Source: Longimicrobiales bacterium (GTDB taxonomy: Bacteria > Gemmatimonadota > Gemmatimonadetes > Longimicrobiales > Gaopeijiaceae). Taken from it: a stretch of DNA of 64,000 nt. This document shows positions 1 to 64,000 of the stretch, in pieces (within the stretch, counting starts at the first letter, position 1; each line of letters starts with the position of its first letter). Where the stretch lies: assembly GCA_965248195.1 (NCBI GenBank), contig CBDFIQ010000001.1:1216001-1280000 (forward strand). Reading direction: 5' to 3'. Under the pieces are notes generated by a model, which searched no databases, was not told the origin of the DNA, and worked only from the letters and a program-made list of their open reading frames with translations. The translations under genes and the position numbers were made by a program.

Positions 1-13
1 GCGATCCCTCGGG

Positions 14-43
14 TTGACAGCAGGCCCCTACCCCCGCCAAAAT
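14..43 (+). promoter_or_regulatory. Candidate sigma70 promoter for the leuD/leuC-like cluster
   Basis: TTGACA (14-19), 18-nt spacer, CAAAAT (38-43). An AAGGAGG RBS lies just before the GTG at 125. Confidence 0.4.
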
Positions 44-124
44 GAGTACCTGGCTGGGGCCCGTGCTGGGACTCGGTAGGGCGCTCATCGTCGGCGTACG
101 GCGCCTGATGCAAGGAGGACCGGT

Positions 125-736
125 GTGAGAGATCTACCAGTGGTCTCAAGAGGAAGCGGCCCACGCTTCCTGCGGCATACCGGCATAACGGCGCCGCTTC
201 TAAGCGACGGATCGGAAAACCCGGATTTCGTTCTTGATCAAGAGCCTTATCGCAATGCTTCGATCCTGCTCGCTGGCGAGAACTTCGGCACCGGCAGTGC
301 GCCGGAGTCTGAGGTTTTCCGGCTTATGGCATATGGCATTCGATCGGTTATTGCGCCCAGTTTCGCACCGGCGTTCTACAACAATTGCTTGACCTACGGC
401 ATGTTGCCGGTGACTCTCGGCGAGGAAGTGATCGAAAAGCTGGCCGAGGGAGTCGTGTCGAATCCCGGGGTGGAGATGACGGTCGACCTGGAAGGGCAGG
501 TGATCGAGCTCTCCGGAATGGAACCCGTTTCCTTCAGCATGGATGCTCGAGCGCGCAACAAGCTGTTGCAGGGGTTGAGCGACCTGGATGAAATGCGTCA
601 GCACAATGAAAATGTCGTGGCGTTTCGGAACCATGATCGGAACCGGAGGCCTTGGATCTACAACCTGCGAGATGAGGTTCCACTGCCGTCGAACCTCACC
701 TCAGAGGGTAGCAAAAGCGGTGGTCGAGAAGCATGA
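125..736 (+). CDS. leuD: LeuD-like aconitase-family small (swivel) subunit, copy 1, lacking the substrate-recognition loop
   Basis: HTGITAP..DGSENPDFVL..ASILLAGENFGTGS..VIAPSF..FYNNC..GMLPV..VDLEGQ matches LeuD. The NVDTD loop is absent and GSSRE reads GSAPE. Confidence 0.8.
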   Translation: MRDLPVVSRGSGPRFLRHTGITAPLLSDGSENPDFVLDQEPYRNASILLAGENFGTGSAPESEVFRLMAYGIRSVIAPSFAPAFYNNCLTYGMLPVTLGEEVIEKLAEGVVSNPGVEMTVDLEGQVIELSGMEPVSFSMDARARNKLLQGLSDLDEMRQHNENVVAFRNHDRNRRPWIYNLRDEVPLPSNLTSEGSKSGGREA

Positions 737-773
737 GTGGCGGTCTACGTAGACTTTTAGGGAGGAACACGTC

Positions 774-2270
774 ATGAAAAGAAGGAACTTCATCAAGACG
801 TCCGTAGGGGCAGGGTTCGCGGTGTCGACTAATCCCTTTGCGGCTCGCTCCGATCAGTTAGCGCCGCTCAGCCAAGCCCAGGTGCCAGCCACGATGTTCG
901 ACAAGATCTGGGATGCACACGTGGTGACGAACCTCGGCGGGCGCACCGATCTGCTCCAGGTCGACCGGTGTATCGGTGGTAGTCCCAATCAGGTGTTGGA
1001 TCTGCTGGAGCAGGGTGTCGAGGTCGCGAATCCCGAGATCTTCTTTAACGTGCCCGACCATGGCGTTTCCACGTCACCGGACAGGTATACGGACCGCTCG
1101 CTCGGTACGGGCTGGCAGTCGTACGAGGAGCATGCCGACCGGATGAGGGAGATGGGCTTCAACACCTTCGGCCAGTTCGATCCCAGACACGGCATCCAGC
1201 ACGTGGTCGGCCCCGAGACCGGGTTGAGCCAGCCAGGCATGGTGCTCTGTGCCGGCGACAGCCACACCTGCACGCACGGGGCGATGGGCTTGATCTCCTG
1301 GGGTGGAGAAAGCTCAAACAACATTCTCCGCACGGGGACGGTCATCCGGCTCCATCCGATGACCATGCGCGTCAACGTCGTGGGCAGGCTGGGCCCCGGA
1401 CTCAGATCGAAGGATATCATCCTTCGTATTATCTCCCAGCTCGGTACGGACTCGGGCTCTGGCTACGCGGTGGAGTACGCCGGTCCCGTTGTGCGGGCCC
1501 TGCCCCAGGAGGCCCGGTTCACCATCTGCAATCTCGCCGTGGAGATGGCTTCTCTGACGGGAATGGTGGGTCCCGACGACACGACGTTCGAGTGGATGGC
1601 GGGTCGGGAGTTCGCCCCCGCAGACCGCTACTGGGATCAGGCCCTGAGGTTCTGGCGAACCGTGCCCACCGACGAGGGCGCGGTGTTCGACCGGGAAGAG
1701 ACGATCGACATGACTGGGGTGGAGCCGCAGGTCACGTGGGGCATCAATCCCGAGCACGCCATAGGGATCGGCGACCGCATTCCCGATCCCGACGAGGCGC
1801 CCGCGCAGAAGCGGGAGACGTACCGGCAGGCCATTGAGTACAGCCGCCTCACCCCGGGTGAGCCTATTCTCGGAACGCCGCTCGACGAAGTGTTCATCGG
1901 ATCCTGCGCCGAGAGTCGAATCAGTGATCTTCGCGCCGCAGCTGAAGTGGTCCGCGGCCGCCGGGTCGCATCCAACATCGTCTCCGCGTGGGTCGTTCCA
2001 GGGTCACAGCCGGTCAAGCGTCAGGCAGAGGCTGAGGGCCTTGACCGCATCTTCAGGGAGGCGGGATTCGAGTGGCAGGAGCCCAGCTGCTCGAAGTGCT
2101 ACGGCTCGAACGGTGACTATGTCACGCGGGGTAACCGCTGCATATCGAACTCCAATCGCAACTACATCGGCCGCCAGGGCGGAGGCACCAACACCATTCT
2201 GGCCAGCACCTCCACGGTAGCCGCTTCGGCCATCGCCGGTCACATCGCCGACGTGCGAACCTACCTGTAG
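774..2270 (+). CDS. leuC: LeuC-like aconitase-family [4Fe-4S] large subunit with a twin-arginine signal peptide
   Basis: TMFDKIWDAH, GIQHVVGPE, GDSHTCTHGA, FIGSC and CSKC (three cluster Cys), SNRNYIGRQG. N-terminus MKRRNFIK. GGAGGA RBS. Confidence 0.9.
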   Translation: MKRRNFIKTSVGAGFAVSTNPFAARSDQLAPLSQAQVPATMFDKIWDAHVVTNLGGRTDLLQVDRCIGGSPNQVLDLLEQGVEVANPEIFFNVPDHGVSTSPDRYTDRSLGTGWQSYEEHADRMREMGFNTFGQFDPRHGIQHVVGPETGLSQPGMVLCAGDSHTCTHGAMGLISWGGESSNNILRTGTVIRLHPMTMRVNVVGRLGPGLRSKDIILRIISQLGTDSGSGYAVEYAGPVVRALPQEARFTICNLAVEMASLTGMVGPDDTTFEWMAGREFAPADRYWDQALRFWRTVPTDEGAVFDREETIDMTGVEPQVTWGINPEHAIGIGDRIPDPDEAPAQKRETYRQAIEYSRLTPGEPILGTPLDEVFIGSCAESRISDLRAAAEVVRGRRVASNIVSAWVVPGSQPVKRQAEAEGLDRIFREAGFEWQEPSCSKCYGSNGDYVTRGNRCISNSNRNYIGRQGGGTNTILASTSTVAASAIAGHIADVRTYL

Positions 2271-2297
2271 AGAAGAGGCCTGTAGAGGAGACCGAGA

Positions 2298-2984
2298 ATG
2301 ACCATGCAACAGACTAACCAGCAGAGAGGTCCGCGAAGAGGAGGCCAACGCTTTGTAAGGCACGTCGGCTTGGCGGCGCCGTTCATGTTTAACAACGTGA
2401 GCACGGACGTCTCCAGTCCGGGGGGCGCAGCGACTGGCCTCGCCGGCGTGGGTATAGATACCGCAGCCGAGCTCGCTTTCGCCAACATCCGGTATTTCGC
2501 TGACGGATCTGAAAGGCCGGACTTCGTTTTTAATCAAGAGCAGTATCGCAGTGCCTCGATCATGATCGTTGGTCTGAACTATGGCACGGGCAGCTCGCGC
2601 TCGGGCGCGATCACGCGGCCCCTGGAAGCGTGGGGAGTACGAGTATACATCGGGGAAAGCTTCGGACCGATCTTCTTGACCAACGCGATGCAGTACGGCG
2701 TGTTGACTGTGGAACTTCCCCGGCCGACGGTCGATAGGATCGCGGACTGGGTCCGGGCGAACCCGGGAATACCGATGGCGGTGGATCTGGAAAGGCAGGT
2801 GATCGAGATGCCCGGCTTGGAGCCCGTTCCCTTCCAGACCGAAGCCAGAACGCGCAACAAGCTGTTGACCGCTGTGGACGACCTGGAAGAAATCAATCCA
2901 CACCTGCCGGCGGCCAGGACGAAGAGAGCGGAGGACGAGAGAGCGCGTCCCTGGGTCTATGATTATCGTGGCACTGGCCGCTGA
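2298..2984 (+). CDS. leuD: LeuD-like small subunit, copy 2
   Basis: HVGLAAP, NVSTD, RY..DGSERPDFV, NYGTGSSRS, GESFGPIF, VDLERQ. AGGAG RBS. Confidence 0.85.
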   Translation: MTMQQTNQQRGPRRGGQRFVRHVGLAAPFMFNNVSTDVSSPGGAATGLAGVGIDTAAELAFANIRYFADGSERPDFVFNQEQYRSASIMIVGLNYGTGSSRSGAITRPLEAWGVRVYIGESFGPIFLTNAMQYGVLTVELPRPTVDRIADWVRANPGIPMAVDLERQVIEMPGLEPVPFQTEARTRNKLLTAVDDLEEINPHLPAARTKRAEDERARPWVYDYRGTGR

Positions 2985-3059
2985 GGCGCTTGTTGTGGGG
3001 TGAGCCCGCCGCTCGCTAAACTTGCCCGCTCGGGAAGCTGAATTGACGGCAAAGGAGCT

Positions 3060-3770
3060 GTGACCATCCTTCAAACTGCCCCGCAGTTCGTGCGGCATAC
3101 CGGCATCGCGGCGCCTTTCATGCAACGCGACGTCGAAGGCGAGTACATCGCCCCAGTGGGTCCTGAACTTCAGGACCTTCACGCTGTGCATTTGGACCCG
3201 GGCGCGGCAGTGCTCGAGCCGCACACCCACGACGGTTCATGGGCCGGGCAACACGCCTTCCATGGCTTCCGATACCGACCCGACGGATCGGAAGATCCGG
3301 ATTTCGTCCTCAATCAGGAGCCTTATCGTAATGCTTCGATCCTGCTCGCTGGTCGGGACTTCGGCCGTGGCAGCCTACAGGCGTTTGCGGTCATCCGGCT
3401 CATGCAGTGCGGCATGCGAGCGGTCATCGCGCCCAGCTTCGGAACGGTGTTCTATGATGACTGCTTTGACTACGGTCTGTTACCGGTGACTCTCGGCGAA
3501 GAGGTGGTCGGAAGGATCGCTGACGGCGTCAGGGCGAATCCCGAAGTGGTAATGTCGGTCGACCTCGCGAGGCAGGTGATCGAGCGCCCGGGTATGGAAC
3601 GCATTTCCTTCCAGATTGACTCCAGACGACGCGTGAATCTGCTACAGGGCTTGGACATCACCCTGGATGAACGGCTTCAGCACAGCGACAGCGCCGCGGC
3701 GATGAGGAGCCAGGATCGGAGCGCACGGCCCTGGATCTACGACACTCGTGGTGACCGAAATCCTCCCTGA
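3060..3770 (+). CDS. leuD: LeuD-like small subunit, copy 3, with a His-rich expanded loop
   Basis: HTGIAAP..FRYRPDGSEDPDFVLNQEPYRNASILLAGRDFGRGS..VIAPSFG. AAGGAG RBS before GTG. Confidence 0.85.
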   Translation: MTILQTAPQFVRHTGIAAPFMQRDVEGEYIAPVGPELQDLHAVHLDPGAAVLEPHTHDGSWAGQHAFHGFRYRPDGSEDPDFVLNQEPYRNASILLAGRDFGRGSLQAFAVIRLMQCGMRAVIAPSFGTVFYDDCFDYGLLPVTLGEEVVGRIADGVRANPEVVMSVDLARQVIERPGMERISFQIDSRRRVNLLQGLDITLDERLQHSDSAAAMRSQDRSARPWIYDTRGDRNPP

Positions 3771-3808
3771 GGCACTCCAACTGGAGTGGAGAGCCTCGGG
3801 CCGGCCAC

Positions 3809-5749
3809 TCATTCGATGATTGCCAGGCGCCGGAGGTCCCGCTCCGCGAGTAGTCGGAGCCACTCGTAGACGTCGATCTCGCTGTTCGCGGCGATGAGAA
3901 GATGAGGCCTGGCCTGATCCGGTCCGCCGAATCCGAGCCAGCGCTCCGTTGCCTCGGTGGCCTTTTCCTCGAGCCCTGGACGAGAGGCCAAGAAATCGTA
4001 TTCGAACGCTTCGAACCCGGGGAGTTTGACAATCGATCGATAGGCCACCTGCCGGGTCGCCGAATACGAATCCGTGAGGAGCTGCGCCAGATACGCGGCC
4101 ATCCAAGTACCGTCCGACGCGTCCCGAGCCGCGTCCCAGCCCAGGTGCCAGGCGAGGATCGTGCGCTGGGCCGCATCACCCTTCAGCGTCCAGAGGATTG
4201 AGGCGGCGATGGATCGCTCGTCCTCGTCCAGCTCCACGAGGGGCTGGCCGTACCACTCCTTCAGGTACCGACTCGACCACTCCAGAGTCTGGTCGAGGTG
4301 ACAGAGGTTGCACGCGTTGGGACGCCCGCTCTCCACCGAGACCTGAACGCTAGGATTGTCGATCCGGTGGCTCCGCATGGCTGAAAAGAGGCCGTACGTG
4401 GTGTGTGGCATGTGACAGTTCATGCACTCGCTGCCCGAAGACTCGGGAAGGTGTCGGGTGTGCTCCGAGATCTCGTCGGCGAAGTCCGTGTGGCAGTTCA
4501 GGCACGACCGGTTTCCGGCGACCTCGGGATCGAGCTGGGTGTCGGAGGCCTCGTACTCGTGCATTGAATGGCACGAAAGGCACGTCAGCTCGCTCGCTCC
4601 GAGGTGGGCGTCTTCCAGGAGGCCGTTGTACTCCCGACCCGCGACCCGAATCGTTCCGTCGGCCCAGAAATTGCCTTCTAGGGCGAGGGGATCGCTCCCC
4701 AGCATCTCCGCCAGTAGCGGATCTTCGGGGTCCTCCGTGTAGCGGAACACGGACCTGTACTCGTGCAGTTCGTCTCCGGCTCGGAACGGCACCCCATCCC
4801 TCCCGTACGCTCGCTGATCCGTCCACTCTCCGAAACTGTGGCATTGAGCGCACGTCTCCACGGAGCGGTGGGGCTCGAGCTTCTCGGGGTTGACGATGGT
4901 CGGATCGCGGGCGTCGGGATCCCGCAACCGGCGAAAGTACCGGAGATAGCGCCTTACCGGCGACTGATAGAAACGGACGTGCTCCTCGGCCGGACCGTGG
5001 CAGGCCTCGCACGCGATGCCCAGCTCCACCGTCCGGGTGTCGAAGCGGCCGAGGTCCGTCAGAACCCGGGGCTCGGTCCCTACCGAGTGGCACTGGGAGC
5101 AGGTACCGTTCCAGGGTGTAGCTCCCTGGACGGAGGAGCTCGGTGGCCTGAGAAACGAATCCTGGTTGGGGATCCATCTCGCCTCGGGAATCAGCCAGAC
5201 CCATGGGACCTGGACGAGTGCGCCACTGTCGGGCCCGAGAGGGCCCTCGGCCTCCTCCGGTCTGCGTATCCAGTAGTTCTGTATGTGGTGAGAGCCCGTG
5301 GTCATCACCACCCGGGCCTCGAAGCGCGGTGGGCTCTCGGGCCAATCCTCGTGCAAGCGCTGCATGAACTCGGCTGGTTGGTCGAACCAGAGGGGGTCCG
5401 GCATCTCGACCCAGAACTCGTCGCCCCGACGCTCGAGGCGCCACCGGTAGCCGCGGTCCTCGAGGACGACGTCGTCGAACATGCCCAGCACCGTGGAAGG
5501 CGTAACCGCCTGCGTCATGGTCCGATGGTAGGAACGGTGCCAGGCGTCGTACTGAGCCGGATGGCACGACTGGCACGTGACCGAGGTCGTGAACCCTTCC
5601 CCCATCGTCTGCTCCGGAAGGTCCTCCCTCAGGTCTTCGTCCACGTCCGGGCTCCAGAGAAGCCCCCCGCCGACCGCGAGCAGCGCGCAGACGACGAGGA
5701 CGATGCGGTAGGAGCGCTTCAAGGAGCCGGACGACGAAATGTGGGCCAT
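3809..5749 (-). CDS. Membrane-anchored or exported octaheme c-type cytochrome (c554/c552-like multiheme family)
   Basis: Eight CxxCH motifs: CQSCH, CSQCH, CEACH, CAQCH, CLSCH, CLNCH, CMNCH, CNLCH. N-terminal hydrophobic segment. Confidence 0.9.
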   Translation of the reverse strand: MAHISSSGSLKRSYRIVLVVCALLAVGGGLLWSPDVDEDLREDLPEQTMGEGFTTSVTCQSCHPAQYDAWHRSYHRTMTQAVTPSTVLGMFDDVVLEDRGYRWRLERRGDEFWVEMPDPLWFDQPAEFMQRLHEDWPESPPRFEARVVMTTGSHHIQNYWIRRPEEAEGPLGPDSGALVQVPWVWLIPEARWIPNQDSFLRPPSSSVQGATPWNGTCSQCHSVGTEPRVLTDLGRFDTRTVELGIACEACHGPAEEHVRFYQSPVRRYLRYFRRLRDPDARDPTIVNPEKLEPHRSVETCAQCHSFGEWTDQRAYGRDGVPFRAGDELHEYRSVFRYTEDPEDPLLAEMLGSDPLALEGNFWADGTIRVAGREYNGLLEDAHLGASELTCLSCHSMHEYEASDTQLDPEVAGNRSCLNCHTDFADEISEHTRHLPESSGSECMNCHMPHTTYGLFSAMRSHRIDNPSVQVSVESGRPNACNLCHLDQTLEWSSRYLKEWYGQPLVELDEDERSIAASILWTLKGDAAQRTILAWHLGWDAARDASDGTWMAAYLAQLLTDSYSATRQVAYRSIVKLPGFEAFEYDFLASRPGLEEKATEATERWLGFGGPDQARPHLLIAANSEIDVYEWLRLLAERDLRRLAIIE

Positions 5750-5984
5750 GGCCAGATCGATAGACGGGCTTCATCTCCGTCGGATCGACGCCTTCGGCTT
5801 CCAGGACGCACCGACTCGCGAGATGATCTCGGGGTCACGTGGGCGTTGGAAGATCTGAAGCCCACGGGTGGCGACAAGGTAGGGGTTGCCGGTGCCGACC
5901 GACAGATACATGCTTGACCGGCGGCCCGACGCCCTCGGGAAATTTGGGGCGCTCGATGATGGAAGAGGTGGAGGAAAAGGGGAG

Positions 5985-6563
5985 ATGACGCGCCGAAACG
6001 ATGAGGCGGAGCAAGGCGCCGTGGCCGGAGTGGAAGGCGTGGGTGCCACCCTGCGGGAGTACCACACCTTTCTGCTCCGGTGGGGCACCTCGGACGAGAT
6101 CGGTGAGCGAATCGCCGAGCTTCGTAGGATCGCATCCTGGTGGGCGTCCAAGGAAGTGCCGGCCGAGGATGACGAGGCGGGCAGCCAGCTCGACACGGCG
6201 TTGGAACGGCTTACGACCGTTCGACAGACCGCGCAAGCGGTCGAGACGGCCCTCGACGAAGGGGGCTATGAGTTCGACAGGCACCTCCGGGTGCTGAGAG
6301 GGCGAAAGCGACCCGCCGTGGACGGGGACGTGCCGCGTGAGAGGGCACAGACTCTGCTTTCCCAGACCATCGTCGACGTCTTCGAGCAACTGAAGGAGCA
6401 GGGACGGCCGGATGAGAACACCCGGGAGCTCCGAATCGAGATCCGAGCCCGCCTGGCTCACTCCCTTCACCCCGAGCTCCTGTCCGACGGCGTGATCGAG
6501 ACCGCGGTGGATGAGGATCTGAATCCCGACCAGCGGATTGGTCAGCAGCCTGGGATGGTCTAG
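5985..6563 (+). CDS. Hypothetical helical protein
   Basis: Open frame (track start 5886). The ATG at 5985 follows a purine-rich RBS. No recognisable motif. Confidence 0.55.
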   Translation: MTRRNDEAEQGAVAGVEGVGATLREYHTFLLRWGTSDEIGERIAELRRIASWWASKEVPAEDDEAGSQLDTALERLTTVRQTAQAVETALDEGGYEFDRHLRVLRGRKRPAVDGDVPRERAQTLLSQTIVDVFEQLKEQGRPDENTRELRIEIRARLAHSLHPELLSDGVIETAVDEDLNPDQRIGQQPGMV

Positions 6564-6737
6564 CGACCACAAGCCGATAGAATCGGATCAGGTGGCCCTG
6601 GGTCTAGGTGAACGCGCCTGGCGCCAATCGCTGAGGCCTTAGGCGGGAGCCGGCCCTTTTCGCCGACCGGGACTACAGGATGGTCGGGCCGTCACGAGGC
6701 GGGCGGGTGACCGCCGTGCTGCTTTGCGTGGATGCGC

Positions 6738-7706
6738 CTAGGGTGTGACGGTGACGTTCACGTAGGCGTTCGTCCAGCAACACTGGTTGGCAAAGCTCCC
6801 GTTGAGCACCTGCACGAGCAGCACATAGTCGCCAGGCTGGCTGAACGTCACCCGCGTCGTATGCTCGATGGGAACCATACCCACTTCGATCCGACTGCTT
6901 TCGGGGGCGAAACTCACGTCACCCCGTGGTCCACTAAACTTTATCCAGCTCAAGCTTTGTCGGGAAAGACCACGTTCCTCATCCTGGCTGCGTTGTAGGC
7001 CGCCTATCGTCATGCTCGCCAGGGCACTCGAAATCGTAATGGGGACCGGAGCTCCGACCCGAGCAGTGACGGGTCCCAACGTGATCCCACCTTTTCCTCT
7101 CCCTTCCGGTCCGGATGGCTCGATGAACCGGACCACCGGTGCCGCACGATCTCCCCCGAAACCGCGATTCCCTTCGAATTCCCCCATCGCCACTCCTACG
7201 GAGTTTTCGAGATTGTCGATCATGTACGATCGGACCGTGATGTGGCCTGGCACGCGATAGGTCTGACCATCGATTCGTAGGTTCCACCAAACGCGCTCAC
7301 TCCCTATGTCCGCTGGGACGTTTACGACGAAGACGCAGGTTTTGCCCTCAAGCTGACGTGTCGGGACGAGATCGCGCGGTCCCTGGGCTGTGAAGTGGGT
7401 GGGCTGAGCCCCGTTAAAGCGGGCGGGCTCGATGAAGTTGTCCGGCCCGACCGGGATGTCCAGCACCTCTTGCCGGTTCAGGCTGAAGTAACCGAAGCAG
7501 AGGTCGTAGGTGCCGTCCTCATTGGGATACCATCCCTCGAATATCGGAAGGACGGGCTGACCGGAATCGCGCACGGTTCGTATCTTCAGGTCCATTTGCA
7601 TCAGGGGATGCTCTGGCACGAGCTGCGCATCCAACGCTGGCACGTTGGCCAGCACGAGCCCGACAATCAGAAGTCCCGTCGCGGCCGACAGGAATCGAGA
7701 TATCAT
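6738..7706 (-). CDS. Secreted 'CCWTN' protein (monooxygenase partner), copy 1, with a probable Ig/PKD-like C-terminal domain
   Basis: Signal peptide ending ALDA-Q. Motifs PIFEGWYPNxDGTY, GPDNFIEP, QPTxF, FSQPGDY and CCWTNAY are shared with the genes at 40377 and 61177. Confidence 0.85.
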   Translation of the reverse strand: MISRFLSAATGLLIVGLVLANVPALDAQLVPEHPLMQMDLKIRTVRDSGQPVLPIFEGWYPNEDGTYDLCFGYFSLNRQEVLDIPVGPDNFIEPARFNGAQPTHFTAQGPRDLVPTRQLEGKTCVFVVNVPADIGSERVWWNLRIDGQTYRVPGHITVRSYMIDNLENSVGVAMGEFEGNRGFGGDRAAPVVRFIEPSGPEGRGKGGITLGPVTARVGAPVPITISSALASMTIGGLQRSQDEERGLSRQSLSWIKFSGPRGDVSFAPESSRIEVGMVPIEHTTRVTFSQPGDYVLLVQVLNGSFANQCCWTNAYVNVTVTP

Positions 7707-7910
7707 CGTCACAGCTTCCTTCTGAACGGAGAAACCTTCTGACAAACCGGCTAGTCTCGTAATCTACGATCGTGCGAAAGCCCGAGAAAGGACCCGACCC
7801 CGGCGAATAAAACAAAGGGGTGCGTCCAAATCCTCTGGGACACACCCCTCACCTTGCTCAAGACAGCGGACAGCAGCGGCCAAGCTCCCAGTTGATCTGG
7901 AGAGCCGGTG

Positions 7911-9317
7911 CTACCTCGATGCTATCGGCCTCCCCCCCTCCCTGTCAGCAACCAGCCGTGCGAAATCTTCGTCGCTGTAAAACGTCATCCCTAGCCGCAA
8001 TCTCCACATCTCATCGACCGTGCGGGAGCGGCCCAACACCCACTGGTCGGGATCAGGATTCTGGGCATTGTTCGTCGTGTTATCAAAGACCGTTGTGATC
8101 ATGATCGTCGTGCCCTCTGGCCACAGAGGCGCCCAATCGTCCTCGTAAATGAACTGCGTATGCCAACGCTGGTCCCAGTCGAGCTTGTTGATCAATTCAT
8201 ACCGGCCGTCGGGGTAGAGCACCTCCAAAATGTTGTAACCGCCGAGCAGGTGCATGTGTCCCCGGAGCGCGTGAACCTTGGCGTTCCCTTCGAGACGGAC
8301 AGCGGTCTTGTAAATCGCCTGGCTGTTCGGCGGAATGATGAGCGGATTATCCTCCATTCCCGCCATCGACGTTTGGTCGAAAACGATGTCGCCCTCGGTC
8401 GGATACGGGATCTCCCCCTCCGGATACAGCCACACCCCGACCTGCAACGAGACATCTTCTAGGTCTTCCGTAAGCCTGGCCGGGTAGAAATGCGGGTTGA
8501 ACAGGACCTGATCTCCCTCCTTCAGGAGTCTTCCGGTACCCTCGGGGTAGATCGCGCCCCTCACACCGACCGCCGCCTCTGCCAGCTGATCCCGCTGAGT
8601 GGCCCTAATCTCCGGAGGCGGCTGATGGGTTCCCGGTCCCTGGTACACGTCTTCCGGCATCCGATTGATCACTCTAGCCGAGCCGTGGTGGAAGACCCCA
8701 TAAAATTCCGGCTTCGTGGCCTTGAGCTCCACGGCCCTGACCCACCGCTCACCCGTGATCCCTAGCTCTGGCGTCATTTCCACGGGATACAAGTTGGGCC
8801 ACTGGTCCATCCCGTTGGCCCTGACGGTGTATCCAGGGGAAGTGATGATCACATCCGGCTCACGACCCAACTCATCCTCGAATGCCCACGTCCCGCCCCA
8901 CCCGGGGAGAGCCGGGTTCGGCAGAAGATCGGCCGGATCACCCAGAGGAGCGCCCGCATCCACCCACTGCACGATCGTTTCGATCTCATCGTCTGTGAGG
9001 GACGGGTCGTTCTTGAAGTGCTGGATCCCCACCCCGACATCCAACGGCCAAGGCGGCATGAATCGGTTCGACACCTGATACTTGATCAGGGGCGCGAACG
9101 ACCGCACGTCTTCATAGGTCAAGAGGGTCATCGGAGCAACGCTGCCCTCGCGATGGCACACTTGGCAGTTCTGCTGAAGGATCGGTGCCACGTCCTTCGC
9201 GTACGTGACAGCGTCAGCGGATTGAGGTGCAACCGGCGACGGCATCGCGATCACCCCAGTCCCCCCCAAAAGGAACCAACCAAGCAATGCTTGGAACCGC
9301 TTCGCCTCTCTCATCAT
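7911..9317 (-). CDS. Heme c-fused copper type II (PHM/DBH-like) monooxygenase, copy 1 (Arg type)
   Basis: Signal peptide, CQVCH and MPPW (cytochrome c). CuH ligands VFHH and HFYP. CuM ligands RGHMH and DEM. TAAGGAG RBS before the ATG at 9317. Confidence 0.9.
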   Translation of the reverse strand: MMREAKRFQALLGWFLLGGTGVIAMPSPVAPQSADAVTYAKDVAPILQQNCQVCHREGSVAPMTLLTYEDVRSFAPLIKYQVSNRFMPPWPLDVGVGIQHFKNDPSLTDDEIETIVQWVDAGAPLGDPADLLPNPALPGWGGTWAFEDELGREPDVIITSPGYTVRANGMDQWPNLYPVEMTPELGITGERWVRAVELKATKPEFYGVFHHGSARVINRMPEDVYQGPGTHQPPPEIRATQRDQLAEAAVGVRGAIYPEGTGRLLKEGDQVLFNPHFYPARLTEDLEDVSLQVGVWLYPEGEIPYPTEGDIVFDQTSMAGMEDNPLIIPPNSQAIYKTAVRLEGNAKVHALRGHMHLLGGYNILEVLYPDGRYELINKLDWDQRWHTQFIYEDDWAPLWPEGTTIMITTVFDNTTNNAQNPDPDQWVLGRSRTVDEMWRLRLGMTFYSDEDFARLVADREGGRPIASR

Positions 9318-9502
9318 CGGGTGCTCCTTATCGGGTGCTTCTTGCCGTTGAGTCGCGAAGCGACTCTTCCCCAATACTGCCGCGCATCCCATCTCGCTCA
9401 TCTGCCGTCAGCCACGTTGGAAACAATGGCATCAGATACATATTTTACGGCGATCTGAGCCGAGGACGCAAGGCACTGTCGGGTCGGGCGCACGCTGATC
9501 CC

Positions 9503-10585
9503 TCAGTTCTTCATCCCATTGATCGACACAAAGGCGGGTTGGATCAAGCGGCGTCGATCGGCATTTGCCTTTGGTACGAATTTTTGCACCCTGTAGTTGG
9601 CGTAATCCGCTACATAGAGGTTGCCGTCCTGGTCCACGTCGAAGTGGTGAGGATTGTTGAATGCGCCCGGAAAGTTCCCCGCCGCGCCCCAGGAAGTAAG
9701 GAATAGGCCGCTCAAGTTGAACTGTACCAACCGGTTGAGCGTTGGGTCACTCATCCAAACAGTTTGATCCTGAGCGACCACTATGTGAGACGGCTGGGCC
9801 ATCCCGTCCCACATGTCGAGGAACTTCCCATTCTCATCGAAAATCTGAATGCGCCCATTGCGGCGATCGGCAACATACACGCGGCGATCCGAGTCGACCT
9901 TTACCGAGTGGACAAGATTGAACTGGCCTGGTCCGGTTCCCCTGCTCCCCCAGTGCATCAGATACTCGCCATCCTCGTTGAACTTCACAACGCGCGTGTT
10001 CACGTAGCCGTCGCTAACGAAAAACCTACCATCCGGTAGGAAGGCCATGTCGGTTGGTCGCGCGAAATGGTCCTGGTCGTCGCCCACCACTCCTTTCTCC
10101 CCCAACGTCATCACCAGTTCCGATCCATCGTTGGTGAACTTGAAGATCTGGCTGGCCCAGTCGTCCACGATCCAGACATGCCGCTCGGGATCGTAAGGGT
10201 TTATGAGAACCTTGTGCGGTCTCACGAAGAGGTGATCCCACTGCGTCCAGGACTCGATAAGCTCACCGTCACCATTCAAGACGAGCACGAAATGGGCGGG
10301 AATGTGGTTAGAGTTGGACTGCGGTCCTGGACCCCGGGGAGGGCGAGGGTCCGGCAAGTCACCTCCCTGCAGCAGGAAGATCCTGTCCGGAGTATCGGGG
10401 TAAACCGCTGTAATCAGGCCAAAGGTCAACCCTTCTTGGTGCCAGGGCAGTGGCTTGAGCCAATTCTCCACCACCTCGTAGGGTCCAGTGATATCCTGAT
10501 CCCCCTTGATCTGTGCGTTCAATGGAGCGCAGATCACCATCCCGGCTGCGCCAGATATTCCCGCGACCCAGCGGCTCGCAATCAT
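9503..10585 (-). CDS. Secreted PAL-like (peptidyl-alpha-hydroxyglycine lyase family) NHL beta-propeller
   Basis: RPHKV, SDGYVNTR, LVHSV, ADRRNGR, NPHHF provide three Zn His plus the catalytic Tyr and Arg of PAL. Signal peptide ending LNA-Q. Confidence 0.9.
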   Translation of the reverse strand: MIASRWVAGISGAAGMVICAPLNAQIKGDQDITGPYEVVENWLKPLPWHQEGLTFGLITAVYPDTPDRIFLLQGGDLPDPRPPRGPGPQSNSNHIPAHFVLVLNGDGELIESWTQWDHLFVRPHKVLINPYDPERHVWIVDDWASQIFKFTNDGSELVMTLGEKGVVGDDQDHFARPTDMAFLPDGRFFVSDGYVNTRVVKFNEDGEYLMHWGSRGTGPGQFNLVHSVKVDSDRRVYVADRRNGRIQIFDENGKFLDMWDGMAQPSHIVVAQDQTVWMSDPTLNRLVQFNLSGLFLTSWGAAGNFPGAFNNPHHFDVDQDGNLYVADYANYRVQKFVPKANADRRRLIQPAFVSINGMKN

Positions 10586-10637
10586 CTTGGTCTCCTAAGC
10601 TTGGCGTTCCAGATTAGGACGGATAGCGTCGCTGCGG

Positions 10638-12044
10638 CTACCGCTGGGGCGCGCGCAGACGGGAAACAGTCCGGGACCCGTCGCCGGTCAGGTCGTCACG
10701 CACGACCACTCCGCCCTTCATCACAAACCGTACGCGCTCCATCTCGCTGATATCCACCAGCGGGTCACCCGCAACCGCGACGATGTCGGCGAACTTGCCG
10801 GCCTCGACGCTACCGATGTCCTCTGCCCAGTTGTAATTCAAATCGTTGGCGGCAACCATCAAGGCCGTGCTCACCGACTGCGCCGGGGTCATCCCCAGTC
10901 CTACGAATACGGAAAAAATGTTCGCCTGCCCGCCGATCCTTCTCGGCCTGGTGTCGGAGAACGGAGAGCCCTGCGAACCACTCCCGAACGGGATCGGTAT
11001 ACCGGCGGCGAGCAGTCTGACGAACAGCTCCTCGGTCTTGACCCAGCGCGGACCGCGTCCGTCGGGAAACGCACCAGCGTACGCATCGTTAAAGCTAATT
11101 TGCACGGACGTGCCGTTCTCGACGACCTCCTGCAGTAGCGTGTCGTCGAGGTCCATCATATGCATGGGCACGTCGAATCCAGCACGCACGCAGCTATAGG
11201 CGGCCTCTTCGTTTCCATAGGTGTGACACGTGGTTCTCAACCCCAACCGCCGAGCCTCATCGGCAATGGCCTCGAACTCCTCGAAGGTCAGCGCCGGAAG
11301 CCCGAGCATGGTCCCGTCCGCTTGGTAGAACCTGCCCTGCGCCGGGTCCAGAAAGTCCCACGTGCTGTAGACTTTCACCCAATCGGCGCCGTACAACTTG
11401 AGCGTGCGGACGGCGCGCCGAGCCTCCCATGGACCCGTGACGCCCAGCCGGTCGCCGGGAACCTGAAGATCCTGGTAGCCGATTGGCAGCTGCCGTACAG
11501 CCCCGCCGCCCCGCGGATTCAGGACGGGTCCGGCAACTTGCATTCGTGGCCCGAGCATTTGGCCACTGTTGATCGCGTTCTTCATCTCGATGGTGGCCCA
11601 GGGCAGATTCTCGCGCGAACCCTGGTCGACCACGGTCGTCCAGCCTCCGTTCAAAGCCATCTGGGCGGCTTGCACCCCCACGATCCACTGCTGCCCAGGC
11701 GTCCCGTTCCCCATTATGTGAAGGTGCGTGTCGATCAATCCCGGGAGCACGGTCTCCTCACTGAGATCGATCACGGTGGCCCCGGACGGGATCCGCACGT
11801 TCGGACCCACGTCTACAATCCGATCGCCCCTGATGAGGATGATTTGATCCGTCAAGTGCTGGGACGACGTGCCATCAAACAACCGACCTGCATGAATTGC
11901 GACGACCTGGTCGGCCGGCGCGAAGAACGGATTATCTCCTCGCGCTTGCCCGGCCCCTCCAAACTGGGCTGACAGAGCCCCGGCCGTACTCCAACTCGCG
12001 GCCGTCAGTGCGACGGCCACCCGTAGCAGACTTGTCCACCACAT
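10638..12044 (-). CDS. Secreted amidohydrolase-superfamily protein (Xaa-Pro dipeptidase-like)
   Basis: VLPGLIDTHLH, GADWVK, TCH, PMH, GKFADIVAVAGDPL, FVMKGG. Signal peptide. AGGAGG RBS. The usual GTD Asp reads GSG. Confidence 0.88.
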   Translation of the reverse strand: MWWTSLLRVAVALTAASWSTAGALSAQFGGAGQARGDNPFFAPADQVVAIHAGRLFDGTSSQHLTDQIILIRGDRIVDVGPNVRIPSGATVIDLSEETVLPGLIDTHLHIMGNGTPGQQWIVGVQAAQMALNGGWTTVVDQGSRENLPWATIEMKNAINSGQMLGPRMQVAGPVLNPRGGGAVRQLPIGYQDLQVPGDRLGVTGPWEARRAVRTLKLYGADWVKVYSTWDFLDPAQGRFYQADGTMLGLPALTFEEFEAIADEARRLGLRTTCHTYGNEEAAYSCVRAGFDVPMHMMDLDDTLLQEVVENGTSVQISFNDAYAGAFPDGRGPRWVKTEELFVRLLAAGIPIPFGSGSQGSPFSDTRPRRIGGQANIFSVFVGLGMTPAQSVSTALMVAANDLNYNWAEDIGSVEAGKFADIVAVAGDPLVDISEMERVRFVMKGGVVVRDDLTGDGSRTVSRLRAPQR

Positions 12045-12093
12045 GGAACCCCTCCTGTCACGCGTGGGTGAAAGCAACGCACTTAGATTCCCA

Positions 12094-12227
12094 TACTCCC
12101 ACTACCTTGAGGTGCATCCAGTGCTATAAGGTGCATCCAGGGCTATCAAGGTGCGTCCGGTACTATAAAGGTGCGTCCGGTACTATCCGGTACTATCCGG
12201 TGCTATAAGGTGCATCCCTACTCCCAC
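12094..12227. repeat. Intergenic minisatellite (~19-20-bp unit AGGTGC(A/G)TCC(A/G)GTxCTAT) bracketed by the 9-bp direct repeat TACTCCCAC
   Basis: About five degenerate units between 12110 and 12218, with internal CCGGTACTAT sub-repeats. TACTCCCAC occurs at 12094-12102 and 12219-12227. Confidence 0.85.
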
Positions 12228-12442
12228 GTCACGAATTAACGCGCTTAGGACCTACGCGCCACCTCGGGACGTCACAGGGAAGCCGGCGATGGGGGGCGGA
12301 ACCGTCGGGCGGAGGCGTCGAGCTTGGCGAGACGGATGAGGCGAAGCGCCGTTGCTGCACCCTGCGCTCAGCAATAAGTTCGGGGAATCGTCCCCAACTT
12401 CCCCAAGAAGTTCCCCACATTGTGGAAATCAGGAGGGCATCC

Positions 12443-13504
12443 ATGAGCGTGATGATCGAAGGACCAGAGAGAAAGGATCCAGGTGGTCAGATTACGCGGA
12501 GGGACCTTCTCATTTCGCTCCTGGCCGCGGTGATTTGGCGACCTGGGTCGGCTATGGGGCGGCCTCGCCTGATGGGGCAGTCGGGCCAGTCGTACCTACC
12601 GGTCCGGGTGAGTACGCTGAACCACGTGAGCTTTGGATGCGCAGACCTTCCGGCCACCGTCGCGTGGTATGAGAGGGTCTTGGGTATTCCGCGCTACGCT
12701 TTCCAAGACTACGGAGGGGGCGGAGGGGGCCAGACCGTTCTCCGAGTAGGGAGCGACTCCCCCGCTTACATGGCATTGTCCCAGAGAAACCCAGAGAGCT
12801 TCAGCACCCCCCCGTCCCGGCGTCCACACTTCTGTTGGGGTATCGAGGATTTCAACGTCCACCGGATTTTCAGGGCGCTCGCCGAGATGCCTGCTCTGGC
12901 GCGGTCGGTTCTCCGGGAAGGCACGACGATCAACGGGGTCAATTTCGACGGACCGGACGCTGCGCCGCTTCAGTTCAATCCTGTGATCGCTTGTGGCGGA
13001 GTAGGCTTCCTGGGCGAGGTGTGCGACGCTTCGGCCGTCGCCGTTCGGCGGCCGGGCGACCCACCCCCGATCCAGGTACGTACGATGAACCACATCAAGT
13101 ATTTCGTTACGGACCTCCAGAGCTCACTCGAGTGGTATCGGAGGCTGACCGATATGCAGATCGTGACGTACCAGGAACGCGAGGGGGGGCCACGGACAGC
13201 TGGATATGAAGGAGCCCCGATCCCCGTGCTCAGGGTCGGGTCCGGACCTCAACACCTTGCCTTGATCGAAGGAACCGGCCCCGAGGCGTTCCGTCCGCAT
13301 GTCGGCTTTGGCGTCGAGGGGTTCGATCCCGAACGCATCATGAAGACGCTCGCCGACCATGGCGTGACGGCGCGGGTGAGAATGCGCGAGGGTGTAACGC
13401 CGGAGATTCTGGTGGAGGGCCCGGACGGGGTCGGGATCCAGCTCCAGGACGTGACCTATTGTGGCGGGACTGGCGTACTCGGAAACGTGTGTAACCTGCG
13501 CTAG
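12443..13504 (+). CDS. Tat-signal two-domain VOC/glyoxalase-family protein
   Basis: TRRDLL. Two modules each run NH..D(L)..WY.R..PH..G(I/V)E.F..GPD..Q and end in CGGxGxLGxVC. AGGAGG RBS. Confidence 0.85.
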   Translation: MSVMIEGPERKDPGGQITRRDLLISLLAAVIWRPGSAMGRPRLMGQSGQSYLPVRVSTLNHVSFGCADLPATVAWYERVLGIPRYAFQDYGGGGGGQTVLRVGSDSPAYMALSQRNPESFSTPPSRRPHFCWGIEDFNVHRIFRALAEMPALARSVLREGTTINGVNFDGPDAAPLQFNPVIACGGVGFLGEVCDASAVAVRRPGDPPPIQVRTMNHIKYFVTDLQSSLEWYRRLTDMQIVTYQEREGGPRTAGYEGAPIPVLRVGSGPQHLALIEGTGPEAFRPHVGFGVEGFDPERIMKTLADHGVTARVRMREGVTPEILVEGPDGVGIQLQDVTYCGGTGVLGNVCNLR

Positions 13505-13558
13505 AGCCCGTGACCCCGATGGTCGCCCAGGCGAGAATCCACCGCTTCGATCCGCGCG

Positions 13559-14068
13559 TTACCTGAGGGTCAGTCCCTGGCCCGGGTCGATCCGCACGAC
13601 GGTGTAGGTAATCGACTCTGGAACCTCGGAGAAATAGTGTGGCGTGCCCGCTGGGATGATGATGATGTCGCCCGCGGCGATCCGACGGGTCACCCCACCT
13701 TCCATGCCGTTACCCGTCCACCCGGGCCCAGACACCCTACGTCGGCGAGCCGTGTTCTCACGCGGCCGCGGATCGATCAGGCGGCCACCGGTCACCAAGG
13801 TGCCTGAGCCATCGTGGACGGTGTAGACCTCGGTGACTTCGCTGTGGATCGTGCCGGCGACGACGTTTGCCGACGGGCCCCGATGAACGAGAGCGACGCC
13901 CACGTGGTGCCCGCCCGCATCGACGGTCCGCATCGGCGTGTCCGTCTCGCCGGTCGCGATCGCGTTCTCCAAGGTGGCCTGAATGTCGGCGGCCGTCACA
14001 TCGACCGCCGGCATGGAGGTCGAGCCCGCCTGGGCAAGCACGACCAAGGCTGCAAGAATGTTCGGCAT
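13559..14068 (-). CDS. Secreted cupin-domain protein
   Basis: HSEVTEVY..GSGTLVTGG and GDIIIIPAGTPHYF. Signal peptide. GGAGGAGG RBS. Confidence 0.85.
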   Translation of the reverse strand: MPNILAALVVLAQAGSTSMPAVDVTAADIQATLENAIATGETDTPMRTVDAGGHHVGVALVHRGPSANVVAGTIHSEVTEVYTVHDGSGTLVTGGRLIDPRPRENTARRRRVSGPGWTGNGMEGGVTRRIAAGDIIIIPAGTPHYFSEVPESITYTVVRIDPGQGLTLR

Positions 14069-14306
14069 GGCCTCCTCCGTTCCTTGTTCAGGCCGACCTT
14101 ACGCTTCAAATTTCGAACCACAGGGATTGATTATAGGTGGAAGCGCTTTGTCGTGCAGCCTCCGAGGCCCGCTTGGGAACCTTCTCGGCACCGTGGCGAT
14201 TGAAGAAGGGTAAAGCATGCTTGTGGAGGCCTACGTTCGAGACGTACACGGAACGCTGGTCGACACGGAGCGACGAGCACCGGTACGCAACACTCTGGGG
14301 GTGACG

Positions 14307-15206
14307 ATGACTACTCGACTGTCCATCCTTTCGGGGATCGCACTGGCCGCGCTTTTCCCCCTGTCCCTTTCGGGGCAAGCCATTTGTAGTGCTCCACATT
14401 CATCGCCGACTCTTGCACAGGGCGGATCGCTCAGGACCCTTCCCGTCGGCGGCGGCTGGGCCCAGATCTCTTTTTACCGTCAGAAGTCCGTCGACTTTTT
14501 CAACCGCAACGGTGACCGCCAGGATTTTCTCGCTCAGGGCGAGTTCCTGACCCGCTCGGTTTTCTTGACCGCTGCGATGGGCGTGGCCGAGGGTCTCGAT
14601 CTCTGGGCCCAGATGCCGGTCCATAGGCTCGGTGTGGAAAGCTTGGGTGGGAACAGCGTGAGCTCGGGGGTTGGCGACGTACGATTCGCGGCTCGTGTCA
14701 CTCCTGAACTCTTCGGGTTCGAGGCGCCGGTGGGGCTCAGGTTCGGTGGCAAGGTTCCCGGCAGCAGCTTCCCCGTGGACGCGACGGTGTTGCCGCCCAC
14801 GGAGGGGCAGCGCGACTGGGAAATCAGCCTCGAATCCGGCCGGGTCTTCGATTTGCTTCCCATATACGTGGTGGGGTGGGCGGGATACCGGTGGCGGAGC
14901 CTGAATGAGACGGCCCTCTACCAGCCTGGGGACGAGAGCTTCGGCCATCTGGCCGTCGGTGGCTCGGTACATGACCTCAGTTGGCAGATCGGAGCCGACG
15001 GGCTCTGGGGTAAGGCACCGATAGTAGCCGGTCTCCTTTTGGCTGATCAGGAGGCGCGCCGCCTGCTCCAGATCGTGCCCACGGTAGGCTACCTTGTGGG
15101 TCCAGGTACGGTCGAGGTGTCGGTGCAGATTCCGCTGGCGGGCCGTAACCTGCCGTCCGGAGCCGGGGTCGGTGTGAGCTATCGGACCGCGTGGGGGCTG
15201 CTGTGA
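14307..15206 (+). CDS. Putative outer-membrane beta-barrel (SphA/MetA-pathway transporter-like)
   Basis: Signal peptide followed by CSAPH. GVGDVRF..KVPG, PTEGQRD and GYRWR..PGDE. Alternating beta-strand pattern. Track start 14217. Confidence 0.6.
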   Translation: MTTRLSILSGIALAALFPLSLSGQAICSAPHSSPTLAQGGSLRTLPVGGGWAQISFYRQKSVDFFNRNGDRQDFLAQGEFLTRSVFLTAAMGVAEGLDLWAQMPVHRLGVESLGGNSVSSGVGDVRFAARVTPELFGFEAPVGLRFGGKVPGSSFPVDATVLPPTEGQRDWEISLESGRVFDLLPIYVVGWAGYRWRSLNETALYQPGDESFGHLAVGGSVHDLSWQIGADGLWGKAPIVAGLLLADQEARRLLQIVPTVGYLVGPGTVEVSVQIPLAGRNLPSGAGVGVSYRTAWGLL

Positions 15207-16375
15207 GTCGAGATCGTTTCGGGGTCATTCTCCTCCTCCTCGCGCTCACGGGCGTAGCGGCATGCTCTGATGAAAGCCCTGCTGCTCTCCAAGGCGGCGA
15301 ACCGACCGGCGGGGGCGGCTTCTTCGGCTGCAACATCGATAACATAAATGTAGAGCTAGACTTCCTCATTTCCGGAAGCGTATTCGACGCGATCCGGTCG
15401 GTCGATCAACCTGTCTGGGTTTGGGCCGAAGACGGGGTCCCGAGCTATCTGGAACCGGATGACCGGGTGATCGGCATGTTCCTGAACTCAGATCCGGTTG
15501 CCGTCCCTCTCAACGTCATGTGGTTCCACGAGGTCGTTAACGCGGGCGCTGGGGCGTTCGCCACGGCCGTGACCCACTGTCCCCTCACGGGTTCTTCTCT
15601 CGCTTTTTCGCGAGCGGGAGTGGGTGAGGGACCGTTCGGCGTCTCGGGGCTCCTTTTCATGAGCAACATGGTCATGTTCGACCGGGAAGACCCGGAGTCA
15701 CGCTGGTCTCAAATGGCCACCGGCGCGATCTGCGGCCCGGACGCGGGGAGTAGCTTGGACCAAGTCCCGGTCTTCGAAATGCGGTGGGCCGAATGGTTCG
15801 AGCTCCACCCCTCCACCAAGGTCCTCGACGGGTTTCAAGGCGACGAGTTCCTGCGGGGCCTCTTCGACTCGGAATCTCCCTACAACGCGGAGAACAATCC
15901 GTACGGAGGCTACGACGAGAGGGGTGGTTTCTTCGCGAGAGGAGCGATGCCACCCATCGATCCCCGTCGACCCCCCAAGGAACGAGTGATCGGGGTTCCT
16001 CCTTCGGACGGAGATCCGGGTATCGCCTTCCCCTTCGGTACTCTGGTGGGGTTGGTGAACGGATTCCAGGCGATCGAGTTCGTGTACGAGGGCCGCCCGT
16101 CCGTGCTCTTGTGGAGCGACGAGGCCGAGGGAGGGATGGCCTTCCGCCTGGAGACGGAGGCCGGTCAGGATGTGAGCCTGGTTCCGACCGGTGCTGGGTT
16201 CAGCGATGAGAGCACCGGCTCGACCTGGACGGTAGTCGGTCGCGCCGTCTCCGGCGCGATGGAAGGAGAGCAGCTCCTTCCCCTCGAGCGCGCCTTCGTT
16301 TCATTCTGGGGCGCGTGGGCCGCGTTCCATCCAGGCGCGGAGCTGTGGGAGGGCGAGGTAATTACCGAATCCTGA
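15203..16375 (+). CDS. DUF3179-family lipoprotein
   Basis: Lipobox VAAC. HEVVN, HCPLTGS, FGVSGLL..NMVMFDR, SRWSQ..AICGP, FWGAWAAFHP. Start overlaps the upstream stop (GTGA). Confidence 0.85.
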   Translation: MSRDRFGVILLLLALTGVAACSDESPAALQGGEPTGGGGFFGCNIDNINVELDFLISGSVFDAIRSVDQPVWVWAEDGVPSYLEPDDRVIGMFLNSDPVAVPLNVMWFHEVVNAGAGAFATAVTHCPLTGSSLAFSRAGVGEGPFGVSGLLFMSNMVMFDREDPESRWSQMATGAICGPDAGSSLDQVPVFEMRWAEWFELHPSTKVLDGFQGDEFLRGLFDSESPYNAENNPYGGYDERGGFFARGAMPPIDPRRPPKERVIGVPPSDGDPGIAFPFGTLVGLVNGFQAIEFVYEGRPSVLLWSDEAEGGMAFRLETEAGQDVSLVPTGAGFSDESTGSTWTVVGRAVSGAMEGEQLLPLERAFVSFWGAWAAFHPGAELWEGEVITES

Positions 16376-16487
16376 GTCCCACTCCCTTATTCTTGCGGCG
16401 CGCCTAGACGGCAAGCATCTTGCCCTCGGGAACAGGTCACACCCGAGGCTCCCGCGCCAAGCTGCCGCCCCAGAAAAGGACATCGCC

Positions 16488-17846
16488 ATGAGCCCGACGC
16501 GAAGAGGCTTTTTCATCCGTGCGGCGGCAGTAGGCGGAGCCGCTCTGGTCCGGCGCGTCGTGGCCACCCTGACCGGAAGGTCGACGGCTGCGTACGCGGC
16601 TGTGGTAACGACACGCTCCGCCCAATCCGCCATCACCCACGGACCCTTCGTCGGTCACCTGACATCCACGAGCGCCAGGGTGTGGGCCAGGTGTTCGACA
16701 CCGGGAGTCTATCGTCTCACCGCTCGGGGGATCGCTGAGCGCCGTGAGTTGGCCACGACGGCAGAGGCAACCCCCGAGAACGATATGTGCGTCGTCTGGC
16801 GCGTGACGGGCCTTCAGGCGGAAACGAGATACGGGTACGAGGTCACCGCTCAAGGCCAGCAGATGCTCGGGAACGAGGCCGCCTTCTTTGTGACGCCCGC
16901 TGAACAGGACGTACCGACGGTCACCCGATTGGCGATCGGATCGTGTGCACGTGAGGACGCTGGATCGTCTGCGGTGTGGCGTCGAATGGCCTCCATGGAC
17001 CCGCACGCTGTCGTGCTTTTGGGAGATACACCCTATATCGATTCGACGGTGCTGGAAGTTCAGCGGACCCGATATGGAGAATTTGCGGCGGTCCCCGACT
17101 TCGCCACCCTACTGCGAAACAGGCCGCTCTACGCCACGTGGGACGACCACGACTTTGGCGCGAACGACACCGATGGACAACTCGACGGTAAGGCGAACTC
17201 GCGTCGTGCCTTTATCGAGTATCATGCCAATCCGTCCTACGGAGACGGCGACCACGGGGTTTACACGAAATTTCGGCGCGGTGGGGTCGAAGTGTTTCTT
17301 CTCGACACCCGGTATTTCGCGGGCACCGAGCCCTCGCCGGTTGCGGCGGGCCAACCAACGCTGCTCGGCGGGCAACAGTGGGAGTGGCTGCGCCAGGAAC
17401 TACGGGCGTCGACCGCGCCCTTCAAATTATTGGCTTCCGGGATGATCTGGAACGAGGCCGTGCGACCGGGTAAGCCCGATCACTGGGGCACCTACCCGTA
17501 TGAGCGAGAGGCGCTGTTTCGTTTTATCGGACAGGAGAGGATTTCGGGGGTCGTGCTGGCCGGCGGTGATGTTCATCGGACCCGTGTCCTGCGATACGAG
17601 ACGATCGAGACCGCCGGGTACCCGATCACGGAACTGATCACGTCGCCCATCCATGAGGGTGTCATCGACGCCGCCAACGCGCCGCACCCCGCGTTGGTCC
17701 ACGACTCGGGTGAGCCGCACTCTTTTCTTCTCATGACCGTGGATACGACCGTGACACCGCCGATCCTCGCCGCGCAATTTCAGAATGGGGCGGGACGGGA
17801 GCTGTATTCTCTGACGCTGAACGCCGCGACGCTGTCTGCGGCATAG
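16488..17846 (+). CDS. phoD: PhoD-family alkaline phosphatase/phosphodiesterase with Tat signal
   Basis: TRRGFF, IGSC, LGDTPY, WDDHDF, LLDTRY, DHW, GDVH. Confidence 0.92.
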   Translation: MSPTRRGFFIRAAAVGGAALVRRVVATLTGRSTAAYAAVVTTRSAQSAITHGPFVGHLTSTSARVWARCSTPGVYRLTARGIAERRELATTAEATPENDMCVVWRVTGLQAETRYGYEVTAQGQQMLGNEAAFFVTPAEQDVPTVTRLAIGSCAREDAGSSAVWRRMASMDPHAVVLLGDTPYIDSTVLEVQRTRYGEFAAVPDFATLLRNRPLYATWDDHDFGANDTDGQLDGKANSRRAFIEYHANPSYGDGDHGVYTKFRRGGVEVFLLDTRYFAGTEPSPVAAGQPTLLGGQQWEWLRQELRASTAPFKLLASGMIWNEAVRPGKPDHWGTYPYEREALFRFIGQERISGVVLAGGDVHRTRVLRYETIETAGYPITELITSPIHEGVIDAANAPHPALVHDSGEPHSFLLMTVDTTVTPPILAAQFQNGAGRELYSLTLNAATLSAA

Positions 17847-18020
17847 AAGTCAGGGTTGGTCTTCGTGGCAGTCTGATTGTGGGGCGGTCAGCCGCACCTT
17901 ATCCTATCCGATGTGCGTTTCCTATCCCATGTACGTTCGACCCCCCGGTTGCGAATCGGCCTGAACAACGAACCTGGAGCAGGCGAAGGGGGGGTGACCC
18001 CAAGAAGAGGTGAAGCCACC

Positions 18021-19244
18021 ATGACGGAGAGGTACCAAAAACCAATCGGCCGCAGGGCGTTTCTGACGGGATCAGCTGGCGGTGTCCTGGCGGCCGGTTC
18101 GGGAAACTTTGCTCCTCTGTTGGGTCTAGGCCCGCCCACGCAATGGCAGCTGGAACGGAAGGTCCTGTTCATTTGCGTAGACGGCTTCGGCCCGAGCTAC
18201 GTGCACCAGAGTGACATGCCAAACCTGAAGCGAATGATGCAGGCCGGCACTTATGTCGAAGGAAGGGGCATCATCCCTTCGCTGACCAACGTGAATAACT
18301 CCTCCATCGTCACGGCGTCGTTCCCCGAAGAGCACGGAATCACCGGGAATTACTACTACGACCGCACCACCGGTACGGGGACCTTCATGGAATCGGCGGA
18401 GTTCCTGCTCCGCCCCACCATCTTCGAACGGGCCAGGGCTCGGGGGATCAAGACCGCCTTCGTCACCTCGAAAGAGAAGTTGATGTTCTTATCCCGAGGC
18501 GCCGATTTCGCCGTCGCCGCCGAGGGTCCCACCACGGAGATGCTTGCGACGATTGGCCCCGCCCAGGATGTCTACTCCCCCGATATCAACTTCTGGTCCT
18601 TTCGGGCCGCGCGCCATTTCCTGAAGGAAGGTGACTGTCAACTCGTCTACTTGGCGACGACCGACTACATGATGCACACCTATCCGGCCACGGACGAACG
18701 TTCGCTGGCACACTTACACACGCTCGACGAGTTGCTCGGCCAGATATTGAACGACCACCCGGACCTGGAGGTCTACCTGACGGCGGATCACGGTATGTCG
18801 CCCAAGCGGACCGCGATCGACATCGGCCGTATCATGACGGCGAACAGCATCGAGGGTGAGGCCGTACCGATCATCAGAGATCGGTACGTAGTACACCACC
18901 GTAACCTCGGCGGCGCCTGCTACGTCTATCTGGAGCACGAGGCGGACCTTGAAAGGACTTTTGAGTTTTTTAGGGGGGTCTCCGGAGTGGAAGAGATTTA
19001 CCGCAAGCAAGAGGCGGCCGATGAGTTCCAGCTACACGCCGATCGCATCGGCGACATCTTTCTTCTCGGAGAGGAGCACGTGGTCTTCGGGAACCTGGAA
19101 AGGACCCGAGAGGATGTGGACATTCGCTCACACGGCTCGAGGCACGAATCGACGGTCCCCATCCTCTGCTACGGCCGGGAAGTGGACGCAAGCCTCTACC
19201 GTAGCAATATCGATCTGACTCGTAATTTCGTGTGGGACGTTTGA
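18021..19244 (+). CDS. phnA: Phosphonoacetate hydrolase-like enzyme (alkaline phosphatase superfamily) with Tat signal
   Basis: CVDG, PSLTNVNN, HGITGNY, YLATTDYMMH, TADHGM, YVVHH, DRIGD, RSHG. N-terminal GRRAFL. GAGGTGA RBS. Confidence 0.8.
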   Translation: MTERYQKPIGRRAFLTGSAGGVLAAGSGNFAPLLGLGPPTQWQLERKVLFICVDGFGPSYVHQSDMPNLKRMMQAGTYVEGRGIIPSLTNVNNSSIVTASFPEEHGITGNYYYDRTTGTGTFMESAEFLLRPTIFERARARGIKTAFVTSKEKLMFLSRGADFAVAAEGPTTEMLATIGPAQDVYSPDINFWSFRAARHFLKEGDCQLVYLATTDYMMHTYPATDERSLAHLHTLDELLGQILNDHPDLEVYLTADHGMSPKRTAIDIGRIMTANSIEGEAVPIIRDRYVVHHRNLGGACYVYLEHEADLERTFEFFRGVSGVEEIYRKQEAADEFQLHADRIGDIFLLGEEHVVFGNLERTREDVDIRSHGSRHESTVPILCYGREVDASLYRSNIDLTRNFVWDV

Positions 19245-19247
19245 CCC

Positions 19248-19276
19248 TTGACAGTATTTTCTCCCCGGCGTAGTCT
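19248..19276 (+). promoter_or_regulatory. sigma70-type promoter of susC1
   Basis: TTGACA, 17-nt spacer, TAGTCT. Confidence 0.65.
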
Positions 19277-19411
19277 GAGCCGGGTGCGCTTGGTAATAAG
19301 CGAATCAGGTCGGTAACATAACGCGTTATTGCTCACGAACTTTAGTCACACTCCTGAGGCGAGCCGCCTCGGGAAGTGGTGTTTTTTTTCGGTGTTCTTC
19401 CACCCCCGAGC

Positions 19412-19465
19412 GCGGCGGCCGGACCTCCGTGATCGGGCGGTGGCGGCCGAGTCGGTCGGCCAAGC
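19412..19465 (+). promoter_or_regulatory. Structured 5' leader element of susC1, shared with susC2
   Basis: CCGT-GATCGG-GCGG hairpin followed by GGCCGA-GTCGG-TCGGCC hairpin, about 30 nt upstream of the start codon. Confidence 0.45.
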
Positions 19466-19496
19466 AGTTCTCTTCTCCGACATGGGAGGATGTAAA

Positions 19497-22400
19497 ATGT
19501 CCAGATTAATTCGTTCACGTATGACGCGAGTTCTGGGAGCGGCGGCAGCGATCTTGATCGCCGCGCCGGGTCTCGTGGCTCAACAAGGTGGCACGGTCAC
19601 CGGCCGCATCAGCGACTCGCAGAGCGGAATTCCGATTGGGGCGGTCCAGGTCTTCATCCCGAGCTTGGATCTCGGCGGCCTCACGCAGCAGAATGGCCGC
19701 TATCTGCTTCAGAACGTCCCCGCGGGCACGCACGAGCTCAACGTGGCGCGGATCGGTTACCGCACCGTCGCGCAGCAGGTCACGGTGGGTGTTGGCCAGG
19801 TGTTCGAGCAGAATTTCGCCTTGGTCGAGGAAGCCCTGGCGCTCGACGAGATCGTCGTGACGGGGACCGCGGGAGGCAGTCAGGTGCGCGCCATCGGGAA
19901 TGTGGTCGCGCGCCTCGCCTTGCCCGACCTTCTGGTCACCGCTCCGGTCAGCACCACCGAGGATGTTCTCCAGGGGAGGATCCCTGGGTTGCAGATGATC
20001 GGCACTCCCAATAGCGCCGGCGACGGTGGTCAGATCCTGATCCGTGGCGCCGCCAGCGTCGGACTTTCCGGAGATCCTATCGTCTTCATCGATGGCGTTC
20101 GCATGAACGGCGAGCGCGCCGAGGTCGCACGGTACTCTACACAGTCCAGGCTCAACGACATCGATCCGAGGGACATCGAGAGCATCGAGGTGATCAAGGG
20201 TCCCGCTGCCGCCACCCTGTACGGGACCGAGGCCGCAAACGGGGTGATTCAGATTATCACCAAGAAGGGGCAGGCGGGTGAGGCGGTGTTCGACTTTACC
20301 ATTGAGACGGGGCAGATGTGGATGCCGGACAAGTATATTACACGAGGGTGGATTCCCAATACCGACCCAAGTTTAGGTCCTGTGTGTCCCAGCGTACCGT
20401 GTGAAAGCGTCGATCAACTCCTCAATACGAACCTCGTCGAGATCAGCCGGGAGCGTGGGTTTCCCGAGTTGCTTAGTGAAGGGCTGATCCAGAAATACAA
20501 CGCGTCCGTTCGAGGGGGCACCGAGCTGATGCGATATTCGGCGTCTCTGAGTCGGAACGATCAGCAGGGGGTCGTAGACTGGAACTTCGACAAGCGCACC
20601 TCGGTGCGGGCAAACTTCCAGGTGAATGCGAGCGAAAAGTTCAGATTTTCGCTAAACGGGGCTTACGGCGAGGGAAATAGGGGGCCTCCCCAAAGCTTCT
20701 GGGGTGGCAACTTTGCCTGGGGAGGGGTGCTGAATACCGTTTTCGACGACCATCGTGACAGAGGATACCAAACTCCGCCCGAAGCATATTCTTTAAAGAA
20801 CAGCTGGTGCGACGGGAGCTTCGGCGATCAGGGGGAGTTCGCCAATGGCGTCATCGATGGGGCCACGTTCACCGGAGATTTGGGCGGCGGGGACCAGTGG
20901 TGTCATAGGGAAATCAACTTCACTAAGCGGAGCACGTGGAGTTTGCAGATGAACCTCGAAGCCACCGATTGGCTCTCGCACCGTCTCACAATAGGCATCG
21001 ACCAGATTGTCGAGCGATATGAGGAGTTGGACGTCAGGCAGGGGGACAACGCACGGTTCTGGGGGACAGACGGGAGAGAGGGTCAGAAGGACGTCGAGAC
21101 CATTGACCTGCCAACGACGACCATGGATTTCTCCGGGACCGCGACGTTCCGTTTCAACGACGACCAGCTGGGGACGGCGACTTCCTACGGACTTCAGTAT
21201 TACCACTCGGAGAGACACCGATTCCGCGCCACTGGCGAGTTCTTCTCCGTATCTTCGCTCTCGACGGTCTCCGCTGCTGCGGATAGGAGTGGCAGCGAAT
21301 CGTTCGTGGAAAACACGACCGTCGGTCTGTACATCCAGGAGCAGCTCGATTGGGACAATCGGCTTTTCCTTACGCTGGCCGTCCGCGGGGATGACAACAG
21401 CGCGTTCGGAACGAACTTCGATGCTGCGATCTATCCCAAGGTGAGTGGTTCGTGGGTGGTCAACGAGGAGGACTTCTGGAACATCGACTTTGTCGACCAG
21501 CTCCGGCTCAGGGGCGCCTGGGGTCAGGCGGGTCAGCAGCCGGACGCGTTTGCATCCTCGAGGCTGTACGACCCGGAGACGGGCCCCGGCGGGGCGCCCA
21601 CCCTGTCGCCTGCTAGGTTCGGGAATTCTGATCTCGGCCCGGAGGTAGGCGAGGAGCTCGAGCTGGGCTTCGACGCTTCGCTGTGGGACGGAGCGGTTTC
21701 GATCGAATTCACGTACTTCGACCGCAAGACGAAAGATGCGATCGTGGGACGGACGATACCGCCGTCACTCTGGCCGGGATTCGCCGGGGACTTCGCCGGC
21801 GGGCTCCAGCTGGTGAACATCGGGAGGATAGACGCTTGGGGCAGCGAGACCGCGATAAACTGGAGCGCTCTGAACCGGCGGAACCTACGTCTCGATTTTG
21901 CTCTCGCGCACACGTGGCTTGGCAATAAGATCGTAGACATGGGCGAGACAACGAACAGGATCCAGGAAGGCCGGGGCAGGGCCCACCAGGAAGGGTTTTC
22001 GATCGCCGCCATTTCCGACCAGCGGGTCGTTTCCGCAGAATTCGAAAACGCCCCACGCGGCGCGGTGACGAATATCCTATGCGACCCCGGTGTGGACGGG
22101 GCGATTTCTCCCGGGCCATTGTCTGGGATAACCGGCATTGACTGCGCCGTGGCACCGAAACTGATATGGGCCTCGTCCCAACCGAAACAGTTCGTGAACC
22201 TGACTTCGACCGTTACACTTTTCGAGAATTGGCGGGCATCGGCCAACATCGACTCCCAGTTGCAACACTGGATGCATAGCGACTATCTCGGAGCCCGGCA
22301 TACGAGCTACCCGACCGCCCAGAGAATATATCTGCAGGACAACGCCATCGACCAGGCATACCGCACGATTACGCGGAACGGTCTCGCCTACCACAAGGGC

Positions 22401-22658
22401 GGTTTCGTCAAGCTACGGGAGGTGTCACTGTCCTATGCGTTCTCCGATGACATCGCCGGGAGGCTCGGTGCCGATCGGGGTTCTCTGACATTGGGAGTGC
22501 GCAACGTGGGGACGATCTGGCTCGCTCAGGAGATGGTGGGGGGTGAGCGGATTACAGATCCCGAAATGAGCCGGCCGAATTACGACTTCCAGGGTGAAAG
22601 CGGAGGCGACTGGCCTCCTTTGGCTCAGTGGACCATGCGGCTGAATTTGACGTTCTGA
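19497..22658 (+). CDS. susC: SusC/RagA-family TonB-dependent outer-membrane transporter 1
   Basis: N-terminal carboxypeptidase-regulatory-like domain, LDEIVVTG, IESIEVIKGPAAATLYGTEAANGVIQIITK, C-terminal Phe. GGAGGA RBS before the ATG at 19497. Confidence 0.95.
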   Translation: MSRLIRSRMTRVLGAAAAILIAAPGLVAQQGGTVTGRISDSQSGIPIGAVQVFIPSLDLGGLTQQNGRYLLQNVPAGTHELNVARIGYRTVAQQVTVGVGQVFEQNFALVEEALALDEIVVTGTAGGSQVRAIGNVVARLALPDLLVTAPVSTTEDVLQGRIPGLQMIGTPNSAGDGGQILIRGAASVGLSGDPIVFIDGVRMNGERAEVARYSTQSRLNDIDPRDIESIEVIKGPAAATLYGTEAANGVIQIITKKGQAGEAVFDFTIETGQMWMPDKYITRGWIPNTDPSLGPVCPSVPCESVDQLLNTNLVEISRERGFPELLSEGLIQKYNASVRGGTELMRYSASLSRNDQQGVVDWNFDKRTSVRANFQVNASEKFRFSLNGAYGEGNRGPPQSFWGGNFAWGGVLNTVFDDHRDRGYQTPPEAYSLKNSWCDGSFGDQGEFANGVIDGATFTGDLGGGDQWCHREINFTKRSTWSLQMNLEATDWLSHRLTIGIDQIVERYEELDVRQGDNARFWGTDGREGQKDVETIDLPTTTMDFSGTATFRFNDDQLGTATSYGLQYYHSERHRFRATGEFFSVSSLSTVSAAADRSGSESFVENTTVGLYIQEQLDWDNRLFLTLAVRGDDNSAFGTNFDAAIYPKVSGSWVVNEEDFWNIDFVDQLRLRGAWGQAGQQPDAFASSRLYDPETGPGGAPTLSPARFGNSDLGPEVGEELELGFDASLWDGAVSIEFTYFDRKTKDAIVGRTIPPSLWPGFAGDFAGGLQLVNIGRIDAWGSETAINWSALNRRNLRLDFALAHTWLGNKIVDMGETTNRIQEGRGRAHQEGFSIAAISDQRVVSAEFENAPRGAVTNILCDPGVDGAISPGPLSGITGIDCAVAPKLIWASSQPKQFVNLTSTVTLFENWRASANIDSQLQHWMHSDYLGARHTSYPTAQRIYLQDNAIDQAYRTITRNGLAYHKGGFVKLREVSLSYAFSDDIAGRLGADRGSLTLGVRNVGTIWLAQEMVGGERITDPEMSRPNYDFQGESGGDWPPLAQWTMRLNLTF

Positions 22659-22704
22659 GTCATGCCGACTCGATCGGCGACGACAAAACTACTTGGAGAT
22701 CGAA

Positions 22705-24222
22705 ATGACATATAATGACAGAGCCCCAGCAGGGGCTCAAAATCAGAGGCGTCTATGGTCTTGGCGGGCCGCGACGCTGGCCTCTCTGCTTGTGTTCGTT
22801 GTGGGGGGATGCAGCGAACTGCTCGAGGTGGACCTTCCCGGGTCCGTGCAAGCCACGGACCTCCTTGATCCGGCGTTGGCCGAGACGCTGGCCCTCTCGG
22901 TCCAGGGCGATTTCGAGTGTGGATTGGTGGACCAAATCGATTGGCCGGGCCTGTGGTTCGACCTATTCCTGAATTCGAGCACCTCTCGGCCGAACGCACT
23001 CATGGAATTGAGGGCCCAACTGGTAGACGTCTACGCCGACCCGTGCGCCTCGGGTACGGGACCGACTTGGACTATACTGCAGCTTCCCCGGATACAGGGC
23101 GAGAACATTCGCGCGATCCTGGCCGGATATGAGGATGGGGAGTGTCTAGCAAAATTCCAACCGGCTTGTGAGCTCCCGGAGGACGTTGATGCGAACTGGA
23201 TCAGGGCAAGGTCGTTTTTCTACGAAGCCTACTCGCTCCAGATCCTTACGGAGGCGTTCTGCGCGATGACGGTCAACGGGGGACCGCTGATGTTGCGGGG
23301 GGAGGCGTTCGCAGAGGCGGAACGTCGGTTCAATGAGGCGATGAGCTTCGCAGCCCTCGTAACAACCGATGAGACAGATTTTTCTCCCGCCGACCTGACC
23401 ACCGCTGCGTTGATCGGCCGCGCGAGATCCCAGCTATACCAGGGCAACACGGGGAGTATCGCCGCCGACTTGGCGGCGATTCCCATGGATTTCGAGTTCA
23501 TGGCGACCTACGCCAACTCGCCTAGCCGTCGCAGGAACGGGATCAACACCGACAATAACAGAGGTTCTGCCCGGATGCCACACAGGCAGTGGACGAACCT
23601 GACCATAAGCTTGGCTGGAGAGCTGACCCAGAACCGCCTGGTGGCGGGTACAACTGATATCGACGATCCGAGGGTTGAGATCGACTATTCTCCGAGCAGG
23701 GACTTCGGGGGCCGTGGGCTTATTGACTACCGGACGCAAGAGAAGTATGACAGTCGTGCGGCTGGTATCCCATTTGCTACCGGGCGTGAGGCCCTACTCA
23801 TGATCGCTGAGGTGGACCCAACCCGGACCTTGGCCATCATCAACACATTGCGCTCGGACGCCACCGGAGTGTACAGCGGGTTGGATACGAGCGCGTGGCC
23901 TCTGCCGGGCTACGCCGGCGGGACTGCCGCGGACATCGCAACCATGCTGCGCGAAGAGCGGAAGAGGGAGCTCTGGATGCAGAGCCAGAATCACGGGGAC
24001 GTTCTCCGCTGGGAGGGTATGCCCCGTCCGGCCGGAATGCAGACGTTCAGCCAAAAATTAGCTGGCACCCCGGCGATGCAGGAGTTTGAGCCCATTAGCG
24101 AGTACGGGTCGCCTCGTGGAACGTTCAACTGCCAGTCGATTCCGTTCCTCGAGAGGACCTCGAACGACAACCTGACCGACGGAGATCAGGGCCGAGCCGA
24201 GTACGACGCGGGGAATACTTGA
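22705..24222 (+). CDS. susD: SusD/RagB-like lipoprotein 1
   Basis: Lipobox VGGC, LEVDLPG, REALLMIAE, ERKRELW. Directly after susC. Confidence 0.88.
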   Translation: MTYNDRAPAGAQNQRRLWSWRAATLASLLVFVVGGCSELLEVDLPGSVQATDLLDPALAETLALSVQGDFECGLVDQIDWPGLWFDLFLNSSTSRPNALMELRAQLVDVYADPCASGTGPTWTILQLPRIQGENIRAILAGYEDGECLAKFQPACELPEDVDANWIRARSFFYEAYSLQILTEAFCAMTVNGGPLMLRGEAFAEAERRFNEAMSFAALVTTDETDFSPADLTTAALIGRARSQLYQGNTGSIAADLAAIPMDFEFMATYANSPSRRRNGINTDNNRGSARMPHRQWTNLTISLAGELTQNRLVAGTTDIDDPRVEIDYSPSRDFGGRGLIDYRTQEKYDSRAAGIPFATGREALLMIAEVDPTRTLAIINTLRSDATGVYSGLDTSAWPLPGYAGGTAADIATMLREERKRELWMQSQNHGDVLRWEGMPRPAGMQTFSQKLAGTPAMQEFEPISEYGSPRGTFNCQSIPFLERTSNDNLTDGDQGRAEYDAGNT

Positions 24223-24399
24223 TAGGCGGAACCCGTTCGACAGGGGCGGCCAACTAAACACGCGGCCAGATTTACTGAGCCCCGCGTATGCGGACCGAGT
24301 TCCTACGGTCTGTGTGCGCGGGGCTCGCAGTATTGGAACGGATACATCCTCGCGCTCGGGGGTACGCAATGGACTACCCCTGCCGAGGAGAGACCGAAC

Positions 24400-24822
24400 G
24401 TGATGCTTGCCGCAACAGACTCGCACGCACGCTTGAGGTCCGCGCTCCTGATCGTCCTCCTGGCTCTCGCGTCGGCCGGCTGCGCCAGTCCCGGCGCCAG
24501 CGGGGGTAACGCGTCTGAAAGTGCGTCTCCTGGCGCGGTTACCGGAGAGGAGCTCCGGCAGGTCTCCGCCAGAGATACGTACGAAGCATTGAAGCAACTC
24601 CGGCCCATCTGGCTTCTGCCCCGGGGGCGGTCGTCCCTGGTGTATTATTTGGCGGGGAGAGCGGTAGTGTATCTATCCGGAGTTCCGTACGGGGCGGTCA
24701 GCTCCCTCCGGGGGATCGAAGTTAATGATGTCCGGCAAATCGACTTCATGAACGCCATTGATGCTGGGATTCGTTACGGAACAGGGCATTCGGGCGGCAT
24801 AATCTTGGTCGAGCTCAGGTAG
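24400..24822 (+). CDS. Small lipoprotein consisting of a TonB-receptor plug-like domain
   Basis: Lipobox SAGC. YEALKQLRPIWL and DAGIRYGTGHSGGIILV resemble the end of a plug domain. Confidence 0.7.
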   Translation: MMLAATDSHARLRSALLIVLLALASAGCASPGASGGNASESASPGAVTGEELRQVSARDTYEALKQLRPIWLLPRGRSSLVYYLAGRAVVYLSGVPYGAVSSLRGIEVNDVRQIDFMNAIDAGIRYGTGHSGGIILVELR

Positions 24823-25017
24823 TGAGGGGGGCGGGTGTATAGACACTCGTGGCCGGTTGCGTGAGCTCGCGGCCGGCGCCTACCGTTGCCGGCAACCTAC
24901 TTGACACGCCCCAAACCGTCCCGTATGACGGTTGGATCAGAAACCGGCGAGCGGCCCAGCCGTGACGCCTCGATAAGGGGCGTGTGGTGTCCGAGAAAAC
25001 CCAGGAGCGGGAGCGCA

Positions 25018-27063
25018 ATGATGACTCGGGACCGAAGTGGTGTGTTACGTTCAGTTCTCCCGAGCCTGGTTCGGTCACTGACTCTGATCGGGGCCGTGTT
25101 GGCTTCGAGCTCAGCGTACGCCCAAGAACGGGGTACACCGTACGGCGAATGGCGCTACTGGGGCGCGGATGCATGGAGCACGCGGTACTCGCCCCTCGAC
25201 CAGATCAACGCCGACAACTTCGATGACCTCGAGCAGGCCTGGGTCTGGCGGGGCGACAACTTCGGGCCCTCGGTCGATTACATTTTGCGTGCCACTCCGA
25301 TCTACGTAGGTGGCAAGCTCTTCACCGTGGCCGGGCAAAGCCGGACGGTCGTGGCCCTCGACCCCGCGACCGGAGAGTCGCTCTGGTTGTATCGTGAGCC
25401 CCACACGACTCGGTGGGAGCGCTCGTCCCGAAAGAGCCACGGAAAGGGCGTGGCCTACGCCGAGATCGACGGGCGGGGCGTGATCTATCTGGTCACGCCG
25501 GCATTTTTCCTACACGCTTTGGACGCCGAGACGGGGCGGCCGATCGAGGGCTTCGGCGAGCCCGTGCCCCTCGACGGCTTCGAAGAGGGCGGCACGGTAG
25601 ATCTGCTGGCGGATCTCGGCCACCCCTATGACCCGGACTACGGCATCCCCGACTCGATCGGGTATATCACGAATACGTCGCCACCGATCGTCGTGAATGG
25701 GGTGGTGTTGATGGGGAACTCGAACTTGACGGGGCGCCTCGATACCCGCACGGAGAACGTGCCGGGCGACATCCTCGCGTACGACGCCCGGACCGGAGAG
25801 CATCTCTGGAAGTTCAATGTCGTCCCGCAACCCGGTGAGTTCGGCCATGAGACGTGGGAGAACGATGCCTGGTCCTGGAGTGGGAACGTCAACACGTGGC
25901 CTCCCCTGTCCGCCGATCTGGAACGGGGCATCGTCTACATTACCACCGACGCGCCGACCAACGACTACTTCGGCGGCTTCCGGCCGGGCGACAATCTCTT
26001 CGGAAACAGCATCGTCGCCCTGGACGTACGAACGGGGGAGCGGCTCTGGCACTTTCAGGCGATCCACCACGATGTCTGGGACCGGGACTTCCCGCTTCCC
26101 CCGAATCTCGTGGACCTGACAGTGGATGGTAGAGAGATTCCCGCGCTGGTTCAGAGCTCCAAACAGGCCTTTGTATACGCCTTCAATCGGGTGACCGGGG
26201 AGCCTATTTGGCCCATCGAGGAGCGGCCGGTGCCTCAGACCGACGTTCCTACGGAGCAGACTTCACCGACGCAGCCCTACCCTACCCGACCCGCAGCGTA
26301 CGAAATGCAGGGGCTCACGGAAGACGACCTCATCGACTTCACGCCGGCGCTCAACTCGTTGGCGCGCGAGATCGCCAGCGAGTGGCGCCTCGGCCCCATG
26401 TACAACCCGCCGCTCCACTCCGAGAATGCCGAGGGAAAGAAGGGGGCGGTGTTTTGTCCGGCTGCGGGAGGTGGATCCAACATCCCGGGCGGTACCGTGA
26501 TGGATCCGGAGAGCGGAATCATGTACGCGGCGTCCGTGAAGACGTGTAGCGCGTTCGTTTTGGTGCCGGGCGAGGACAGGGATGCCGTGATGACGGGGCA
26601 GTCTGGTAGAACCATCGTCGAGTGGCATCACTCGCCTGTGCCGGGTGGATTTCGCGGCCCTGAGGGACTCCCGATGTTAAAGCCCCCGTACGGGCGGATC
26701 ACCGCGATCGATATGAATACCGGTGAGCACCTGTGGTGGATTCCCAACGGGGATACGCCGGAGCGCATCACGAACCACCCCATGCTTCAAGGGGTGGATC
26801 TTCCGAACACTGGCCAGTCGTCTCACGCCACGGCCATGGTTACGCGCAGTCTCCTCATCTATGGCGAAGGGCGGAGCGGGGAGCCGCGCATGCACGCTGT
26901 GGACAAGCGCACGGGGGAACGGCTCGGCACGGTCGGGTTGCCGGCGACCACGGACACCGCTCCGATGACCTTCTTGCACGAAGGTAGGCAATACATCGTT
27001 ACCGCCGTTTCGGGGCCCCAACTTCCGGGATCGCTCGTTGCGCTACGGCTCCCCCTCCCGTGA
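25018..27063 (+). CDS. Secreted PQQ-dependent dehydrogenase (Gcd/QuiA-like catalytic domain)
   Basis: TRYSPLDQIN, ATPI, SPPIVVNG, PGDILAYD, SAD, HHDVWDRD, KPPYGRITAID. Track start 24886. Confidence 0.92.
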   Translation: MMTRDRSGVLRSVLPSLVRSLTLIGAVLASSSAYAQERGTPYGEWRYWGADAWSTRYSPLDQINADNFDDLEQAWVWRGDNFGPSVDYILRATPIYVGGKLFTVAGQSRTVVALDPATGESLWLYREPHTTRWERSSRKSHGKGVAYAEIDGRGVIYLVTPAFFLHALDAETGRPIEGFGEPVPLDGFEEGGTVDLLADLGHPYDPDYGIPDSIGYITNTSPPIVVNGVVLMGNSNLTGRLDTRTENVPGDILAYDARTGEHLWKFNVVPQPGEFGHETWENDAWSWSGNVNTWPPLSADLERGIVYITTDAPTNDYFGGFRPGDNLFGNSIVALDVRTGERLWHFQAIHHDVWDRDFPLPPNLVDLTVDGREIPALVQSSKQAFVYAFNRVTGEPIWPIEERPVPQTDVPTEQTSPTQPYPTRPAAYEMQGLTEDDLIDFTPALNSLAREIASEWRLGPMYNPPLHSENAEGKKGAVFCPAAGGGSNIPGGTVMDPESGIMYAASVKTCSAFVLVPGEDRDAVMTGQSGRTIVEWHHSPVPGGFRGPEGLPMLKPPYGRITAIDMNTGEHLWWIPNGDTPERITNHPMLQGVDLPNTGQSSHATAMVTRSLLIYGEGRSGEPRMHAVDKRTGERLGTVGLPATTDTAPMTFLHEGRQYIVTAVSGPQLPGSLVALRLPLP

Positions 27064-27125
27064 AGGCGGCGCCTGCCCGGCCCGGTTCTTTTCTGGGACT
27101 GGGGCGGAGCCGCTTCAGGACGAGT

Positions 27126-27217
27126 GTACTGTATCACGATGTACTAAGAACGCGTACTGAGAACGCGTACTAAGAATGCGTACCAAGAAACGCGATGTAC
27201 CAAGCACGCGATGAACT
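27126..27217. repeat. Intergenic minisatellite, 13-bp unit GTACTAAGAACGC with longer degenerate variants
   Basis: Units start at 27141, 27154, 27167, 27180 and 27197, immediately upstream of the RBS of the next gene. Confidence 0.85.
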
Positions 27218-27236
27218 AAAAAAAGGAGCGTCACGA

Positions 27237-28016
27237 ATGGAGAACGTCGTGCGTAGTCTCGCCTCGGGTGCGATATCCCTCACGCTGATCGTCGCGCTCG
27301 GCTCCTGCAGTGCGGAGAGCGCCGAAGACGAGATGGGGTCGGTGAGCGAAAACGTCGAAGTCGAGATCACGTCGTTCGTAGGAGCCGGCGTTCAGGTCGA
27401 GTTCGGCGGGACCGTGATCCACGTCGATCCTTGGAGCAGGGGCGATTACACGAACGCGCTGCCGGCCGACCTCATATTGATCACCGATGCGCCGGGAGAC
27501 CACCTGGACCCGGATCTGATCCAGCGGCTTCGTAAGCCCGGAGCCCCGGTCGTGCTTCCTTCTACACCGGAGAACGCCAGGGACGAGGGGTCGCGCGATC
27601 GGCTGCTGCGAGTCCCCGACGGCATCGTCATGAACAACGGCGACAACTTGACGTTGGCCGGTGTGCCCGTGGAAGCCGTGCCGATGTACGACATCCTCCC
27701 GGGGTCTCCATTCCACGCGAGGGGCGAGGGCAACGGATATGTCATCACCTTCGGCGGTCAGCGAATCTACTTCTCCGGAGTCACGGAGTGTGTGCCTGAA
27801 ATCCAAGCCCTCGAGGACATCGACATTGCTTTCATGCCGTTGAACCTACCCCACGGCCGGATGGTGCCGCTGGTTGCCGCTGAATGTGTAAAGATCATCA
27901 GGCCCGCGATCGTCTACCCGTATCATTACCGAGAGCTGCCGATCGACGAGTACCTCGAGGCTCTACGCGGCGAATCCGACATCGAGGTGCGCGTACGCGA
28001 CTGGTATCCCTCCTGA
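27237..28016 (+). CDS. Metallo-beta-lactamase-fold lipoprotein with a degenerate metal site
   Basis: Lipobox LGSC. IHVDP, ADLILITDAPGDHLD, FH..GNGYVI, IYFSGVTE, DIAFMP, YPYHY. AAGGAG RBS. Confidence 0.82.
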   Translation: MENVVRSLASGAISLTLIVALGSCSAESAEDEMGSVSENVEVEITSFVGAGVQVEFGGTVIHVDPWSRGDYTNALPADLILITDAPGDHLDPDLIQRLRKPGAPVVLPSTPENARDEGSRDRLLRVPDGIVMNNGDNLTLAGVPVEAVPMYDILPGSPFHARGEGNGYVITFGGQRIYFSGVTECVPEIQALEDIDIAFMPLNLPHGRMVPLVAAECVKIIRPAIVYPYHYRELPIDEYLEALRGESDIEVRVRDWYPS

Positions 28017-28017
28017 C

Positions 28018-29964
28018 GTGACGGCCCGGACCCCGATCTTCCGCAGCCCCCTCCTGGCGGCTGTCGTCGCCGTCTTGCTCGCGGCTACGGGCGAGGGGAC
28101 CGCCCAGGCCGGGCCCACCGGAGGTGAGTGGCCGGTCTACGGGGGAGATCTCGGGAGCACCCGATATTCTCCTCTGGACCAGATCGACGCCTCCAACGTG
28201 GGCGAGCTGGAGATCGCGTGGCGGTGGTCGGCCCGGAACTTCGGGCCCAGGCCCGAGGGCAACTACCGGGTCACTCCCATCATGGTCGACGGCGTCCTCT
28301 TTGCCACCGCCGGTTCCCGTCGAGCCGCAGTGGCCATCGACGCCGGCAGCGGAGAAACCCTCTGGGTCCACCGGATGGACGAGGGTGAGCGGGGAAGGAG
28401 CGCACCCCGGATCAGCTCGGGCCGGGGCGTGGCCTACTGGAACCCCGGCGACGGGGGCGAGTCCCGGATCTTCTACATAACCCCAGGCTATCACATGATC
28501 GCCCTCGACGTGTCCACGGGACGACCGTTACCCAACTTCGGCCGGGACGGCGTCGTCGACCTGGCGGAGAACCTCCGAACCCGGCAGGGTCTCGATCCCG
28601 TCGGTACCATCGGCTCGTCTTCGCCTCCGGTGATCGTCGGGGACGTGGTCGTGGTCGGATCGGCCCAGATCAGCGGCCGGCGTCACCTTTCACCTACCGC
28701 CATCCCGGGCGACGTCCGCGGTTATTCCGCACGAACGGGCGATTTGCTCTGGACCTTCCACGTCGTGCCTGAGGACGGGGAACCGGGAGCGGAAACTTGG
28801 GAAAACGATTCCAACGAGTACACGGGACACGCCGGCGTGTGGACCACTTTCTCGGCCGATCCGGATCTGGGTCTTGTCTACTTGCCCACCGAGGCACCCA
28901 CCCATGATTGGTACGGCGGAGACCGCCCGGGCGACAACCTCTATTCAAGCAGCTTGGTGGCGCTCGACGTCGAGACCGGCGAGGTGGTGTGGCACTACCA
29001 GCTCGTGCATCACGACATCTGGGACTTCGACACCCCGGCGGCGCCGATCCTTGTAGACATCGAGGTGGACGGCCGACCCATCAGGGCGGTCGTGCAGATC
29101 ACCAAGCAGGGTTGGGCCTACGTCTTCGACCGGGAAACGGGTGAGCCGGTCTGGCCCATCGAGGAACGCACAGTTCCGCAGTCGGACATTCCGGAAGAGC
29201 GCACTTCAGCCACCCAGCCCTTCCCCACGAAGCCGCCGGCCTTCACGCGACAAGGTGTGCAAGAGGACGACCTCATCGACTTTACGCCCGAGCTACGCGA
29301 GAGGGCGAGGGAAGTCGTGGCGGATCTGGAGTTCGGCTCGCTCTTCAGTCCGGCCAGACTGTTGGATCCCGACAACGGATACCGCGGCACGCTGAGGGTT
29401 CCGCGCTCGACCGGTGGGGCCAACTGGGAGGGAGGTGCGGTCGATCCCGAGACCGGTGTCCTGTACGTGGCCTCCCAGATGGGTCCGCGGGTGGAGGCGT
29501 TGGAGCCTGCCCGCGAAGGTGTCGAGGCGGACTACACGGTGGCGTCCGTCGGTGTACCCCTGAGCGTCGACGGGCTTCCCATCCTGAAGCCCCCTTACGG
29601 CCAAATCACGGCCATCGACCTGAACCGGGGCGAGATCCTCTGGCAGATTGCGAACGCGGATACGCCGGACGAGATCGCGAACCATCCGGCCCTCGCCGGG
29701 ATCGATCTGCCCCGCACCGGGCGTCCGGCCCGGGTCGGGCAGCTCGCGACCCGGACCTTGCTCTTCGCCGGGGAGGGCGTCGGCGGGAAGCCGATCCTCC
29801 GGGCTCACGACAAGGCCACTGGTGAGATCCTGGCCGAGATCGAGCTCCCCGCCCCCCAGACCGGCCTCCCCATGTCGTACATGCTCGACGGGACCCAGTA
29901 CGTGGTGGTAGCCGTGGGAGACCGAAACAATCCTGCCGAGTTCGTGGCCTTCAGACTTCCTTAG
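28018..29964 (+). CDS. Secreted PQQ-dependent dehydrogenase (Gcd-like)
   Basis: TRYSPLDQID, VTPI, SSPP, PGDVRGY, HHDIWDFD, GGANWEG, KPPYG. Confidence 0.92.
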   Translation: MTARTPIFRSPLLAAVVAVLLAATGEGTAQAGPTGGEWPVYGGDLGSTRYSPLDQIDASNVGELEIAWRWSARNFGPRPEGNYRVTPIMVDGVLFATAGSRRAAVAIDAGSGETLWVHRMDEGERGRSAPRISSGRGVAYWNPGDGGESRIFYITPGYHMIALDVSTGRPLPNFGRDGVVDLAENLRTRQGLDPVGTIGSSSPPVIVGDVVVVGSAQISGRRHLSPTAIPGDVRGYSARTGDLLWTFHVVPEDGEPGAETWENDSNEYTGHAGVWTTFSADPDLGLVYLPTEAPTHDWYGGDRPGDNLYSSSLVALDVETGEVVWHYQLVHHDIWDFDTPAAPILVDIEVDGRPIRAVVQITKQGWAYVFDRETGEPVWPIEERTVPQSDIPEERTSATQPFPTKPPAFTRQGVQEDDLIDFTPELRERAREVVADLEFGSLFSPARLLDPDNGYRGTLRVPRSTGGANWEGGAVDPETGVLYVASQMGPRVEALEPAREGVEADYTVASVGVPLSVDGLPILKPPYGQITAIDLNRGEILWQIANADTPDEIANHPALAGIDLPRTGRPARVGQLATRTLLFAGEGVGGKPILRAHDKATGEILAEIELPAPQTGLPMSYMLDGTQYVVVAVGDRNNPAEFVAFRLP

Positions 29965-30314
29965 CAGGCCGATGAAGGAGTGCCGCGCAGCGTGCGCGGC
30001 GGCCACCGGGTCGGCGGATACGAGCGTACTTGCGCGGCCATGTGCCGGTTTCCGAAGTCTTCGGGGCGGGTCGTCTGGACCCTGCGAAATGGTGGCAGGA
30101 CGTATCCGGCGATCGCCCAGCGAGGTGGCTCTCCTAGTTTCCCCATCGGGGATCGTGGAAATCCCCGCCACGCTTGACGCTTGCGCACCCACAGTAGGAT
30201 CGCCACTGTACTTTTTTATATCACCCTGATTTAGGGGCCGTACCCGCTTTCCCAGGACGTTGGGCGAGCAAACATTCCGAGCGAATTACTTCGGGAGTGG
30301 GTGCTGATTTCGTA

Positions 30315-30384
30315 GGTGCCGCGGACCTGAAAGCGGCACCGGGACTACCGTGATCGGACGGAGGCGGCTCAGTTGGAGCCGAGC
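30315..30384 (+). promoter_or_regulatory. Structured 5' leader element of susC2
   Basis: GGTGCCGC/GCGGCACC hairpin, then CCGT-GATCGG-ACGG and CGGCTC-AGTTG-GAGCCG hairpins that are homologous to the susC1 leader. Confidence 0.45.
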
Positions 30385-30414
30385 GCCTGTCTTCTTCAAG
30401 ATGGAGGATGTGAA

Positions 30415-33400
30415 ATGTCCAGATTGATTCGTTTGTGTATGACGCGAGTTCTGGGAGCGCTGGCGGCGGCAATATTGATCGCCGCGACAGGTCTCATGGC
30501 TCAACAAGGCGGCACAATCACCGGCCGAGTCACCGATACGCGGAGCGGACTGCCGGTCGTGTCAGTCCAGATCTTCATCCAGAGCTTGGACCTCGGCGGC
30601 CTCTCGCAGCAGAATGGCCGCTACCTGCTTCAGAACGTTCCCGCGGGCACGCACGAGCTCAGCGTGGCGCGGATCGGTTACCGCACGATCGCGCAGCAGG
30701 TCACGGTGGGTGGTGGCCAGACGGTGGAGCTCAACTTCGAAATCGCTGAGGAAGCGCTGGCGCTCGACGAGATCATCGTCACCGGGACGGCGGGTGGCAC
30801 ACAGCGGCGGGCTATCGGGAACGTCGTGGAACGACTCGATGCGGCGGCGATTCAGGAAATCGCTCCGGTGACCAGCGTAGAGCAGATGCTCACCGCGCGG
30901 GTTCCGGGATTGTCCATGCAGTCTGCGGGTGGAACGATTGGGGGCGGACAGGCTCAAATCCGGATCCGGGGCTCCTCGAGCGTCGGACTCGTCAACGATC
31001 CCCTGGTCTACATCGACGGCGTACGGATGAACATCGACCGTGAGGAGGGTCGCAGGCAGACGGCGGGTAGGCTGAACGACATCAATCCCGAAGACATCGA
31101 GAGCATCGAGGTGATCAAGGGTCCCGCAGCTGCCACGCTTTACGGGACGGAAGCGTCCAACGGGGTGATTCAGATCATCACGAAGCGGGGTGCGCAGGGC
31201 GACGTGCAGTTCAACGTAACCGCCGGGCTCGGGATGAATTACCTGAGAGATCCGTCGAGCCAGGTGTTCACGAATTACGGCACGGGCGCCAACGGCGAAC
31301 TGCTCATGATGAACATCGTCGATGCCGAGGAACAGCGTTTCGGTCAGCCGTTGTTCAGAAACGGGCTTCTGCAGGAGTACAGCCTGTCGGCACAAGGCGG
31401 AACGGACCGGATCCGCTACTTCGCTTCCTTCAATCGAAACGACCAGAACGGTTGGGTTCGATGGAACTGGGACACGAGCCAGACGGGACGGCTTAACCTC
31501 GACCTTACGGTCGACGACCGGCTCTCGATCGGGATCAACAGCTCCCTGATGAGCGGGTTGACGCGGTTGGCCGGCGATTTCTGGGTACAGACCATGAGGG
31601 GGTCCCCCGAGGATGCTGGGGACTTCGGGGGGATTGACACTCGGCTCCGGGGCTTTGGATCGCGCACGCCCGAGGGGATAAGTGACTTCCGCACATGGAT
31701 GTTCGATACGGAGCGCAAGAACGCGAGCGTTCGGGTCCAGTACGCCCCGGTGCCCTGGTTCCAGAACCGACTCGTTTATGGAGTCGACCTCACGGATCAG
31801 GTCGAAAACATCACCCTCCTCCGCGAACCCGACGCGCCAAACGGGGAATGGAGGAATCGCGGACTCGGGGAGAGAGACGTCTTCAGCCTCGAGACCCAAC
31901 TCCAGACTCTGGACTATGCAGGAACTGTGAGTTACAACGCCACGGACCAACTCGGGACCGCCACGTCGTTCGGGTTCCAGTACTACAAGAAGCGCGTGTG
32001 GGACGTCCGTTCCGAGGGTGAAGAGTTCGCCACATCAGGGTTGAGCACCGTGGGCGCAGCTGCAAGGGTCGACGCTTTCGAGGACGTGATTGAAAACGTG
32101 ACCGTAGGCTTCTACGTCCAGGAGCAGTTCAGCTGGGAGGACCGACTCTTCCTGACGGGCGCCGTTCGCATCGACGAAAACAGTGCTTTCGGTACGGACT
32201 TCGGCGCGCAGACCTACCCCAAGGTGAGCGGGGCCTGGGTGATCAGCGAGGAGTCGTTCTGGAACGTCGGCTTCCTGAATCCGCTCCGGCTGAGAGGGGC
32301 GTGGGGACAAGCCGGGAGGCAGCCGGACACCTTCGCTTCTACGCAGATCTACCGTCCAGTGACGGGTACGGGTGGCCTACCCGCAGTGACCCCGAGAAAC
32401 TTGGGCAACGCGAATCTAGGTCCGGAGAAGGGTCAGGAGCTCGAGGTCGGATTTGACGCCAGCTTCTGGGACGAGCGGATCTCGGTTGGGTTCACGCAGT
32501 ACTGGAGGTCCACGAAAGACGCGATCGTGGCTGCACCAATAAGACCTTCCCTGGGGTTCCCGGGCACACAGTTCATCAACGTTGGCCAGATCGACAACTG
32601 GGGCACCGAGGTCACTTTGGGCCTCCAAGTCCTGCGGGAGAACCCGTTGCGCTGGGATGTGGGCGTCACATTCGCGTACAATGACAACGAGATCGTCTCC
32701 CTTGGGGACATCGACCGAATCCCGATACGGCGAGGCAGAGAGCACGTCGTGGGATATCCGCTGGCCGGGTTCCACGCTGTAAGGGTCGTCTCCGCAGACT
32801 TCGTGTCGGGCACCAGCGGACCCGTGACCAACCGCATGTGCGATGCTGGGATCCCCTCCGGGGGAGGGTTCCTGCAGGGCGGGGCCACCGTCGACTGTGA
32901 CGATGCCAATCGCGTCAATCGCGTCTATTGGGGTCCGACCCACTCTACGTGGACGGTCAACGCGACCTCGACGTGGACCGTGCTCGAGGACTGGAGGCTC
33001 TTCGTCTCTGTCACAGGTCAAGGCGGCGGATTGCTGCATGCAGACCAGGTCCCCGCGAAGCACACGAGTTGGAGGAACTCCCTGGCCATCCAGGAACAGA
33101 CCGATCCGATCTTCATGGGTCAGCTTGCCGAGATCCGAGATCCCACGGGATTGATCGATAATGGGTATCTCAACGTCCAGGAAGTGGGCCTCCAGTATCA
33201 GCTTCCACTCGCGTGGGCTGAGCGAATGGGCGCGTCACGGGCATCCATAGCTTTCGCCGCCAGAAACCTCGGCTTCCTCTGGCGCCAGGAGTGGAACACC
33301 AAAATCGGGGACGTGAGAGTGCCCGATGTCAGGCAGGGCCTCGGGAACCAGGAGTTTAGCGGACAGCAGGACTCGCAGGCCCCGCTGTCGTCGTCGGCTC

Positions 33401-33426
33401 TCATCAGGTTGAGGATCACTTTCTGA
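30415..33426 (+). CDS. susC: SusC/RagA-family TonB-dependent transporter 2
   Basis: Same plug signature as susC1, C-terminal Phe, GGAGGA RBS. Confidence 0.95.
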   Translation: MSRLIRLCMTRVLGALAAAILIAATGLMAQQGGTITGRVTDTRSGLPVVSVQIFIQSLDLGGLSQQNGRYLLQNVPAGTHELSVARIGYRTIAQQVTVGGGQTVELNFEIAEEALALDEIIVTGTAGGTQRRAIGNVVERLDAAAIQEIAPVTSVEQMLTARVPGLSMQSAGGTIGGGQAQIRIRGSSSVGLVNDPLVYIDGVRMNIDREEGRRQTAGRLNDINPEDIESIEVIKGPAAATLYGTEASNGVIQIITKRGAQGDVQFNVTAGLGMNYLRDPSSQVFTNYGTGANGELLMMNIVDAEEQRFGQPLFRNGLLQEYSLSAQGGTDRIRYFASFNRNDQNGWVRWNWDTSQTGRLNLDLTVDDRLSIGINSSLMSGLTRLAGDFWVQTMRGSPEDAGDFGGIDTRLRGFGSRTPEGISDFRTWMFDTERKNASVRVQYAPVPWFQNRLVYGVDLTDQVENITLLREPDAPNGEWRNRGLGERDVFSLETQLQTLDYAGTVSYNATDQLGTATSFGFQYYKKRVWDVRSEGEEFATSGLSTVGAAARVDAFEDVIENVTVGFYVQEQFSWEDRLFLTGAVRIDENSAFGTDFGAQTYPKVSGAWVISEESFWNVGFLNPLRLRGAWGQAGRQPDTFASTQIYRPVTGTGGLPAVTPRNLGNANLGPEKGQELEVGFDASFWDERISVGFTQYWRSTKDAIVAAPIRPSLGFPGTQFINVGQIDNWGTEVTLGLQVLRENPLRWDVGVTFAYNDNEIVSLGDIDRIPIRRGREHVVGYPLAGFHAVRVVSADFVSGTSGPVTNRMCDAGIPSGGGFLQGGATVDCDDANRVNRVYWGPTHSTWTVNATSTWTVLEDWRLFVSVTGQGGGLLHADQVPAKHTSWRNSLAIQEQTDPIFMGQLAEIRDPTGLIDNGYLNVQEVGLQYQLPLAWAERMGASRASIAFAARNLGFLWRQEWNTKIGDVRVPDVRQGLGNQEFSGQQDSQAPLSSSALIRLRITF

Positions 33427-33510
33427 TAAGCGGGCAGTGTGCGGTAATGACCGTGAAAATGCTGGAGGGAATCCGAAGGGCACCTGAAACGGCTACAGAC
33501 GAGGAAACTG

Positions 33511-34836
33511 ATGATAAACTTGAATAATACCTTGGATAAGAGAAGAAGCCGGGGCTGTCCCGCGGGTAGTCGGTGGCGTCGCGCCGGGACCTTGGGGGCA
33601 TGCGCGCTCGGGGTCTTCATGGTGGCGGCCTGTGACAGCCTGCTGGAAGTGGAGCTTCCTGGACAGTTAAAGTCGTCAGACCTGGACAATCCCCGGCTGG
33701 CAGACGTGCTGGTCAGGAGTGTCCAGTCCGACTTCGACTGTGCGCTGTCGACCTATGTCTGGGCCGGCGGTCTATGGGGCCACGACCTGTATCAGAGCGA
33801 CAATTTCAGCCGGGGCCGCTTGACCCAGCTTCGGTCCAACGAGGTCTTGACCTTCGAACAGGATGAGTGCAACGAATTCACCTTTCCGCAAATCTATCTT
33901 CCGTTCCAGATCGTGCGCTTTCAGGGAGAGGAAGCAGTGAGGCTGATCGAGGGCTTCCCCGACGGCGAAGTTGAAGACAAGGACTTCCTACTCGGCAAGG
34001 CGCACGCCTATACGGGCTATGCCTACGAGATCCTGGGCGAAACCATGTGCGAGATGGCGTTCGACGGTGGTCCGGTCGCAACGCGTCAATCCGCGATGGA
34101 GACCGCGAAGCTCCGGTTCACGTCGGCGATCGACCACGCGAGTCTGGTCACCTCCGGCCCGAACGTCGCCGAGGCTCTCGAGATCGTCAACATGGCGTTG
34201 GTCGGTCGGGCGAGGGCGAGCCTGAACCTAGGGGATGTTGCCGGAGTATTGGCGGACGCGGGCGCGGTGGACGCGGACTTCGTCCGATTCGCGGACATGG
34301 ACGATAGCGATAGTCGGCGTTACAACCAGGTGCACAACAGAAACGAGCGGGCTGGGGGAAACTCTACGGTGCACCCGAGCTACGGGAACCTGATGGTGGG
34401 CGGTGTGCCGGACCCCAGGGTGGACGTCGTGTTCCAGCCCAACGTAATCCCATTCGACGGGGTTTCGGAAGTCTGGTATCAATTCAAGTATCCGGATAGG
34501 AGTGCCGACATTCCATTTTCCTCCTGGCGCGAGGCCCAGCTCATGATCGCGGAGGTAGATCCGGTGCAGTCCGTGGCGATCATCAACAATCTCCGTTCGG
34601 CCCCTTGGGGTTTGCCTGCGTACACCGCCGGGACTGCGGCCGAGGTTTTCGCGCAGGTGTGGGAGGAGCGGCGGCGAGAGCTCTTCCTGCAAGGAACCAA
34701 GATCGGAGACATGCTGCGGCTCGACATTCCCGGAGTCTCGACGGATGACTTCGAGACTGGTGTAAACCAGCGAGGCAACCCGTACGGACCGCACACCTGC
34801 TATCCCTTGCCGGATCAGGAGACTCTCGCTTTGTGA
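33511..34836 (+). CDS. susD: SusD/RagB-like lipoprotein 2
   Basis: Lipobox [28 protein letters not shown]. Confidence 0.88.
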
Positions 34837-37064
34837 GTCCCAAAATGAAGGCTGATTGGAGGGCCGGGAGGGGCTGGAGCGCACTGCCCCTGGTGGGTGT
34901 CGCTGTCGTGGCGGGCTGGTTGACCTCGTGCTCGACGGCGGAAGTCCACGAGCCGCAACAGACTTCCTACACGGACGCCCAGGCCCGTGCGGGTGCGGCG
35001 GTGTACTTCACGACATGCGCGAGCTGTCACCTCACGAACTTTCAGGGATTCGGTGAAGCTCCGGCGTTGGCGGGCCCTGATTTCCTGAATACGTGGGGTC
35101 CCCGGCCGGTGGCCGAGCTCCTGGAGTTGGTCGGGGCGTCCATGCCTCCTACGGCTCCCCAGTCCCTTTCGGACGAGGAATACACGTCGGTGGTGGCTTA
35201 CCTGCTGAGCGTGAACGGAGTGGAGGCGTCCGGAACCCAGCTCACCTCATCGTCCTCCGGGCCGGTCTTTGCTGGGATGGAAGCCGCCGAAGAGGTCGGC
35301 CCCAGTAGGCCGCCGTCCCCAGGCACGCCCGGCAATGTGCCCTCGCCCAACGCTTTCGACCGGCCTCCGCCACCCTCCGGCGAGGTCACCGAGATCCCTA
35401 CAGGCCGCGTCGTGACCTATCGTCCCGTGGAGGAGTTCGCCCCGGTGTTGCCAGGCGATCTGACTTCCCCCCCCGACGCGGATTGGCTGCACTGGCGCCG
35501 AACCCTGGATGGCCAGGGCTACAGTCCCCTTTCCCAGATCAACGGGAGCAATGTCGACGACCTGCAGCTCGCATGGGCGTGGGGCATGGAGCCTGGAACG
35601 AGCCAGACTACACCCTTAGTCCGGGACGGAGTCCTCTACCTTGCCAGCCAAGGCAATGTGATCCAAGCCTTGGACGCGGCGGAAGGCACGCTGCTTTGGG
35701 AGTACCGTCGGCGATTCCCGGAGGGGAGAGGGGGTGGAGCCGACTCCCGGAGCGTGCGAAGTCTGGCGATCTTCGAAGACCTGATTATCCTCGCCACGAG
35801 GGACGCCGCCCTCGTTGCGTTGGACGCCCGTACCGGTAAGCCTCGGTGGGAGACCCAGGTGGCCGACTGGGAAGAGGGATTCAACTACACCTCCGGATCC
35901 ATCGTCGCCGACGGGAAGATCCTCAACGGAATGAGAGGGTGCAGGAGCTTCGGAAGTAGCTGTTTCATCACGGCCCACGATGCGAAAACGGGTGAAGAAC
36001 TCTGGCGCACGCATACGATCGCGCGCCCCGGCGAGCCGGGTGGGGACACGTGGGGCGATCTTCCCATGGAGCTCCGGGCGGGCGTGGACGTTTGGATCCC
36101 CGGGACTTACGACCCGGAATTGGGGTTGGTCTACTACGGCACCGCCCAATCCAAGCCATGGATGGCAGTAAGTAGGGGGCTCACGACGGCCGACTCCACC
36201 CTGTACGCGAACTCGACACTGGCCCTCGACATCGATACGGGCGAGATCGTCTGGTACTTCACACACGTGCCCGGAGAGTCTCTGGATCTGGACGAGGCCT
36301 ATGAGCGAGTGCTTGTCGACGTAGACGACCGCCCGGTGGTCCTCAGCATCGGAAAGAACGGAATCCTCTGGAAGCTGGACCGGAGGGACGGCGCCTTCCT
36401 AGATCTGAAAGAGACCGTCTACCAGGACATCTTCGAGGAGATCGACCGGCAAGAGGGGTGGGTGCGCTACAGGGAAGACATCCGGAACATGCAGTTCGAC
36501 GAGTGGCTCTCCGTCTGTCCTGGCACAGCTGGTGGGCATAACTGGCACTCGACCGCCTACCATCCCGGGGCGCAGTTGCTCGTGATCCCCCTGAGCCAGA
36601 GCTGTATGGACATGATTCCGCGGGAAGTGGCGCTCGAGGAGGGCCGAGGCGGCTCAGGGGGCACACGCATGTGGCGGGAGAGCCCGGTCACGGACCAGCT
36701 CGGGAAGCTCGCGGCTTACGACGTATCTACCATGGAGGAGGTCTGGAGCGTCGAGCAGCGTGCGCCTTTCCTCACCAGCGTGCTGACCACCGGAGGAGGG
36801 CTCGCCTTTGCGGGCGACTACGACCGCCGTTTCCGGGCGTACGACGTCGAGACGGGCCAGGTGCTCTGGGAAACTCGCCTCGCCAGATCCGCGGAAGGGT
36901 TTCCGATCAGCTACGAGGTCGACGGCGTGCAGTACGTGGCCGTTCCCGCGGGGCAAGGAGGCGGAAGCCCTTGGCGGATCCCGACTTTCCTCGGCGCCGA
37001 GATGATCCAGCCCGAGGGAGACGGGCACAACGCGCTCTATGTTTTCCGGCTCCCGACCCGGTGA
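34833..37064 (+). CDS. Lipoprotein with an N-terminal cytochrome c fused to a PQQ alcohol-dehydrogenase-type domain
   Basis: Lipobox LTSC, CASCH..MPP, Pro-rich linker, [31 protein letters not shown]. Confidence 0.9.
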
Positions 37065-37123
37065 GCGCGCGGAGCAGTCCCGGCCTCGCCGGGGTTGAGG
37101 TAGGAGTGGAGCGGACACGCCTC

Positions 37124-37170
37124 TTGTGAATCACACTTAAGAGGGGCTTCGGCCGATTGTGAATCACACT
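37124..37170. promoter_or_regulatory. Two copies of the palindromic box TTGTGAATCACACT, a candidate operator
   Basis: Identical 14-mers at 37124-37137 and 37157-37170, each with a TGTGA-N-TCACA core. Confidence 0.6.
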
Positions 37171-37202
37171 CGAGAGAGCTTCGACCGAGGAGAATAGGCG
37201 CT

Positions 37203-38861
37203 TTGGACAAGCACAAGCACGGTGACGGGCGAATTAGCCGAGGGGACTTCCTGAAGAAGGGTTCGACCCTGGGTGTAGGCGCGGCAGCCTTAGGTGGGTT
37301 GGACGGGGGAGACCTGGGAGCCCAGGAGGTCGTATGGGATCGGGAGGCCGATTTCGTCACAGTCGGGGCGGGCACCGCGGGACTCGCCGCTGCCGTCTCG
37401 GCGCTCGATCACGGAGCGTCGGTGATCATGGTTGAGGCGAACACGGACATCGGTGGCCATGGGTTGGTGAGCGGGGGGAATGTTCACCTGGGTGGTGGGA
37501 CCAGTAATCAGCGAAAATTCGGAGTCGAGGATTCGGCGGACCGGGTCTTCGAGGACTGGGTGAGCCCCGACCATGTATTGAGCCGTTACAGCGACAGGGA
37601 CCTGGTACGTGCGTTTGCCGATGAAAACGCCGCCACCTTCGAATTCCTTATCGAGAACGGCGTCCAGTTTCAGGACCACTTGACCGGTCCCGATCGCGCT
37701 TCGACGGTGCGCCGACAGCAACGAACGGTACAATGGCCCATCGCAAGCGAGCGTGTCACGCACAATGCGACCCGAGTCGGCTCCGGTCTCATCAGGGCGC
37801 TGGAGAAGAGCGCGAGAGCGAAAGGTGTGGAGATCCTCTTGGAACACCGCATGACCGGGATCATCCGCGAGAACCCGTTCTCAGGGAGGGTTCTGGGCGT
37901 CACTGCGATGCACCGGGGCGTAAGCGTGAACATCCGTGCGACGAAGGGCGTCTTGGTTGCGACGGGGGGCAGCAGAAGCAACGTCGCCCTTCGCAGGACC
38001 TTCGACCCGAGACTCACCGAGGAGTATCAGGTCGCGGGGGAGCCCTGGTCCAAACAGAGTGGGGACGGAGAACTGGCGGGGATGGCGATCGGAGCGGCGC
38101 TATGGAGCACCGCGAATCAGACTGCCGAGGACATCAGGATAATCTCGAAGACGGCTCGCATCGGGTGTAAGTGGGGCTATGCCAGTCTCATTTGGGAGCC
38201 CGATAGCATGATGTTCCCTCGTGCACGCGCCTCGGGCCTCACCATTCGGGGTTGGCAAGACGCGATCATGGTGAAGCAGACCGGCCGGAGGTTCTGGAAC
38301 GAGATGGACGGAGGGTTCGATTTTTACGCGGCGGCTATGGCGTATAGTGGAGATGATTCTAAGAGGAATGGAGGCGGACCCATCTGGGCCATCTTCGATG
38401 CCGGCGCCGTGGAACGGCAGGGTTGGGATCCCAATCCTCCCTTCGTTGATCGCGACGGCTACTTCTTCAGTGGGGACACGATCGCGGAGCTCGCCGGCAG
38501 GATCGACAACGAGTACCAACTGGAGCCCATGCCGCCGAGGGCTCTCGAAGAAACGGTAGCGAGGTATAACTCCTTCGTGGATACGGGGACCGATCTGGAC
38601 TTCGGAAAGCCCACACCCATGCACAAGATCCAGACGCCGCCGTTCTACGCGGCCTGGTCCACACCGATTCTCCACGACTGCACGACCGGTCTGAGAACGA
38701 ACATGAAAGCCCAGGTCATGGACTACTACGGCCAGGTCATACCCGGCCTCTACTGCGCAGGCGAGTCGCAGGGGGGCTTCGCCCAGCACGGCCTCGGCCG
38801 ATGCCTCGTGTTCGGTCGCATCGCGGGAAGAGACGCGGCATTGAACAGTGGTGAGGCCTAA
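37203..38861 (+). CDS. FAD-dependent oxidoreductase (fumarate reductase flavoprotein / ketosteroid dehydrogenase family) with a Tat-like signal
   Basis: VGAGTAG, GG..VSGG, VATGG, GDG, IPGLYCAGE, FGRIAG. N-terminal SRGDFLK. Confidence 0.88.
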   Translation: MDKHKHGDGRISRGDFLKKGSTLGVGAAALGGLDGGDLGAQEVVWDREADFVTVGAGTAGLAAAVSALDHGASVIMVEANTDIGGHGLVSGGNVHLGGGTSNQRKFGVEDSADRVFEDWVSPDHVLSRYSDRDLVRAFADENAATFEFLIENGVQFQDHLTGPDRASTVRRQQRTVQWPIASERVTHNATRVGSGLIRALEKSARAKGVEILLEHRMTGIIRENPFSGRVLGVTAMHRGVSVNIRATKGVLVATGGSRSNVALRRTFDPRLTEEYQVAGEPWSKQSGDGELAGMAIGAALWSTANQTAEDIRIISKTARIGCKWGYASLIWEPDSMMFPRARASGLTIRGWQDAIMVKQTGRRFWNEMDGGFDFYAAAMAYSGDDSKRNGGGPIWAIFDAGAVERQGWDPNPPFVDRDGYFFSGDTIAELAGRIDNEYQLEPMPPRALEETVARYNSFVDTGTDLDFGKPTPMHKIQTPPFYAAWSTPILHDCTTGLRTNMKAQVMDYYGQVIPGLYCAGESQGGFAQHGLGRCLVFGRIAGRDAALNSGEA

Positions 38862-38980
38862 GAAGTCAGAATCATTTCCCGTTTTGCGTTGGTGGAAATG
38901 GGTTAATACCTTTAGAGGTTTCGCCCCGAGGCCCTCGGTGAGGGTGTTGAGATAATGATGAAGCTCTTTCTAGGAGAGTC

Positions 38981-40384
38981 ATGATGTCCGTCGCAGAAAA
39001 CACGTACGTAGGGACCCGAAGAGGATTTCTGGTTCTGACAGTCGTCGGATTGGTGGGCCTTCCGGGCGTTGTTGCCGGCCAGGACATCACCTTCGCCTCG
39101 GACGTCGCTCCGATTCTACAGCAGAACTGTCAGATCTGTCACCGACCGGGGGCGATCGGCCCGATGCCTCTGCTCACGTACGAAGACGCCAGGAGTTATG
39201 GTTTTTTTATCAAGATGAAGGTGGAGAGCCGACTGATGCCGCCCTGGCAGATTGTACGCGGTGTCGGGATCCAGGATTTCAAGAACGACCGCTCGCTGAG
39301 CGACGAAGAGATCAGCACGCTCGTCCAGTGGGTCGATTCGGGCATGCCGGAGGGAAACCCGGCGGATCTTCCAGAGCCTATCGATTGGGCTGCGCGTGAC
39401 GTGCTGGGTTGGCAGCTCGAGGGACAGCTGGGGCGCCCGCCGGATATGATCGTGGCTTCACCGCCGTTCGACGTGGTTCCCAACGGTCAAGACCAGTGGT
39501 CGTTCCCGATAACGAGGCTGGACGATCTGAAGGAGCGGAGGGTGGTCATGGCCGCCGAGATCAGGCCCGGGAATGTCGAGGCACGATACGTTTTTCACCA
39601 CGGCAACAGTCGGTTGGCCGCTTCGGCTGCCGGAAAGGACTACGACGTCTACCCCGAAGATGGCGGGACGACGCTCGAGCCCGGTGAGGAAATCTCATGG
39701 AACCTGCACTTCTTTCCTATCGGGCAGGAAGTCAAAGACGCCTTCATCGAAACCGGCGTGTGGTTCTACCCGAAGGACCAGGAGCCGCAGTTCGAGTCCT
39801 ATTCTACCACGTTCTTGGCTGATCCCATCAACAACCGCAGCGTCATGCCATCGGGTAATCCGTGTTGGAAGCAGCCCGCGGAGGCTGACTTGGACAGCGA
39901 GGCATGTACGCGGCTGACCAGATCCAACAGCCTTCTGATACCGCCCAATGGCCAAGCGATGCTGCAGGGCGTGCACGTGCTCGATCGGCCCATGCGGCTC
40001 CACAGTATTCGGGGGCACATGCACATGCGCGGCAGGCATCATTCGCTGGAAGCGATCTATCCCGATGGTAGGCATGAAATCGTGAACAGGATCAACTTCG
40101 ACCAGAGATGGCATATCGCGCACATCTATGAAGATCACGCGCGGCCGCTCTTCCCGAAGGGGACGGTCCTCATCGTCAACTCGTACTACGACAATACGGC
40201 AGACAACCCGACCAATCCCGATCCCGAGCAGTGGGTTACGTTTGGCAGACGGAGTGCCAGCGAGATGTCACACCTGTGGGTTGGGGTGACCTATTTCGAC
40301 AACGAGGAAGACTTCCAGAAGTTGGTAGAGGAGCGCGAACAGCGCAGACGGACGCCTGCGAACGCAGTAGGAGGAGATGGCTAA
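38981..40384 (+). CDS. Heme c-fused PHM/DBH-like copper monooxygenase, copy 2 (Arg type)
   Basis: CQICH and MPPW. VFHH, LHFFP, RGHMH, SEM. Confidence 0.9.
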   Translation: MMSVAENTYVGTRRGFLVLTVVGLVGLPGVVAGQDITFASDVAPILQQNCQICHRPGAIGPMPLLTYEDARSYGFFIKMKVESRLMPPWQIVRGVGIQDFKNDRSLSDEEISTLVQWVDSGMPEGNPADLPEPIDWAARDVLGWQLEGQLGRPPDMIVASPPFDVVPNGQDQWSFPITRLDDLKERRVVMAAEIRPGNVEARYVFHHGNSRLAASAAGKDYDVYPEDGGTTLEPGEEISWNLHFFPIGQEVKDAFIETGVWFYPKDQEPQFESYSTTFLADPINNRSVMPSGNPCWKQPAEADLDSEACTRLTRSNSLLIPPNGQAMLQGVHVLDRPMRLHSIRGHMHMRGRHHSLEAIYPDGRHEIVNRINFDQRWHIAHIYEDHARPLFPKGTVLIVNSYYDNTADNPTNPDPEQWVTFGRRSASEMSHLWVGVTYFDNEEDFQKLVEEREQRRRTPANAVGGDG

Positions 40385-41276
40385 CCGCTGGGTAGTTGCT
40401 ACGCTTCTGACCATTAGTTGGACTCCCCTCGAGGGGCAGCAGCCCGGCTCCGCCGGTTATGACTTCATGCCGGGGACGTTTCTGCCGTCCGGTCAGCCCA
40501 TTGTACCGATTTTCGAGGGGTGGTATCCGAATCCGGACGGGACCTACGGGCTCTGTTTCGGATACTGGAGCGGCAACACCGAGGAAACGCTGAGCATCCC
40601 ACTGGGATCGGACAACGTCATCGAGCCGAGGCAGTATGACGGCAATCAGCCGACGCTATTCAGGCCAAGACCGAGAACGGGGTGGCGAAGGCATTACTGC
40701 ACCTTTGTGATCGACGTGCCGGCGGACTGGGGGAGCCAGGATGTGATCTGGACGGTCGGGAACCATGGGGAGACGTATGCGGCGGTAGGGCACCTGACGG
40801 TGCCTTCCTATATGCTCGACGAACCAGTGGCCGCGGGGCGTGCGTCCTCCATCCCCGAAGACGAACCGTGGGATTCGAGGGCGGGCTACGGGAGCTGGCA
40901 GGGCGCTGAGGCACCCCTGCTCCAATTCGTCGAGCCGGGCGGGCCGGAAGGGATCGGACGGAGTGGCGTGACTGCCGGACCGGTCACGGTCCGCGTCGGA
41001 CAGCCACTGACGCTGAGGGTCAGGGTGGGCACCCCCGACGGGAGGGACGCCCGCTGGTGGGTTGGATGGTGGGAGCACCAAGGTCCCGGGACCGTGACGA
41101 TCGGCCAGCGAGAGATGGAAGCCGACCCGACGACTGACTATTTGGCGACGACCACGGCAACGTTCAATGAACCGGGCGACTACGTTATCGCTTTGCAGGC
41201 GATCGAGAGCATTCAATCCTTCGAGCGCTTCTGCTGTTGGACCAACGGCTACGTGGAGGTCACCGTTACACGGTAA
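40377..41276 (+). CDS. Secreted 'CCWTN' protein, copy 2
   Basis: PIFEGWYPNPDGTY, FNEPGDY, CCWTNGY. Start overlaps the monooxygenase stop by 8 nt. Confidence 0.88.
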   Translation: MANRWVVATLLTISWTPLEGQQPGSAGYDFMPGTFLPSGQPIVPIFEGWYPNPDGTYGLCFGYWSGNTEETLSIPLGSDNVIEPRQYDGNQPTLFRPRPRTGWRRHYCTFVIDVPADWGSQDVIWTVGNHGETYAAVGHLTVPSYMLDEPVAAGRASSIPEDEPWDSRAGYGSWQGAEAPLLQFVEPGGPEGIGRSGVTAGPVTVRVGQPLTLRVRVGTPDGRDARWWVGWWEHQGPGTVTIGQREMEADPTTDYLATTTATFNEPGDYVIALQAIESIQSFERFCCWTNGYVEVTVTR

Positions 41277-41379
41277 GGGGTGTAAATCGGTCTCCTCGTG
41301 ACCCCTTGCCTACTCCTGCTCACTTTCGTATCTCGACAAAGCGTGGACGCACGTCGCTAACGCTTTCAGGGAGATTGAG

Positions 41380-42441
41380 ATGAAGCATGCCAATCGGATC
41401 GGGTCGACATTCCTCGCCGTCTTCGCGGCGTTGGTCGTGATGTTGGCCGGGGATCTACACGCCCAAGGAGCCAACAATCCGTATCACGCCGAAGACGCTT
41501 GGGAGAACCTCCCGGAGGGGAGGGTCTTCGGAGCGCTCACTGGGGGCTTCCCTGATCCCGATGGCGAGCACCTGTGGATGTTGAACAGGTGTGGCGCAAA
41601 CATATGCGCGGATAGCGACCTGGACCCGATCCTCAAGTTCGACATGGACGGGAACGTGGTGGACAGCTTCGGCGGAGGCCTATTCGGGTTCCCTCACGGT
41701 TTCTTCCTGGACCACGACGGTTTTCTGTGGGTGACCGAGGGTGCGCCCGACGGAGACAATCGCGCAGAACCTGGCTACAGGCGTGGGTTGGGCCATCAGG
41801 TCCACAAACTCAACCAGCGGGGAGAGGTGGTGATGAGCCTGGGCGAGGCCGGAGTCCACGGGGACGATGAGGACCACTTCAATGGACCCGCTGATGTTCT
41901 GGTCGCTCCGAATGGTGATATCTGGGTCGCGGATGGGCATCGCGGCGGCAACAACCGCATCGTCAAATTCGACAGCGAGGGTCGATTCCTCCTGGCGGTG
42001 GGTGGTGGTGTCGGTTCAGAGAGCAAGGAAGCGGGCAGGTTTGATGATCCGCATGGTCTCGCGATGGATTCCAGAGGACGGCTCTTCGTCGCCGATCGGG
42101 GTAACAGTCGGATTCAGATCTTCGACCAGACGGGCGATCTCCTCGCGATTTGGACGCAGTTCGGAAAGCCGAGCGGTCTCTTCATCGACGGTGACGACAT
42201 CCTCTATGTGGTCGACGGGTTGTCGGGTCTGGAACGTCCCGCATGGCGGGACAACCCCGGATGGGAGCAGGGTATCCGGATCGGAGACGCTGAAACGGGG
42301 TGGGTGACGGCCTTCATTCCCAACGTTTCTGCGGCGGCCGGTGCCGGCATGGAGTTCCTTGCCGTGGATTTCGAGGGCAACATCTACGTCAACGACCTCT
42401 CCCGAGTGCGTTTGGCGAAGTACACGCAGTTCAGGCCGTAG
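41380..42441 (+). CDS. Secreted PAL-like NHL beta-propeller (DGH/Glu variant)
   Basis: FPHGF, ADGHRGGNNR, DPHGL, ADRGNSR, GMEFL. Signal peptide ending LHA-Q. Confidence 0.88.
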   Translation: MKHANRIGSTFLAVFAALVVMLAGDLHAQGANNPYHAEDAWENLPEGRVFGALTGGFPDPDGEHLWMLNRCGANICADSDLDPILKFDMDGNVVDSFGGGLFGFPHGFFLDHDGFLWVTEGAPDGDNRAEPGYRRGLGHQVHKLNQRGEVVMSLGEAGVHGDDEDHFNGPADVLVAPNGDIWVADGHRGGNNRIVKFDSEGRFLLAVGGGVGSESKEAGRFDDPHGLAMDSRGRLFVADRGNSRIQIFDQTGDLLAIWTQFGKPSGLFIDGDDILYVVDGLSGLERPAWRDNPGWEQGIRIGDAETGWVTAFIPNVSAAAGAGMEFLAVDFEGNIYVNDLSRVRLAKYTQFRP

Positions 42442-42539
42442 GCCGCCCGACCGGGCCCGGGTAGCCCTTCTCCCTCACGGTCAGGCTCCACGCGCACGGG
42501 TGGTCCGTTCGCGGCCGGATCAGAGGGCTGGCGCGGATG

Positions 42540-43004
42540 CTACGCGCCGGCCGCCTCGATGTGTATGTCCTCGAGTGCGGACGCGTCGGCCGCCAGGTCC
42601 GCCTCGCCCGCCGGATAGCCGTTCTCCCTCAGTATGTAGCTGATGATGTCCGCATATTCCTCGGGGCTTAGACTGCCCGGATTACCTTCCGGCATTAACG
42701 TCGACGTCACCTGGAAGAAGTCCCCCACCGTGCGACCCACCCAAACCAACCTGAACCTGGCGCCGGTGAAGTCATTGATCCGGTGGCATGAGGTGCACAC
42801 TTGCTGAAACCTCGCCTGGCCCCGAGAGGCTTGCTGTGCCGTGAATACCCCGTCCAATACCGAGCTGCCAGCAGGTGTAGCGGCCTCCGGCTGTGACGGG
42901 CCGGCAGCAGGGGCAGTAGCCTCCGGCCGCTGGACCGACGCGCACGCCGTCAGGACCAATGCCGAGACCAGCGCGAGCACGACCGAAGCCAATGAATGCC
43001 TCAA
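42540..43004 (-). CDS. Monoheme cytochrome c lipoprotein
   Basis: Lipobox LTAC, CTSCH, MPEGNPGSL. Confidence 0.88.
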   Translation of the reverse strand: MRHSLASVVLALVSALVLTACASVQRPEATAPAAGPSQPEAATPAGSSVLDGVFTAQQASRGQARFQQVCTSCHRINDFTGARFRLVWVGRTVGDFFQVTSTLMPEGNPGSLSPEEYADIISYILRENGYPAGEADLAADASALEDIHIEAAGA

Positions 43005-43348
43005 TTCTCACTGCCCATTTCAGACCTCCTGTATTGCTGGCGGGGATCCATCGTTGGTCGGGTCCTCCCGAGAGCGGCGGCCGTATAGACGAGCAGGCGA
43101 ACCGAACAGGCCGATGGATGCACCTCGAGGCGGTCAAAGTCAACCCATTACAACTGCTGAATCAACCTCGTTGAGTCGATCCACGCTTTCGGAGATGACG
43201 AAACCCACCCTGATATCGCGGCCTGACCTCTTCGCCAGATGAAGCGCCGGCCGATCCCGATCTGGGCGTTCCTGACCTGAAGGAAGTCCTGGTGTTCCTG
43301 ACCTCGTGGGGGTTCCCCCGCTGGAGTCCGAAGACTCGGAACATCGGG

Positions 43349-43377
43349 TTGACAAACCAGATTACGTCTCGTACTTA
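43349..43377 (+). promoter_or_regulatory. Possible sigma70 promoter of susC3
   Basis: TTGACA at 43349-43354 with a weak -10 (TACTTA) 17 nt downstream, in an AT-rich intergenic region. Confidence 0.35.
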
Positions 43378-43486
43378 TCATTGTGAAGTAGTGCCTTTTA
43401 CGGCATGGGAGGTGTCTTTTATCCCATTGGACGTGATCATCCCCGTCCGACACAACTGGTCAATGTCTAGTGTTCGATGTCTAGCA

Positions 43487-43600
43487 TTGTTTGAGGAGTA
43501 GATCGGACCCGAGCAAAGGAGGGTTGGCATGATGAACAAATTGTTTGAAAAGCAGATGCAGATCGCGACCCAAAGAAGGAGGAGCGGCATGATGAACAAA
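43487..43600 (+). repeat. Tandem duplication of the RBS-plus-start region of susC3
   Basis: TTGTTTGA..GATCG..ACCC..AAGGAGG..GGCATGATGAACAAA occurs twice, giving in-frame ATGs at 43529 and 43589. Confidence 0.8.
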
Positions 43601-46600
43601 GTGCGAACGCTTTTCGTCGGTTTGGTCCTCTGGGCGGCTGTCGGTGCCGGCTCCGCGATGGCGCAGGAGGGCACGTTGACGGGCCTGGTGACGTCGGCCG
43701 CGACCGGCGGTCCTTTGGTCAGTGTGCAGGTCTTCATCGAGGGTACGGGGGTGGGCGGGCTCACGCAGGGGAGTGGTCGATTTTTGATCTTGAACGTGTC
43801 GCCGGGCACTTATTCGGTGACGGCGGATCGGATCGGCTACGCATCGGTGACGAGGCAGGTGTCGGTTATGGCCGGCGAGACCGCCGTGCTCGACTACGTG
43901 ATGGAAGAGGAGGCGCTCGCGCTCGACGAGATCATCGTGACGGGCACGGCGGGCGGCACGCAGAGGCGGGCCATCGGAAACCAGGTCGAGCGGCTGGACG
44001 TCGGCTCGGTCCTGGAGGTCAGTCCGGCAGCCAACATAGAGGAAGTGCTTACCGGCAGAATTCCGGGGCTCTACGTTACCCAAAGCGGCGGAAATGTGGG
44101 CTTCAATGGCTCTAAGGTTCGCATTCGGGGAGTGTCGAGCGTCGGCGTTCCTAATGATCCCATCGTCTACGTCGATGGGATCCGGGTCAACAGCGCCGTC
44201 ACCTCCTACGGTAGTCAGCAGGCGACCTCGAGGCTCAACGACATCAATCCCCAGGACATCGAGAGCATCGAGGTGATCAAGGGCCCGGCCGCGGCCACGC
44301 TGTACGGGACCGAAGCCTCGAACGGGGTGATCCAGATCATCACCAAGCGCGGGGTGTCGGGCGCGCCGTCCTACACGGGACGCCTCGAGTACGGGGCCAA
44401 CTGGTTCAACTCGCCTCGATCAACGATCGGGGACCGTTGGGACCGCGATCCAAATACCGGGGAGGTCATTGGCCCGCTTAGTCTCTATCAAATAGAAAGC
44501 GACCGTTTGGGTAGGGAGCTCTTCCAGAACGGGCCCATCGCGAAGGCCAGCCTCGCGGTCCGAGGCGGAACGGATTTTATTCGGTATTACGGGTCCTTCG
44601 ACCGATCCTACGAGGAAGGGTTCGTCGCTTGGAACCACGACACGCAGATGAGCGGGAGATTGAACGTTTCAGTCACTGCGAGCCCGTCGATTGAGTTCAC
44701 GTTCAACGGGTCGTTCAACAAGGGGAACACCCGGAGTGCCGGAGGTAATATCTGGGGGACCTTCATGAGACAGCAGCTCTCGACCGTAGGCGAGGACCCG
44801 GCGAGTTGTGAGCCAAAATGCCAGCGCGGATTCCAGATTCCGCCCGAAATATACGAGGAGTTCCAGTTTGAAACGTTCGAGCTTGAGCGCAACACGTGGA
44901 ACATAGAACTGAAGGTCAATCCACAGGGTTTGCCTTGGCTCCAGAATCGGTTGATCCTAGGAAGGGACAGAGCAACAGAGGACGAGATAGACCTCACCCG
45001 CAGGGAAGAGTTCGCACCCAACCACTGGTTCGGCAGCAGGGGTTTGGGGAGGAAGGAACTCGACGTCAAAGAGGTTACGATCAACACCTTCGACTTCTCG
45101 TCCACGGCGGCCTGGCAGGTTACGAGCAGTCTCGGGACCGCCACGTCCATAGGCGCGCAGTACTTTAAGACCACGACCTTGGACACCTTCCTGCGCGGTG
45201 ATGAGTTCGCTACGTTTGCTTTGACGACCGTCGGTGCCGCAGCCAGGACAGAGTCCGACGAAGACTTCCTCCAGAACATAACGATGGGCGCCTACGTCCA
45301 GGAGCAGTTCGACTGGGAGCAGCGACTCTTCCTCACCCTAGCCCTTCGTGTGGACGACAACAGTGCGTTCGGCACGAACTTCGATGTGGCGAAGTACCCC
45401 AAGGTGAGCGGGGCGTGGGTGGTGAGCGAGGAGTCGTTCTTCGACATCGGCTTCATCGAGCAGCTGCGGTTACGGTCCGCGTGGGGACAGGCGGGACAGC
45501 AGCCGGACGTGTTCGCTGCCACCCGGCTGTACACAACCCAACAAGGCCCGGGTGGCGTACCTATTTTGACGCCGTCCGCATTCGGTAACCCGGATCTGGG
45601 GCCCGAAAAGGGCCAAGAGTTGGAAGTCGGCTTCGAAGCCTCATTGTTTGGCGGGCGCGTGGGCATCGACTTCAGCCAGTATTGGAAGACTACGAAGAAC
45701 GCGATCGTTTCGCAGATCGTTTCCGAATCCTTCGGGTTCCCGGGTACTCAGTTCGTCAATGCCGGTGAGATCAGGAACTGGGGCACGGAGGTGGGGCTCC
45801 AGATAATGGCCCTAGACGCGGGTTTCCTGCGTTGGGACGTTGGCATCGCTGCCGCTCGTATGAAGAACGAAGCGACGACACTTGGCGACCAGCCGCGAAT
45901 CCTGATACAGGGACGATACGGGACTTACCACGTGGAAGGATTTCCGCTGGCGTCGCTCTGGGCCCCGCACGTCGTTTCGGCGGATTTCGTATCGGGTAAC
46001 AGCGGCCAGGTGGAAAACATCATGTGTGACAGCGGCATTGGTCCAGAAGGGTTCAAGCTCCCGGGTGGGCCACCCGTTCTGTGTTCCGAGTCCGCGCCCC
46101 TGCTTTACTACGGCCGCACTGGTGAGCCGACGTGGACCCTCAACATGAGTAACACGATCACCCTGGGTAATAACGTGCGGCTCTTCGCGAACATCGATGG
46201 TCGTGGCGGGCATGGGCGAGTGGATCAGGATATCGCCGCCGGGCTGACCAGTTGGGATAACCTGGAGGCGAGGGTCTTTGAGGACAACGCCATATTCCAA
46301 GCCCAACGCTCGATCGACCGGGTCCCAGCGGCGAGGTATAGGGCCGGATTCTTCTCCCTACGCGAGCTTGCGCTCCAGTACAACCTTCCCGCTTCGTTTG
46401 CGGACAGGGTGGGGGCCAGTCGCATCTCGGTGAAAGCGGCAGCCCACAACGTCGTTTACCTCTGGCGCGAACAGAGCCTGAGCGACATCGTCAACGTACC
46501 CGTTCCAAGCCCCGAGAGGGACAGCAGAGCAGCGGAATTCGGTGGAGGCACCCATACGGCGACGCCTCCGCTACAGAGGGCTGTCTTCACGGTGAACTTC

Positions 46601-46609
46601 ACGTTCTAA
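43589..46609 (+). CDS. susC: SusC/RagA-family TonB-dependent transporter 3
   Basis: Plug signature, C-terminal Phe, signal peptide ending AMA-Q. Alternative start at 43529. Confidence 0.95.
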   Translation: MMNKVRTLFVGLVLWAAVGAGSAMAQEGTLTGLVTSAATGGPLVSVQVFIEGTGVGGLTQGSGRFLILNVSPGTYSVTADRIGYASVTRQVSVMAGETAVLDYVMEEEALALDEIIVTGTAGGTQRRAIGNQVERLDVGSVLEVSPAANIEEVLTGRIPGLYVTQSGGNVGFNGSKVRIRGVSSVGVPNDPIVYVDGIRVNSAVTSYGSQQATSRLNDINPQDIESIEVIKGPAAATLYGTEASNGVIQIITKRGVSGAPSYTGRLEYGANWFNSPRSTIGDRWDRDPNTGEVIGPLSLYQIESDRLGRELFQNGPIAKASLAVRGGTDFIRYYGSFDRSYEEGFVAWNHDTQMSGRLNVSVTASPSIEFTFNGSFNKGNTRSAGGNIWGTFMRQQLSTVGEDPASCEPKCQRGFQIPPEIYEEFQFETFELERNTWNIELKVNPQGLPWLQNRLILGRDRATEDEIDLTRREEFAPNHWFGSRGLGRKELDVKEVTINTFDFSSTAAWQVTSSLGTATSIGAQYFKTTTLDTFLRGDEFATFALTTVGAAARTESDEDFLQNITMGAYVQEQFDWEQRLFLTLALRVDDNSAFGTNFDVAKYPKVSGAWVVSEESFFDIGFIEQLRLRSAWGQAGQQPDVFAATRLYTTQQGPGGVPILTPSAFGNPDLGPEKGQELEVGFEASLFGGRVGIDFSQYWKTTKNAIVSQIVSESFGFPGTQFVNAGEIRNWGTEVGLQIMALDAGFLRWDVGIAAARMKNEATTLGDQPRILIQGRYGTYHVEGFPLASLWAPHVVSADFVSGNSGQVENIMCDSGIGPEGFKLPGGPPVLCSESAPLLYYGRTGEPTWTLNMSNTITLGNNVRLFANIDGRGGHGRVDQDIAAGLTSWDNLEARVFEDNAIFQAQRSIDRVPAARYRAGFFSLRELALQYNLPASFADRVGASRISVKAAAHNVVYLWREQSLSDIVNVPVPSPERDSRAAEFGGGTHTATPPLQRAVFTVNFTF

Positions 46610-46621
46610 GTCAAAAAACGT

Positions 46622-46654
46622 GGGCGCCGTCATCCGAGCGGGATGGCGGCGCCC
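46622..46654. other. Intercistronic GC-rich hairpin between susC3 and susD3
   Basis: GGGCGCCGTCATCC-GAGCG-GGATGGCGGCGCCC, with no U tract on the + strand. Confidence 0.6.
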
Positions 46655-46674
46655 CAGCTACCGCAAATGGAGGA

Positions 46675-48078
46675 ATGAAGATGTTTTACTCTGATACAGA
46701 GACGACGGTAGTTCGGCGGCTGGGAGGAGGGCTTCGACGGCACGCCAAGAATGTGGTGCTTGCGCTTGCCTTGATCCTCGTGTCGGCGGCATGCGAATCG
46801 CTCCTGGAAGTGGAGCTCCCGGGGAACCTTGTCGCCACGGATCTGGACGACCCGAAGCTGGCACGTACGCTGGCGCTAGGCGTGCAAGCCGACTTCGAGT
46901 GTACGTATGACAATTTCATTATGTCAATGACCCTGTGGACCACTGAAGGTAATAAGGTGGATAACGGCCGCCCGACTATCGAGACGAACCTGCGGGTAAA
47001 GGAACACTGGGACACCCGTTGGGGGAATGGGTCGTGCACGGAACCACGCCACACGTACATGGGCTTCCATATAGCCCGGGCCGGAGCAGACCTGGCTCAG
47101 GAATTGATCCCGGAGTTCGATGACGCTGACGTCGACGCCAACACCAAGAATTTCCTGCTCGGGTATACAGAAGTGTACGAGGGATGGGCCACTCAGCTCC
47201 TCGGGGAAGAGTACTGCGAGGTCACCTTCGACCAGGGAGCGCCGATAAGCCGAGAGGCTACGTACCAGCGTGCCTTGGACGCCTTCACGGATGCGGCCGG
47301 GCACTTAGCTGGGGTGACCGGGCCCGACGCCGCGCAGGCGAGAAACCTGTGGAACGCGGCGATGACCGGCAAAGCGCGAGCGAATCTCGCGATGGGCAAT
47401 CTTGGGCTGGTCGAAGCGGACGCCAGCCAGGTCGACGTGGACTTTATCTTCTGGGCGACCTACGCGGTTAGTCCCGACCGTCGCCGTAACGATTATTGGG
47501 AAGAGTTCAACGAAGACTTGGGTGCGTCGCTCAGCGAGTTTTACGTTCCCACTAATCACGGCAACAATGGCCTTCCGAACGATCCCAACAATACCTCGGG
47601 AGTCGATCCAAATTTCACGTTCCTGCATGCGTTTTTAGCGGATGGCGTGACGCCGGACCCGAGGGTGCCCGTCTTCCATGACGGTGAGGCGGTGGGCTTT
47701 GACAACTTCTCCGACGTCTGGACCCAGAGGAAGTACCCTGACGTTGACTCCCCCATGCGCATCACGAGCTGGCGTGAGGCGCAGCTCATGATCGCCGAGG
47801 TGAATCCGTCGTTGACCCTGGAGATTATCAACAAACTCCGTGCGGATTGGCCCGGCTTACCTGTGTACGCCGGCGGGACTGCAGCCGAGATTGCTGCTCA
47901 GCTGAGGGTCGAACGCATCAAGGAGTTGTTCATGGACGGCACTCGGATGATCGACAAGATTCGCTGGAACGAGCCGTGGAACATTCTTCTGAATCCGCGT
48001 GGCGAGCCATATAACCCCAATGTTACCGGGTGCGTGCCCCTGGGGCAGTTTGAGACGGGGACGAATCCCAACTTCTGA
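46675..48078 (+). CDS. susD: SusD/RagB-like lipoprotein 3
   Basis: Lipobox [28 protein letters not shown]. Confidence 0.88.
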   Translation: MKMFYSDTETTVVRRLGGGLRRHAKNVVLALALILVSAACESLLEVELPGNLVATDLDDPKLARTLALGVQADFECTYDNFIMSMTLWTTEGNKVDNGRPTIETNLRVKEHWDTRWGNGSCTEPRHTYMGFHIARAGADLAQELIPEFDDADVDANTKNFLLGYTEVYEGWATQLLGEEYCEVTFDQGAPISREATYQRALDAFTDAAGHLAGVTGPDAAQARNLWNAAMTGKARANLAMGNLGLVEADASQVDVDFIFWATYAVSPDRRRNDYWEEFNEDLGASLSEFYVPTNHGNNGLPNDPNNTSGVDPNFTFLHAFLADGVTPDPRVPVFHDGEAVGFDNFSDVWTQRKYPDVDSPMRITSWREAQLMIAEVNPSLTLEIINKLRADWPGLPVYAGGTAAEIAAQLRVERIKELFMDGTRMIDKIRWNEPWNILLNPRGEPYNPNVTGCVPLGQFETGTNPNF

Positions 48079-48093
48079 GGTCTCTTGTGATGC

Positions 48094-48133
48094 AACCGCG
48101 GGGCCGGCCCCGGCCGGCCCCGTTCGGTTTTTT
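48094..48133 (+). terminator. Intrinsic terminator after susD3
   Basis: CGGGGCCGGC/GCCGGCCCCG stem followed by TTCGGTTTTTT. Confidence 0.75.
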
Positions 48134-48138
48134 GGCCT

Positions 48139-48290
48139 TTGCGATGCGGGGGGATCGGCTCCGGCCAGATGGGCGGTGCGGTCGGCTTGAGGTGGGCGGA
48201 AGCCGGCCACGAGATTTTATTCTCGTCACGCAATCCTGATGAGCTGACGGGCCTCGTGCGCGAGGCCGGGCCCCGGGCCGGCGCCGGTAT
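48139..48290 (+). pseudogene. Fragment of an NADPH-dependent F420-reductase-like (F420_oxidored) Rossmann protein
   Basis: IGSGQMGGAVGLRWAEAGHEILFSSRNPDEL..AGPRA matches the family N-terminus. Similarity stops after about 48 aa and there is no RBS. Confidence 0.7.
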
Positions 48291-48380
48291 ACGTCAGAGC
48301 GTTTACGGCTGCCGAGCTGCGGAAGGCTCTCGGTCTTCCGTAAGGAAAAAGTGGGTCGCACTACCAATTCTCAGGAGTTT

Positions 48381-49445
48381 ATGATGTGGCATTCAAGTTC
48401 AATCGGTCGAGCTGGATTCACCGTCATGTTCGGCGTCGCCTCGATGGCTCTGATTTCGCCTGTGGCGTTGAACGCCCAGACCGTGGCGAACAATCCGTAT
48501 CACGCCCAGTACGGCTGGGCGAAAATGCCGGAGGGGATGCAGATCGGGGTGGCGAGTGGGGTATTCCCCGATCCTGATCGCAGGCACATCTGGGTGCTGT
48601 CGAGGTGTGGCGCGAATCACTGCGCGCTCGTACCTGACGTTGACCCGATCCTGAAATTCGACTTGGACGGGAATCTGGTGGACAGCTTTGGTGCGGGGAA
48701 GTTCTCTTGGCCCCACGGTTTCTTCTTGGATCACGAAGGATACTTGTGGGTGACCGAGGGCGCCCCGGTCGGCGACGGTCGACTGGTAGAAGGAACGAAG
48801 CGGGGCCTCGGACACCAGGTCTTCAAGCTCAGTAAGTCCGGAGAGGTGGTGATGACCTTGGGCGAGGCGGGAGTTGCCGGGGCCGATGAGAGTCATTTCA
48901 ACGGACCCGCAGACGTGGTGGTCGCTCCCAATGGCGACATCTGGGTCGCGGACGGGCACCGCGGCGGCAATAACCGCATCGTCAAATTTTCGAGCGACGG
49001 CACGTTCCTTCTTCAAGTAGGCGGTGGCCCGGAATCCGTCAGTGGAAATCCGGGCAGTTTCAACGATCCGCACGGCATTACGATGGACGCTCAAGGCAGG
49101 GTCATCGTAGCAGATCGAGGCAACAACCGGACCCAGGTCTTCGACCGAGATGGGAACCTCCTGAAGGTGTGGACGCAGCTCGGTAGGCCGAGCACAGTCT
49201 TCGTGGACCATAACGACGTTCTCTACGCGGGCGATGGAATGTCTAATGAGCAGAATAACCCTGGGTGGGAGAGGGGTATCCACATTACACCGGCGGCCTC
49301 GGGATGGGTGACGGCGTTCATCCCAGACCGGGAGGTGCCCACCGGTACTGGAGTCGAGTTCCTGGGCGTGGATTTGGATGGAAACATCTATTCCGGCGAG
49401 GTCGGCCGCCAACGGTTGGTAAAGTACATCCGGACTAGGCCGTAA
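48381..49445 (+). CDS. Secreted PAL-like NHL beta-propeller (DGH/Glu variant), close paralog of the gene at 41380
   Basis: WPHGF, ADGHRGGNNR, DPHGI, ADRGNNR, GVEFL. AGGAG RBS. Confidence 0.88.
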   Translation: MMWHSSSIGRAGFTVMFGVASMALISPVALNAQTVANNPYHAQYGWAKMPEGMQIGVASGVFPDPDRRHIWVLSRCGANHCALVPDVDPILKFDLDGNLVDSFGAGKFSWPHGFFLDHEGYLWVTEGAPVGDGRLVEGTKRGLGHQVFKLSKSGEVVMTLGEAGVAGADESHFNGPADVVVAPNGDIWVADGHRGGNNRIVKFSSDGTFLLQVGGGPESVSGNPGSFNDPHGITMDAQGRVIVADRGNNRTQVFDRDGNLLKVWTQLGRPSTVFVDHNDVLYAGDGMSNEQNNPGWERGIHITPAASGWVTAFIPDREVPTGTGVEFLGVDLDGNIYSGEVGRQRLVKYIRTRP

Positions 49446-49532
49446 AGACGGTATATCTCAATCTGATTCAGCCAGCTGGAGGTCCACGGCGCGCTGCCTT
49501 CGGTCACCCGAGAGAAAAAAAGGAGTCCTGTC

Positions 49533-50762
49533 ATGACGAAGTTCTTTTGGTTCAGGAGCGCATTGGTTGTTCCAGCATTTGCCGCCCTCCTCCTCCCCTC
49601 TGCGGCGGCGACGCAGCAGGTGCAGCTACTTGCTGGCGGTGACACCGAGTGGTCCCAGTTTCCGTACCAGCCTGCCGTCGCATACATACACGACGCCGGA
49701 GGCTTTCGGGTCCCCTACCTGAGGCTCGAGGAAAACTTGGACGCGATCCGCGACCGAATCGGGCCGGTGGAGTTCGACGTGACATACGCCCAGCGACACT
49801 TCCTCACCATCCAACATGATCTTGAATTCGCGACAGAGCAGGAGGAATGGCGCCACTCGTTCCAGCGCACGAGGGAGCTGATCCAGAGCGCTGACATCGC
49901 GTTCATAAATCTGGAGATGCCGATCTCGGACCGGGCCCAAATGCAGCAGACGTCGTCCGTGGGTGCGGTGGCCTACGCCGACGCTTTGGCTTGGGCCGGG
50001 TTCGATGTGATTTCTATTGCGAACAACCGCATGTTGGATGCCGAGATGATAGGGGTGCTTGACACCAGGGAGGCTCTTTCGCGTGCGGGCATCGGTGCGG
50101 TCGGTGGTGGCCGCAATCTGAAGGAGGCCCGTCTGCCGTACATCGTCGAGCGCAATGGATTGAGGGTCGCGTTTCTAGCCTACACGTCCGGGGTGAGCTG
50201 GTTTGGAGTGGACGGGTTCGCCCGCCCGGGCGGGGCGGGCGTGATGGCAATGGACCCGTTCCTGATCAAAGAGGACATCGAACGCGTGCGGGACGAGGTG
50301 GATTTCGTGGCCCTTTCCTTCCACTGGGGGGTGGGGTCCCGAGAGCCTCCGCAGGACATTCCCGAGGAGGCACGGAAATTCGCCCAAGAAATGATCGATG
50401 CGGGCGCCGACGTCATAATCGGTCACGGCTGCCACTGCTCCAAGGGTGTCGAGGTCTACAAGGGAGGGGTCATTCTCTACGCGACGGCCAACTACGCTTT
50501 TGGCCACAGCCACGACTACTTCGAGGACTACTATCTAACGCGCCTGACGCTGGAGCAGGGCTCGATTCCGCGGGTGGAGCTCCTGCCCACCGCTGGATTC
50601 GGGCTGGATGTTGTTCAGCCCTACACTCTCGAGGGTGAACGAGCCCAGAAGTTGCTTCGTAGGATTCAGGAGCTCAGCCGGCGATTGGATACGGAGCTGA
50701 CCATTGAAGGCGACATCGGTGTGATTCGGCCGGGTCCCTTGCGGATGAGCGGTACGCCGTGA
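49533..50762 (+). CDS. capA: Secreted CapA-family (calcineurin-like metallophosphoesterase fold) protein
   Basis: GGD, ADIAFINLE, IANNR, FHWG, IDAGADVIIGH. Confidence 0.8.
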   Translation: MTKFFWFRSALVVPAFAALLLPSAAATQQVQLLAGGDTEWSQFPYQPAVAYIHDAGGFRVPYLRLEENLDAIRDRIGPVEFDVTYAQRHFLTIQHDLEFATEQEEWRHSFQRTRELIQSADIAFINLEMPISDRAQMQQTSSVGAVAYADALAWAGFDVISIANNRMLDAEMIGVLDTREALSRAGIGAVGGGRNLKEARLPYIVERNGLRVAFLAYTSGVSWFGVDGFARPGGAGVMAMDPFLIKEDIERVRDEVDFVALSFHWGVGSREPPQDIPEEARKFAQEMIDAGADVIIGHGCHCSKGVEVYKGGVILYATANYAFGHSHDYFEDYYLTRLTLEQGSIPRVELLPTAGFGLDVVQPYTLEGERAQKLLRRIQELSRRLDTELTIEGDIGVIRPGPLRMSGTP

Positions 50763-50887
50763 TAGGCGGCTCCAACATTTGCCCCTGGTAGCGTGCCACG
50801 TTACGCTGCCACGATTCACCCAGGTACCGGGCGGACGTCAGGAGTCCGGACGGGAGATTCATCCTCTACCTCTTCGGAGGGCGTACT

Positions 50888-52393
50888 ATGAAGCAGCTCA
50901 ATTACGCAGTCATGGCCAGCCTACTGAGCATTGCGCTTACAGCCGCGTGCGCGGACTTGGGAGGTCGGGGAGCTGGAATGGAGGGTGAGGGAGACGCGGC
51001 GGCAGCTCTTGATAGGGTTGGCGCAATTGAGCGCTTGGCTGAACGGGGGATCCCCCGGATTCCTGCGAGCGGATCCGCCCCGAGCTTCGTCGTCGATCCG
51101 GGCTGGCCGAAGACCCTGCCGAACAACTGGCGAGTGAGCCAGATCGGCGGTCTGTTCGTCGATCAGCACGACAACATCTGGGTGTACCACCGGCCTCGGG
51201 CGCTTGACGCAAGCGCCGCCGCCGGCCTGGGCATCGCCGGCACAAACGAGGCCGGCGTCCCGGTGAGCGGCTTGGGGCATCCCAGGCCCTTTGGCGACCA
51301 ACGTGCCGGATGCTGCGTTCCTGCGCCCTCGGTCCTCAAGTTCGACCCGGAAGGGAATCTGCTGGACGCGTGGGGTGGCCCGGCCGATCCAGGCTTCCTC
51401 GAAGAGAATTGCCGCGAGGAGGACGGCTGCTACTGGCCGGCCCGTGAACATGGAATCTTCGTAGACCACAACGACTTCGTCTACATCTCCGGAAACGGAC
51501 AGAATTTCTTCGGCGAATTCCCGTGGGCGGCTACTTTCGGGGACGACTCGCAAGTCCTGAAGTTCACGACGGACGGCGAGTTTATTTACCAGATCGGGCA
51601 TGCCGGTATGGAAGGTCCGGACAGCGAGGATATCGATGGTGGCCCCAACGGGACTCCGCAGCCTTATCTGGTAGCGGACATGACGGTCGATCCGGAGACG
51701 AACCTCCTTTACATCGCGGATGGTTATGGAAATCGGCGCATTCTGATCGTCGACGCCGAGACGGGCCAGTACGTGGGTCACTTCGGCGCCTACGGGCAGA
51801 ACCCAGTGGACGATCCCGATGGCACGGATTTAGACCCCTATGACTCCGGCCCGTGGAGCGCCGATTATCTGGCCGGCAATATGAAGCCAATGTTTTTCCG
51901 GGGTCCGTTGCACTGTGCGAAGGTCAGTCTCGACGGATTGTTGTACGCCTGCGACCGGGGCAACAATCGCGTCCAGATATTCGACGTGAACCAGGTCGGT
52001 GGAGTGTGCAGCAACCCCAACGCGGAGCCCGGCGTGTGTGGTTTCGTGGGTGAGGTCCACATTGCTCCGCATACGGCGAGTGGCACTTCGGGGGCGGTGA
52101 ACTTCTCCACCGATCCTGCGCAGAGCTGCCTCTACGTCGAGGATCTGGCCAACGGCACCATCTACATCCTCAACCGGGAAAACCTGCACGAACTGGACCG
52201 TATCGGTCGGTCGGGTCGCCAGATCGGCGAGTTCCACTGGGTCCATGTCGTCAGCATCGATTCGCAGGGCAACCTCTACACTGGAGAGGTCGACACCGGC
52301 CAACGGATCCAGAAATTCCTGCGTTATGGGGAGGAGACCGGATGCAGTGGCACCGGTAGTGCGGATGTAGGTCTGTATAACCTGAATAGGTGA
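50888..52393 (+). CDS. Large PAL-like NHL beta-propeller lipoprotein
   Basis: Lipobox TAAC, WPKTLPNNW, REHGI, ADGYGNRR, PLHCA, CDRGNNR, WVHVV. Confidence 0.85.
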   Translation: MKQLNYAVMASLLSIALTAACADLGGRGAGMEGEGDAAAALDRVGAIERLAERGIPRIPASGSAPSFVVDPGWPKTLPNNWRVSQIGGLFVDQHDNIWVYHRPRALDASAAAGLGIAGTNEAGVPVSGLGHPRPFGDQRAGCCVPAPSVLKFDPEGNLLDAWGGPADPGFLEENCREEDGCYWPAREHGIFVDHNDFVYISGNGQNFFGEFPWAATFGDDSQVLKFTTDGEFIYQIGHAGMEGPDSEDIDGGPNGTPQPYLVADMTVDPETNLLYIADGYGNRRILIVDAETGQYVGHFGAYGQNPVDDPDGTDLDPYDSGPWSADYLAGNMKPMFFRGPLHCAKVSLDGLLYACDRGNNRVQIFDVNQVGGVCSNPNAEPGVCGFVGEVHIAPHTASGTSGAVNFSTDPAQSCLYVEDLANGTIYILNRENLHELDRIGRSGRQIGEFHWVHVVSIDSQGNLYTGEVDTGQRIQKFLRYGEETGCSGTGSADVGLYNLNR

Positions 52394-55173
52394 GCCTTCG
52401 TGACCGGCTCGCGGAATCGGGCCGTGGCGAGTTGAGGTCCTGTCGTGCACAAGCGAGTTACGCTGCGTCGTATCTCGTCTTGATCTTCTCAGCTTCGCTC
52501 GTATCGGCTTCGACCACAGCCGCCCAGGTGGGCTCCGTGGATGGCCGCAAGCAGGCGACGGTGGCCCGCGTGCCATCGAATTCGATCCGGGTCGACGGGC
52601 GTCTCGACGAAAGCGTGTGGGCCTTGGCTGCCCCGGTCGCCGACTTCGTCCAGAAGGAACCGATTGAAGGAGCGCCCCCCACCGAGCAGACCGAAATCCG
52701 GTTCGTCTACGACGACAACGCACTTTACGTCGGCGCCCGCATGTTCAGCAGCACGGGTCCATCGGGAATCCAGGCGCCGCTCGGCCGGCGAGATAGCCCG
52801 TATACTCCGCAGCGTCGATCCGGCGGCCAAGGTGGCGGCCGCGGTCGGGGCGGCGGGCGGGTCGTCTCGAGCAGCGACGGCAATGCTCAGCTCGCCGAGT
52901 ACATCCTCATCTCCCTGGATACCTACCTCGACCGTCGTACGGCGTACAGCTTTGGCGTGACGGCCTCGGGCGTGCGGCTCGACCACTATCACCTCTCCGA
53001 CAGCGAAGCGAGCATCGATCAGCGATTCGATCCGGTTTGGGAGGCGTCGGTGACGATCGATCAGGAGGGATGGACCGCTGAGATGTGGATTCCGTTCACC
53101 CAACTGCGTTTCATCGAGGGGCGCGAACAGACTTGGGGCTTGAACGTACACCGCTGGATCCCGTCGAAGAACGAAGACGACTACTGGGTGGCTGTGCCTC
53201 GAACGGAGGACTTTTGGGCTTCGCGCTTTGGCGAGCTCCGGGGAATCCGGGCTATCGACCAGAGCACCCGGCTCGAGGTGCTGCCCTACGTAACGGGCGG
53301 GTCAACAGTCCGGGGCAATACCGATCCTGCGAATCCATTTACCGACGCGCTCAACCTGGAGGGGCGGATCGGGGCAGACTTCAAGATGGGAGTGGGGCCC
53401 AATCTGACGCTGGATGCCACGGTGACACCGGACTTCGGGCAGGTGGAGGTGGATCCCGCCGTCGTCAACCTCAGCGACCGCGAGGTAATCTTTCCCGAGC
53501 GACGTCCATTCTTCACTGAGGGAAGCGCCCTGCTCAACGGTCCGACCACCAACTATTTCCATTCGCGGCGAATCGGAGCGACTCCGCAAGGGACGGCAGC
53601 GGGCGACTTCGTCGATTTCCCGGGCGTTGCGACCATCCTGGGAGCCGCGAAGCTGACCGGACGGCTCTCCACCGGCACGTCGGTGGGCGTCCTGGGAGCT
53701 GTCACGGGGGCGGAACACTCGCAAACCTTCGACCTCGCGTCCGGAACGTTCGACGAAGTACGTGTCGCACCTCGAACCGTTTACGGTGTGGTACGGATCC
53801 AACAGGAGTTCGGCGCGGCTGGATCGACGGCGAGCCTCATCGCGACCGGCGTTCAACGCGACCTCGAACCCCGTGATCCCCTGGCAGCACTGCTGCGTCG
53901 CCATGCGCTGATGGTGGGCGGCGAGGCCCTACTGCGGCTCGGTGGAGGTGCCTACGAGGTTTCAATCAGTGGAGGTCTCACTCGCGTCGATGGAGACAAG
54001 GAAGCCATCCTGCGCGCTCAGCGAGCGAGCGAGCGGTACTTTCAACGGCCCGACGCCACCCATGTGGAGGTGGACCCGAACAGACTCAGCATGACCGGGG
54101 GCAAGGCCACGGTGGACGCCCGAAAGGTCAGCGGCACCCACTGGCTTTGGGATACCTCAGTCGACTTCGAATCCCCCGACCTTGTCCTCAACGACGTGGG
54201 GCGTCTGGGCACGGGCGATGGGATCATGGCTCGGACGGGGCTGACCTATCGTGAGACCCAGCCTGGGGAACGGCTCAGAAGCTATCGTTTCAGGGTCGGT
54301 CAGACCTCCGAATGGAATTATGGTGGCGAGCGCCAATTCACGAGATTGAGCTCCGATGCCGCACTCACGTGGAGCAACTTCTGGACGACACGCGTATCGA
54401 CGCAATTCAGCACACGCGCCCAGGATCATCGCCTGACAAGGGGAGGTCCGTCGGTTGGAACGGCGCGAGGCTGGTCGTCGTCGATCGATCTCGAAAACAA
54501 CCCTACGGACCAGACCCGGTGGAGTGCCGCCCTGCAGTACGGACGGGACGAGTGGGGAGGGATGACCGGGGGCGTCGAAGGAAGCATCGCGATGGTTCCC
54601 GGGCCACGGTGGCAGCTGTCACTCCGACCCTCGTATGAACGCGAGGTGAATCCGAGACAGTACGTGACCGAGCTGAGCGGAGGGGCGCCGGCTACGTACG
54701 GCAACCGGTACATCTTCGGATTCATCGATCGCACCACGCTCGCCACGGAGGTACGCGTGAACTTCACCCTCATGCCCGACCTCAACCTGGATCTTTACGC
54801 CCAGCCCTTCGCGGCGAGCGGTCGTTATTACGACTTGGGCGAGCTACCTGAGCCACGCAGCCGGAATCTAAGGACCTACGGTACGGATGGAACGACCCTC
54901 GAGCGCCGCCCAGACGGAGATTACGAAGTCACCGACGGCGTGGATACGTTCCTTCTTACGAATCTGGATTTCAACGTGCGCTCTTTCCGCAGCACCAGTG
55001 TTCTCCGGTGGGAGTGGCGCCCCGGGAGCACGCTCTACGTCGTTTGGCAGCAGGATCGCTCGGGTCTCGAAGAAATCGGCGCACGCGCGGGTCCGGGCGA
55101 CTTGTTCGGGTCACTCACGGCTTCCGGCGACAACTTTTTCGCCGTCAAAGTGAGTTATTGGCTGGGCGTTTAA
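52390..55173 (+). CDS. CBM9-like plus DUF5916 outer-membrane protein
   Basis: VDGRLDE..W, YDDNALYVG, WTAEMWIPF, PDFGQVE, PERRPFF, VLRWEWRPGS, KVSYW. Confidence 0.85.
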   Translation: MSLRDRLAESGRGELRSCRAQASYAASYLVLIFSASLVSASTTAAQVGSVDGRKQATVARVPSNSIRVDGRLDESVWALAAPVADFVQKEPIEGAPPTEQTEIRFVYDDNALYVGARMFSSTGPSGIQAPLGRRDSPYTPQRRSGGQGGGRGRGGGRVVSSSDGNAQLAEYILISLDTYLDRRTAYSFGVTASGVRLDHYHLSDSEASIDQRFDPVWEASVTIDQEGWTAEMWIPFTQLRFIEGREQTWGLNVHRWIPSKNEDDYWVAVPRTEDFWASRFGELRGIRAIDQSTRLEVLPYVTGGSTVRGNTDPANPFTDALNLEGRIGADFKMGVGPNLTLDATVTPDFGQVEVDPAVVNLSDREVIFPERRPFFTEGSALLNGPTTNYFHSRRIGATPQGTAAGDFVDFPGVATILGAAKLTGRLSTGTSVGVLGAVTGAEHSQTFDLASGTFDEVRVAPRTVYGVVRIQQEFGAAGSTASLIATGVQRDLEPRDPLAALLRRHALMVGGEALLRLGGGAYEVSISGGLTRVDGDKEAILRAQRASERYFQRPDATHVEVDPNRLSMTGGKATVDARKVSGTHWLWDTSVDFESPDLVLNDVGRLGTGDGIMARTGLTYRETQPGERLRSYRFRVGQTSEWNYGGERQFTRLSSDAALTWSNFWTTRVSTQFSTRAQDHRLTRGGPSVGTARGWSSSIDLENNPTDQTRWSAALQYGRDEWGGMTGGVEGSIAMVPGPRWQLSLRPSYEREVNPRQYVTELSGGAPATYGNRYIFGFIDRTTLATEVRVNFTLMPDLNLDLYAQPFAASGRYYDLGELPEPRSRNLRTYGTDGTTLERRPDGDYEVTDGVDTFLLTNLDFNVRSFRSTSVLRWEWRPGSTLYVVWQQDRSGLEEIGARAGPGDLFGSLTASGDNFFAVKVSYWLGV

Positions 55174-55264
55174 ATCAATGGCCGCTGCTTTGCGGAAAAA
55201 AATGGTGTGACGTATTCTACCTTGGCGTCCACCATCGGGAGCGTTCTGGAAGGGAAGAGTTACG

Positions 55265-56332
55265 ATGTCACTACATACTTGCAAGAGACCGAGTCTCCTC
55301 CTGTCACTGATCATCGGTCTGATATCACTTTCGGCAGTGACAACCCACGCGCAGGGCCGAGTGGAGCCTATCAACGATCTCCCACATCCCTATGAAACCA
55401 CGAGAAATTGGGGCACGCTGGGGGGGGAAAGGGAATTGGGGTCGACGAGCGGGATTCACGTCGATCGTGACGGCAGGTCCATTTGGGCTTTCGAGAGGTG
55501 CGGTGGAGGTTCCTGCATCGGTTCTGGTGTGGATCCCATCCTCAAATTGGATGAGTCCGGAAACCTCCTTCGTTCCTTCGGCGCGGCGATGTTCGTATAC
55601 CCGCACGGCATCCATGTGGATCGGGACGGAAACGTGTGGGTGGCTGACGCCCGAGGCCCGAGTGAGCGAGAAATTGAGAGGTACCCGGACGCGAGACGGA
55701 AGGGCCAGCAGGTCGTCAAATTCAGTCCGGAAGGTGAGGTCCTCTTGATACTGGGAACGCCAGGCGTCACCGGAGACCCACCACGAGCCTTGACCGAGCC
55801 GACGGACGTTGTCACCGCTCCGAATGGCGACATCTTTGTCGCCGAAGGCCACGCCGGGACGGGGGTCGCACGTGTCTCGAAGTTTGCACCCGACGGGACG
55901 TTCATCAAGAGCTGGGGATCGTTGGGGTCCGACCGGGGCGAATTCAGGGTGACCCATAATCTTGCCATGGATTCGCAGGGCCGACTCTTCGTGGCCGATC
56001 GGCTGAACTACAGAGTCCAGATCTTCGATCAGGAGGGGAATCTCCTCGACGTGTGGAAGCAGTTCGGTCAACCGAGCGGGCTCTACATCGACGACAACGA
56101 CGTGCTTTACGTGGCCGACTCCCACTCCTGGGGGCCCAACAACAGGGGGTGGAGGAAGGGCATCAGGATCGGGAGCGTGCGCGACGGGACGGTTAAATAT
56201 TTTTTGCCCGATCTCGAGTCGACCACTCACGCCAACAGCGGAGCGGAGGGCGTCACGGCCGACGCACAGGGCAATGTGTATGGGGGGATCGTGCGCAGGC
56301 GAGGGATAGAGAAACACGTTCTACGCAATTAG
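55265..56332 (+). CDS. Secreted PAL-like NHL beta-propeller (EGH/Glu variant)
   Basis: YPHGI, AEGH, VTHNL, ADRLNYR, GAEGV. Signal peptide. Confidence 0.87.
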   Translation: MSLHTCKRPSLLLSLIIGLISLSAVTTHAQGRVEPINDLPHPYETTRNWGTLGGERELGSTSGIHVDRDGRSIWAFERCGGGSCIGSGVDPILKLDESGNLLRSFGAAMFVYPHGIHVDRDGNVWVADARGPSEREIERYPDARRKGQQVVKFSPEGEVLLILGTPGVTGDPPRALTEPTDVVTAPNGDIFVAEGHAGTGVARVSKFAPDGTFIKSWGSLGSDRGEFRVTHNLAMDSQGRLFVADRLNYRVQIFDQEGNLLDVWKQFGQPSGLYIDDNDVLYVADSHSWGPNNRGWRKGIRIGSVRDGTVKYFLPDLESTTHANSGAEGVTADAQGNVYGGIVRRRGIEKHVLRN

Positions 56333-56346
56333 TCCGGAATCTTAAC

Positions 56347-58404
56347 ATGACGAGGAAAACCATGACTCCACTCCTGAACGGCTCCAGCCTCTCGCTTGTC
56401 CGGCTCGGCTCGATCACCGCTGTCTCGCTCATGTTGTTCTTGGGTGCGGGAAGTGTGGTCACCGCCCAGGAGCCCTACAACCCCCGTGGAGAGTGGCGGT
56501 ATTGGGGAGGGGGCCCATGGACCACTCGTTACTCGCCCTTGGACGAGATCAACGCTGACAACTTCGAGGATCTCGAGGTGGCCTGGCTCTGGAGGGGCGA
56601 CAACTTTGGCCCCAGTCCAGACTACGTTTTTCGGTCGACACCCATCTACGTCGACGGAAAGTTATTCACCGTGGCCGGAGCGCGCCGGACGGTGGTCGCT
56701 ATAGATCCCTCCACAGGCGAGACCCTGTGGAGCTTCCGGGAGCCCCACACGCTTCGCTACGACCGCTCGGAGCGGTACAACTACGGCAAGGGCGTGGCCT
56801 ACGCGGAAGTGGATGGCCGCGGTGTGATCTACGTGACCACGCCTGCGTTCTTCCTTCACGCTCTCGACGCTGAAACGGGCCGGCCACTGGAGGGCTTCGG
56901 AGCGAGGGTGCCGATCGACGGATTCCCCGAAACGGGCACGGTGGACCTCCTGGCGGACCTCGGCCATCCCTATGACCCGCATGAGGGAATCGACCGGCGC
57001 GTCGGCAACATCACCGCTTCTTCGCCGCCCATCGTTGTGAACGGCGTGGTGGTTATTGGAAACTCCTCCTCTCGAGGCCGCTACAACACCCGCATAGAAA
57101 ACGTGCCTGGGGATATTCTGGCTTATGACGCGCGGACCGGTGAACACCTATGGAAGTTCAAGACCATTCCTGGGCCCGGCGAATTCGGCCACGACACGTG
57201 GGAGAACGACGCTTGGTCCTGGACTGGCAACGTCAATGCTTGGCCCCCTCTGTCCGCCGACCCGGAGTTGGGCCTCGTCTACATTCCCACCGATGCGCCG
57301 ACAAACGACTACTACGGCGGGTTCCGCCCAGGCGACAACTTATTCGCCAACAGCATCGTCGCCCTGGACGTGCAGACTGGGGAACGGGTGTGGCACTTCC
57401 AGACGGTCCACCACGACGTATGGGACTGGGACCAGCCAGTGGCACCCAACTTGGTCGACGTCACGGTAAACGGGCGGAGGATCAGGGCATTGGTGCAGAC
57501 AACGAAACAAGCGTTCGCCTACGTACTGGATCGGGCGACGGGTGAGCCTGTGTGGCCAATCGTTGAGCGCCCCGTCACGCCGTCGGAGGTCCCCGGCGAG
57601 CAGCTCTCGCCGACGCAGCCGCACCCGACTCTACCGGCTGGCTACGAGCTTCAGGGAATTACAGAGGACGACCTCATCGATTTTACTCCTGAACTCCGGG
57701 AAATGGCACTCGAGATCGCGAGCGAGTTTCAGCTCGGACCGCTGTTCACACCGGCCTTGCCTGTGGACAATGCTGCCGGGCTCCGAGGGTCGGTCACTTG
57801 CCCGGGGAGTGGAGGTGGGACGAACATTGCTGGCGGTGCCGCGGTGGATCCAGAGACGGGAATCATGTATGTGGCATCCGTCAAGGGGTGCAGCGGTAGG
57901 GCCATGGTTCCGGGAACCGAGCGGGACGTTCCGGAGTCCATCTTCACCTTCGGTGAGACGGTCTCGGAATGGGCTGCGGGCGGTGGCGGCTTCGGCAATG
58001 TGGACGGTCTCCCGATCTTCAAGCCACCGTACGGCCGGATCACCGCCATCGATCTGAACACCGGCGAGCACCTCTGGTGGATCCCCAACGGAGACACTCC
58101 GGAACGGATCAGGAATCACCCCCGACTTCAGGGGATAGAGCTTCCGAATACCGGGCAGGGGAGTCATGCCACGGTACTGGTGACCGAGAGCCTCCTCATG
58201 TACGGAGAGGGCCGCGGGGGAGAGCCCCATTTCCACGCAGTGGACAAGCGCACGGGGGAGCGGCTTGGAACGATCGAGCTTCCGGCACCATCCAGTACTG
58301 CTCCCATGACGTTCTTGCACGAGGGTCGACAGTACATCGTCGTTCCGATCGCGTCGGGGCAGGCGGGGATTGCTGGGTCGCTTATTGCGGTACGGCTTCC
58401 GTGA
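56347..58404 (+). CDS. Secreted PQQ-dependent dehydrogenase, close paralog of the gene at 25018
   Basis: GEWRYWG, TRYSPLD, RGDNFGP, ENVPGDILAYD, HHDVWDWD, KPPYGRITAID. Confidence 0.92.
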   Translation: MTRKTMTPLLNGSSLSLVRLGSITAVSLMLFLGAGSVVTAQEPYNPRGEWRYWGGGPWTTRYSPLDEINADNFEDLEVAWLWRGDNFGPSPDYVFRSTPIYVDGKLFTVAGARRTVVAIDPSTGETLWSFREPHTLRYDRSERYNYGKGVAYAEVDGRGVIYVTTPAFFLHALDAETGRPLEGFGARVPIDGFPETGTVDLLADLGHPYDPHEGIDRRVGNITASSPPIVVNGVVVIGNSSSRGRYNTRIENVPGDILAYDARTGEHLWKFKTIPGPGEFGHDTWENDAWSWTGNVNAWPPLSADPELGLVYIPTDAPTNDYYGGFRPGDNLFANSIVALDVQTGERVWHFQTVHHDVWDWDQPVAPNLVDVTVNGRRIRALVQTTKQAFAYVLDRATGEPVWPIVERPVTPSEVPGEQLSPTQPHPTLPAGYELQGITEDDLIDFTPELREMALEIASEFQLGPLFTPALPVDNAAGLRGSVTCPGSGGGTNIAGGAAVDPETGIMYVASVKGCSGRAMVPGTERDVPESIFTFGETVSEWAAGGGGFGNVDGLPIFKPPYGRITAIDLNTGEHLWWIPNGDTPERIRNHPRLQGIELPNTGQGSHATVLVTESLLMYGEGRGGEPHFHAVDKRTGERLGTIELPAPSSTAPMTFLHEGRQYIVVPIASGQAGIAGSLIAVRLP

Positions 58405-58420
58405 CGGCGCCTGCTGGCCT

Positions 58421-59266
58421 CTATCTATTCCCGCCCGTGTTCGTTTCAATCAGGATCACCCCATTGGACGCATTCGCGAACTGGGCGCCGGCGGAAGGAC
58501 CCCGGAGGACGCGGATACGCGCTACTACACTCGCAGGAATGAGCTCTAAGACATGGAGAAAGGAGGATCCGGAGCGCCCGTCATACGCTAGAGCGCCATC
58601 GACATAAATGGCGGGATCATTCGTCAGGGATATCGAAGTCGCACCCCGGATTCGAATCTGGACCCCGCTGCCCAGTGCGCCATCTTGACCCCTGATCTCC
58701 AGGCCGGGGACCTTCTCGGCGAGGAGATCGGCCGCAGTATGCGAAAGGTCGGTGTCGCTAAGGACGACCTCCGCCACGGAAGACCCGGAGCGCCTCGACG
58801 CCCGCTGGGCGACCACCACAAGCTCTTCCAGAACCACCTCGACGCGGCCGAGACGGATCTGAACAAGGCCCACCTCGGCCGGCGTGACTTCAATTTTCTC
58901 TACCACCGAAGTGTAGCCGGGTAGCTCAGCCCGTAGAGTGATCTCACCTGCACTGAGATCGGAGACCAGGAACCCTCCGTTCTCGTCAGAGACCGTCTTG
59001 AAATCCGTATTGATCACCGAAACGACAGCGCCCGCAAGGGACGCACCGCTCGTTCCGTCCACGACAACGCCGACCAGGACACCACGAGCCTGGGCACCGA
59101 GAGGGAAGTTCGGAACGATGAGCAATGCCCCCAAAACGACGACGGCACGCAGGACCGGAACTTCTCGAACTGTGAAAATGACAGCCCCCCGTCGGATAAA
59201 GGTACGGAGCACTCGCAATGGCCCCGAATGGTGCTGGCTAGCCCGCGGGCCCCAGACTCTGTTCAT
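58421..59266 (-). CDS. Carboxypeptidase-regulatory-like plus TonB plug domain protein without a beta-barrel (start uncertain)
   Basis: GVVVD..GA.V, LEELVV, KVPGL, IRIRGATS, PAIYVDG, VLRGPSA..ASNGVILIET, then stop. Confidence 0.75.
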   Translation of the reverse strand: MNRVWGPRASQHHSGPLRVLRTFIRRGAVIFTVREVPVLRAVVVLGALLIVPNFPLGAQARGVLVGVVVDGTSGASLAGAVVSVINTDFKTVSDENGGFLVSDLSAGEITLRAELPGYTSVVEKIEVTPAEVGLVQIRLGRVEVVLEELVVVAQRASRRSGSSVAEVVLSDTDLSHTAADLLAEKVPGLEIRGQDGALGSGVQIRIRGATSISLTNDPAIYVDGALAYDGRSGSSFLHVLELIPASVVARIRVLRGPSAGAQFANASNGVILIETNTGGNR

Positions 59267-59394
59267 AAATCTGTACCCGGTGACGAAGCGAAAAGTGCCC
59301 CGCTGGCTCGTCCGGACTGCGTCTCTGGGGCCTCCTGATCCGACCGGATCGGCGACCCAGACCGTCAGCTCGCTGAAGGCCGAGTTAGAGGCAT

Positions 59395-59458
59395 AGAAAC
59401 GAAGTAAGTGGAACCAAAAGGAGCCTCTCCATGGACATAGAGAGGCTCCTCTGGTCCC
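59395..59458 (-). terminator. Hairpin or terminator downstream of monooxygenase copy 3
   Basis: AGGAGCCTCTC/GAGAGGCTCCT stem followed by a T-rich tract on the minus strand. Confidence 0.55.
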
Positions 59459-59501
59459 CACCGGCGTAAATACCAGTTAAGAAACCCAGTAAAGCTAGTC
59501 C

Positions 59502-60845
59502 TTAGCCACCGCCCTGCTGCGCGACCGTCTGGACCTCTCTTTCAGCCTTGAGCGTCTCGTAACCCTCATCGTCGAGGTGAGTTACGGCTATCCAGGCATG
59601 CGACATCTCGTCGGCCGTGCGGCTGCCCCGCCCGACCCAAACCTCCGGATCGGGGTTGTACGGATTGTTTTCCGTATTGTCATACCATGCGGTGAGAATC
59701 ATGACCGCACCGGTGGGCACCAACGGCGCCACATCCTCTTCGTACAGGTGGCTCAGGTGCCAATGCGCATTCCAATTGGAGATCATACTCACCATCTCCC
59801 GCTCGCCCGTCTCCGGGTAGAAGATCTCCAAGGACTTAGCGACCAGCCTCAGGTGCCCGTGTGGCTGGAAGCTGTCGATACGGACCGGGTGGTCCCACGT
59901 GTGGAACCCCTGGGTCATCGCAGTCCCGTGGGGAGCAATATCGAGGTCGCCCTCTAAGCGGTAATTGCGCAAACTCTGCTCATACTCGGGCTCATAACCC
60001 TCGGGATAAAGCCAGAAGGCGACCGACATCACGTCGTCCACGACCTCTTCGCCCATGGGGTAGAGGTGGATGCTCCAGCGCACATAGGAGTCGACAGGAA
60101 GCAGCCGCGCGGCGTCACTCGGGACAATCTCCCCGAGTTTTCCAAGCGCGTATTCGGTGAAACGACCACGCTGGCTCTTCAGCTCACCGTCTTCCATGAC
60201 GCTCATGGTGGTGTTGGCGTGGTGCACGACCTTATAACCCTCCAGGGACGGCTTGACCTCGATGGCCCTGATATACCGAGGCGTAGTGTTCCCGATGGGA
60301 ACGAGGGGCTCCCACCACAGGTCTTGGCCATCGGCCGGAACCGTAATGGGCTTCGACTCGACCACGATGTCCGGCTCTCCGTAGTCGTACTCGGCCGCCA
60401 GCCGCCACTCGCCGAGGTCAGGGAATCTCCGGGGGGGGGGCATGTCCGCCGGGTCGCCCTCGACGGCGCCCTGGTCGACCCACTGGGCGATCGTCTCGAT
60501 GTCTTCCGAAGACAGACGCTTGTCACTCTTCAGGGCCTGAACGCCCACATCGGTATCGTAGTGATACGGCGGCATTTGCTGCGTGGTCACCTTGAGCTTG
60601 ATCAGCGGTGCGTACAGCTTCGCCTGCTCGTAGGTAATCAGAGACATGGGCCCGATCGAGCCATCCCGATGGCACAGCTGACAGTTCTGCTGAAGAATCG
60701 GGGCTACGTCCCTCGTGAACGTGACGTGAGCCATCTCTTGGGAGAGGGCCTGTCCGTGAAAGGATGCGAGGGCGACGCTGACCACCGCGGGCACGCTAGC
60801 CCAGCCAACTCTCCGCCTCCATGAATCGGATCTCTTCTCTCTCAT
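59502..60845 (-). CDS. Heme c-fused PHM/DBH-like copper monooxygenase, copy 3 (Gln type)
   Basis: CQLCH and MPPY. VVHH, IHLYP, FQPHGH, DEM. Signal peptide. Confidence 0.9.
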   Translation of the reverse strand: MREKRSDSWRRRVGWASVPAVVSVALASFHGQALSQEMAHVTFTRDVAPILQQNCQLCHRDGSIGPMSLITYEQAKLYAPLIKLKVTTQQMPPYHYDTDVGVQALKSDKRLSSEDIETIAQWVDQGAVEGDPADMPPPRRFPDLGEWRLAAEYDYGEPDIVVESKPITVPADGQDLWWEPLVPIGNTTPRYIRAIEVKPSLEGYKVVHHANTTMSVMEDGELKSQRGRFTEYALGKLGEIVPSDAARLLPVDSYVRWSIHLYPMGEEVVDDVMSVAFWLYPEGYEPEYEQSLRNYRLEGDLDIAPHGTAMTQGFHTWDHPVRIDSFQPHGHLRLVAKSLEIFYPETGEREMVSMISNWNAHWHLSHLYEEDVAPLVPTGAVMILTAWYDNTENNPYNPDPEVWVGRGSRTADEMSHAWIAVTHLDDEGYETLKAEREVQTVAQQGGG

Positions 60846-61176
60846 CTTCCTCTCCTTTTATGCGGCAGGATCGTCACCGCAATGCAATTGCCCCCCCCAA
60901 AACACCACTCCAATATGATTCTCAGCGACGGAGCTTGCTCACGTCACTGGACTCGACAGCACTAAAACGAGGTAAATCCCGGTATCTCACCACACCATCA
61001 CACTACCTTCTGGCATTGTCAAGTGTTCCTAACCAAACAAACCTGAGGGCCCCGTTCGGGCCCCCGTAAGCGTACTTCGCCAACACCTCAGCCTCCTCTC
61101 CGGCTAAATATTGTGCCGTCAGGATCCGCCGCTGCCGGGCCGAAAACGACAGGGCCGCGTAGCGAGCGGTAGGCCG

Positions 61177-62133
61177 CTAAGGGGATACCGTTACGCGGAT
61201 GTACCCGTTCGTCCAGCAACATTGGTCGCCGGGGGAGCCTTCGAGGGGGTTAAAGCTATCGACGCGGACGCGCAGGATGTATGTGCCGGGTTCGCCGAAC
61301 GTCGCCGTCGTTGTGGCTTCACCATCTTCGTCGGGCTCCGGCTCCCCGCGTTCACCATCTTCGTCGGGCTCCGGCTCCTCGCCAAACTCTGCCGGACTAG
61401 GTCCCTGATGCGTGTACCATTTCACACCAGGAGTAATACGCTCTCGATCACTCCCTACCCCCCGGGCCTCCGGGTCAAACCGATCAGCGACCCAGACCGT
61501 CAGCGTCAGCGGTGTGCCGACGGACGCGGCCATGGGAAGGGGATTCCGAACGCTTCCAATCGGGCTCTCTCCCTCTAACGCCACTGGATCGGTAGCGGGA
61601 TTGCCGGATGTAGACATCGGGCCCCAGAGTTCGAGCCCATTCCGGCTCAACTTGAGCATCGGGGGCAGGGAGCCCATCGCCATCGCACCGTGACTGAGGG
61701 CATAGGCGCCTATCCCGATCCTTCCCGGGACTGAATGTGTCACGCCATGAGCGGTAATCGTCCAGACCACCCTGCCGCCGCTTTCCGCAAAATCCCCCGG
61801 CAAGGTGATGGTGAAGACACCATTATCCCGACGCGGCGAGAAGAGAGTAGGTTGTGTCCCATTGAACTCGGCTGGTTCGATAGAGTTGTCCGGCCCGACG
61901 GGGAGGCTCACTACCTCTTCCCGATTGCGGTTGAAGTATCCGAATGAGACCGTATAGGTGCCGTTCGCATTCGGGTACCATCCCTCAAAAAAAGGGGTTA
62001 CAGCGAGACCGTGGGTAGCCAAGTTTCGCTGCTGCGCTGACAGCGGCCTTCTATCCTGTGCGTCCAGGGGTGCCCAACTCAGAACGGCAAGCGCCAGTGC
62101 GAGGCATCCGACGCATACACGGTGCTTCATCAT
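61177..62133 (-). CDS. Secreted 'CCWTN' protein, copy 3
   Basis: PFFEGWYPNANGTY, GPDNSIEP, FGEPGTY, CCWTNGY. TAAGGAG RBS before the ATG at 62133. Confidence 0.88.
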   Translation of the reverse strand: MMKHRVCVGCLALALAVLSWAPLDAQDRRPLSAQQRNLATHGLAVTPFFEGWYPNANGTYTVSFGYFNRNREEVVSLPVGPDNSIEPAEFNGTQPTLFSPRRDNGVFTITLPGDFAESGGRVVWTITAHGVTHSVPGRIGIGAYALSHGAMAMGSLPPMLKLSRNGLELWGPMSTSGNPATDPVALEGESPIGSVRNPLPMAASVGTPLTLTVWVADRFDPEARGVGSDRERITPGVKWYTHQGPSPAEFGEEPEPDEDGERGEPEPDEDGEATTTATFGEPGTYILRVRVDSFNPLEGSPGDQCCWTNGYIRVTVSP

Positions 62134-62213
62134 CGACTCCTTATTCATCAATGTGGCTTTCACTCAACTCTACGGCGACACGCCCGCTCGCTGAAGGCCG
62201 AGTCCGGGGCGTA

Positions 62214-62275
62214 GAAACGAAATAAATGGGGACCAGAGGAGCCTCTCGATAAACATGAGAAGCTCCTCTGGTCCC
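62214..62275 (-). terminator. Hairpin or terminator between monooxygenase copy 4 and the CCWTN gene
   Basis: GGGACCAGAGGAGC/GCTCCTCTGGTCCC 14-bp stem followed by a T-rich tract on the minus strand. Confidence 0.55.
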
Positions 62276-62315
62276 TACCGGCGTAAAACGCTAGTACAAC
62301 AACACCTACCTACTC

Positions 62316-63659
62316 CTAGCCGCCGCCCTGCTGCGCGACCGTCTGGACCTCTCTTTCAGCCTTGAGCGTCTCGTAACCCTCATCGTCGAGGTGAGTTACG
62401 GCTATCCAGGCATGCGACATCTCGTCGGCCGTGCGGCTGCCCCGCCCGACCCAAACCTCCGGATCGGGGTTGTACGGATTGTTTTCCGTATTGTCATACC
62501 ATGCGGTGAGGATCATGACCGCACCCGCGGGCACCAACGGCGCCACATCCTCTTCGTACAGGTGGCTCAGGTGCCAATGTGCACTCCAATTGGAGATCAT
62601 ACTCACCATCTCCCGCTCGCCCGTCTCCGGGTAGAAGATCTCCAAGGACTTAGCGACCAGCCTCAGGTGCCCGTGTGGCTGGAAGCTGTCGATACGGACC
62701 GGGTGGTCCCACGTGTGGAACCCCTGGGTCATCGCAGTCCCGTGGGGGGCAATATCGAGGTCGCCCTGTAAGGCGTAACTGCGCAAACTCTGCTCATGCT
62801 CGGGCTCATAACCCTCGGGATAAAGCCAGAAGCCGACCGACATCACGTCGTCCACGACCTCTTCGCCCATGGGGTAGAGGTGGATGCTCCAGCGCACATA
62901 GGAGTCGACAGGAAGCAGCCGTGCGGCGTCACTCGGGACAATCTCCCCGAGTTTTCCAAGCGCGTATTCGGTGAAACGACCACGCTGGCTCTTCAACTCA
63001 CCGTCTTCCATGACGCTCATGGTGGTGTTGGCGTGGTGCACGACCTTACGGCCCTCCACGGAAGGCTTGACCTCGATGGCCCTGATATACCGAGGCGTAG
63101 TGTTCCCGATGGGAACGAGGGGCTCCCACCACAGGTCTTGGCCGTCGGCCGGAACCGTAATGGGCTTCGACTCGACCACGATGTCCGGCTCGCCGTAGTC
63201 GTACTCGGTCTTCAGCCGCCAATCGCCGAGGTCAGCGAACCTCCGGGGCGGGGGCAGGTCCGCCAGGTCGCCCTCGACGGCGCCCTGGTCGACCCACTGG
63301 GCGATCGTCTCGATATCTTCCGGAGACAGACGCATGTCACCCTTCAGGGCCTGAATGCCTACATCGGTATCGTAATGATACGGCGGCATTTGCTGCGTGG
63401 TCACCTTGAGCTTGATCAGCGGTGCGTACAGCTTCGCCTGCTCGTAGGTAATCAGAGACATGGGCCCGATCGAGCCATCCCGATGGCACAGCTGACAGTT
63501 CTGCTGAAGAATCGGGGCTACGTCCCTCGTGAACGTGACGTGAGCCATCTCTTGGGAGAGGGCCTGTCCGTGAAAGGATGCGAGGGCGACGCTGACCACC
63601 GCGGGCACGCTAGCCCAGCCAACTCTCCGCCTCCATGAATCGGATCTCTTCTCTCTCAT
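62316..63659 (-). CDS. Heme c-fused PHM/DBH-like copper monooxygenase, copy 4 (Gln type)
   Basis: Same motifs as copy 3. About 19 substitutions in 447 aa by manual comparison. Confidence 0.9.
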   Translation of the reverse strand: MREKRSDSWRRRVGWASVPAVVSVALASFHGQALSQEMAHVTFTRDVAPILQQNCQLCHRDGSIGPMSLITYEQAKLYAPLIKLKVTTQQMPPYHYDTDVGIQALKGDMRLSPEDIETIAQWVDQGAVEGDLADLPPPRRFADLGDWRLKTEYDYGEPDIVVESKPITVPADGQDLWWEPLVPIGNTTPRYIRAIEVKPSVEGRKVVHHANTTMSVMEDGELKSQRGRFTEYALGKLGEIVPSDAARLLPVDSYVRWSIHLYPMGEEVVDDVMSVGFWLYPEGYEPEHEQSLRSYALQGDLDIAPHGTAMTQGFHTWDHPVRIDSFQPHGHLRLVAKSLEIFYPETGEREMVSMISNWSAHWHLSHLYEEDVAPLVPAGAVMILTAWYDNTENNPYNPDPEVWVGRGSRTADEMSHAWIAVTHLDDEGYETLKAEREVQTVAQQGGG

Positions 63660-63715
63660 CTTCCTCTCCTTTTATGCGGCAGGATCGTCATTGCCGTCAG
63701 CATCCCAACTCGCGA

Positions 63716-64000
63716 TTACGGTAGCCGCAGTGCCACCAGCGCCGCAGGGGTCCGTCCGCCGGTCTGCACCACGATGAACTGTTTCCCTTCGTGCATGTAC
63801 GTCATCATGCCGTACTGGCCGGCGCCTGGCAGATCGATGGTCCCCAAGCGCTCACCCGTCAGCTTGTCCACGGCATGGAGACGCGCCTCACCACCCCCGC
63901 CCTCGGCCGTCAACAGCAGCGTCTTCGTGACCATCGTGATGGCCTTCGAGGTCTGGCCGGTGTTAGGCAGGTCCACCCCTTGCAGTGCCGGATGGTTCCT
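63716..64000 (-). CDS. C-terminal part of a PQQ-dependent dehydrogenase (runs off the window)
   Basis: NHPALQGVDLPNTG..LHAVDKLTGERLG..MTYMHEGKQF..LVALRLP matches the C-termini of the genes at 25018 and 56347. Confidence 0.85.
   Translation of the reverse strand, partial: RNHPALQGVDLPNTGQTSKAITMVTKTLLLTAEGGGGEARLHAVDKLTGERLGTIDLPGAGQYGMMTYMHEGKQFIVVQTGGRTPAALVALRLP

Follow-up and report, generated by a model that had tools for sequence, protein, structure and literature searches.

Candidate haem c-fused copper monooxygenases of PHM/DBH fold, paired with a conserved beta-sandwich partner, encoded by a Longimicrobiales bacterium

The closest described systems include PHM, DBH and PAL. PHM, the catalytic core of PAM, is represented by PDB structures 1PHM, 1OPM and 5WJA and depends on ascorbate as reductant. 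DBH (4ZEL) is a disulfide-linked eukaryotic glycoprotein with an amine substrate, whose extra domain is a DOMON domain and not a CxxCH cytochrome. PAL (3FVZ, 3FW0) is an NHL protein in which Asp787 belongs to the calcium site. A further point of reference is provided by fungal lytic polysaccharide monooxygenases, whose electrons come from the haem domain of cellobiose dehydrogenase or PQQ pyranose dehydrogenase.

The window, i.e., the whole 64,000-nucleotide stretch of DNA from a Longimicrobiales bacterium that was analysed here, contains three TonB receptors, four PQQ dehydrogenases and five NHL propellers. Within it, the original prediction had placed three co-oriented genes coding for a PAL-like NHL propeller (NHL1), a PHM-like copper monooxygenase with an N-terminal CxxCH (MO1) and a CCWTN protein (CCW1). 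These genes were found as described, all on the minus strand, and their motifs were confirmed codon by codon. The features of this locus, in window positions, are the following:

10638..12077, minus strand: amidohydrolase, 479 aa, upstream and co-oriented (Pfam Amidohydro_1, 6.6e-20)
10585..9503, minus strand: NHL1, 360 aa, six-bladed NHL propeller with a PAL-like residue set; H124 (PH), Y194 (DGY), H226 (VH), D240 R241 (DR) and H313 (PHH)
9317..7911, minus strand: MO1, 468 aa, predicted haem c domain and PHM/DBH-fold two-copper core
9401, minus strand: alternative upstream ATG of MO1, giving a longer form (9401..7911, 496 aa)
9153..9167, minus strand: CxxCH of MO1 (C51, C54, H55), haem c attachment motif, codon-checked
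9057-9059, minus strand: Met87 of MO1, probable distal haem ligand
8490..8690, minus strand: predicted CuH ligands of MO1, H210 and H211 (8685-8690) and H276 (8490-8492)
8262-8264, minus strand: R352 of MO1, two residues ahead of HxH
8007..8264, minus strand: predicted CuM ligands of MO1, H354 and H356 (8250-8258) and M437 (8007-8009)
7745..6738, minus strand: CCW1, 335 aa, predicted two-domain beta-sandwich partner of MO1
6768-6782, minus strand: CCWTN of CCW1 (vicinal Cys322-Cys323), codon-checked

In MO1, the codon-by-codon reading gave C51xxC54H55, M87, H210 H211, H276, R352-G-H354-M-H356 and E436 M437, and in CCW1 it gave C322 C323 W T N. The start of MO1 is probably at 9317, as judged from its homologues, which align over 94% of the 496-aa form. 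NHL1, MO1 and CCW1 each begin with a hydrophobic stretch that, judged by eye, looks like a signal peptide, and the three proteins are predicted from these N-termini to be exported.

The same trio had been said to recur at 38981-42441. Three genes were indeed present there, on the plus strand, but the propeller is of another subtype, with only 29% identity to NHL1, DGH for DGY and GME for PHH, and hence without two catalytic residues, the PAL-type Tyr and the third His. Both loci had been correctly listed; the window also has a third CCW and two more MO genes that had gone unlisted. These additional features are:

34833..37064, plus strand: cytochrome c-PQQ dehydrogenase (Pfam PQQ 3.8e-68, Cytochrome_CBB3 3.5e-10), 1.9 kb upstream of MO2
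38981..40384, plus strand: MO2, second predicted haem c-PHM-like monooxygenase, 42% identity to MO1
40377..41276, plus strand: CCW2, partner of MO2, 41% identity to CCW1, CCWTN kept
41380..42441, plus strand: NHL2, NHL propeller of another subtype than NHL1
59502..63659, minus strand: third cluster, with MO4 (62316-63659), CCW3 (61177-62163) and MO3 (59502-60845)

The MO2 and CCW2 genes overlap by 8 nt, and MO2 carries CQICH at residue 50, MPPW at 86, FHH at 205, HMH at 346 and EM at 428. MO3 and MO4 are near-identical, with a 300-nt direct repeat of 98% identity at a spacing of 2814 nt.

Of the families originally named for an HMM search, NHL was matched by NHL1 (Pfam, 1.7e-21), but the Cu2_monooxygen and Cu2_monoox_C models missed MO1 and MO2, which matched no copper monooxygenase model of Pfam or NCBIfam even at E 10; PDB sequence searches with MO did not find PHM either. 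Structure comparison bore out the expected likeness. With the AF2 model of MO1 (pLDDT 83.9), Foldseek returned DBH 4zel (E 1.2e-10) and PHM 1yip (E 1.0e-9) at a probability of 1.00, and VIA gave Z 18.1 for DBH (rmsd 3.6, 274 aligned residues) and Z 16.8 for PHM (rmsd 2.9, 244 aligned), the next family being PNGase at Z 7.6. The predicted haem c domain spans approximately residues 36-150 and the PHM/DBH core approximately residues 151-452; Pfam Cytochrome_CBB3 scored 17-19 bits on MO (17.3 on MO1), under its cut-off of 27.

In an alignment of 33 MO homologues with 42-81% identity, C51, C54, H55, H210, H211, H276, H354, H356 and M437 were invariant (33/33), and the presumed distal Met87 was conserved in at least 90%. 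Haem and copper motifs were also kept in all 20 CCW-paired MO paralogues of the source genome. The invariance of the MO residues in the 33 homologues, and of CC among CCW partners (see below), shows the motifs to be more than chance. R352 was likewise invariant in the 33 homologues, and is Q or E in other source-genome paralogues; by motif spacing, we take this Arg to occupy the position of PHM Arg240. A link to recognised families was provided by hhalign, in which the 33-homologue alignment matched one source-genome paralogue (E 7.6e-41). On PF03712, which has a cut-off of 23 bits, this bridging paralogue reached 23.9 bits in a six-frame search and 21.3 bits with hmmscan. The same alignment matched the L099 protein (probability 98.3, E 2.2e-14), with coinciding HH, H, HxH and DEM columns; L099 itself hits PF03712 at 34.3 bits and PF01082 at 19 bits. 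Taken together, the model and the alignment support the assignment of MO1 as a PHM/DBH-fold protein in which the predicted CuH and CuM ligand sets are complete and to which a c-type haem motif is fused. At E ≤ 0.001 the MO family numbers 18,097 representatives, falling to 2,690 at the stricter E ≤ 1e-30.

No Pfam or NCBIfam family matched CCW1, and its AF2 model (pLDDT 84.2) yielded only generic Ig-like fold matches. Its gene, by comparison, was a constant companion, as had been proposed: in other genomes, 77 of 85 MO genes had a co-oriented CCW within 300 nt (upstream in 52 of these pairs and downstream in 25), and in the source genome it was found within 450 nt of 22 of the 27 MO copies. Two MO genes with full flanks (L017 and L069) had no CCW nearby. 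Distance matrices of MO and CCW paralogues correlated with r 0.83 across 20 source-genome pairs, a value reached in 0 of 2000 permutations. Co-divergence of this kind could also arise, without binding, by the pair duplicating as a unit.

Complex prediction for MO1 and CCW1 gave a median ipSAE, which is the model's own confidence, of 0.84, against 0.00 for the best control, with at least 59% of contacts agreeing between runs and a partner pLDDT of at least 82. Of 157 solved complexes, 116 attained the ipSAE mark, as did 2 of 215 mismatched pairs; with our own alignments as input, these counts hold only roughly here. The predicted interface joins MO residues 168-174 and 421-434 to CCW residues 53-69, i.e., the best-conserved motifs of both chains; it sits on the CuM-domain loop NPDPDQW, a loop that stops three residues short of the Met ligand, and also includes CCW residues 319 and 321 beside the CC. 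Moreover, five natural MO/CCW fusion proteins were found in three arrangements, namely CCW-MO (P0131), MO-CCW (P0136, P0139) and CCW N-domain, MO and CCW C-domain in succession (P0144, P0121). These results indicate that CCW is the true and genuinely conserved partner of MO. The CC pair itself was invariant in 32/32 aligned CCW partners and present in all 69 partner tails listed, with W, H or F as the following residue. It is absent from four of the five fusions and is therefore not essential to catalysis in the wider family.

In our judgement, it is reasonably probable that MO1 and CCW1 associate into an exported, heterodimeric haem-copper monooxygenase, as MO2 and CCW2 would too. Here, the MO haem would take over the role of ascorbate, accepting single electrons from periplasmic cytochromes and handing them to CuH and CuM; the invariant haem fusion makes this plausible. 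With O2 activated at CuM, the enzyme would hydroxylate a C-H bond in an imported substrate, and CCW may help to shape or stabilise the substrate site. The substrate of MO1 and MO2 probably has a carboxylate, held by Arg352; as this residue is Q or E in other paralogues, a carboxylate substrate is not valid family-wide. About 27 MO copies lie in the source genome inside islands with many TonB receptors, PQQ dehydrogenases and NHL propellers, which points to oxidative catabolism of diverse substrates. Our verdict is that the MO-CCW pair represents a large family of heterodimeric haem-copper monooxygenases that is so far uncharacterised. The step that follows hydroxylation may be carried out by the PAL-like NHL1 lyase at the MO1 locus, and in most other genomes by a PQQ dehydrogenase or by nothing recognisable. 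Since this downstream step differs between loci, the NHL gene would be an optional accessory outside the core machine.

A possible extension, compatible with the heterodimeric monooxygenase and adding an electron source to it, although we give it a rather low probability, is that MO-CCW and a PQQ dehydrogenase, often fused to cytochrome c, constitute a self-priming two-step oxidation module. MO would hydroxylate the C-H bond, the PQQ enzyme would oxidise the resulting alcohol, and the two electrons would return via c-type haems to the MO haem. In other genomes, no third gene neighbours MO-CCW pairs more often than a PQQ dehydrogenase, which lies within 1.5 kb of 40 of the 85 MO genes (33 on the same strand). 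By clustering, they occur within 1.5 kb in 36 of 79 loci, and 21 of these 36 have an N-terminal CxxCH (a representative gave Pfam PQQ 1.8e-60 and Cytochrome_CBB3 2.1e-8). Nevertheless, 30 of the 85 MO genes had no PQQ gene in the retrieved locus. In the source genome, 9/27 MO genes had a PQQ gene within 4 kb, compared with 2.46 expected (1 of 2000 simulations reached 9), and the cytochrome c-PQQ gene lies close upstream of MO2; the closest one to MO1, however, is 15.7 kb away. With 44 PQQ dehydrogenase genes in this genome some adjacency to MO is expected, and the clustering may merely reflect shared catabolic islands.

Doubtful, and less probable than the PQQ-coupled module, is the original prediction of a self-contained bacterial PAM made up of NHL1, MO1 and CCW1. 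In such a system, MO would hydroxylate a glycine-extended or N-acylglycine-like substrate at its alpha carbon, after which the PAL-like propeller would split the carbinolamide into glyoxylate and an amide, the latter being acted on last by the amidohydrolase. The PAL likeness of NHL1 itself held up. The best PDB match of its N-terminal half was rat PAL 3fvz (E 1.1e-17), and among solved NHL proteins PAL alone gave a single colinear match over the full length (E 5.6e-43). Residues aligning with PAL His585 and Tyr654 were kept in a direct alignment, and counterparts of His690, Arg706 and His786 were deduced from alignment offsets, the PAL segment and residues invariant in 12/12 related propellers. 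The Arg two residues before HxH in MO1 and MO2, as in PHM, also favours a PAM, whereas the PHM residues past the Met ligand, Asn316 and Tyr318, are not kept in MO1, which reads M-W-R-L-R. The replacement of PAL Asp787 by His in NHL1 and the residues missing from NHL2 likewise argue against it.

Co-conservation of the trio across genomes, on which a PAM system had been staked, held for the MO-CCW pair and failed for NHL: elsewhere, only 8 of the 85 MO genes had an NHL gene within 1.5 kb, and 5 of these were co-oriented. The source genome has 46 NHL-propeller and 27 MO-like genes, most propellers being far from any MO. Two of the 27 MO genes had an NHL gene within 1.5 kb, which is the chance level (random mean 1.14; 642 of 2000 simulations reached 2), but seven had one within 4 kb versus 2.13 expected (6 of 2000 reached 7). 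In the nearest genome, G011, both an NHL gene and an amidohydrolase lie within 3 kb of the MO1 orthologue. That propeller, however, is of a different subtype with 41% identity, and the NHL1 orthologue (93% identity) is at a different locus; the 13 remaining best NHL1-like genes of relatives all lacked MO and CCW within 1.5 kb. The G011 amidohydrolase (locus L001) is 89% identical to that of the window and adjoins the MO1 orthologue on the opposite strand, and the link between amidohydrolase and MO1 is weak. The window enzyme scored 227 bits on the NCBIfam Xaa-Pro dipeptidase model, under the cut-off of 500. An RNA-library contig (95-99% alike) spans the NHL1/MO1 junction (9149-9565), a weak hint that is not proof of one transcript, given possible DNA carry-over. 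The PAM-like pathway was thus only partly supported, namely in its PHM-like MO and PAL-like NHL1, the propeller being an occasional neighbour.

It is quite improbable that CCW is not a subunit but a dedicated copper chaperone or maturation factor, or else the protein substrate of MO, modified, e.g., at or near Cys-Cys. One-to-one pairing, the invariant CC and the interface residues beside it would suit such roles, and the beta-sandwich is the general fold kind of periplasmic copper chaperones. However, about 20 co-diverging copies within a single genome are more than a chaperone would require, and no invariant His/Met copper motif was found in the 32 aligned partners. The stable fusions, which come in three arrangements, point to a complex that is permanent, and the loss of CC from most fusions, together with the variable residue after it, also speaks against such roles. 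Least probable of all is that MO is a haem-copper electron-transfer protein, or an oxidase reducing O2 or a small molecule without oxygen insertion: our literature search found no paper on the family, no member has a known activity and fold alone shows no function, but MO has the exact, invariant ligand set of non-coupled two-copper monooxygenases, CuM Met included, and a single redox role would account less well than substrate diversity for its variable R/Q/E pocket residue and its roughly 27 diverged copies.

Returning to the known systems, the predicted MO-CCW enzyme resembles PHM in the two-domain beta-sandwich of MO (Z 16.2-16.8, 244-250 residues aligned), in its His-His...His and His-x-His...Met pattern with similar spacing, and in the Arg before HxH and the Asp/Glu-Met at the Met ligand. 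It differs from PHM in its low identity (12-18%) and lack of a Pfam match, its N-terminal c-type haem domain, the residues past the Met ligand, a predicted obligate beta-sandwich partner and the absence of fusion to PAL; moreover, MO is bacterial, predicted to be exported and present in up to 27 copies per genome. DBH, the best structural match, resembles MO in carrying an additional domain on the N-terminal side of its copper core. NHL1 shares with PAL the six-bladed propeller and the five residue counterparts, but is encoded by a separate gene whose position beside MO is not conserved. Pfam-recognised bacterial Cu2_monoox_C proteins with CxxCH, such as L099 (YceI domain) and L104 (AhpC/TSA redoxin domain) from Gemmatimonadota genomes, share with MO a haem motif followed by HH, H, HxH and DEM, but differ from it in what is added at the N-terminus and in having a core rich in Cys, with DEMC as in PHM. 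Finally, fungal lytic polysaccharide monooxygenases have an unrelated fold, a single copper and a cytochrome that is carried by the dehydrogenase and binds haem b rather than haem c, yet they share with the proposal for MO the principle of a copper oxygenase primed by a dehydrogenase-fed cytochrome domain.

The motifs claimed for this region in the original prediction were all found in the window, codon by codon. The genes form two loci of opposite orientation, each of which combines an NHL propeller, a haem c-fused PHM/DBH-like monooxygenase (MO) and a partner with a CCWTN motif (CCW):

12077..10638, minus strand: amidohydrolase, co-oriented with NHL1, MO1 and CCW1
10585..9503, minus strand: NHL1, propeller with PH124, DGY194, VH226, DR241 and PH313-H314 (codon-checked)
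9401..7911, minus strand: MO1, monooxygenase with C51xxC54H55, M87, H210 H211, H276, R352-G-H354-M-H356 and E436-M437 (codon-checked)
7745..6738, minus strand: CCW1, partner with C322 C323 W T N (codon-checked)
38981-40384, plus strand: MO2, monooxygenase of locus 2
40377-41276, plus strand: CCW2, partner of locus 2
41380-42441, plus strand: NHL2, propeller of locus 2

The 496-aa form of MO1 is matched by its homologues over only 94% of its length, and the start is therefore probably Met29 at 9317, which gives a protein of 468 aa. As a whole, the window makes up an island of catabolic-type genes for exported proteins: besides four MO and three CCW genes, there are five NHL propellers, four PQQ dehydrogenases, three TonB-dependent receptors, an FAD oxidoreductase, an eight-haem cytochrome and a small cytochrome c. 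Behind each of the three receptors (CarboxypepD_reg and Plug; 19329-24219, 30373-34833 and 43529-48075) comes a gene of 440-510 aa in the same orientation and without a Pfam family, an arrangement that recalls, by analogy, SusC/SusD-type uptake pairs. The two further MO genes are found in a tandem MO4-CCW3-MO3 (59502-63659), with a single CCW between both MO copies. These two copies, MO3 and MO4, have 447 aa each and are nearly identical, with a 300-nt direct repeat of 98% identity at a spacing of 2814 nt, and both carry QPHGH instead of RGHMH. Directly downstream of MO3, an ORF of 346 aa (58424-59461, minus strand) has CarboxypepD_reg and Plug only, without the barrel, and may be the remnant of a truncated TonB receptor.

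With regard to the identity of the MO proteins, neither MO1 nor MO2 matched the Pfam models of the PHM/DBH family (PF01082 and PF03712), even at an E-value of 10, and thus the search for Cu2_monooxygen models suggested in the original prediction came out negative. Similarly, no copper-monooxygenase family was assigned to either protein by NCBIfam, and PHM was not retrieved in PDB sequence searches with MO1 or with the MO profile as queries. Cytochrome_CBB3 scored only 17.3 bits (MO1) and 19 bits, both under the cut-off of 27. In the alignment of 33 homologues with 42-81% identity to MO1, all six putative copper ligands and the haem CxxCH were invariant, and the presumed distal Met87 was conserved in at least 90% of the members. 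The sequence patterns of the ligands of the two copper sites of PHM and DBH, namely His-His...His for CuH and His-x-His...Met for CuM, were kept in 20 of 20 paralogues of the own genome, and the haem motif was also retained in all 20 paired paralogues.

The AlphaFold2 model of MO1 (pLDDT 83.9, pTM 0.80) had human DBH (E 1.2e-10) and rat PHM (E 1.0e-9) as its top Foldseek matches, both with a probability of 1.00. Structural re-alignment (VIA) gave a Z of 18.1 for DBH (4zel; 274 residues aligned, rmsd 3.6) and of 16.2-16.8 for PHM over 244-250 residues, while the next family, PNGase F, reached a Z of only 7.6. The assignment of the middle gene as a copper monooxygenase is supported by a two-domain PHM/DBH beta-sandwich core in the predicted model (Z 16-18). 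Two further proteins connect the family with the known models. One is a divergent paralogue of the own genome, which aligned to the MO profile with an E-value of 7.6e-41 and scored 23.9 bits (six-frame) and 21.3 bits (hmmscan) with Cu2_monoox_C (PF03712; cut-off 23). The other is a Gemmatimonadota protein, L099, with 34.3 bits for PF03712 and 19 bits for PF01082, whose HH, H, HxH and DEM columns coincided with those of MO in hhalign (probability 98.3, E 2.2e-14). Judged on its modeled fold, MO is a PHM/DBH-type enzyme overlooked by sequence models. In two Gemmatimonadota proteins (L099:1402-3189 and L104:1372-3159), the Cu2_monoox_C core is recognised by Pfam and is combined with a CxxCH domain and, in addition, a YceI or AhpC/TSA redoxin domain, and hence the haem-copper core occurs with several N-terminal additions.

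In contrast to the propeller discussed below, the CCWTN protein is a real partner of MO, as the original prediction had proposed. We surveyed the neighborhoods of 85 MO genes in 79 loci of other genomes (Longimicrobiales and other Gemmatimonadota, Vicinamibacterales, Pseudohongiella and other Gammaproteobacteria). A same-strand CCW gene was present within 300 nt of 77 of them, preceding MO in 52 cases and following it in 25. Six of the eight remaining MO genes touch a contig end or lie at most 750 nt from one, and those of L017 and L069 have full flanks without CCW. In the own genome, 22 of 27 MO-like genes had a CCW within 450 nt, and the pairwise identities of MO and CCW over 20 pairs were correlated (r 0.83), a value that none of 2000 permutations attained. 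Complex prediction for MO1 and CCW1 yielded ipSAE values of 0.85, 0.84 and 0.83 (median 0.84; best control 0.00), with at least 59% of contacts in common between runs and a partner pLDDT of at least 82. Among solved complexes and mismatched pairs, the ipSAE mark is attained in 116 of 157 and in 2 of 215 cases, respectively, counts that hold only roughly here because our own alignments were supplied. The predicted interface comprises, on MO, residues 166-174 (DQWP) and 421-434 (the NPDPDQW loop, which ends three residues before Met437) and, on CCW, residues 53-69 (PIFEGW) together with 319 and 321 beside the Cys pair. It thus involves the motifs that are conserved best in either chain.

Moreover, five natural proteins unite MO and CCW in a single chain, in three arrangements:

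P0131: CCW then MO
P0136 and P0139: MO then CCW
P0144 and P0121: CCW N-domain, MO, CCW C-domain

The third order is unattainable by simple read-through of neighboring genes. The Cys-Cys pair is retained in the CCW-MO fusion and missing in the other four, where MO precedes the CCW C-domain, and therefore the motif is dispensable in the wider family. A cofactor derived from Cys and Trp on CCW was also considered and rejected, since many partners have His or Phe at the Trp position and four of the five fusions lack the Cys pair. CCW itself had no family in Pfam (E-value of 10) or NCBIfam. The CCW1 model (pLDDT 84.2) consists of two beta-sandwich domains, for which Foldseek and all-against-all VIA returned generic Ig-like or PapD-like sandwiches only (best Z 9.9; most rows spanning residues 179-335), and a search of the ESM Atlas returned only unnamed clusters of its own.

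The third member of the proposed trio behaved differently. In the survey across genomes, an NHL gene was found within 1.5 kb of 8 of the 85 MO genes, five of them on the same strand, and anywhere within the 7-kb flanks of 20. In the own genome, 2 of 27 MO genes had one within 1.5 kb, against a random mean of 1.14 (642 of 2000 simulations reached 2), and enrichment appeared only at 4 kb (7 of 27 versus 2.13 expected; 6 of 2000 simulations reached 7). Hence, the claim that a PAM-like trio is co-conserved did not hold for the propeller. Only G011, the nearest genome, has a true orthologue of NHL1 (93%), which is located elsewhere in that genome, divergent from MO-CCW pairs in tandem. The G011 orthologue of MO1 (71% identity) is neighbored by a different, short NHL propeller (41%), by a PQQ dehydrogenase and, on the opposite strand, by an 89% identical copy of the amidohydrolase. 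For the 13 other genes of relatives that are most like NHL1, neither MO nor CCW was located within 1.5 kb. All four genes of locus 1 are covered in part by contigs of 95-99% similarity from RNA libraries (four runs from two studies), in which uncovered stretches carry no meaning. One of the contigs crosses the NHL1/MO1 junction (9149-9565), a weak hint which shows that this gene adjacency exists in related strains, as an adjacency of sequence only. Taken together, the propeller is a PAL-like but inconstant companion of MO, and the association is weak.

A PQQ-dependent dehydrogenase is a commoner third neighbor of MO than NHL. Clustering of the ORFs of the 79 loci placed this gene in 43 of them, its representative combining Pfam PQQ (1.8e-60) with a cytochrome c domain; in 36 loci it lay within 1.5 kb, among them 21 with an N-terminal CxxCH. 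By tblastn, it was found within 1.5 kb of 40 of the 85 MO genes, 33 times on the same strand, while 30 had none in the locus. In the own genome, which harbors 44 PQQ genes, 9 of 27 MO genes had one within 4 kb versus 2.46 expected, a number reached in 1 of 2000 simulations. At locus 2, a cytochrome c-PQQ dehydrogenase (34833-37064) lies 1.9 kb upstream of MO2, and at locus 1 there is none within 15 kb of MO1.

The family is very large. Among 8,000 scored candidates, more than 4,109 matched MO, with 'mono/diheme cytochrome c family protein' as their best source name. The representatives, clustered at 50% identity, numbered 18,097 at an E-value of at most 0.001, of which 2,690 were at 1e-30 or below. 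Of 151 sampled Gemmatimonadota genomes, 23 had a match at an E-value of at most 1e-40, including 11 of 16 in the family of the window, and most positive genomes had 1-3 matches among the 10 candidates scored per genome, so that the 27 copies of the own genome represent a marked expansion. This 4.86-Mb genome contains greatly expanded exported families, with 46 NHL propellers and 44 PQQ dehydrogenases in addition to the 27 MO-like genes. Its MO paralogues form two subfamilies, one with NPDPDQW, DEM(S/A)H and R or Q before HxH, and another with EPHLHAPG, NMF and a RDxxGAMPP insert in the haem domain. Of the 20 paired paralogues, 11 have Arg two positions before HxH, three have Gln and six have Glu, a variation that fits diversified substrates.

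Based on these results, we consider it fairly probable that MO and CCW form a heterodimeric haem-copper monooxygenase. Computation shows the fold, the haem motif, a set of invariant ligands and the constant, co-diverging and sometimes fused partner, and the catalytic steps are those that we infer. Electrons would enter at the haem and pass to the two coppers, and the fused haem suggests a reductant other than ascorbate. Downstream of CCW1, at a distance of 1 kb and in the same orientation, lies a 646-aa cytochrome with eight CxxCH (3809-5749, minus strand), which may donate electrons to the MO1 haem. CuM would activate O2 for hydroxylation of a C-H bond of the substrate, whose carboxylate may be held by Arg352 in MO1 and MO2, within a CuM pocket that CCW would help to shape. 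The fate of the product, cleavage by NHL1 in a PAM-like manner or oxidation by a PQQ dehydrogenase, probably differs by locus.

A wider reading, which we regard as doubtful, takes the MO-CCW heterodimers for an unrecognised and very large class of haem-wired copper monooxygenases of the periplasm, which form reductant-neutral modules with neighboring cytochrome c-PQQ dehydrogenases or PAL-like lyases. Substrates imported via TonB receptors would be hydroxylated and then dehydrogenated or cleaved, with electrons returned through c-type haems, so that unactivated C-H and C-N bonds could be broken; specificity would come from the R/Q/E pocket residue and the cognate CCW subunit, and the users would be oligotrophic bacteria of marine and soil habitats (Gemmatimonadota, Vicinamibacterales, Pseudohongiella).

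Less likely still is a PAM-like pathway at locus 1, in which NHL1 would cleave the product of MO1; what is conserved across genomes is not the complete bacterial PAM pathway put forward originally.

NHL1 itself does resemble PAL. It matched Pfam NHL at 1.7e-21, and rat PAL (3fvz) was the best solved match to its N-terminal half (E 1.1e-17) and, among solved NHL proteins, the only one to give a single colinear match from end to end (positions 51-354 of the profile against residues 20-326 of the chain, E 5.6e-43). In the numbering of the full-length chain 5wm0, H124 and Y194 aligned with His585 and Tyr654, while H226 fell on His690 and R241 on Arg706 by offset within a single stretch (98-253 to 560-718), and H313 fell on His786 through the register of MPHD...KF in PAL and NPHH...KF in NHL1, which has His in place of Asp787. 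PAL ranked eighth for the C-terminal half, and the counterparts of H690, R706 and H786 thus derive from offsets and motif register. The three His and the Arg were invariant in 12 of 12 related propellers, and to judge from these residues it is credible that NHL1 is a PAL-type metal enzyme. The residue set of PAL is complete in NHL1 but not in NHL2, which is only 29% identical to it; in NHL2, the Tyr is replaced by His and the third His by Met/Glu. Propellers of the NHL2 type (L043:8377-9978 and L068:12587-14188; 534 aa) adjoin MO-CCW pairs in Vicinamibacteraceae and have an extra His- and Ala-rich C-terminal extension of ~190 aa.

In the passages of a review that deal with PHM-like and PAL-like sequences (PMC6529398), these are eukaryotic. 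A full-text literature search found no study on a bacterial haem-fused PHM-like enzyme, and the family databases carry no oxygenase label for the MO family. If active, these proteins would offer a tractable bacterial model of PHM/DBH chemistry without ascorbate, new C-H hydroxylating biocatalysts and a candidate route by which abundant uncultured bacteria could degrade organic matter oxidatively in the periplasm. The non-coupled two-copper monooxygenases PHM, DBH and tyramine beta-monooxygenase are textbook animal enzymes that depend on ascorbate; the predicted bacterial branch would add to them thousands of members with a haem electron entry and a second subunit of their own.

Follow-up and report, generated by a model that had tools for sequence, protein, structure and literature searches.

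What does a predicted secreted protein with two adjacent cysteines near its C-terminus do for the copper enzyme beside which it is encoded? The question is raised by a locus in a window of 64 kb, i.e., the whole stretch of DNA that was analyzed, in which the arrangement occurs three times. Here, the protein is called X and the enzyme, a predicted heme-copper monooxygenase, M. Class A X proteins carry the cysteine pair (CC), class B X proteins have two domains without it, and an M is classed with its partner. The features concerned are the following.

40377..41276, + strand: X copy 2, the gene under study, class A, 299 aa (ORF, alignment, model)
40482..40811, + strand: N-terminal domain of X copy 2, about residues 36-145, the sole part common to all X classes
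40914..41273, + strand: C-terminal PKD/Ig-like domain of X copy 2, about residues 180-299 (fold and PKD matches)
41232..41237, + strand: codons of Cys286-Cys287 of X copy 2, where the variable-length loop runs into the last strand
40554..40700, + strand: Cys60-to-Cys108 span of X copy 2, an optional co-varying pair on N-domain strands
38981..40384, + strand: M copy 2, cytochrome c domain and PHM-fold core (fold model, ligand alignment)
39236..39289, + strand: hairpin MPP..[VIML]G[IV] after the heme Met of M copy 2 (motif count in X-linked versus X-less M)
41380..42441, + strand: NHL beta-propeller gene directly 3' of X copy 2 (generic NHL match)
6738..7706, - strand: X copy 1, class A, with CC and the extra Cys pair (ORF, alignment)
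7911..9401, - strand: M copy 1, the gene immediately 5' of X copy 1 (ORF, adjacency)
61177..62133, - strand: X copy 3, class A, mature part with CC only (ORF, alignment)
62316..63659, - strand: M copy 3, the gene immediately 5' of X copy 3 (ORF, adjacency)
59502..60845, - strand: M copy 4, located 3' of X copy 3 and duplicating M copy 3 (97% nucleotide identity)

The three X genes were found as open reading frames where the original prediction had placed them, and an alignment (40-44% identity) confirmed that they have P(I/F)FEGWYPNxxGTY, FGY, GxDNxIEP, GxQPTxF, FxxPGxY and CCWTN(A/G)Y in common and that copies 1 and 2 share an additional cysteine pair (C60/C108 in copy 2). X copy 2 consists of a signal-peptide-like N-terminus, an N-terminal beta-sandwich and a PKD/Ig-like domain ending in CCWTN; in copies 1 and 3, an ATG start is followed by a signal-peptide-like stretch. 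Each copy is preceded by an M gene, as had been noticed before. The stop of M copy 2 overlaps the start of X copy 2 by 8 nt, and the gaps from M to X are ~200 nt for copy 1 and ~180 nt for copy 3. The 8-nt overlap suggests that M and X are co-transcribed. In four RNA-library runs, contigs match parts of the M, X and NHL genes, with DNA carry-over being possible, and none of the contig pieces listed for these runs bridges the M-X junction. A scan for promoters and terminators returned matches at chance level. X copy 3 is flanked by M copies that are 97% identical at the DNA level (M-X-M, 59502-63659), which reflects a recent duplication.

Exported catabolic genes are packed between 19329 and 58404; they include four NHL propellers, four PQQ dehydrogenases and three gene pairs whose sequences look SusC/SusD-like. 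The copy 2 pair is immediately preceded (34833-38861) by an exported-type FAD_binding_2 flavoprotein and a cytochrome c-PQQ dehydrogenase, which are possible electron donors for M; these two are found near only few M-X pairs, the others being at L082:1203-2834, L095:2238-3911 and L091:1648-3861. A multiheme cytochrome with c554/c7-like motifs (3809-5749) is encoded on the same strand as X copy 1, ~1 kb downstream of it, and at 125-3770 a single aconitase-family large subunit occurs amid three different Aconitase_C small-subunit paralogs, an unusual 1:3 set.

Animal copper enzymes of the PHM/DBH type make amidated hormones and noradrenaline, and M resembles these enzymes in fold. The AF2 model of M copy 2 (pLDDT 87) has two PHM-fold beta domains (jelly-roll) and matches PHM (1SDW; Z 17.1, rmsd 3.4, 236 aligned) and DBH (4ZEL; Z 15.3, rmsd 4.1, 264 aligned), the next unrelated match having a Z of 8.7. 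The N-terminal 91 residues match the cytochrome PccH (Z 7.6), and the cytochrome c domain has a CxxCH at 50-54 and the likely axial ligand Met86. The copper ligands H206, H207 and H243, and H346, H348 and M429, form the same His-His...His and His-x-His...Met sets as in PHM (1SDW, 5WM0) and DBH (4ZEL). To describe the family, 253 complete M-X pairs were used; incomplete pairs and the wrong-frame L247 were left out. The alignments underlying the M fold exclude L035, which has an ambiguous residue. Judged by alignment and by the order of motifs, CxxCH, the heme Met and all six copper ligands (His3 at CuH, His2Met at CuM) are invariant in 253/253 of these M. As far as fold and ligands go, the earlier label of heme c-monooxygenase is sound, and M, a predicted dicopper monooxygenase, would work like PHM and DBH. 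As a side observation, L087 (G000 C1:124572-125732) and L097 (G000 C1:615451-616892) hold an M-like protein in which CxxCH is retained and the copper ligands are lost, and an X-less M split in two ORFs.

M nevertheless differs from PHM and DBH: it shares 16% identity with them, is bacterial, carries a fused c-type heme domain and is paired with X. PHM R240 has an Arg at the equivalent position in M copies 1 and 2 of the window (R344 in copy 2); among class A M, this residue is Arg in 81/146 and Gln in 65/146, and in class B it is Glu or Gln. A PAL-like NHL protein, which would be the lyase of a PAM system (PHM plus PAL), is no constant neighbor: in 80 GTDB loci, an NHL gene is adjacent in 6 of 87 cases and lies within the locus in 37. 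For the NHL gene that follows X copy 2, generic NHL matches outrank PAL (3FVZ). A constant third gene, either PAL-like or a reductase, was ruled out by neighbor counts across loci. By fold and ligands, M would be a PHM/DBH-type enzyme but not necessarily a peptide-amidating PHM. Literature searches, mainly of open-access papers, listed nothing on X or on a heme-fused bacterial enzyme of this kind.

X itself belongs to no named family, as originally stated. It has no PDB sequence match, its Pfam and NCBIfam matches all fall below cut-off, and an Atlas search returned just hypothetical or PKD clusters for X and no named match for its N-domain. The model of X copy 2 (pLDDT 92, pTM 0.90) is nearly all-beta, and X is predicted to be secreted and to consist of two beta-sandwiches, the second of which is PKD/Ig-like. 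In the model, this C-domain has an Ig-like fold (best Z 8-10 over 90-110 aligned residues), and its matches include the repeat units of giant surface proteins; its PF00801 score in copy 2 is 14.7 bits, below the cut-off of 23.5, and 44/117 X members have a PKD match at E<0.05 (best E 3.5e-07). For both domains, the matches are limited to generic Ig-like binding scaffolds. The whole protein matches just generic tandem-Ig proteins, with a TM by query <0.3 in every match listed, and there is no solved structure matching two-domain X among these. PKD/Ig-like proteins (PF00801; intimin D0-D1, SbsC, MSP) share the fold of the C-domain; for the CC loop and the conserved N-domain there is no named counterpart.

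The residues conserved over all X classes cluster in the N-domain, which is likely the monooxygenase-binding module, and none of them is an invariant His, Met or Cys (253 pairs). In the model, a variable-length loop precedes the last strand, and CC lies where this loop ends. Between GxY and CC there are mostly 14-19 residues and up to 29, and CCWTN is nearly fixed. The extra cysteine pair of the C60/C108 type co-varies strictly (37 X with both, 216 with neither, 0 with one, out of 253) and, being optional as well, is likely a structural disulfide. Two class A X proteins carry long C-terminal additions that could hint at substrates, i.e., tandem cupin-like repeats in P0177 and RidA-like repeats in L287:1324-3468, both judged by eye.

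The association of X with M extends far beyond the window. The genome encodes 21 X paralogs, each of which adjoins an M on the same strand, directly upstream in 15 cases and only downstream in 6. In 80 GTDB loci, 86 of 87 X adjoin M (63 upstream of M and 23 downstream), the exception lying at a contig edge. The position directly downstream of M, which the original prediction named, thus holds for most paralogs of this genome but for only a minority in the GTDB loci, and is not general, since X is found on either side of M. Over all loci fetched with X queries, this genome included, M is directly adjacent in either order to 288 of 319 distinct X; among the remaining 31, 15 lie close to the edge of their locus, 12 belong to X-X arrays that connect to an M, 2 face an M encoded on the other strand, and for 2 the flanks that were fetched contain no M. 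In 41 related genomes, M is present in all 17 that have X and in 19 altogether, and the copy counts track each other (rho 0.97); as the genomes are kin, such linkage and copy-number counts are only descriptive. Within one genome, the paralog distances of X and M correlate as well, with a Mantel rho of 0.87 for 20 pairs and of 0.58 for 14 class A pairs. On trees, gene order flips at least 9-10 times, and the partner class is kept throughout.

This linkage, the congruent trees and the matched copy numbers strongly support the earlier view of X as a dedicated accessory protein; X is neither mostly unlinked to M nor matched by a characterized family of unrelated function. Linkage and co-divergence would equally follow from the copying of a two-gene cassette. 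Taken as a whole, a dedicated partnership of M and X is very probable. A search for long X-M fusions yielded 15 candidates, none of which was significant, which is weak evidence. The sole fusion-like record, P0179, was rejected as it looks like a deletion or a chimera.

The family is large and patchy. One search gave 2727 relatives of X copy 2 at E<=0.001, and among the 120 listed, every one with a source name is called hypothetical. The genes around X copy 2 fit a Gemmatimonadota (Longimicrobiales-like) host, and relatives also occur in records of Acidobacteriota and Gammaproteobacteria. X is present in 35/201 genomes of its own phylum and in 29/301 genomes of the phylum of G041. In some class B loci, 2-4 tandem X follow a single M (L102-L105, L107, L109-L111, L113 and L119), and the X within such arrays have diverged to 68-78% identity in the three arrays compared.

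M can occur alone. M-like genes were found in 67 of the same 301 genomes (a count that includes the unpublished G068), and, as X-less cytochrome c-PHM is common, this enzyme type needs no X in principle. A set of 26 X-less M is split from the X-linked M in the tree with a support of 1.0. The two groups differ in a hairpin, [VIML]G[IVE], just after the heme Met, which is present in 250/253 X-linked M versus 2/26 X-less M. The split and the hairpin together indicate that one M clade acquired X along with a new surface feature, and the hairpin may be the docking site of X. At L358, L359 and L361-L363, the X-less M is preceded by another conserved, Pfam-less lipoprotein-like ORF, a possible alternative partner.

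As to the cysteine pair, the original prediction focused on CC as the functional motif that defines the family. This focus is not supported, as CC is missing from 107/253 paired members and from 6/21 paralogs of this genome (15 class A, 6 class B), and the N-domain is the conserved core. Class A comprises 146/253 X. CC is invariant there, the Trp beside it is near-invariant (98%), and the extra cysteine pair is optional (37/146). Of the partner M, 0/146 have a Cys pair in the hairpin that follows the CuM His-x-His and 0/146 have a CxxC in the tail. Class B comprises 103/253 X; here, the partner M has the hairpin Cys pair in 102/103 and a C-terminal CxxC, mostly CPLC, in 94/103. The remaining 4/253 X consist of the N-domain alone and have two Cys of their own, with partner M that lack both the hairpin Cys pair and the tail CxxC. 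Such X are found at L281-L285, directly upstream of M, and count ~144 aa in mature form.

Adjacent cysteines have precedents in other systems. The vicinal disulfides of PQQ methanol dehydrogenase and arabinofuranosidase (1WD4) are adjacent Cys-Cys pairs as in the predicted exported X, but these proteins have an unrelated fold, and the CC of X is on a protein separate from the catalytic site. The ceiling of the methanol dehydrogenase active site is described as a disulfide (PMC9728263), and vicinal disulfides are said to bind ligands such as ring faces, to stabilize structure or to switch conformation (PMC12102755). By analogy, a ligand-capping role of CC is possible. For X as a whole, we give an even chance to the reading that it is the non-catalytic partner subunit of M, whose CC-tipped loop in class A caps the substrate site. 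The N-domain would bind M, perhaps through the hairpin that follows the heme Met. In class A, the CC that tips the variable loop would become a vicinal disulfide once X is exported, and this sulfur ceiling would contact or select the substrate, so that each paralog pair may handle a different substrate. In X without CC, other loops would cap the site, with M bearing its own disulfides. With electrons reaching copper via the heme of M, no redox activity would be required of X. Loci in which one M has an array of 2-4 diverged X are as expected of exchangeable adaptors. A reduced-alphabet DCA of M-X coevolution had too little power (Meff 59 and 103) and was noisy; the residue pairs it ranked highest, L285/P287/E382 of M with G35/Y103/D91 of X (script numbering), may reflect phylogeny and are not used as evidence.

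That Cys pairs are swapped between X and M is explained no less well by a redox role than by a cap. CC could cycle between dithiol and disulfide and reduce the heme or copper of M, with the lineages that lack CC having moved the Cys pair to M, as the complementary counts of the two classes would suggest. In 2/24 scanned X-less loci, moreover, an AhpC/TSA redoxin domain is fused N-terminally to M (L370:511-2610, L371:184-2067). However, just three class changes are required on either tree, which reduces the complementarity to few events and one clade split, and extra Cys are absent from 15/26 X-less M in the 430 residues examined. In the class A model, the hairpin Cys positions are on neighboring strands, as in a structural cross-strand disulfide. 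In addition, M has a heme of its own, and X lacks a thioredoxin fold, its model being nearly all-beta and its sequence being without CxxC. Of the roles in the original prediction, the cap and the relay are both still plausible, the relay being rather unlikely.

An alternative in which X is not a subunit of M but its substrate has lower standing and is judged improbable. Proteins such as MauG and QhpG mature partner proteins, and M might hydroxylate or cross-link a residue of X, e.g., the Trp or a Cys near CCW. The one-to-one co-divergence, the several X per M and the near-invariant Trp would suit a maturase and its substrate, and peptides are the substrates of PHM. Yet the CCW Trp is missing from class B and N-domain-only X, no recognizable catalytic scaffold is present in X, and the R240 equivalent is retained in just 81/146 class A M. 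A Gly end is rare in X, with class A tails trimmed shortly after CC, and none of the 21 untrimmed paralogs ends in Gly.

The idea that X is a dedicated copper chaperone, loading M through CC, was part of the original prediction and has lost ground; it is now improbable. In its favor are the strict linkage of X to a dicopper enzyme and the ability of neighboring thiols to bind Cu(I); a crude pattern scan of this genome, weak as evidence, found no PCuAC-like or Sco-like protein. The periplasmic copper chaperones CopC, CusF, PCuAC and Sco, which feature a conserved His/Met cluster or a CxxxC metal site, resemble X in that X is likewise predicted to be exported, beta-rich and linked to a copper enzyme. 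X has neither feature and no Pfam or NCBIfam match to chaperone families, and it lacks an invariant His or Met, its best His column being 171/253 and Leu in copy 2. CC is dispensable, as the M of the 107/253 partners without CC keep all six copper ligands, and one chaperone per enzyme paralog would be unusual. Finally, that X solely folds, stabilizes or surface-tethers M, with CC as a structural staple outside catalysis, is the least probable of these readings, even though Ig/PKD domains are common spacers of the giant surface proteins that the C-domain matches and secreted proteins often carry disulfides, since CC is invariant in class A where an ordinary structural pair is optional, and the 21 paralogs show no anchor motif.

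The M-X system would bear on the enzymes that M resembles. PHM and DBH are studied as animal enzymes, and both their electron delivery and an open-to-closed mechanism are still debated (PMC12164859). With a soluble bacterial version that has a built-in heme and a removable partner, such questions of mechanism would become directly testable, and nature already offers a comparative set: X with CC, M with the Cys pairs, X reduced to its N-domain, and M without X. Tentatively, and with less than even confidence, M and X can be regarded as an undescribed two-subunit, self-reducing class of bacterial PHM/DBH-type enzymes, whose Ig-like subunit is exchangeable and would program or redox-gate the dicopper site by means of an antibody-like loop tipped with a vicinal disulfide. 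Marine Gemmatimonadota and Acidobacteriota would have amplified it to >20 pairs in a genome and would use these as a set of modules to oxidize diverse organics. The M-X system could supply new catalysts for C-H hydroxylation. As the family is large, unannotated and up to ~20-fold amplified in uncultured bacteria, it likely represents an unrecognized periplasmic metabolism.
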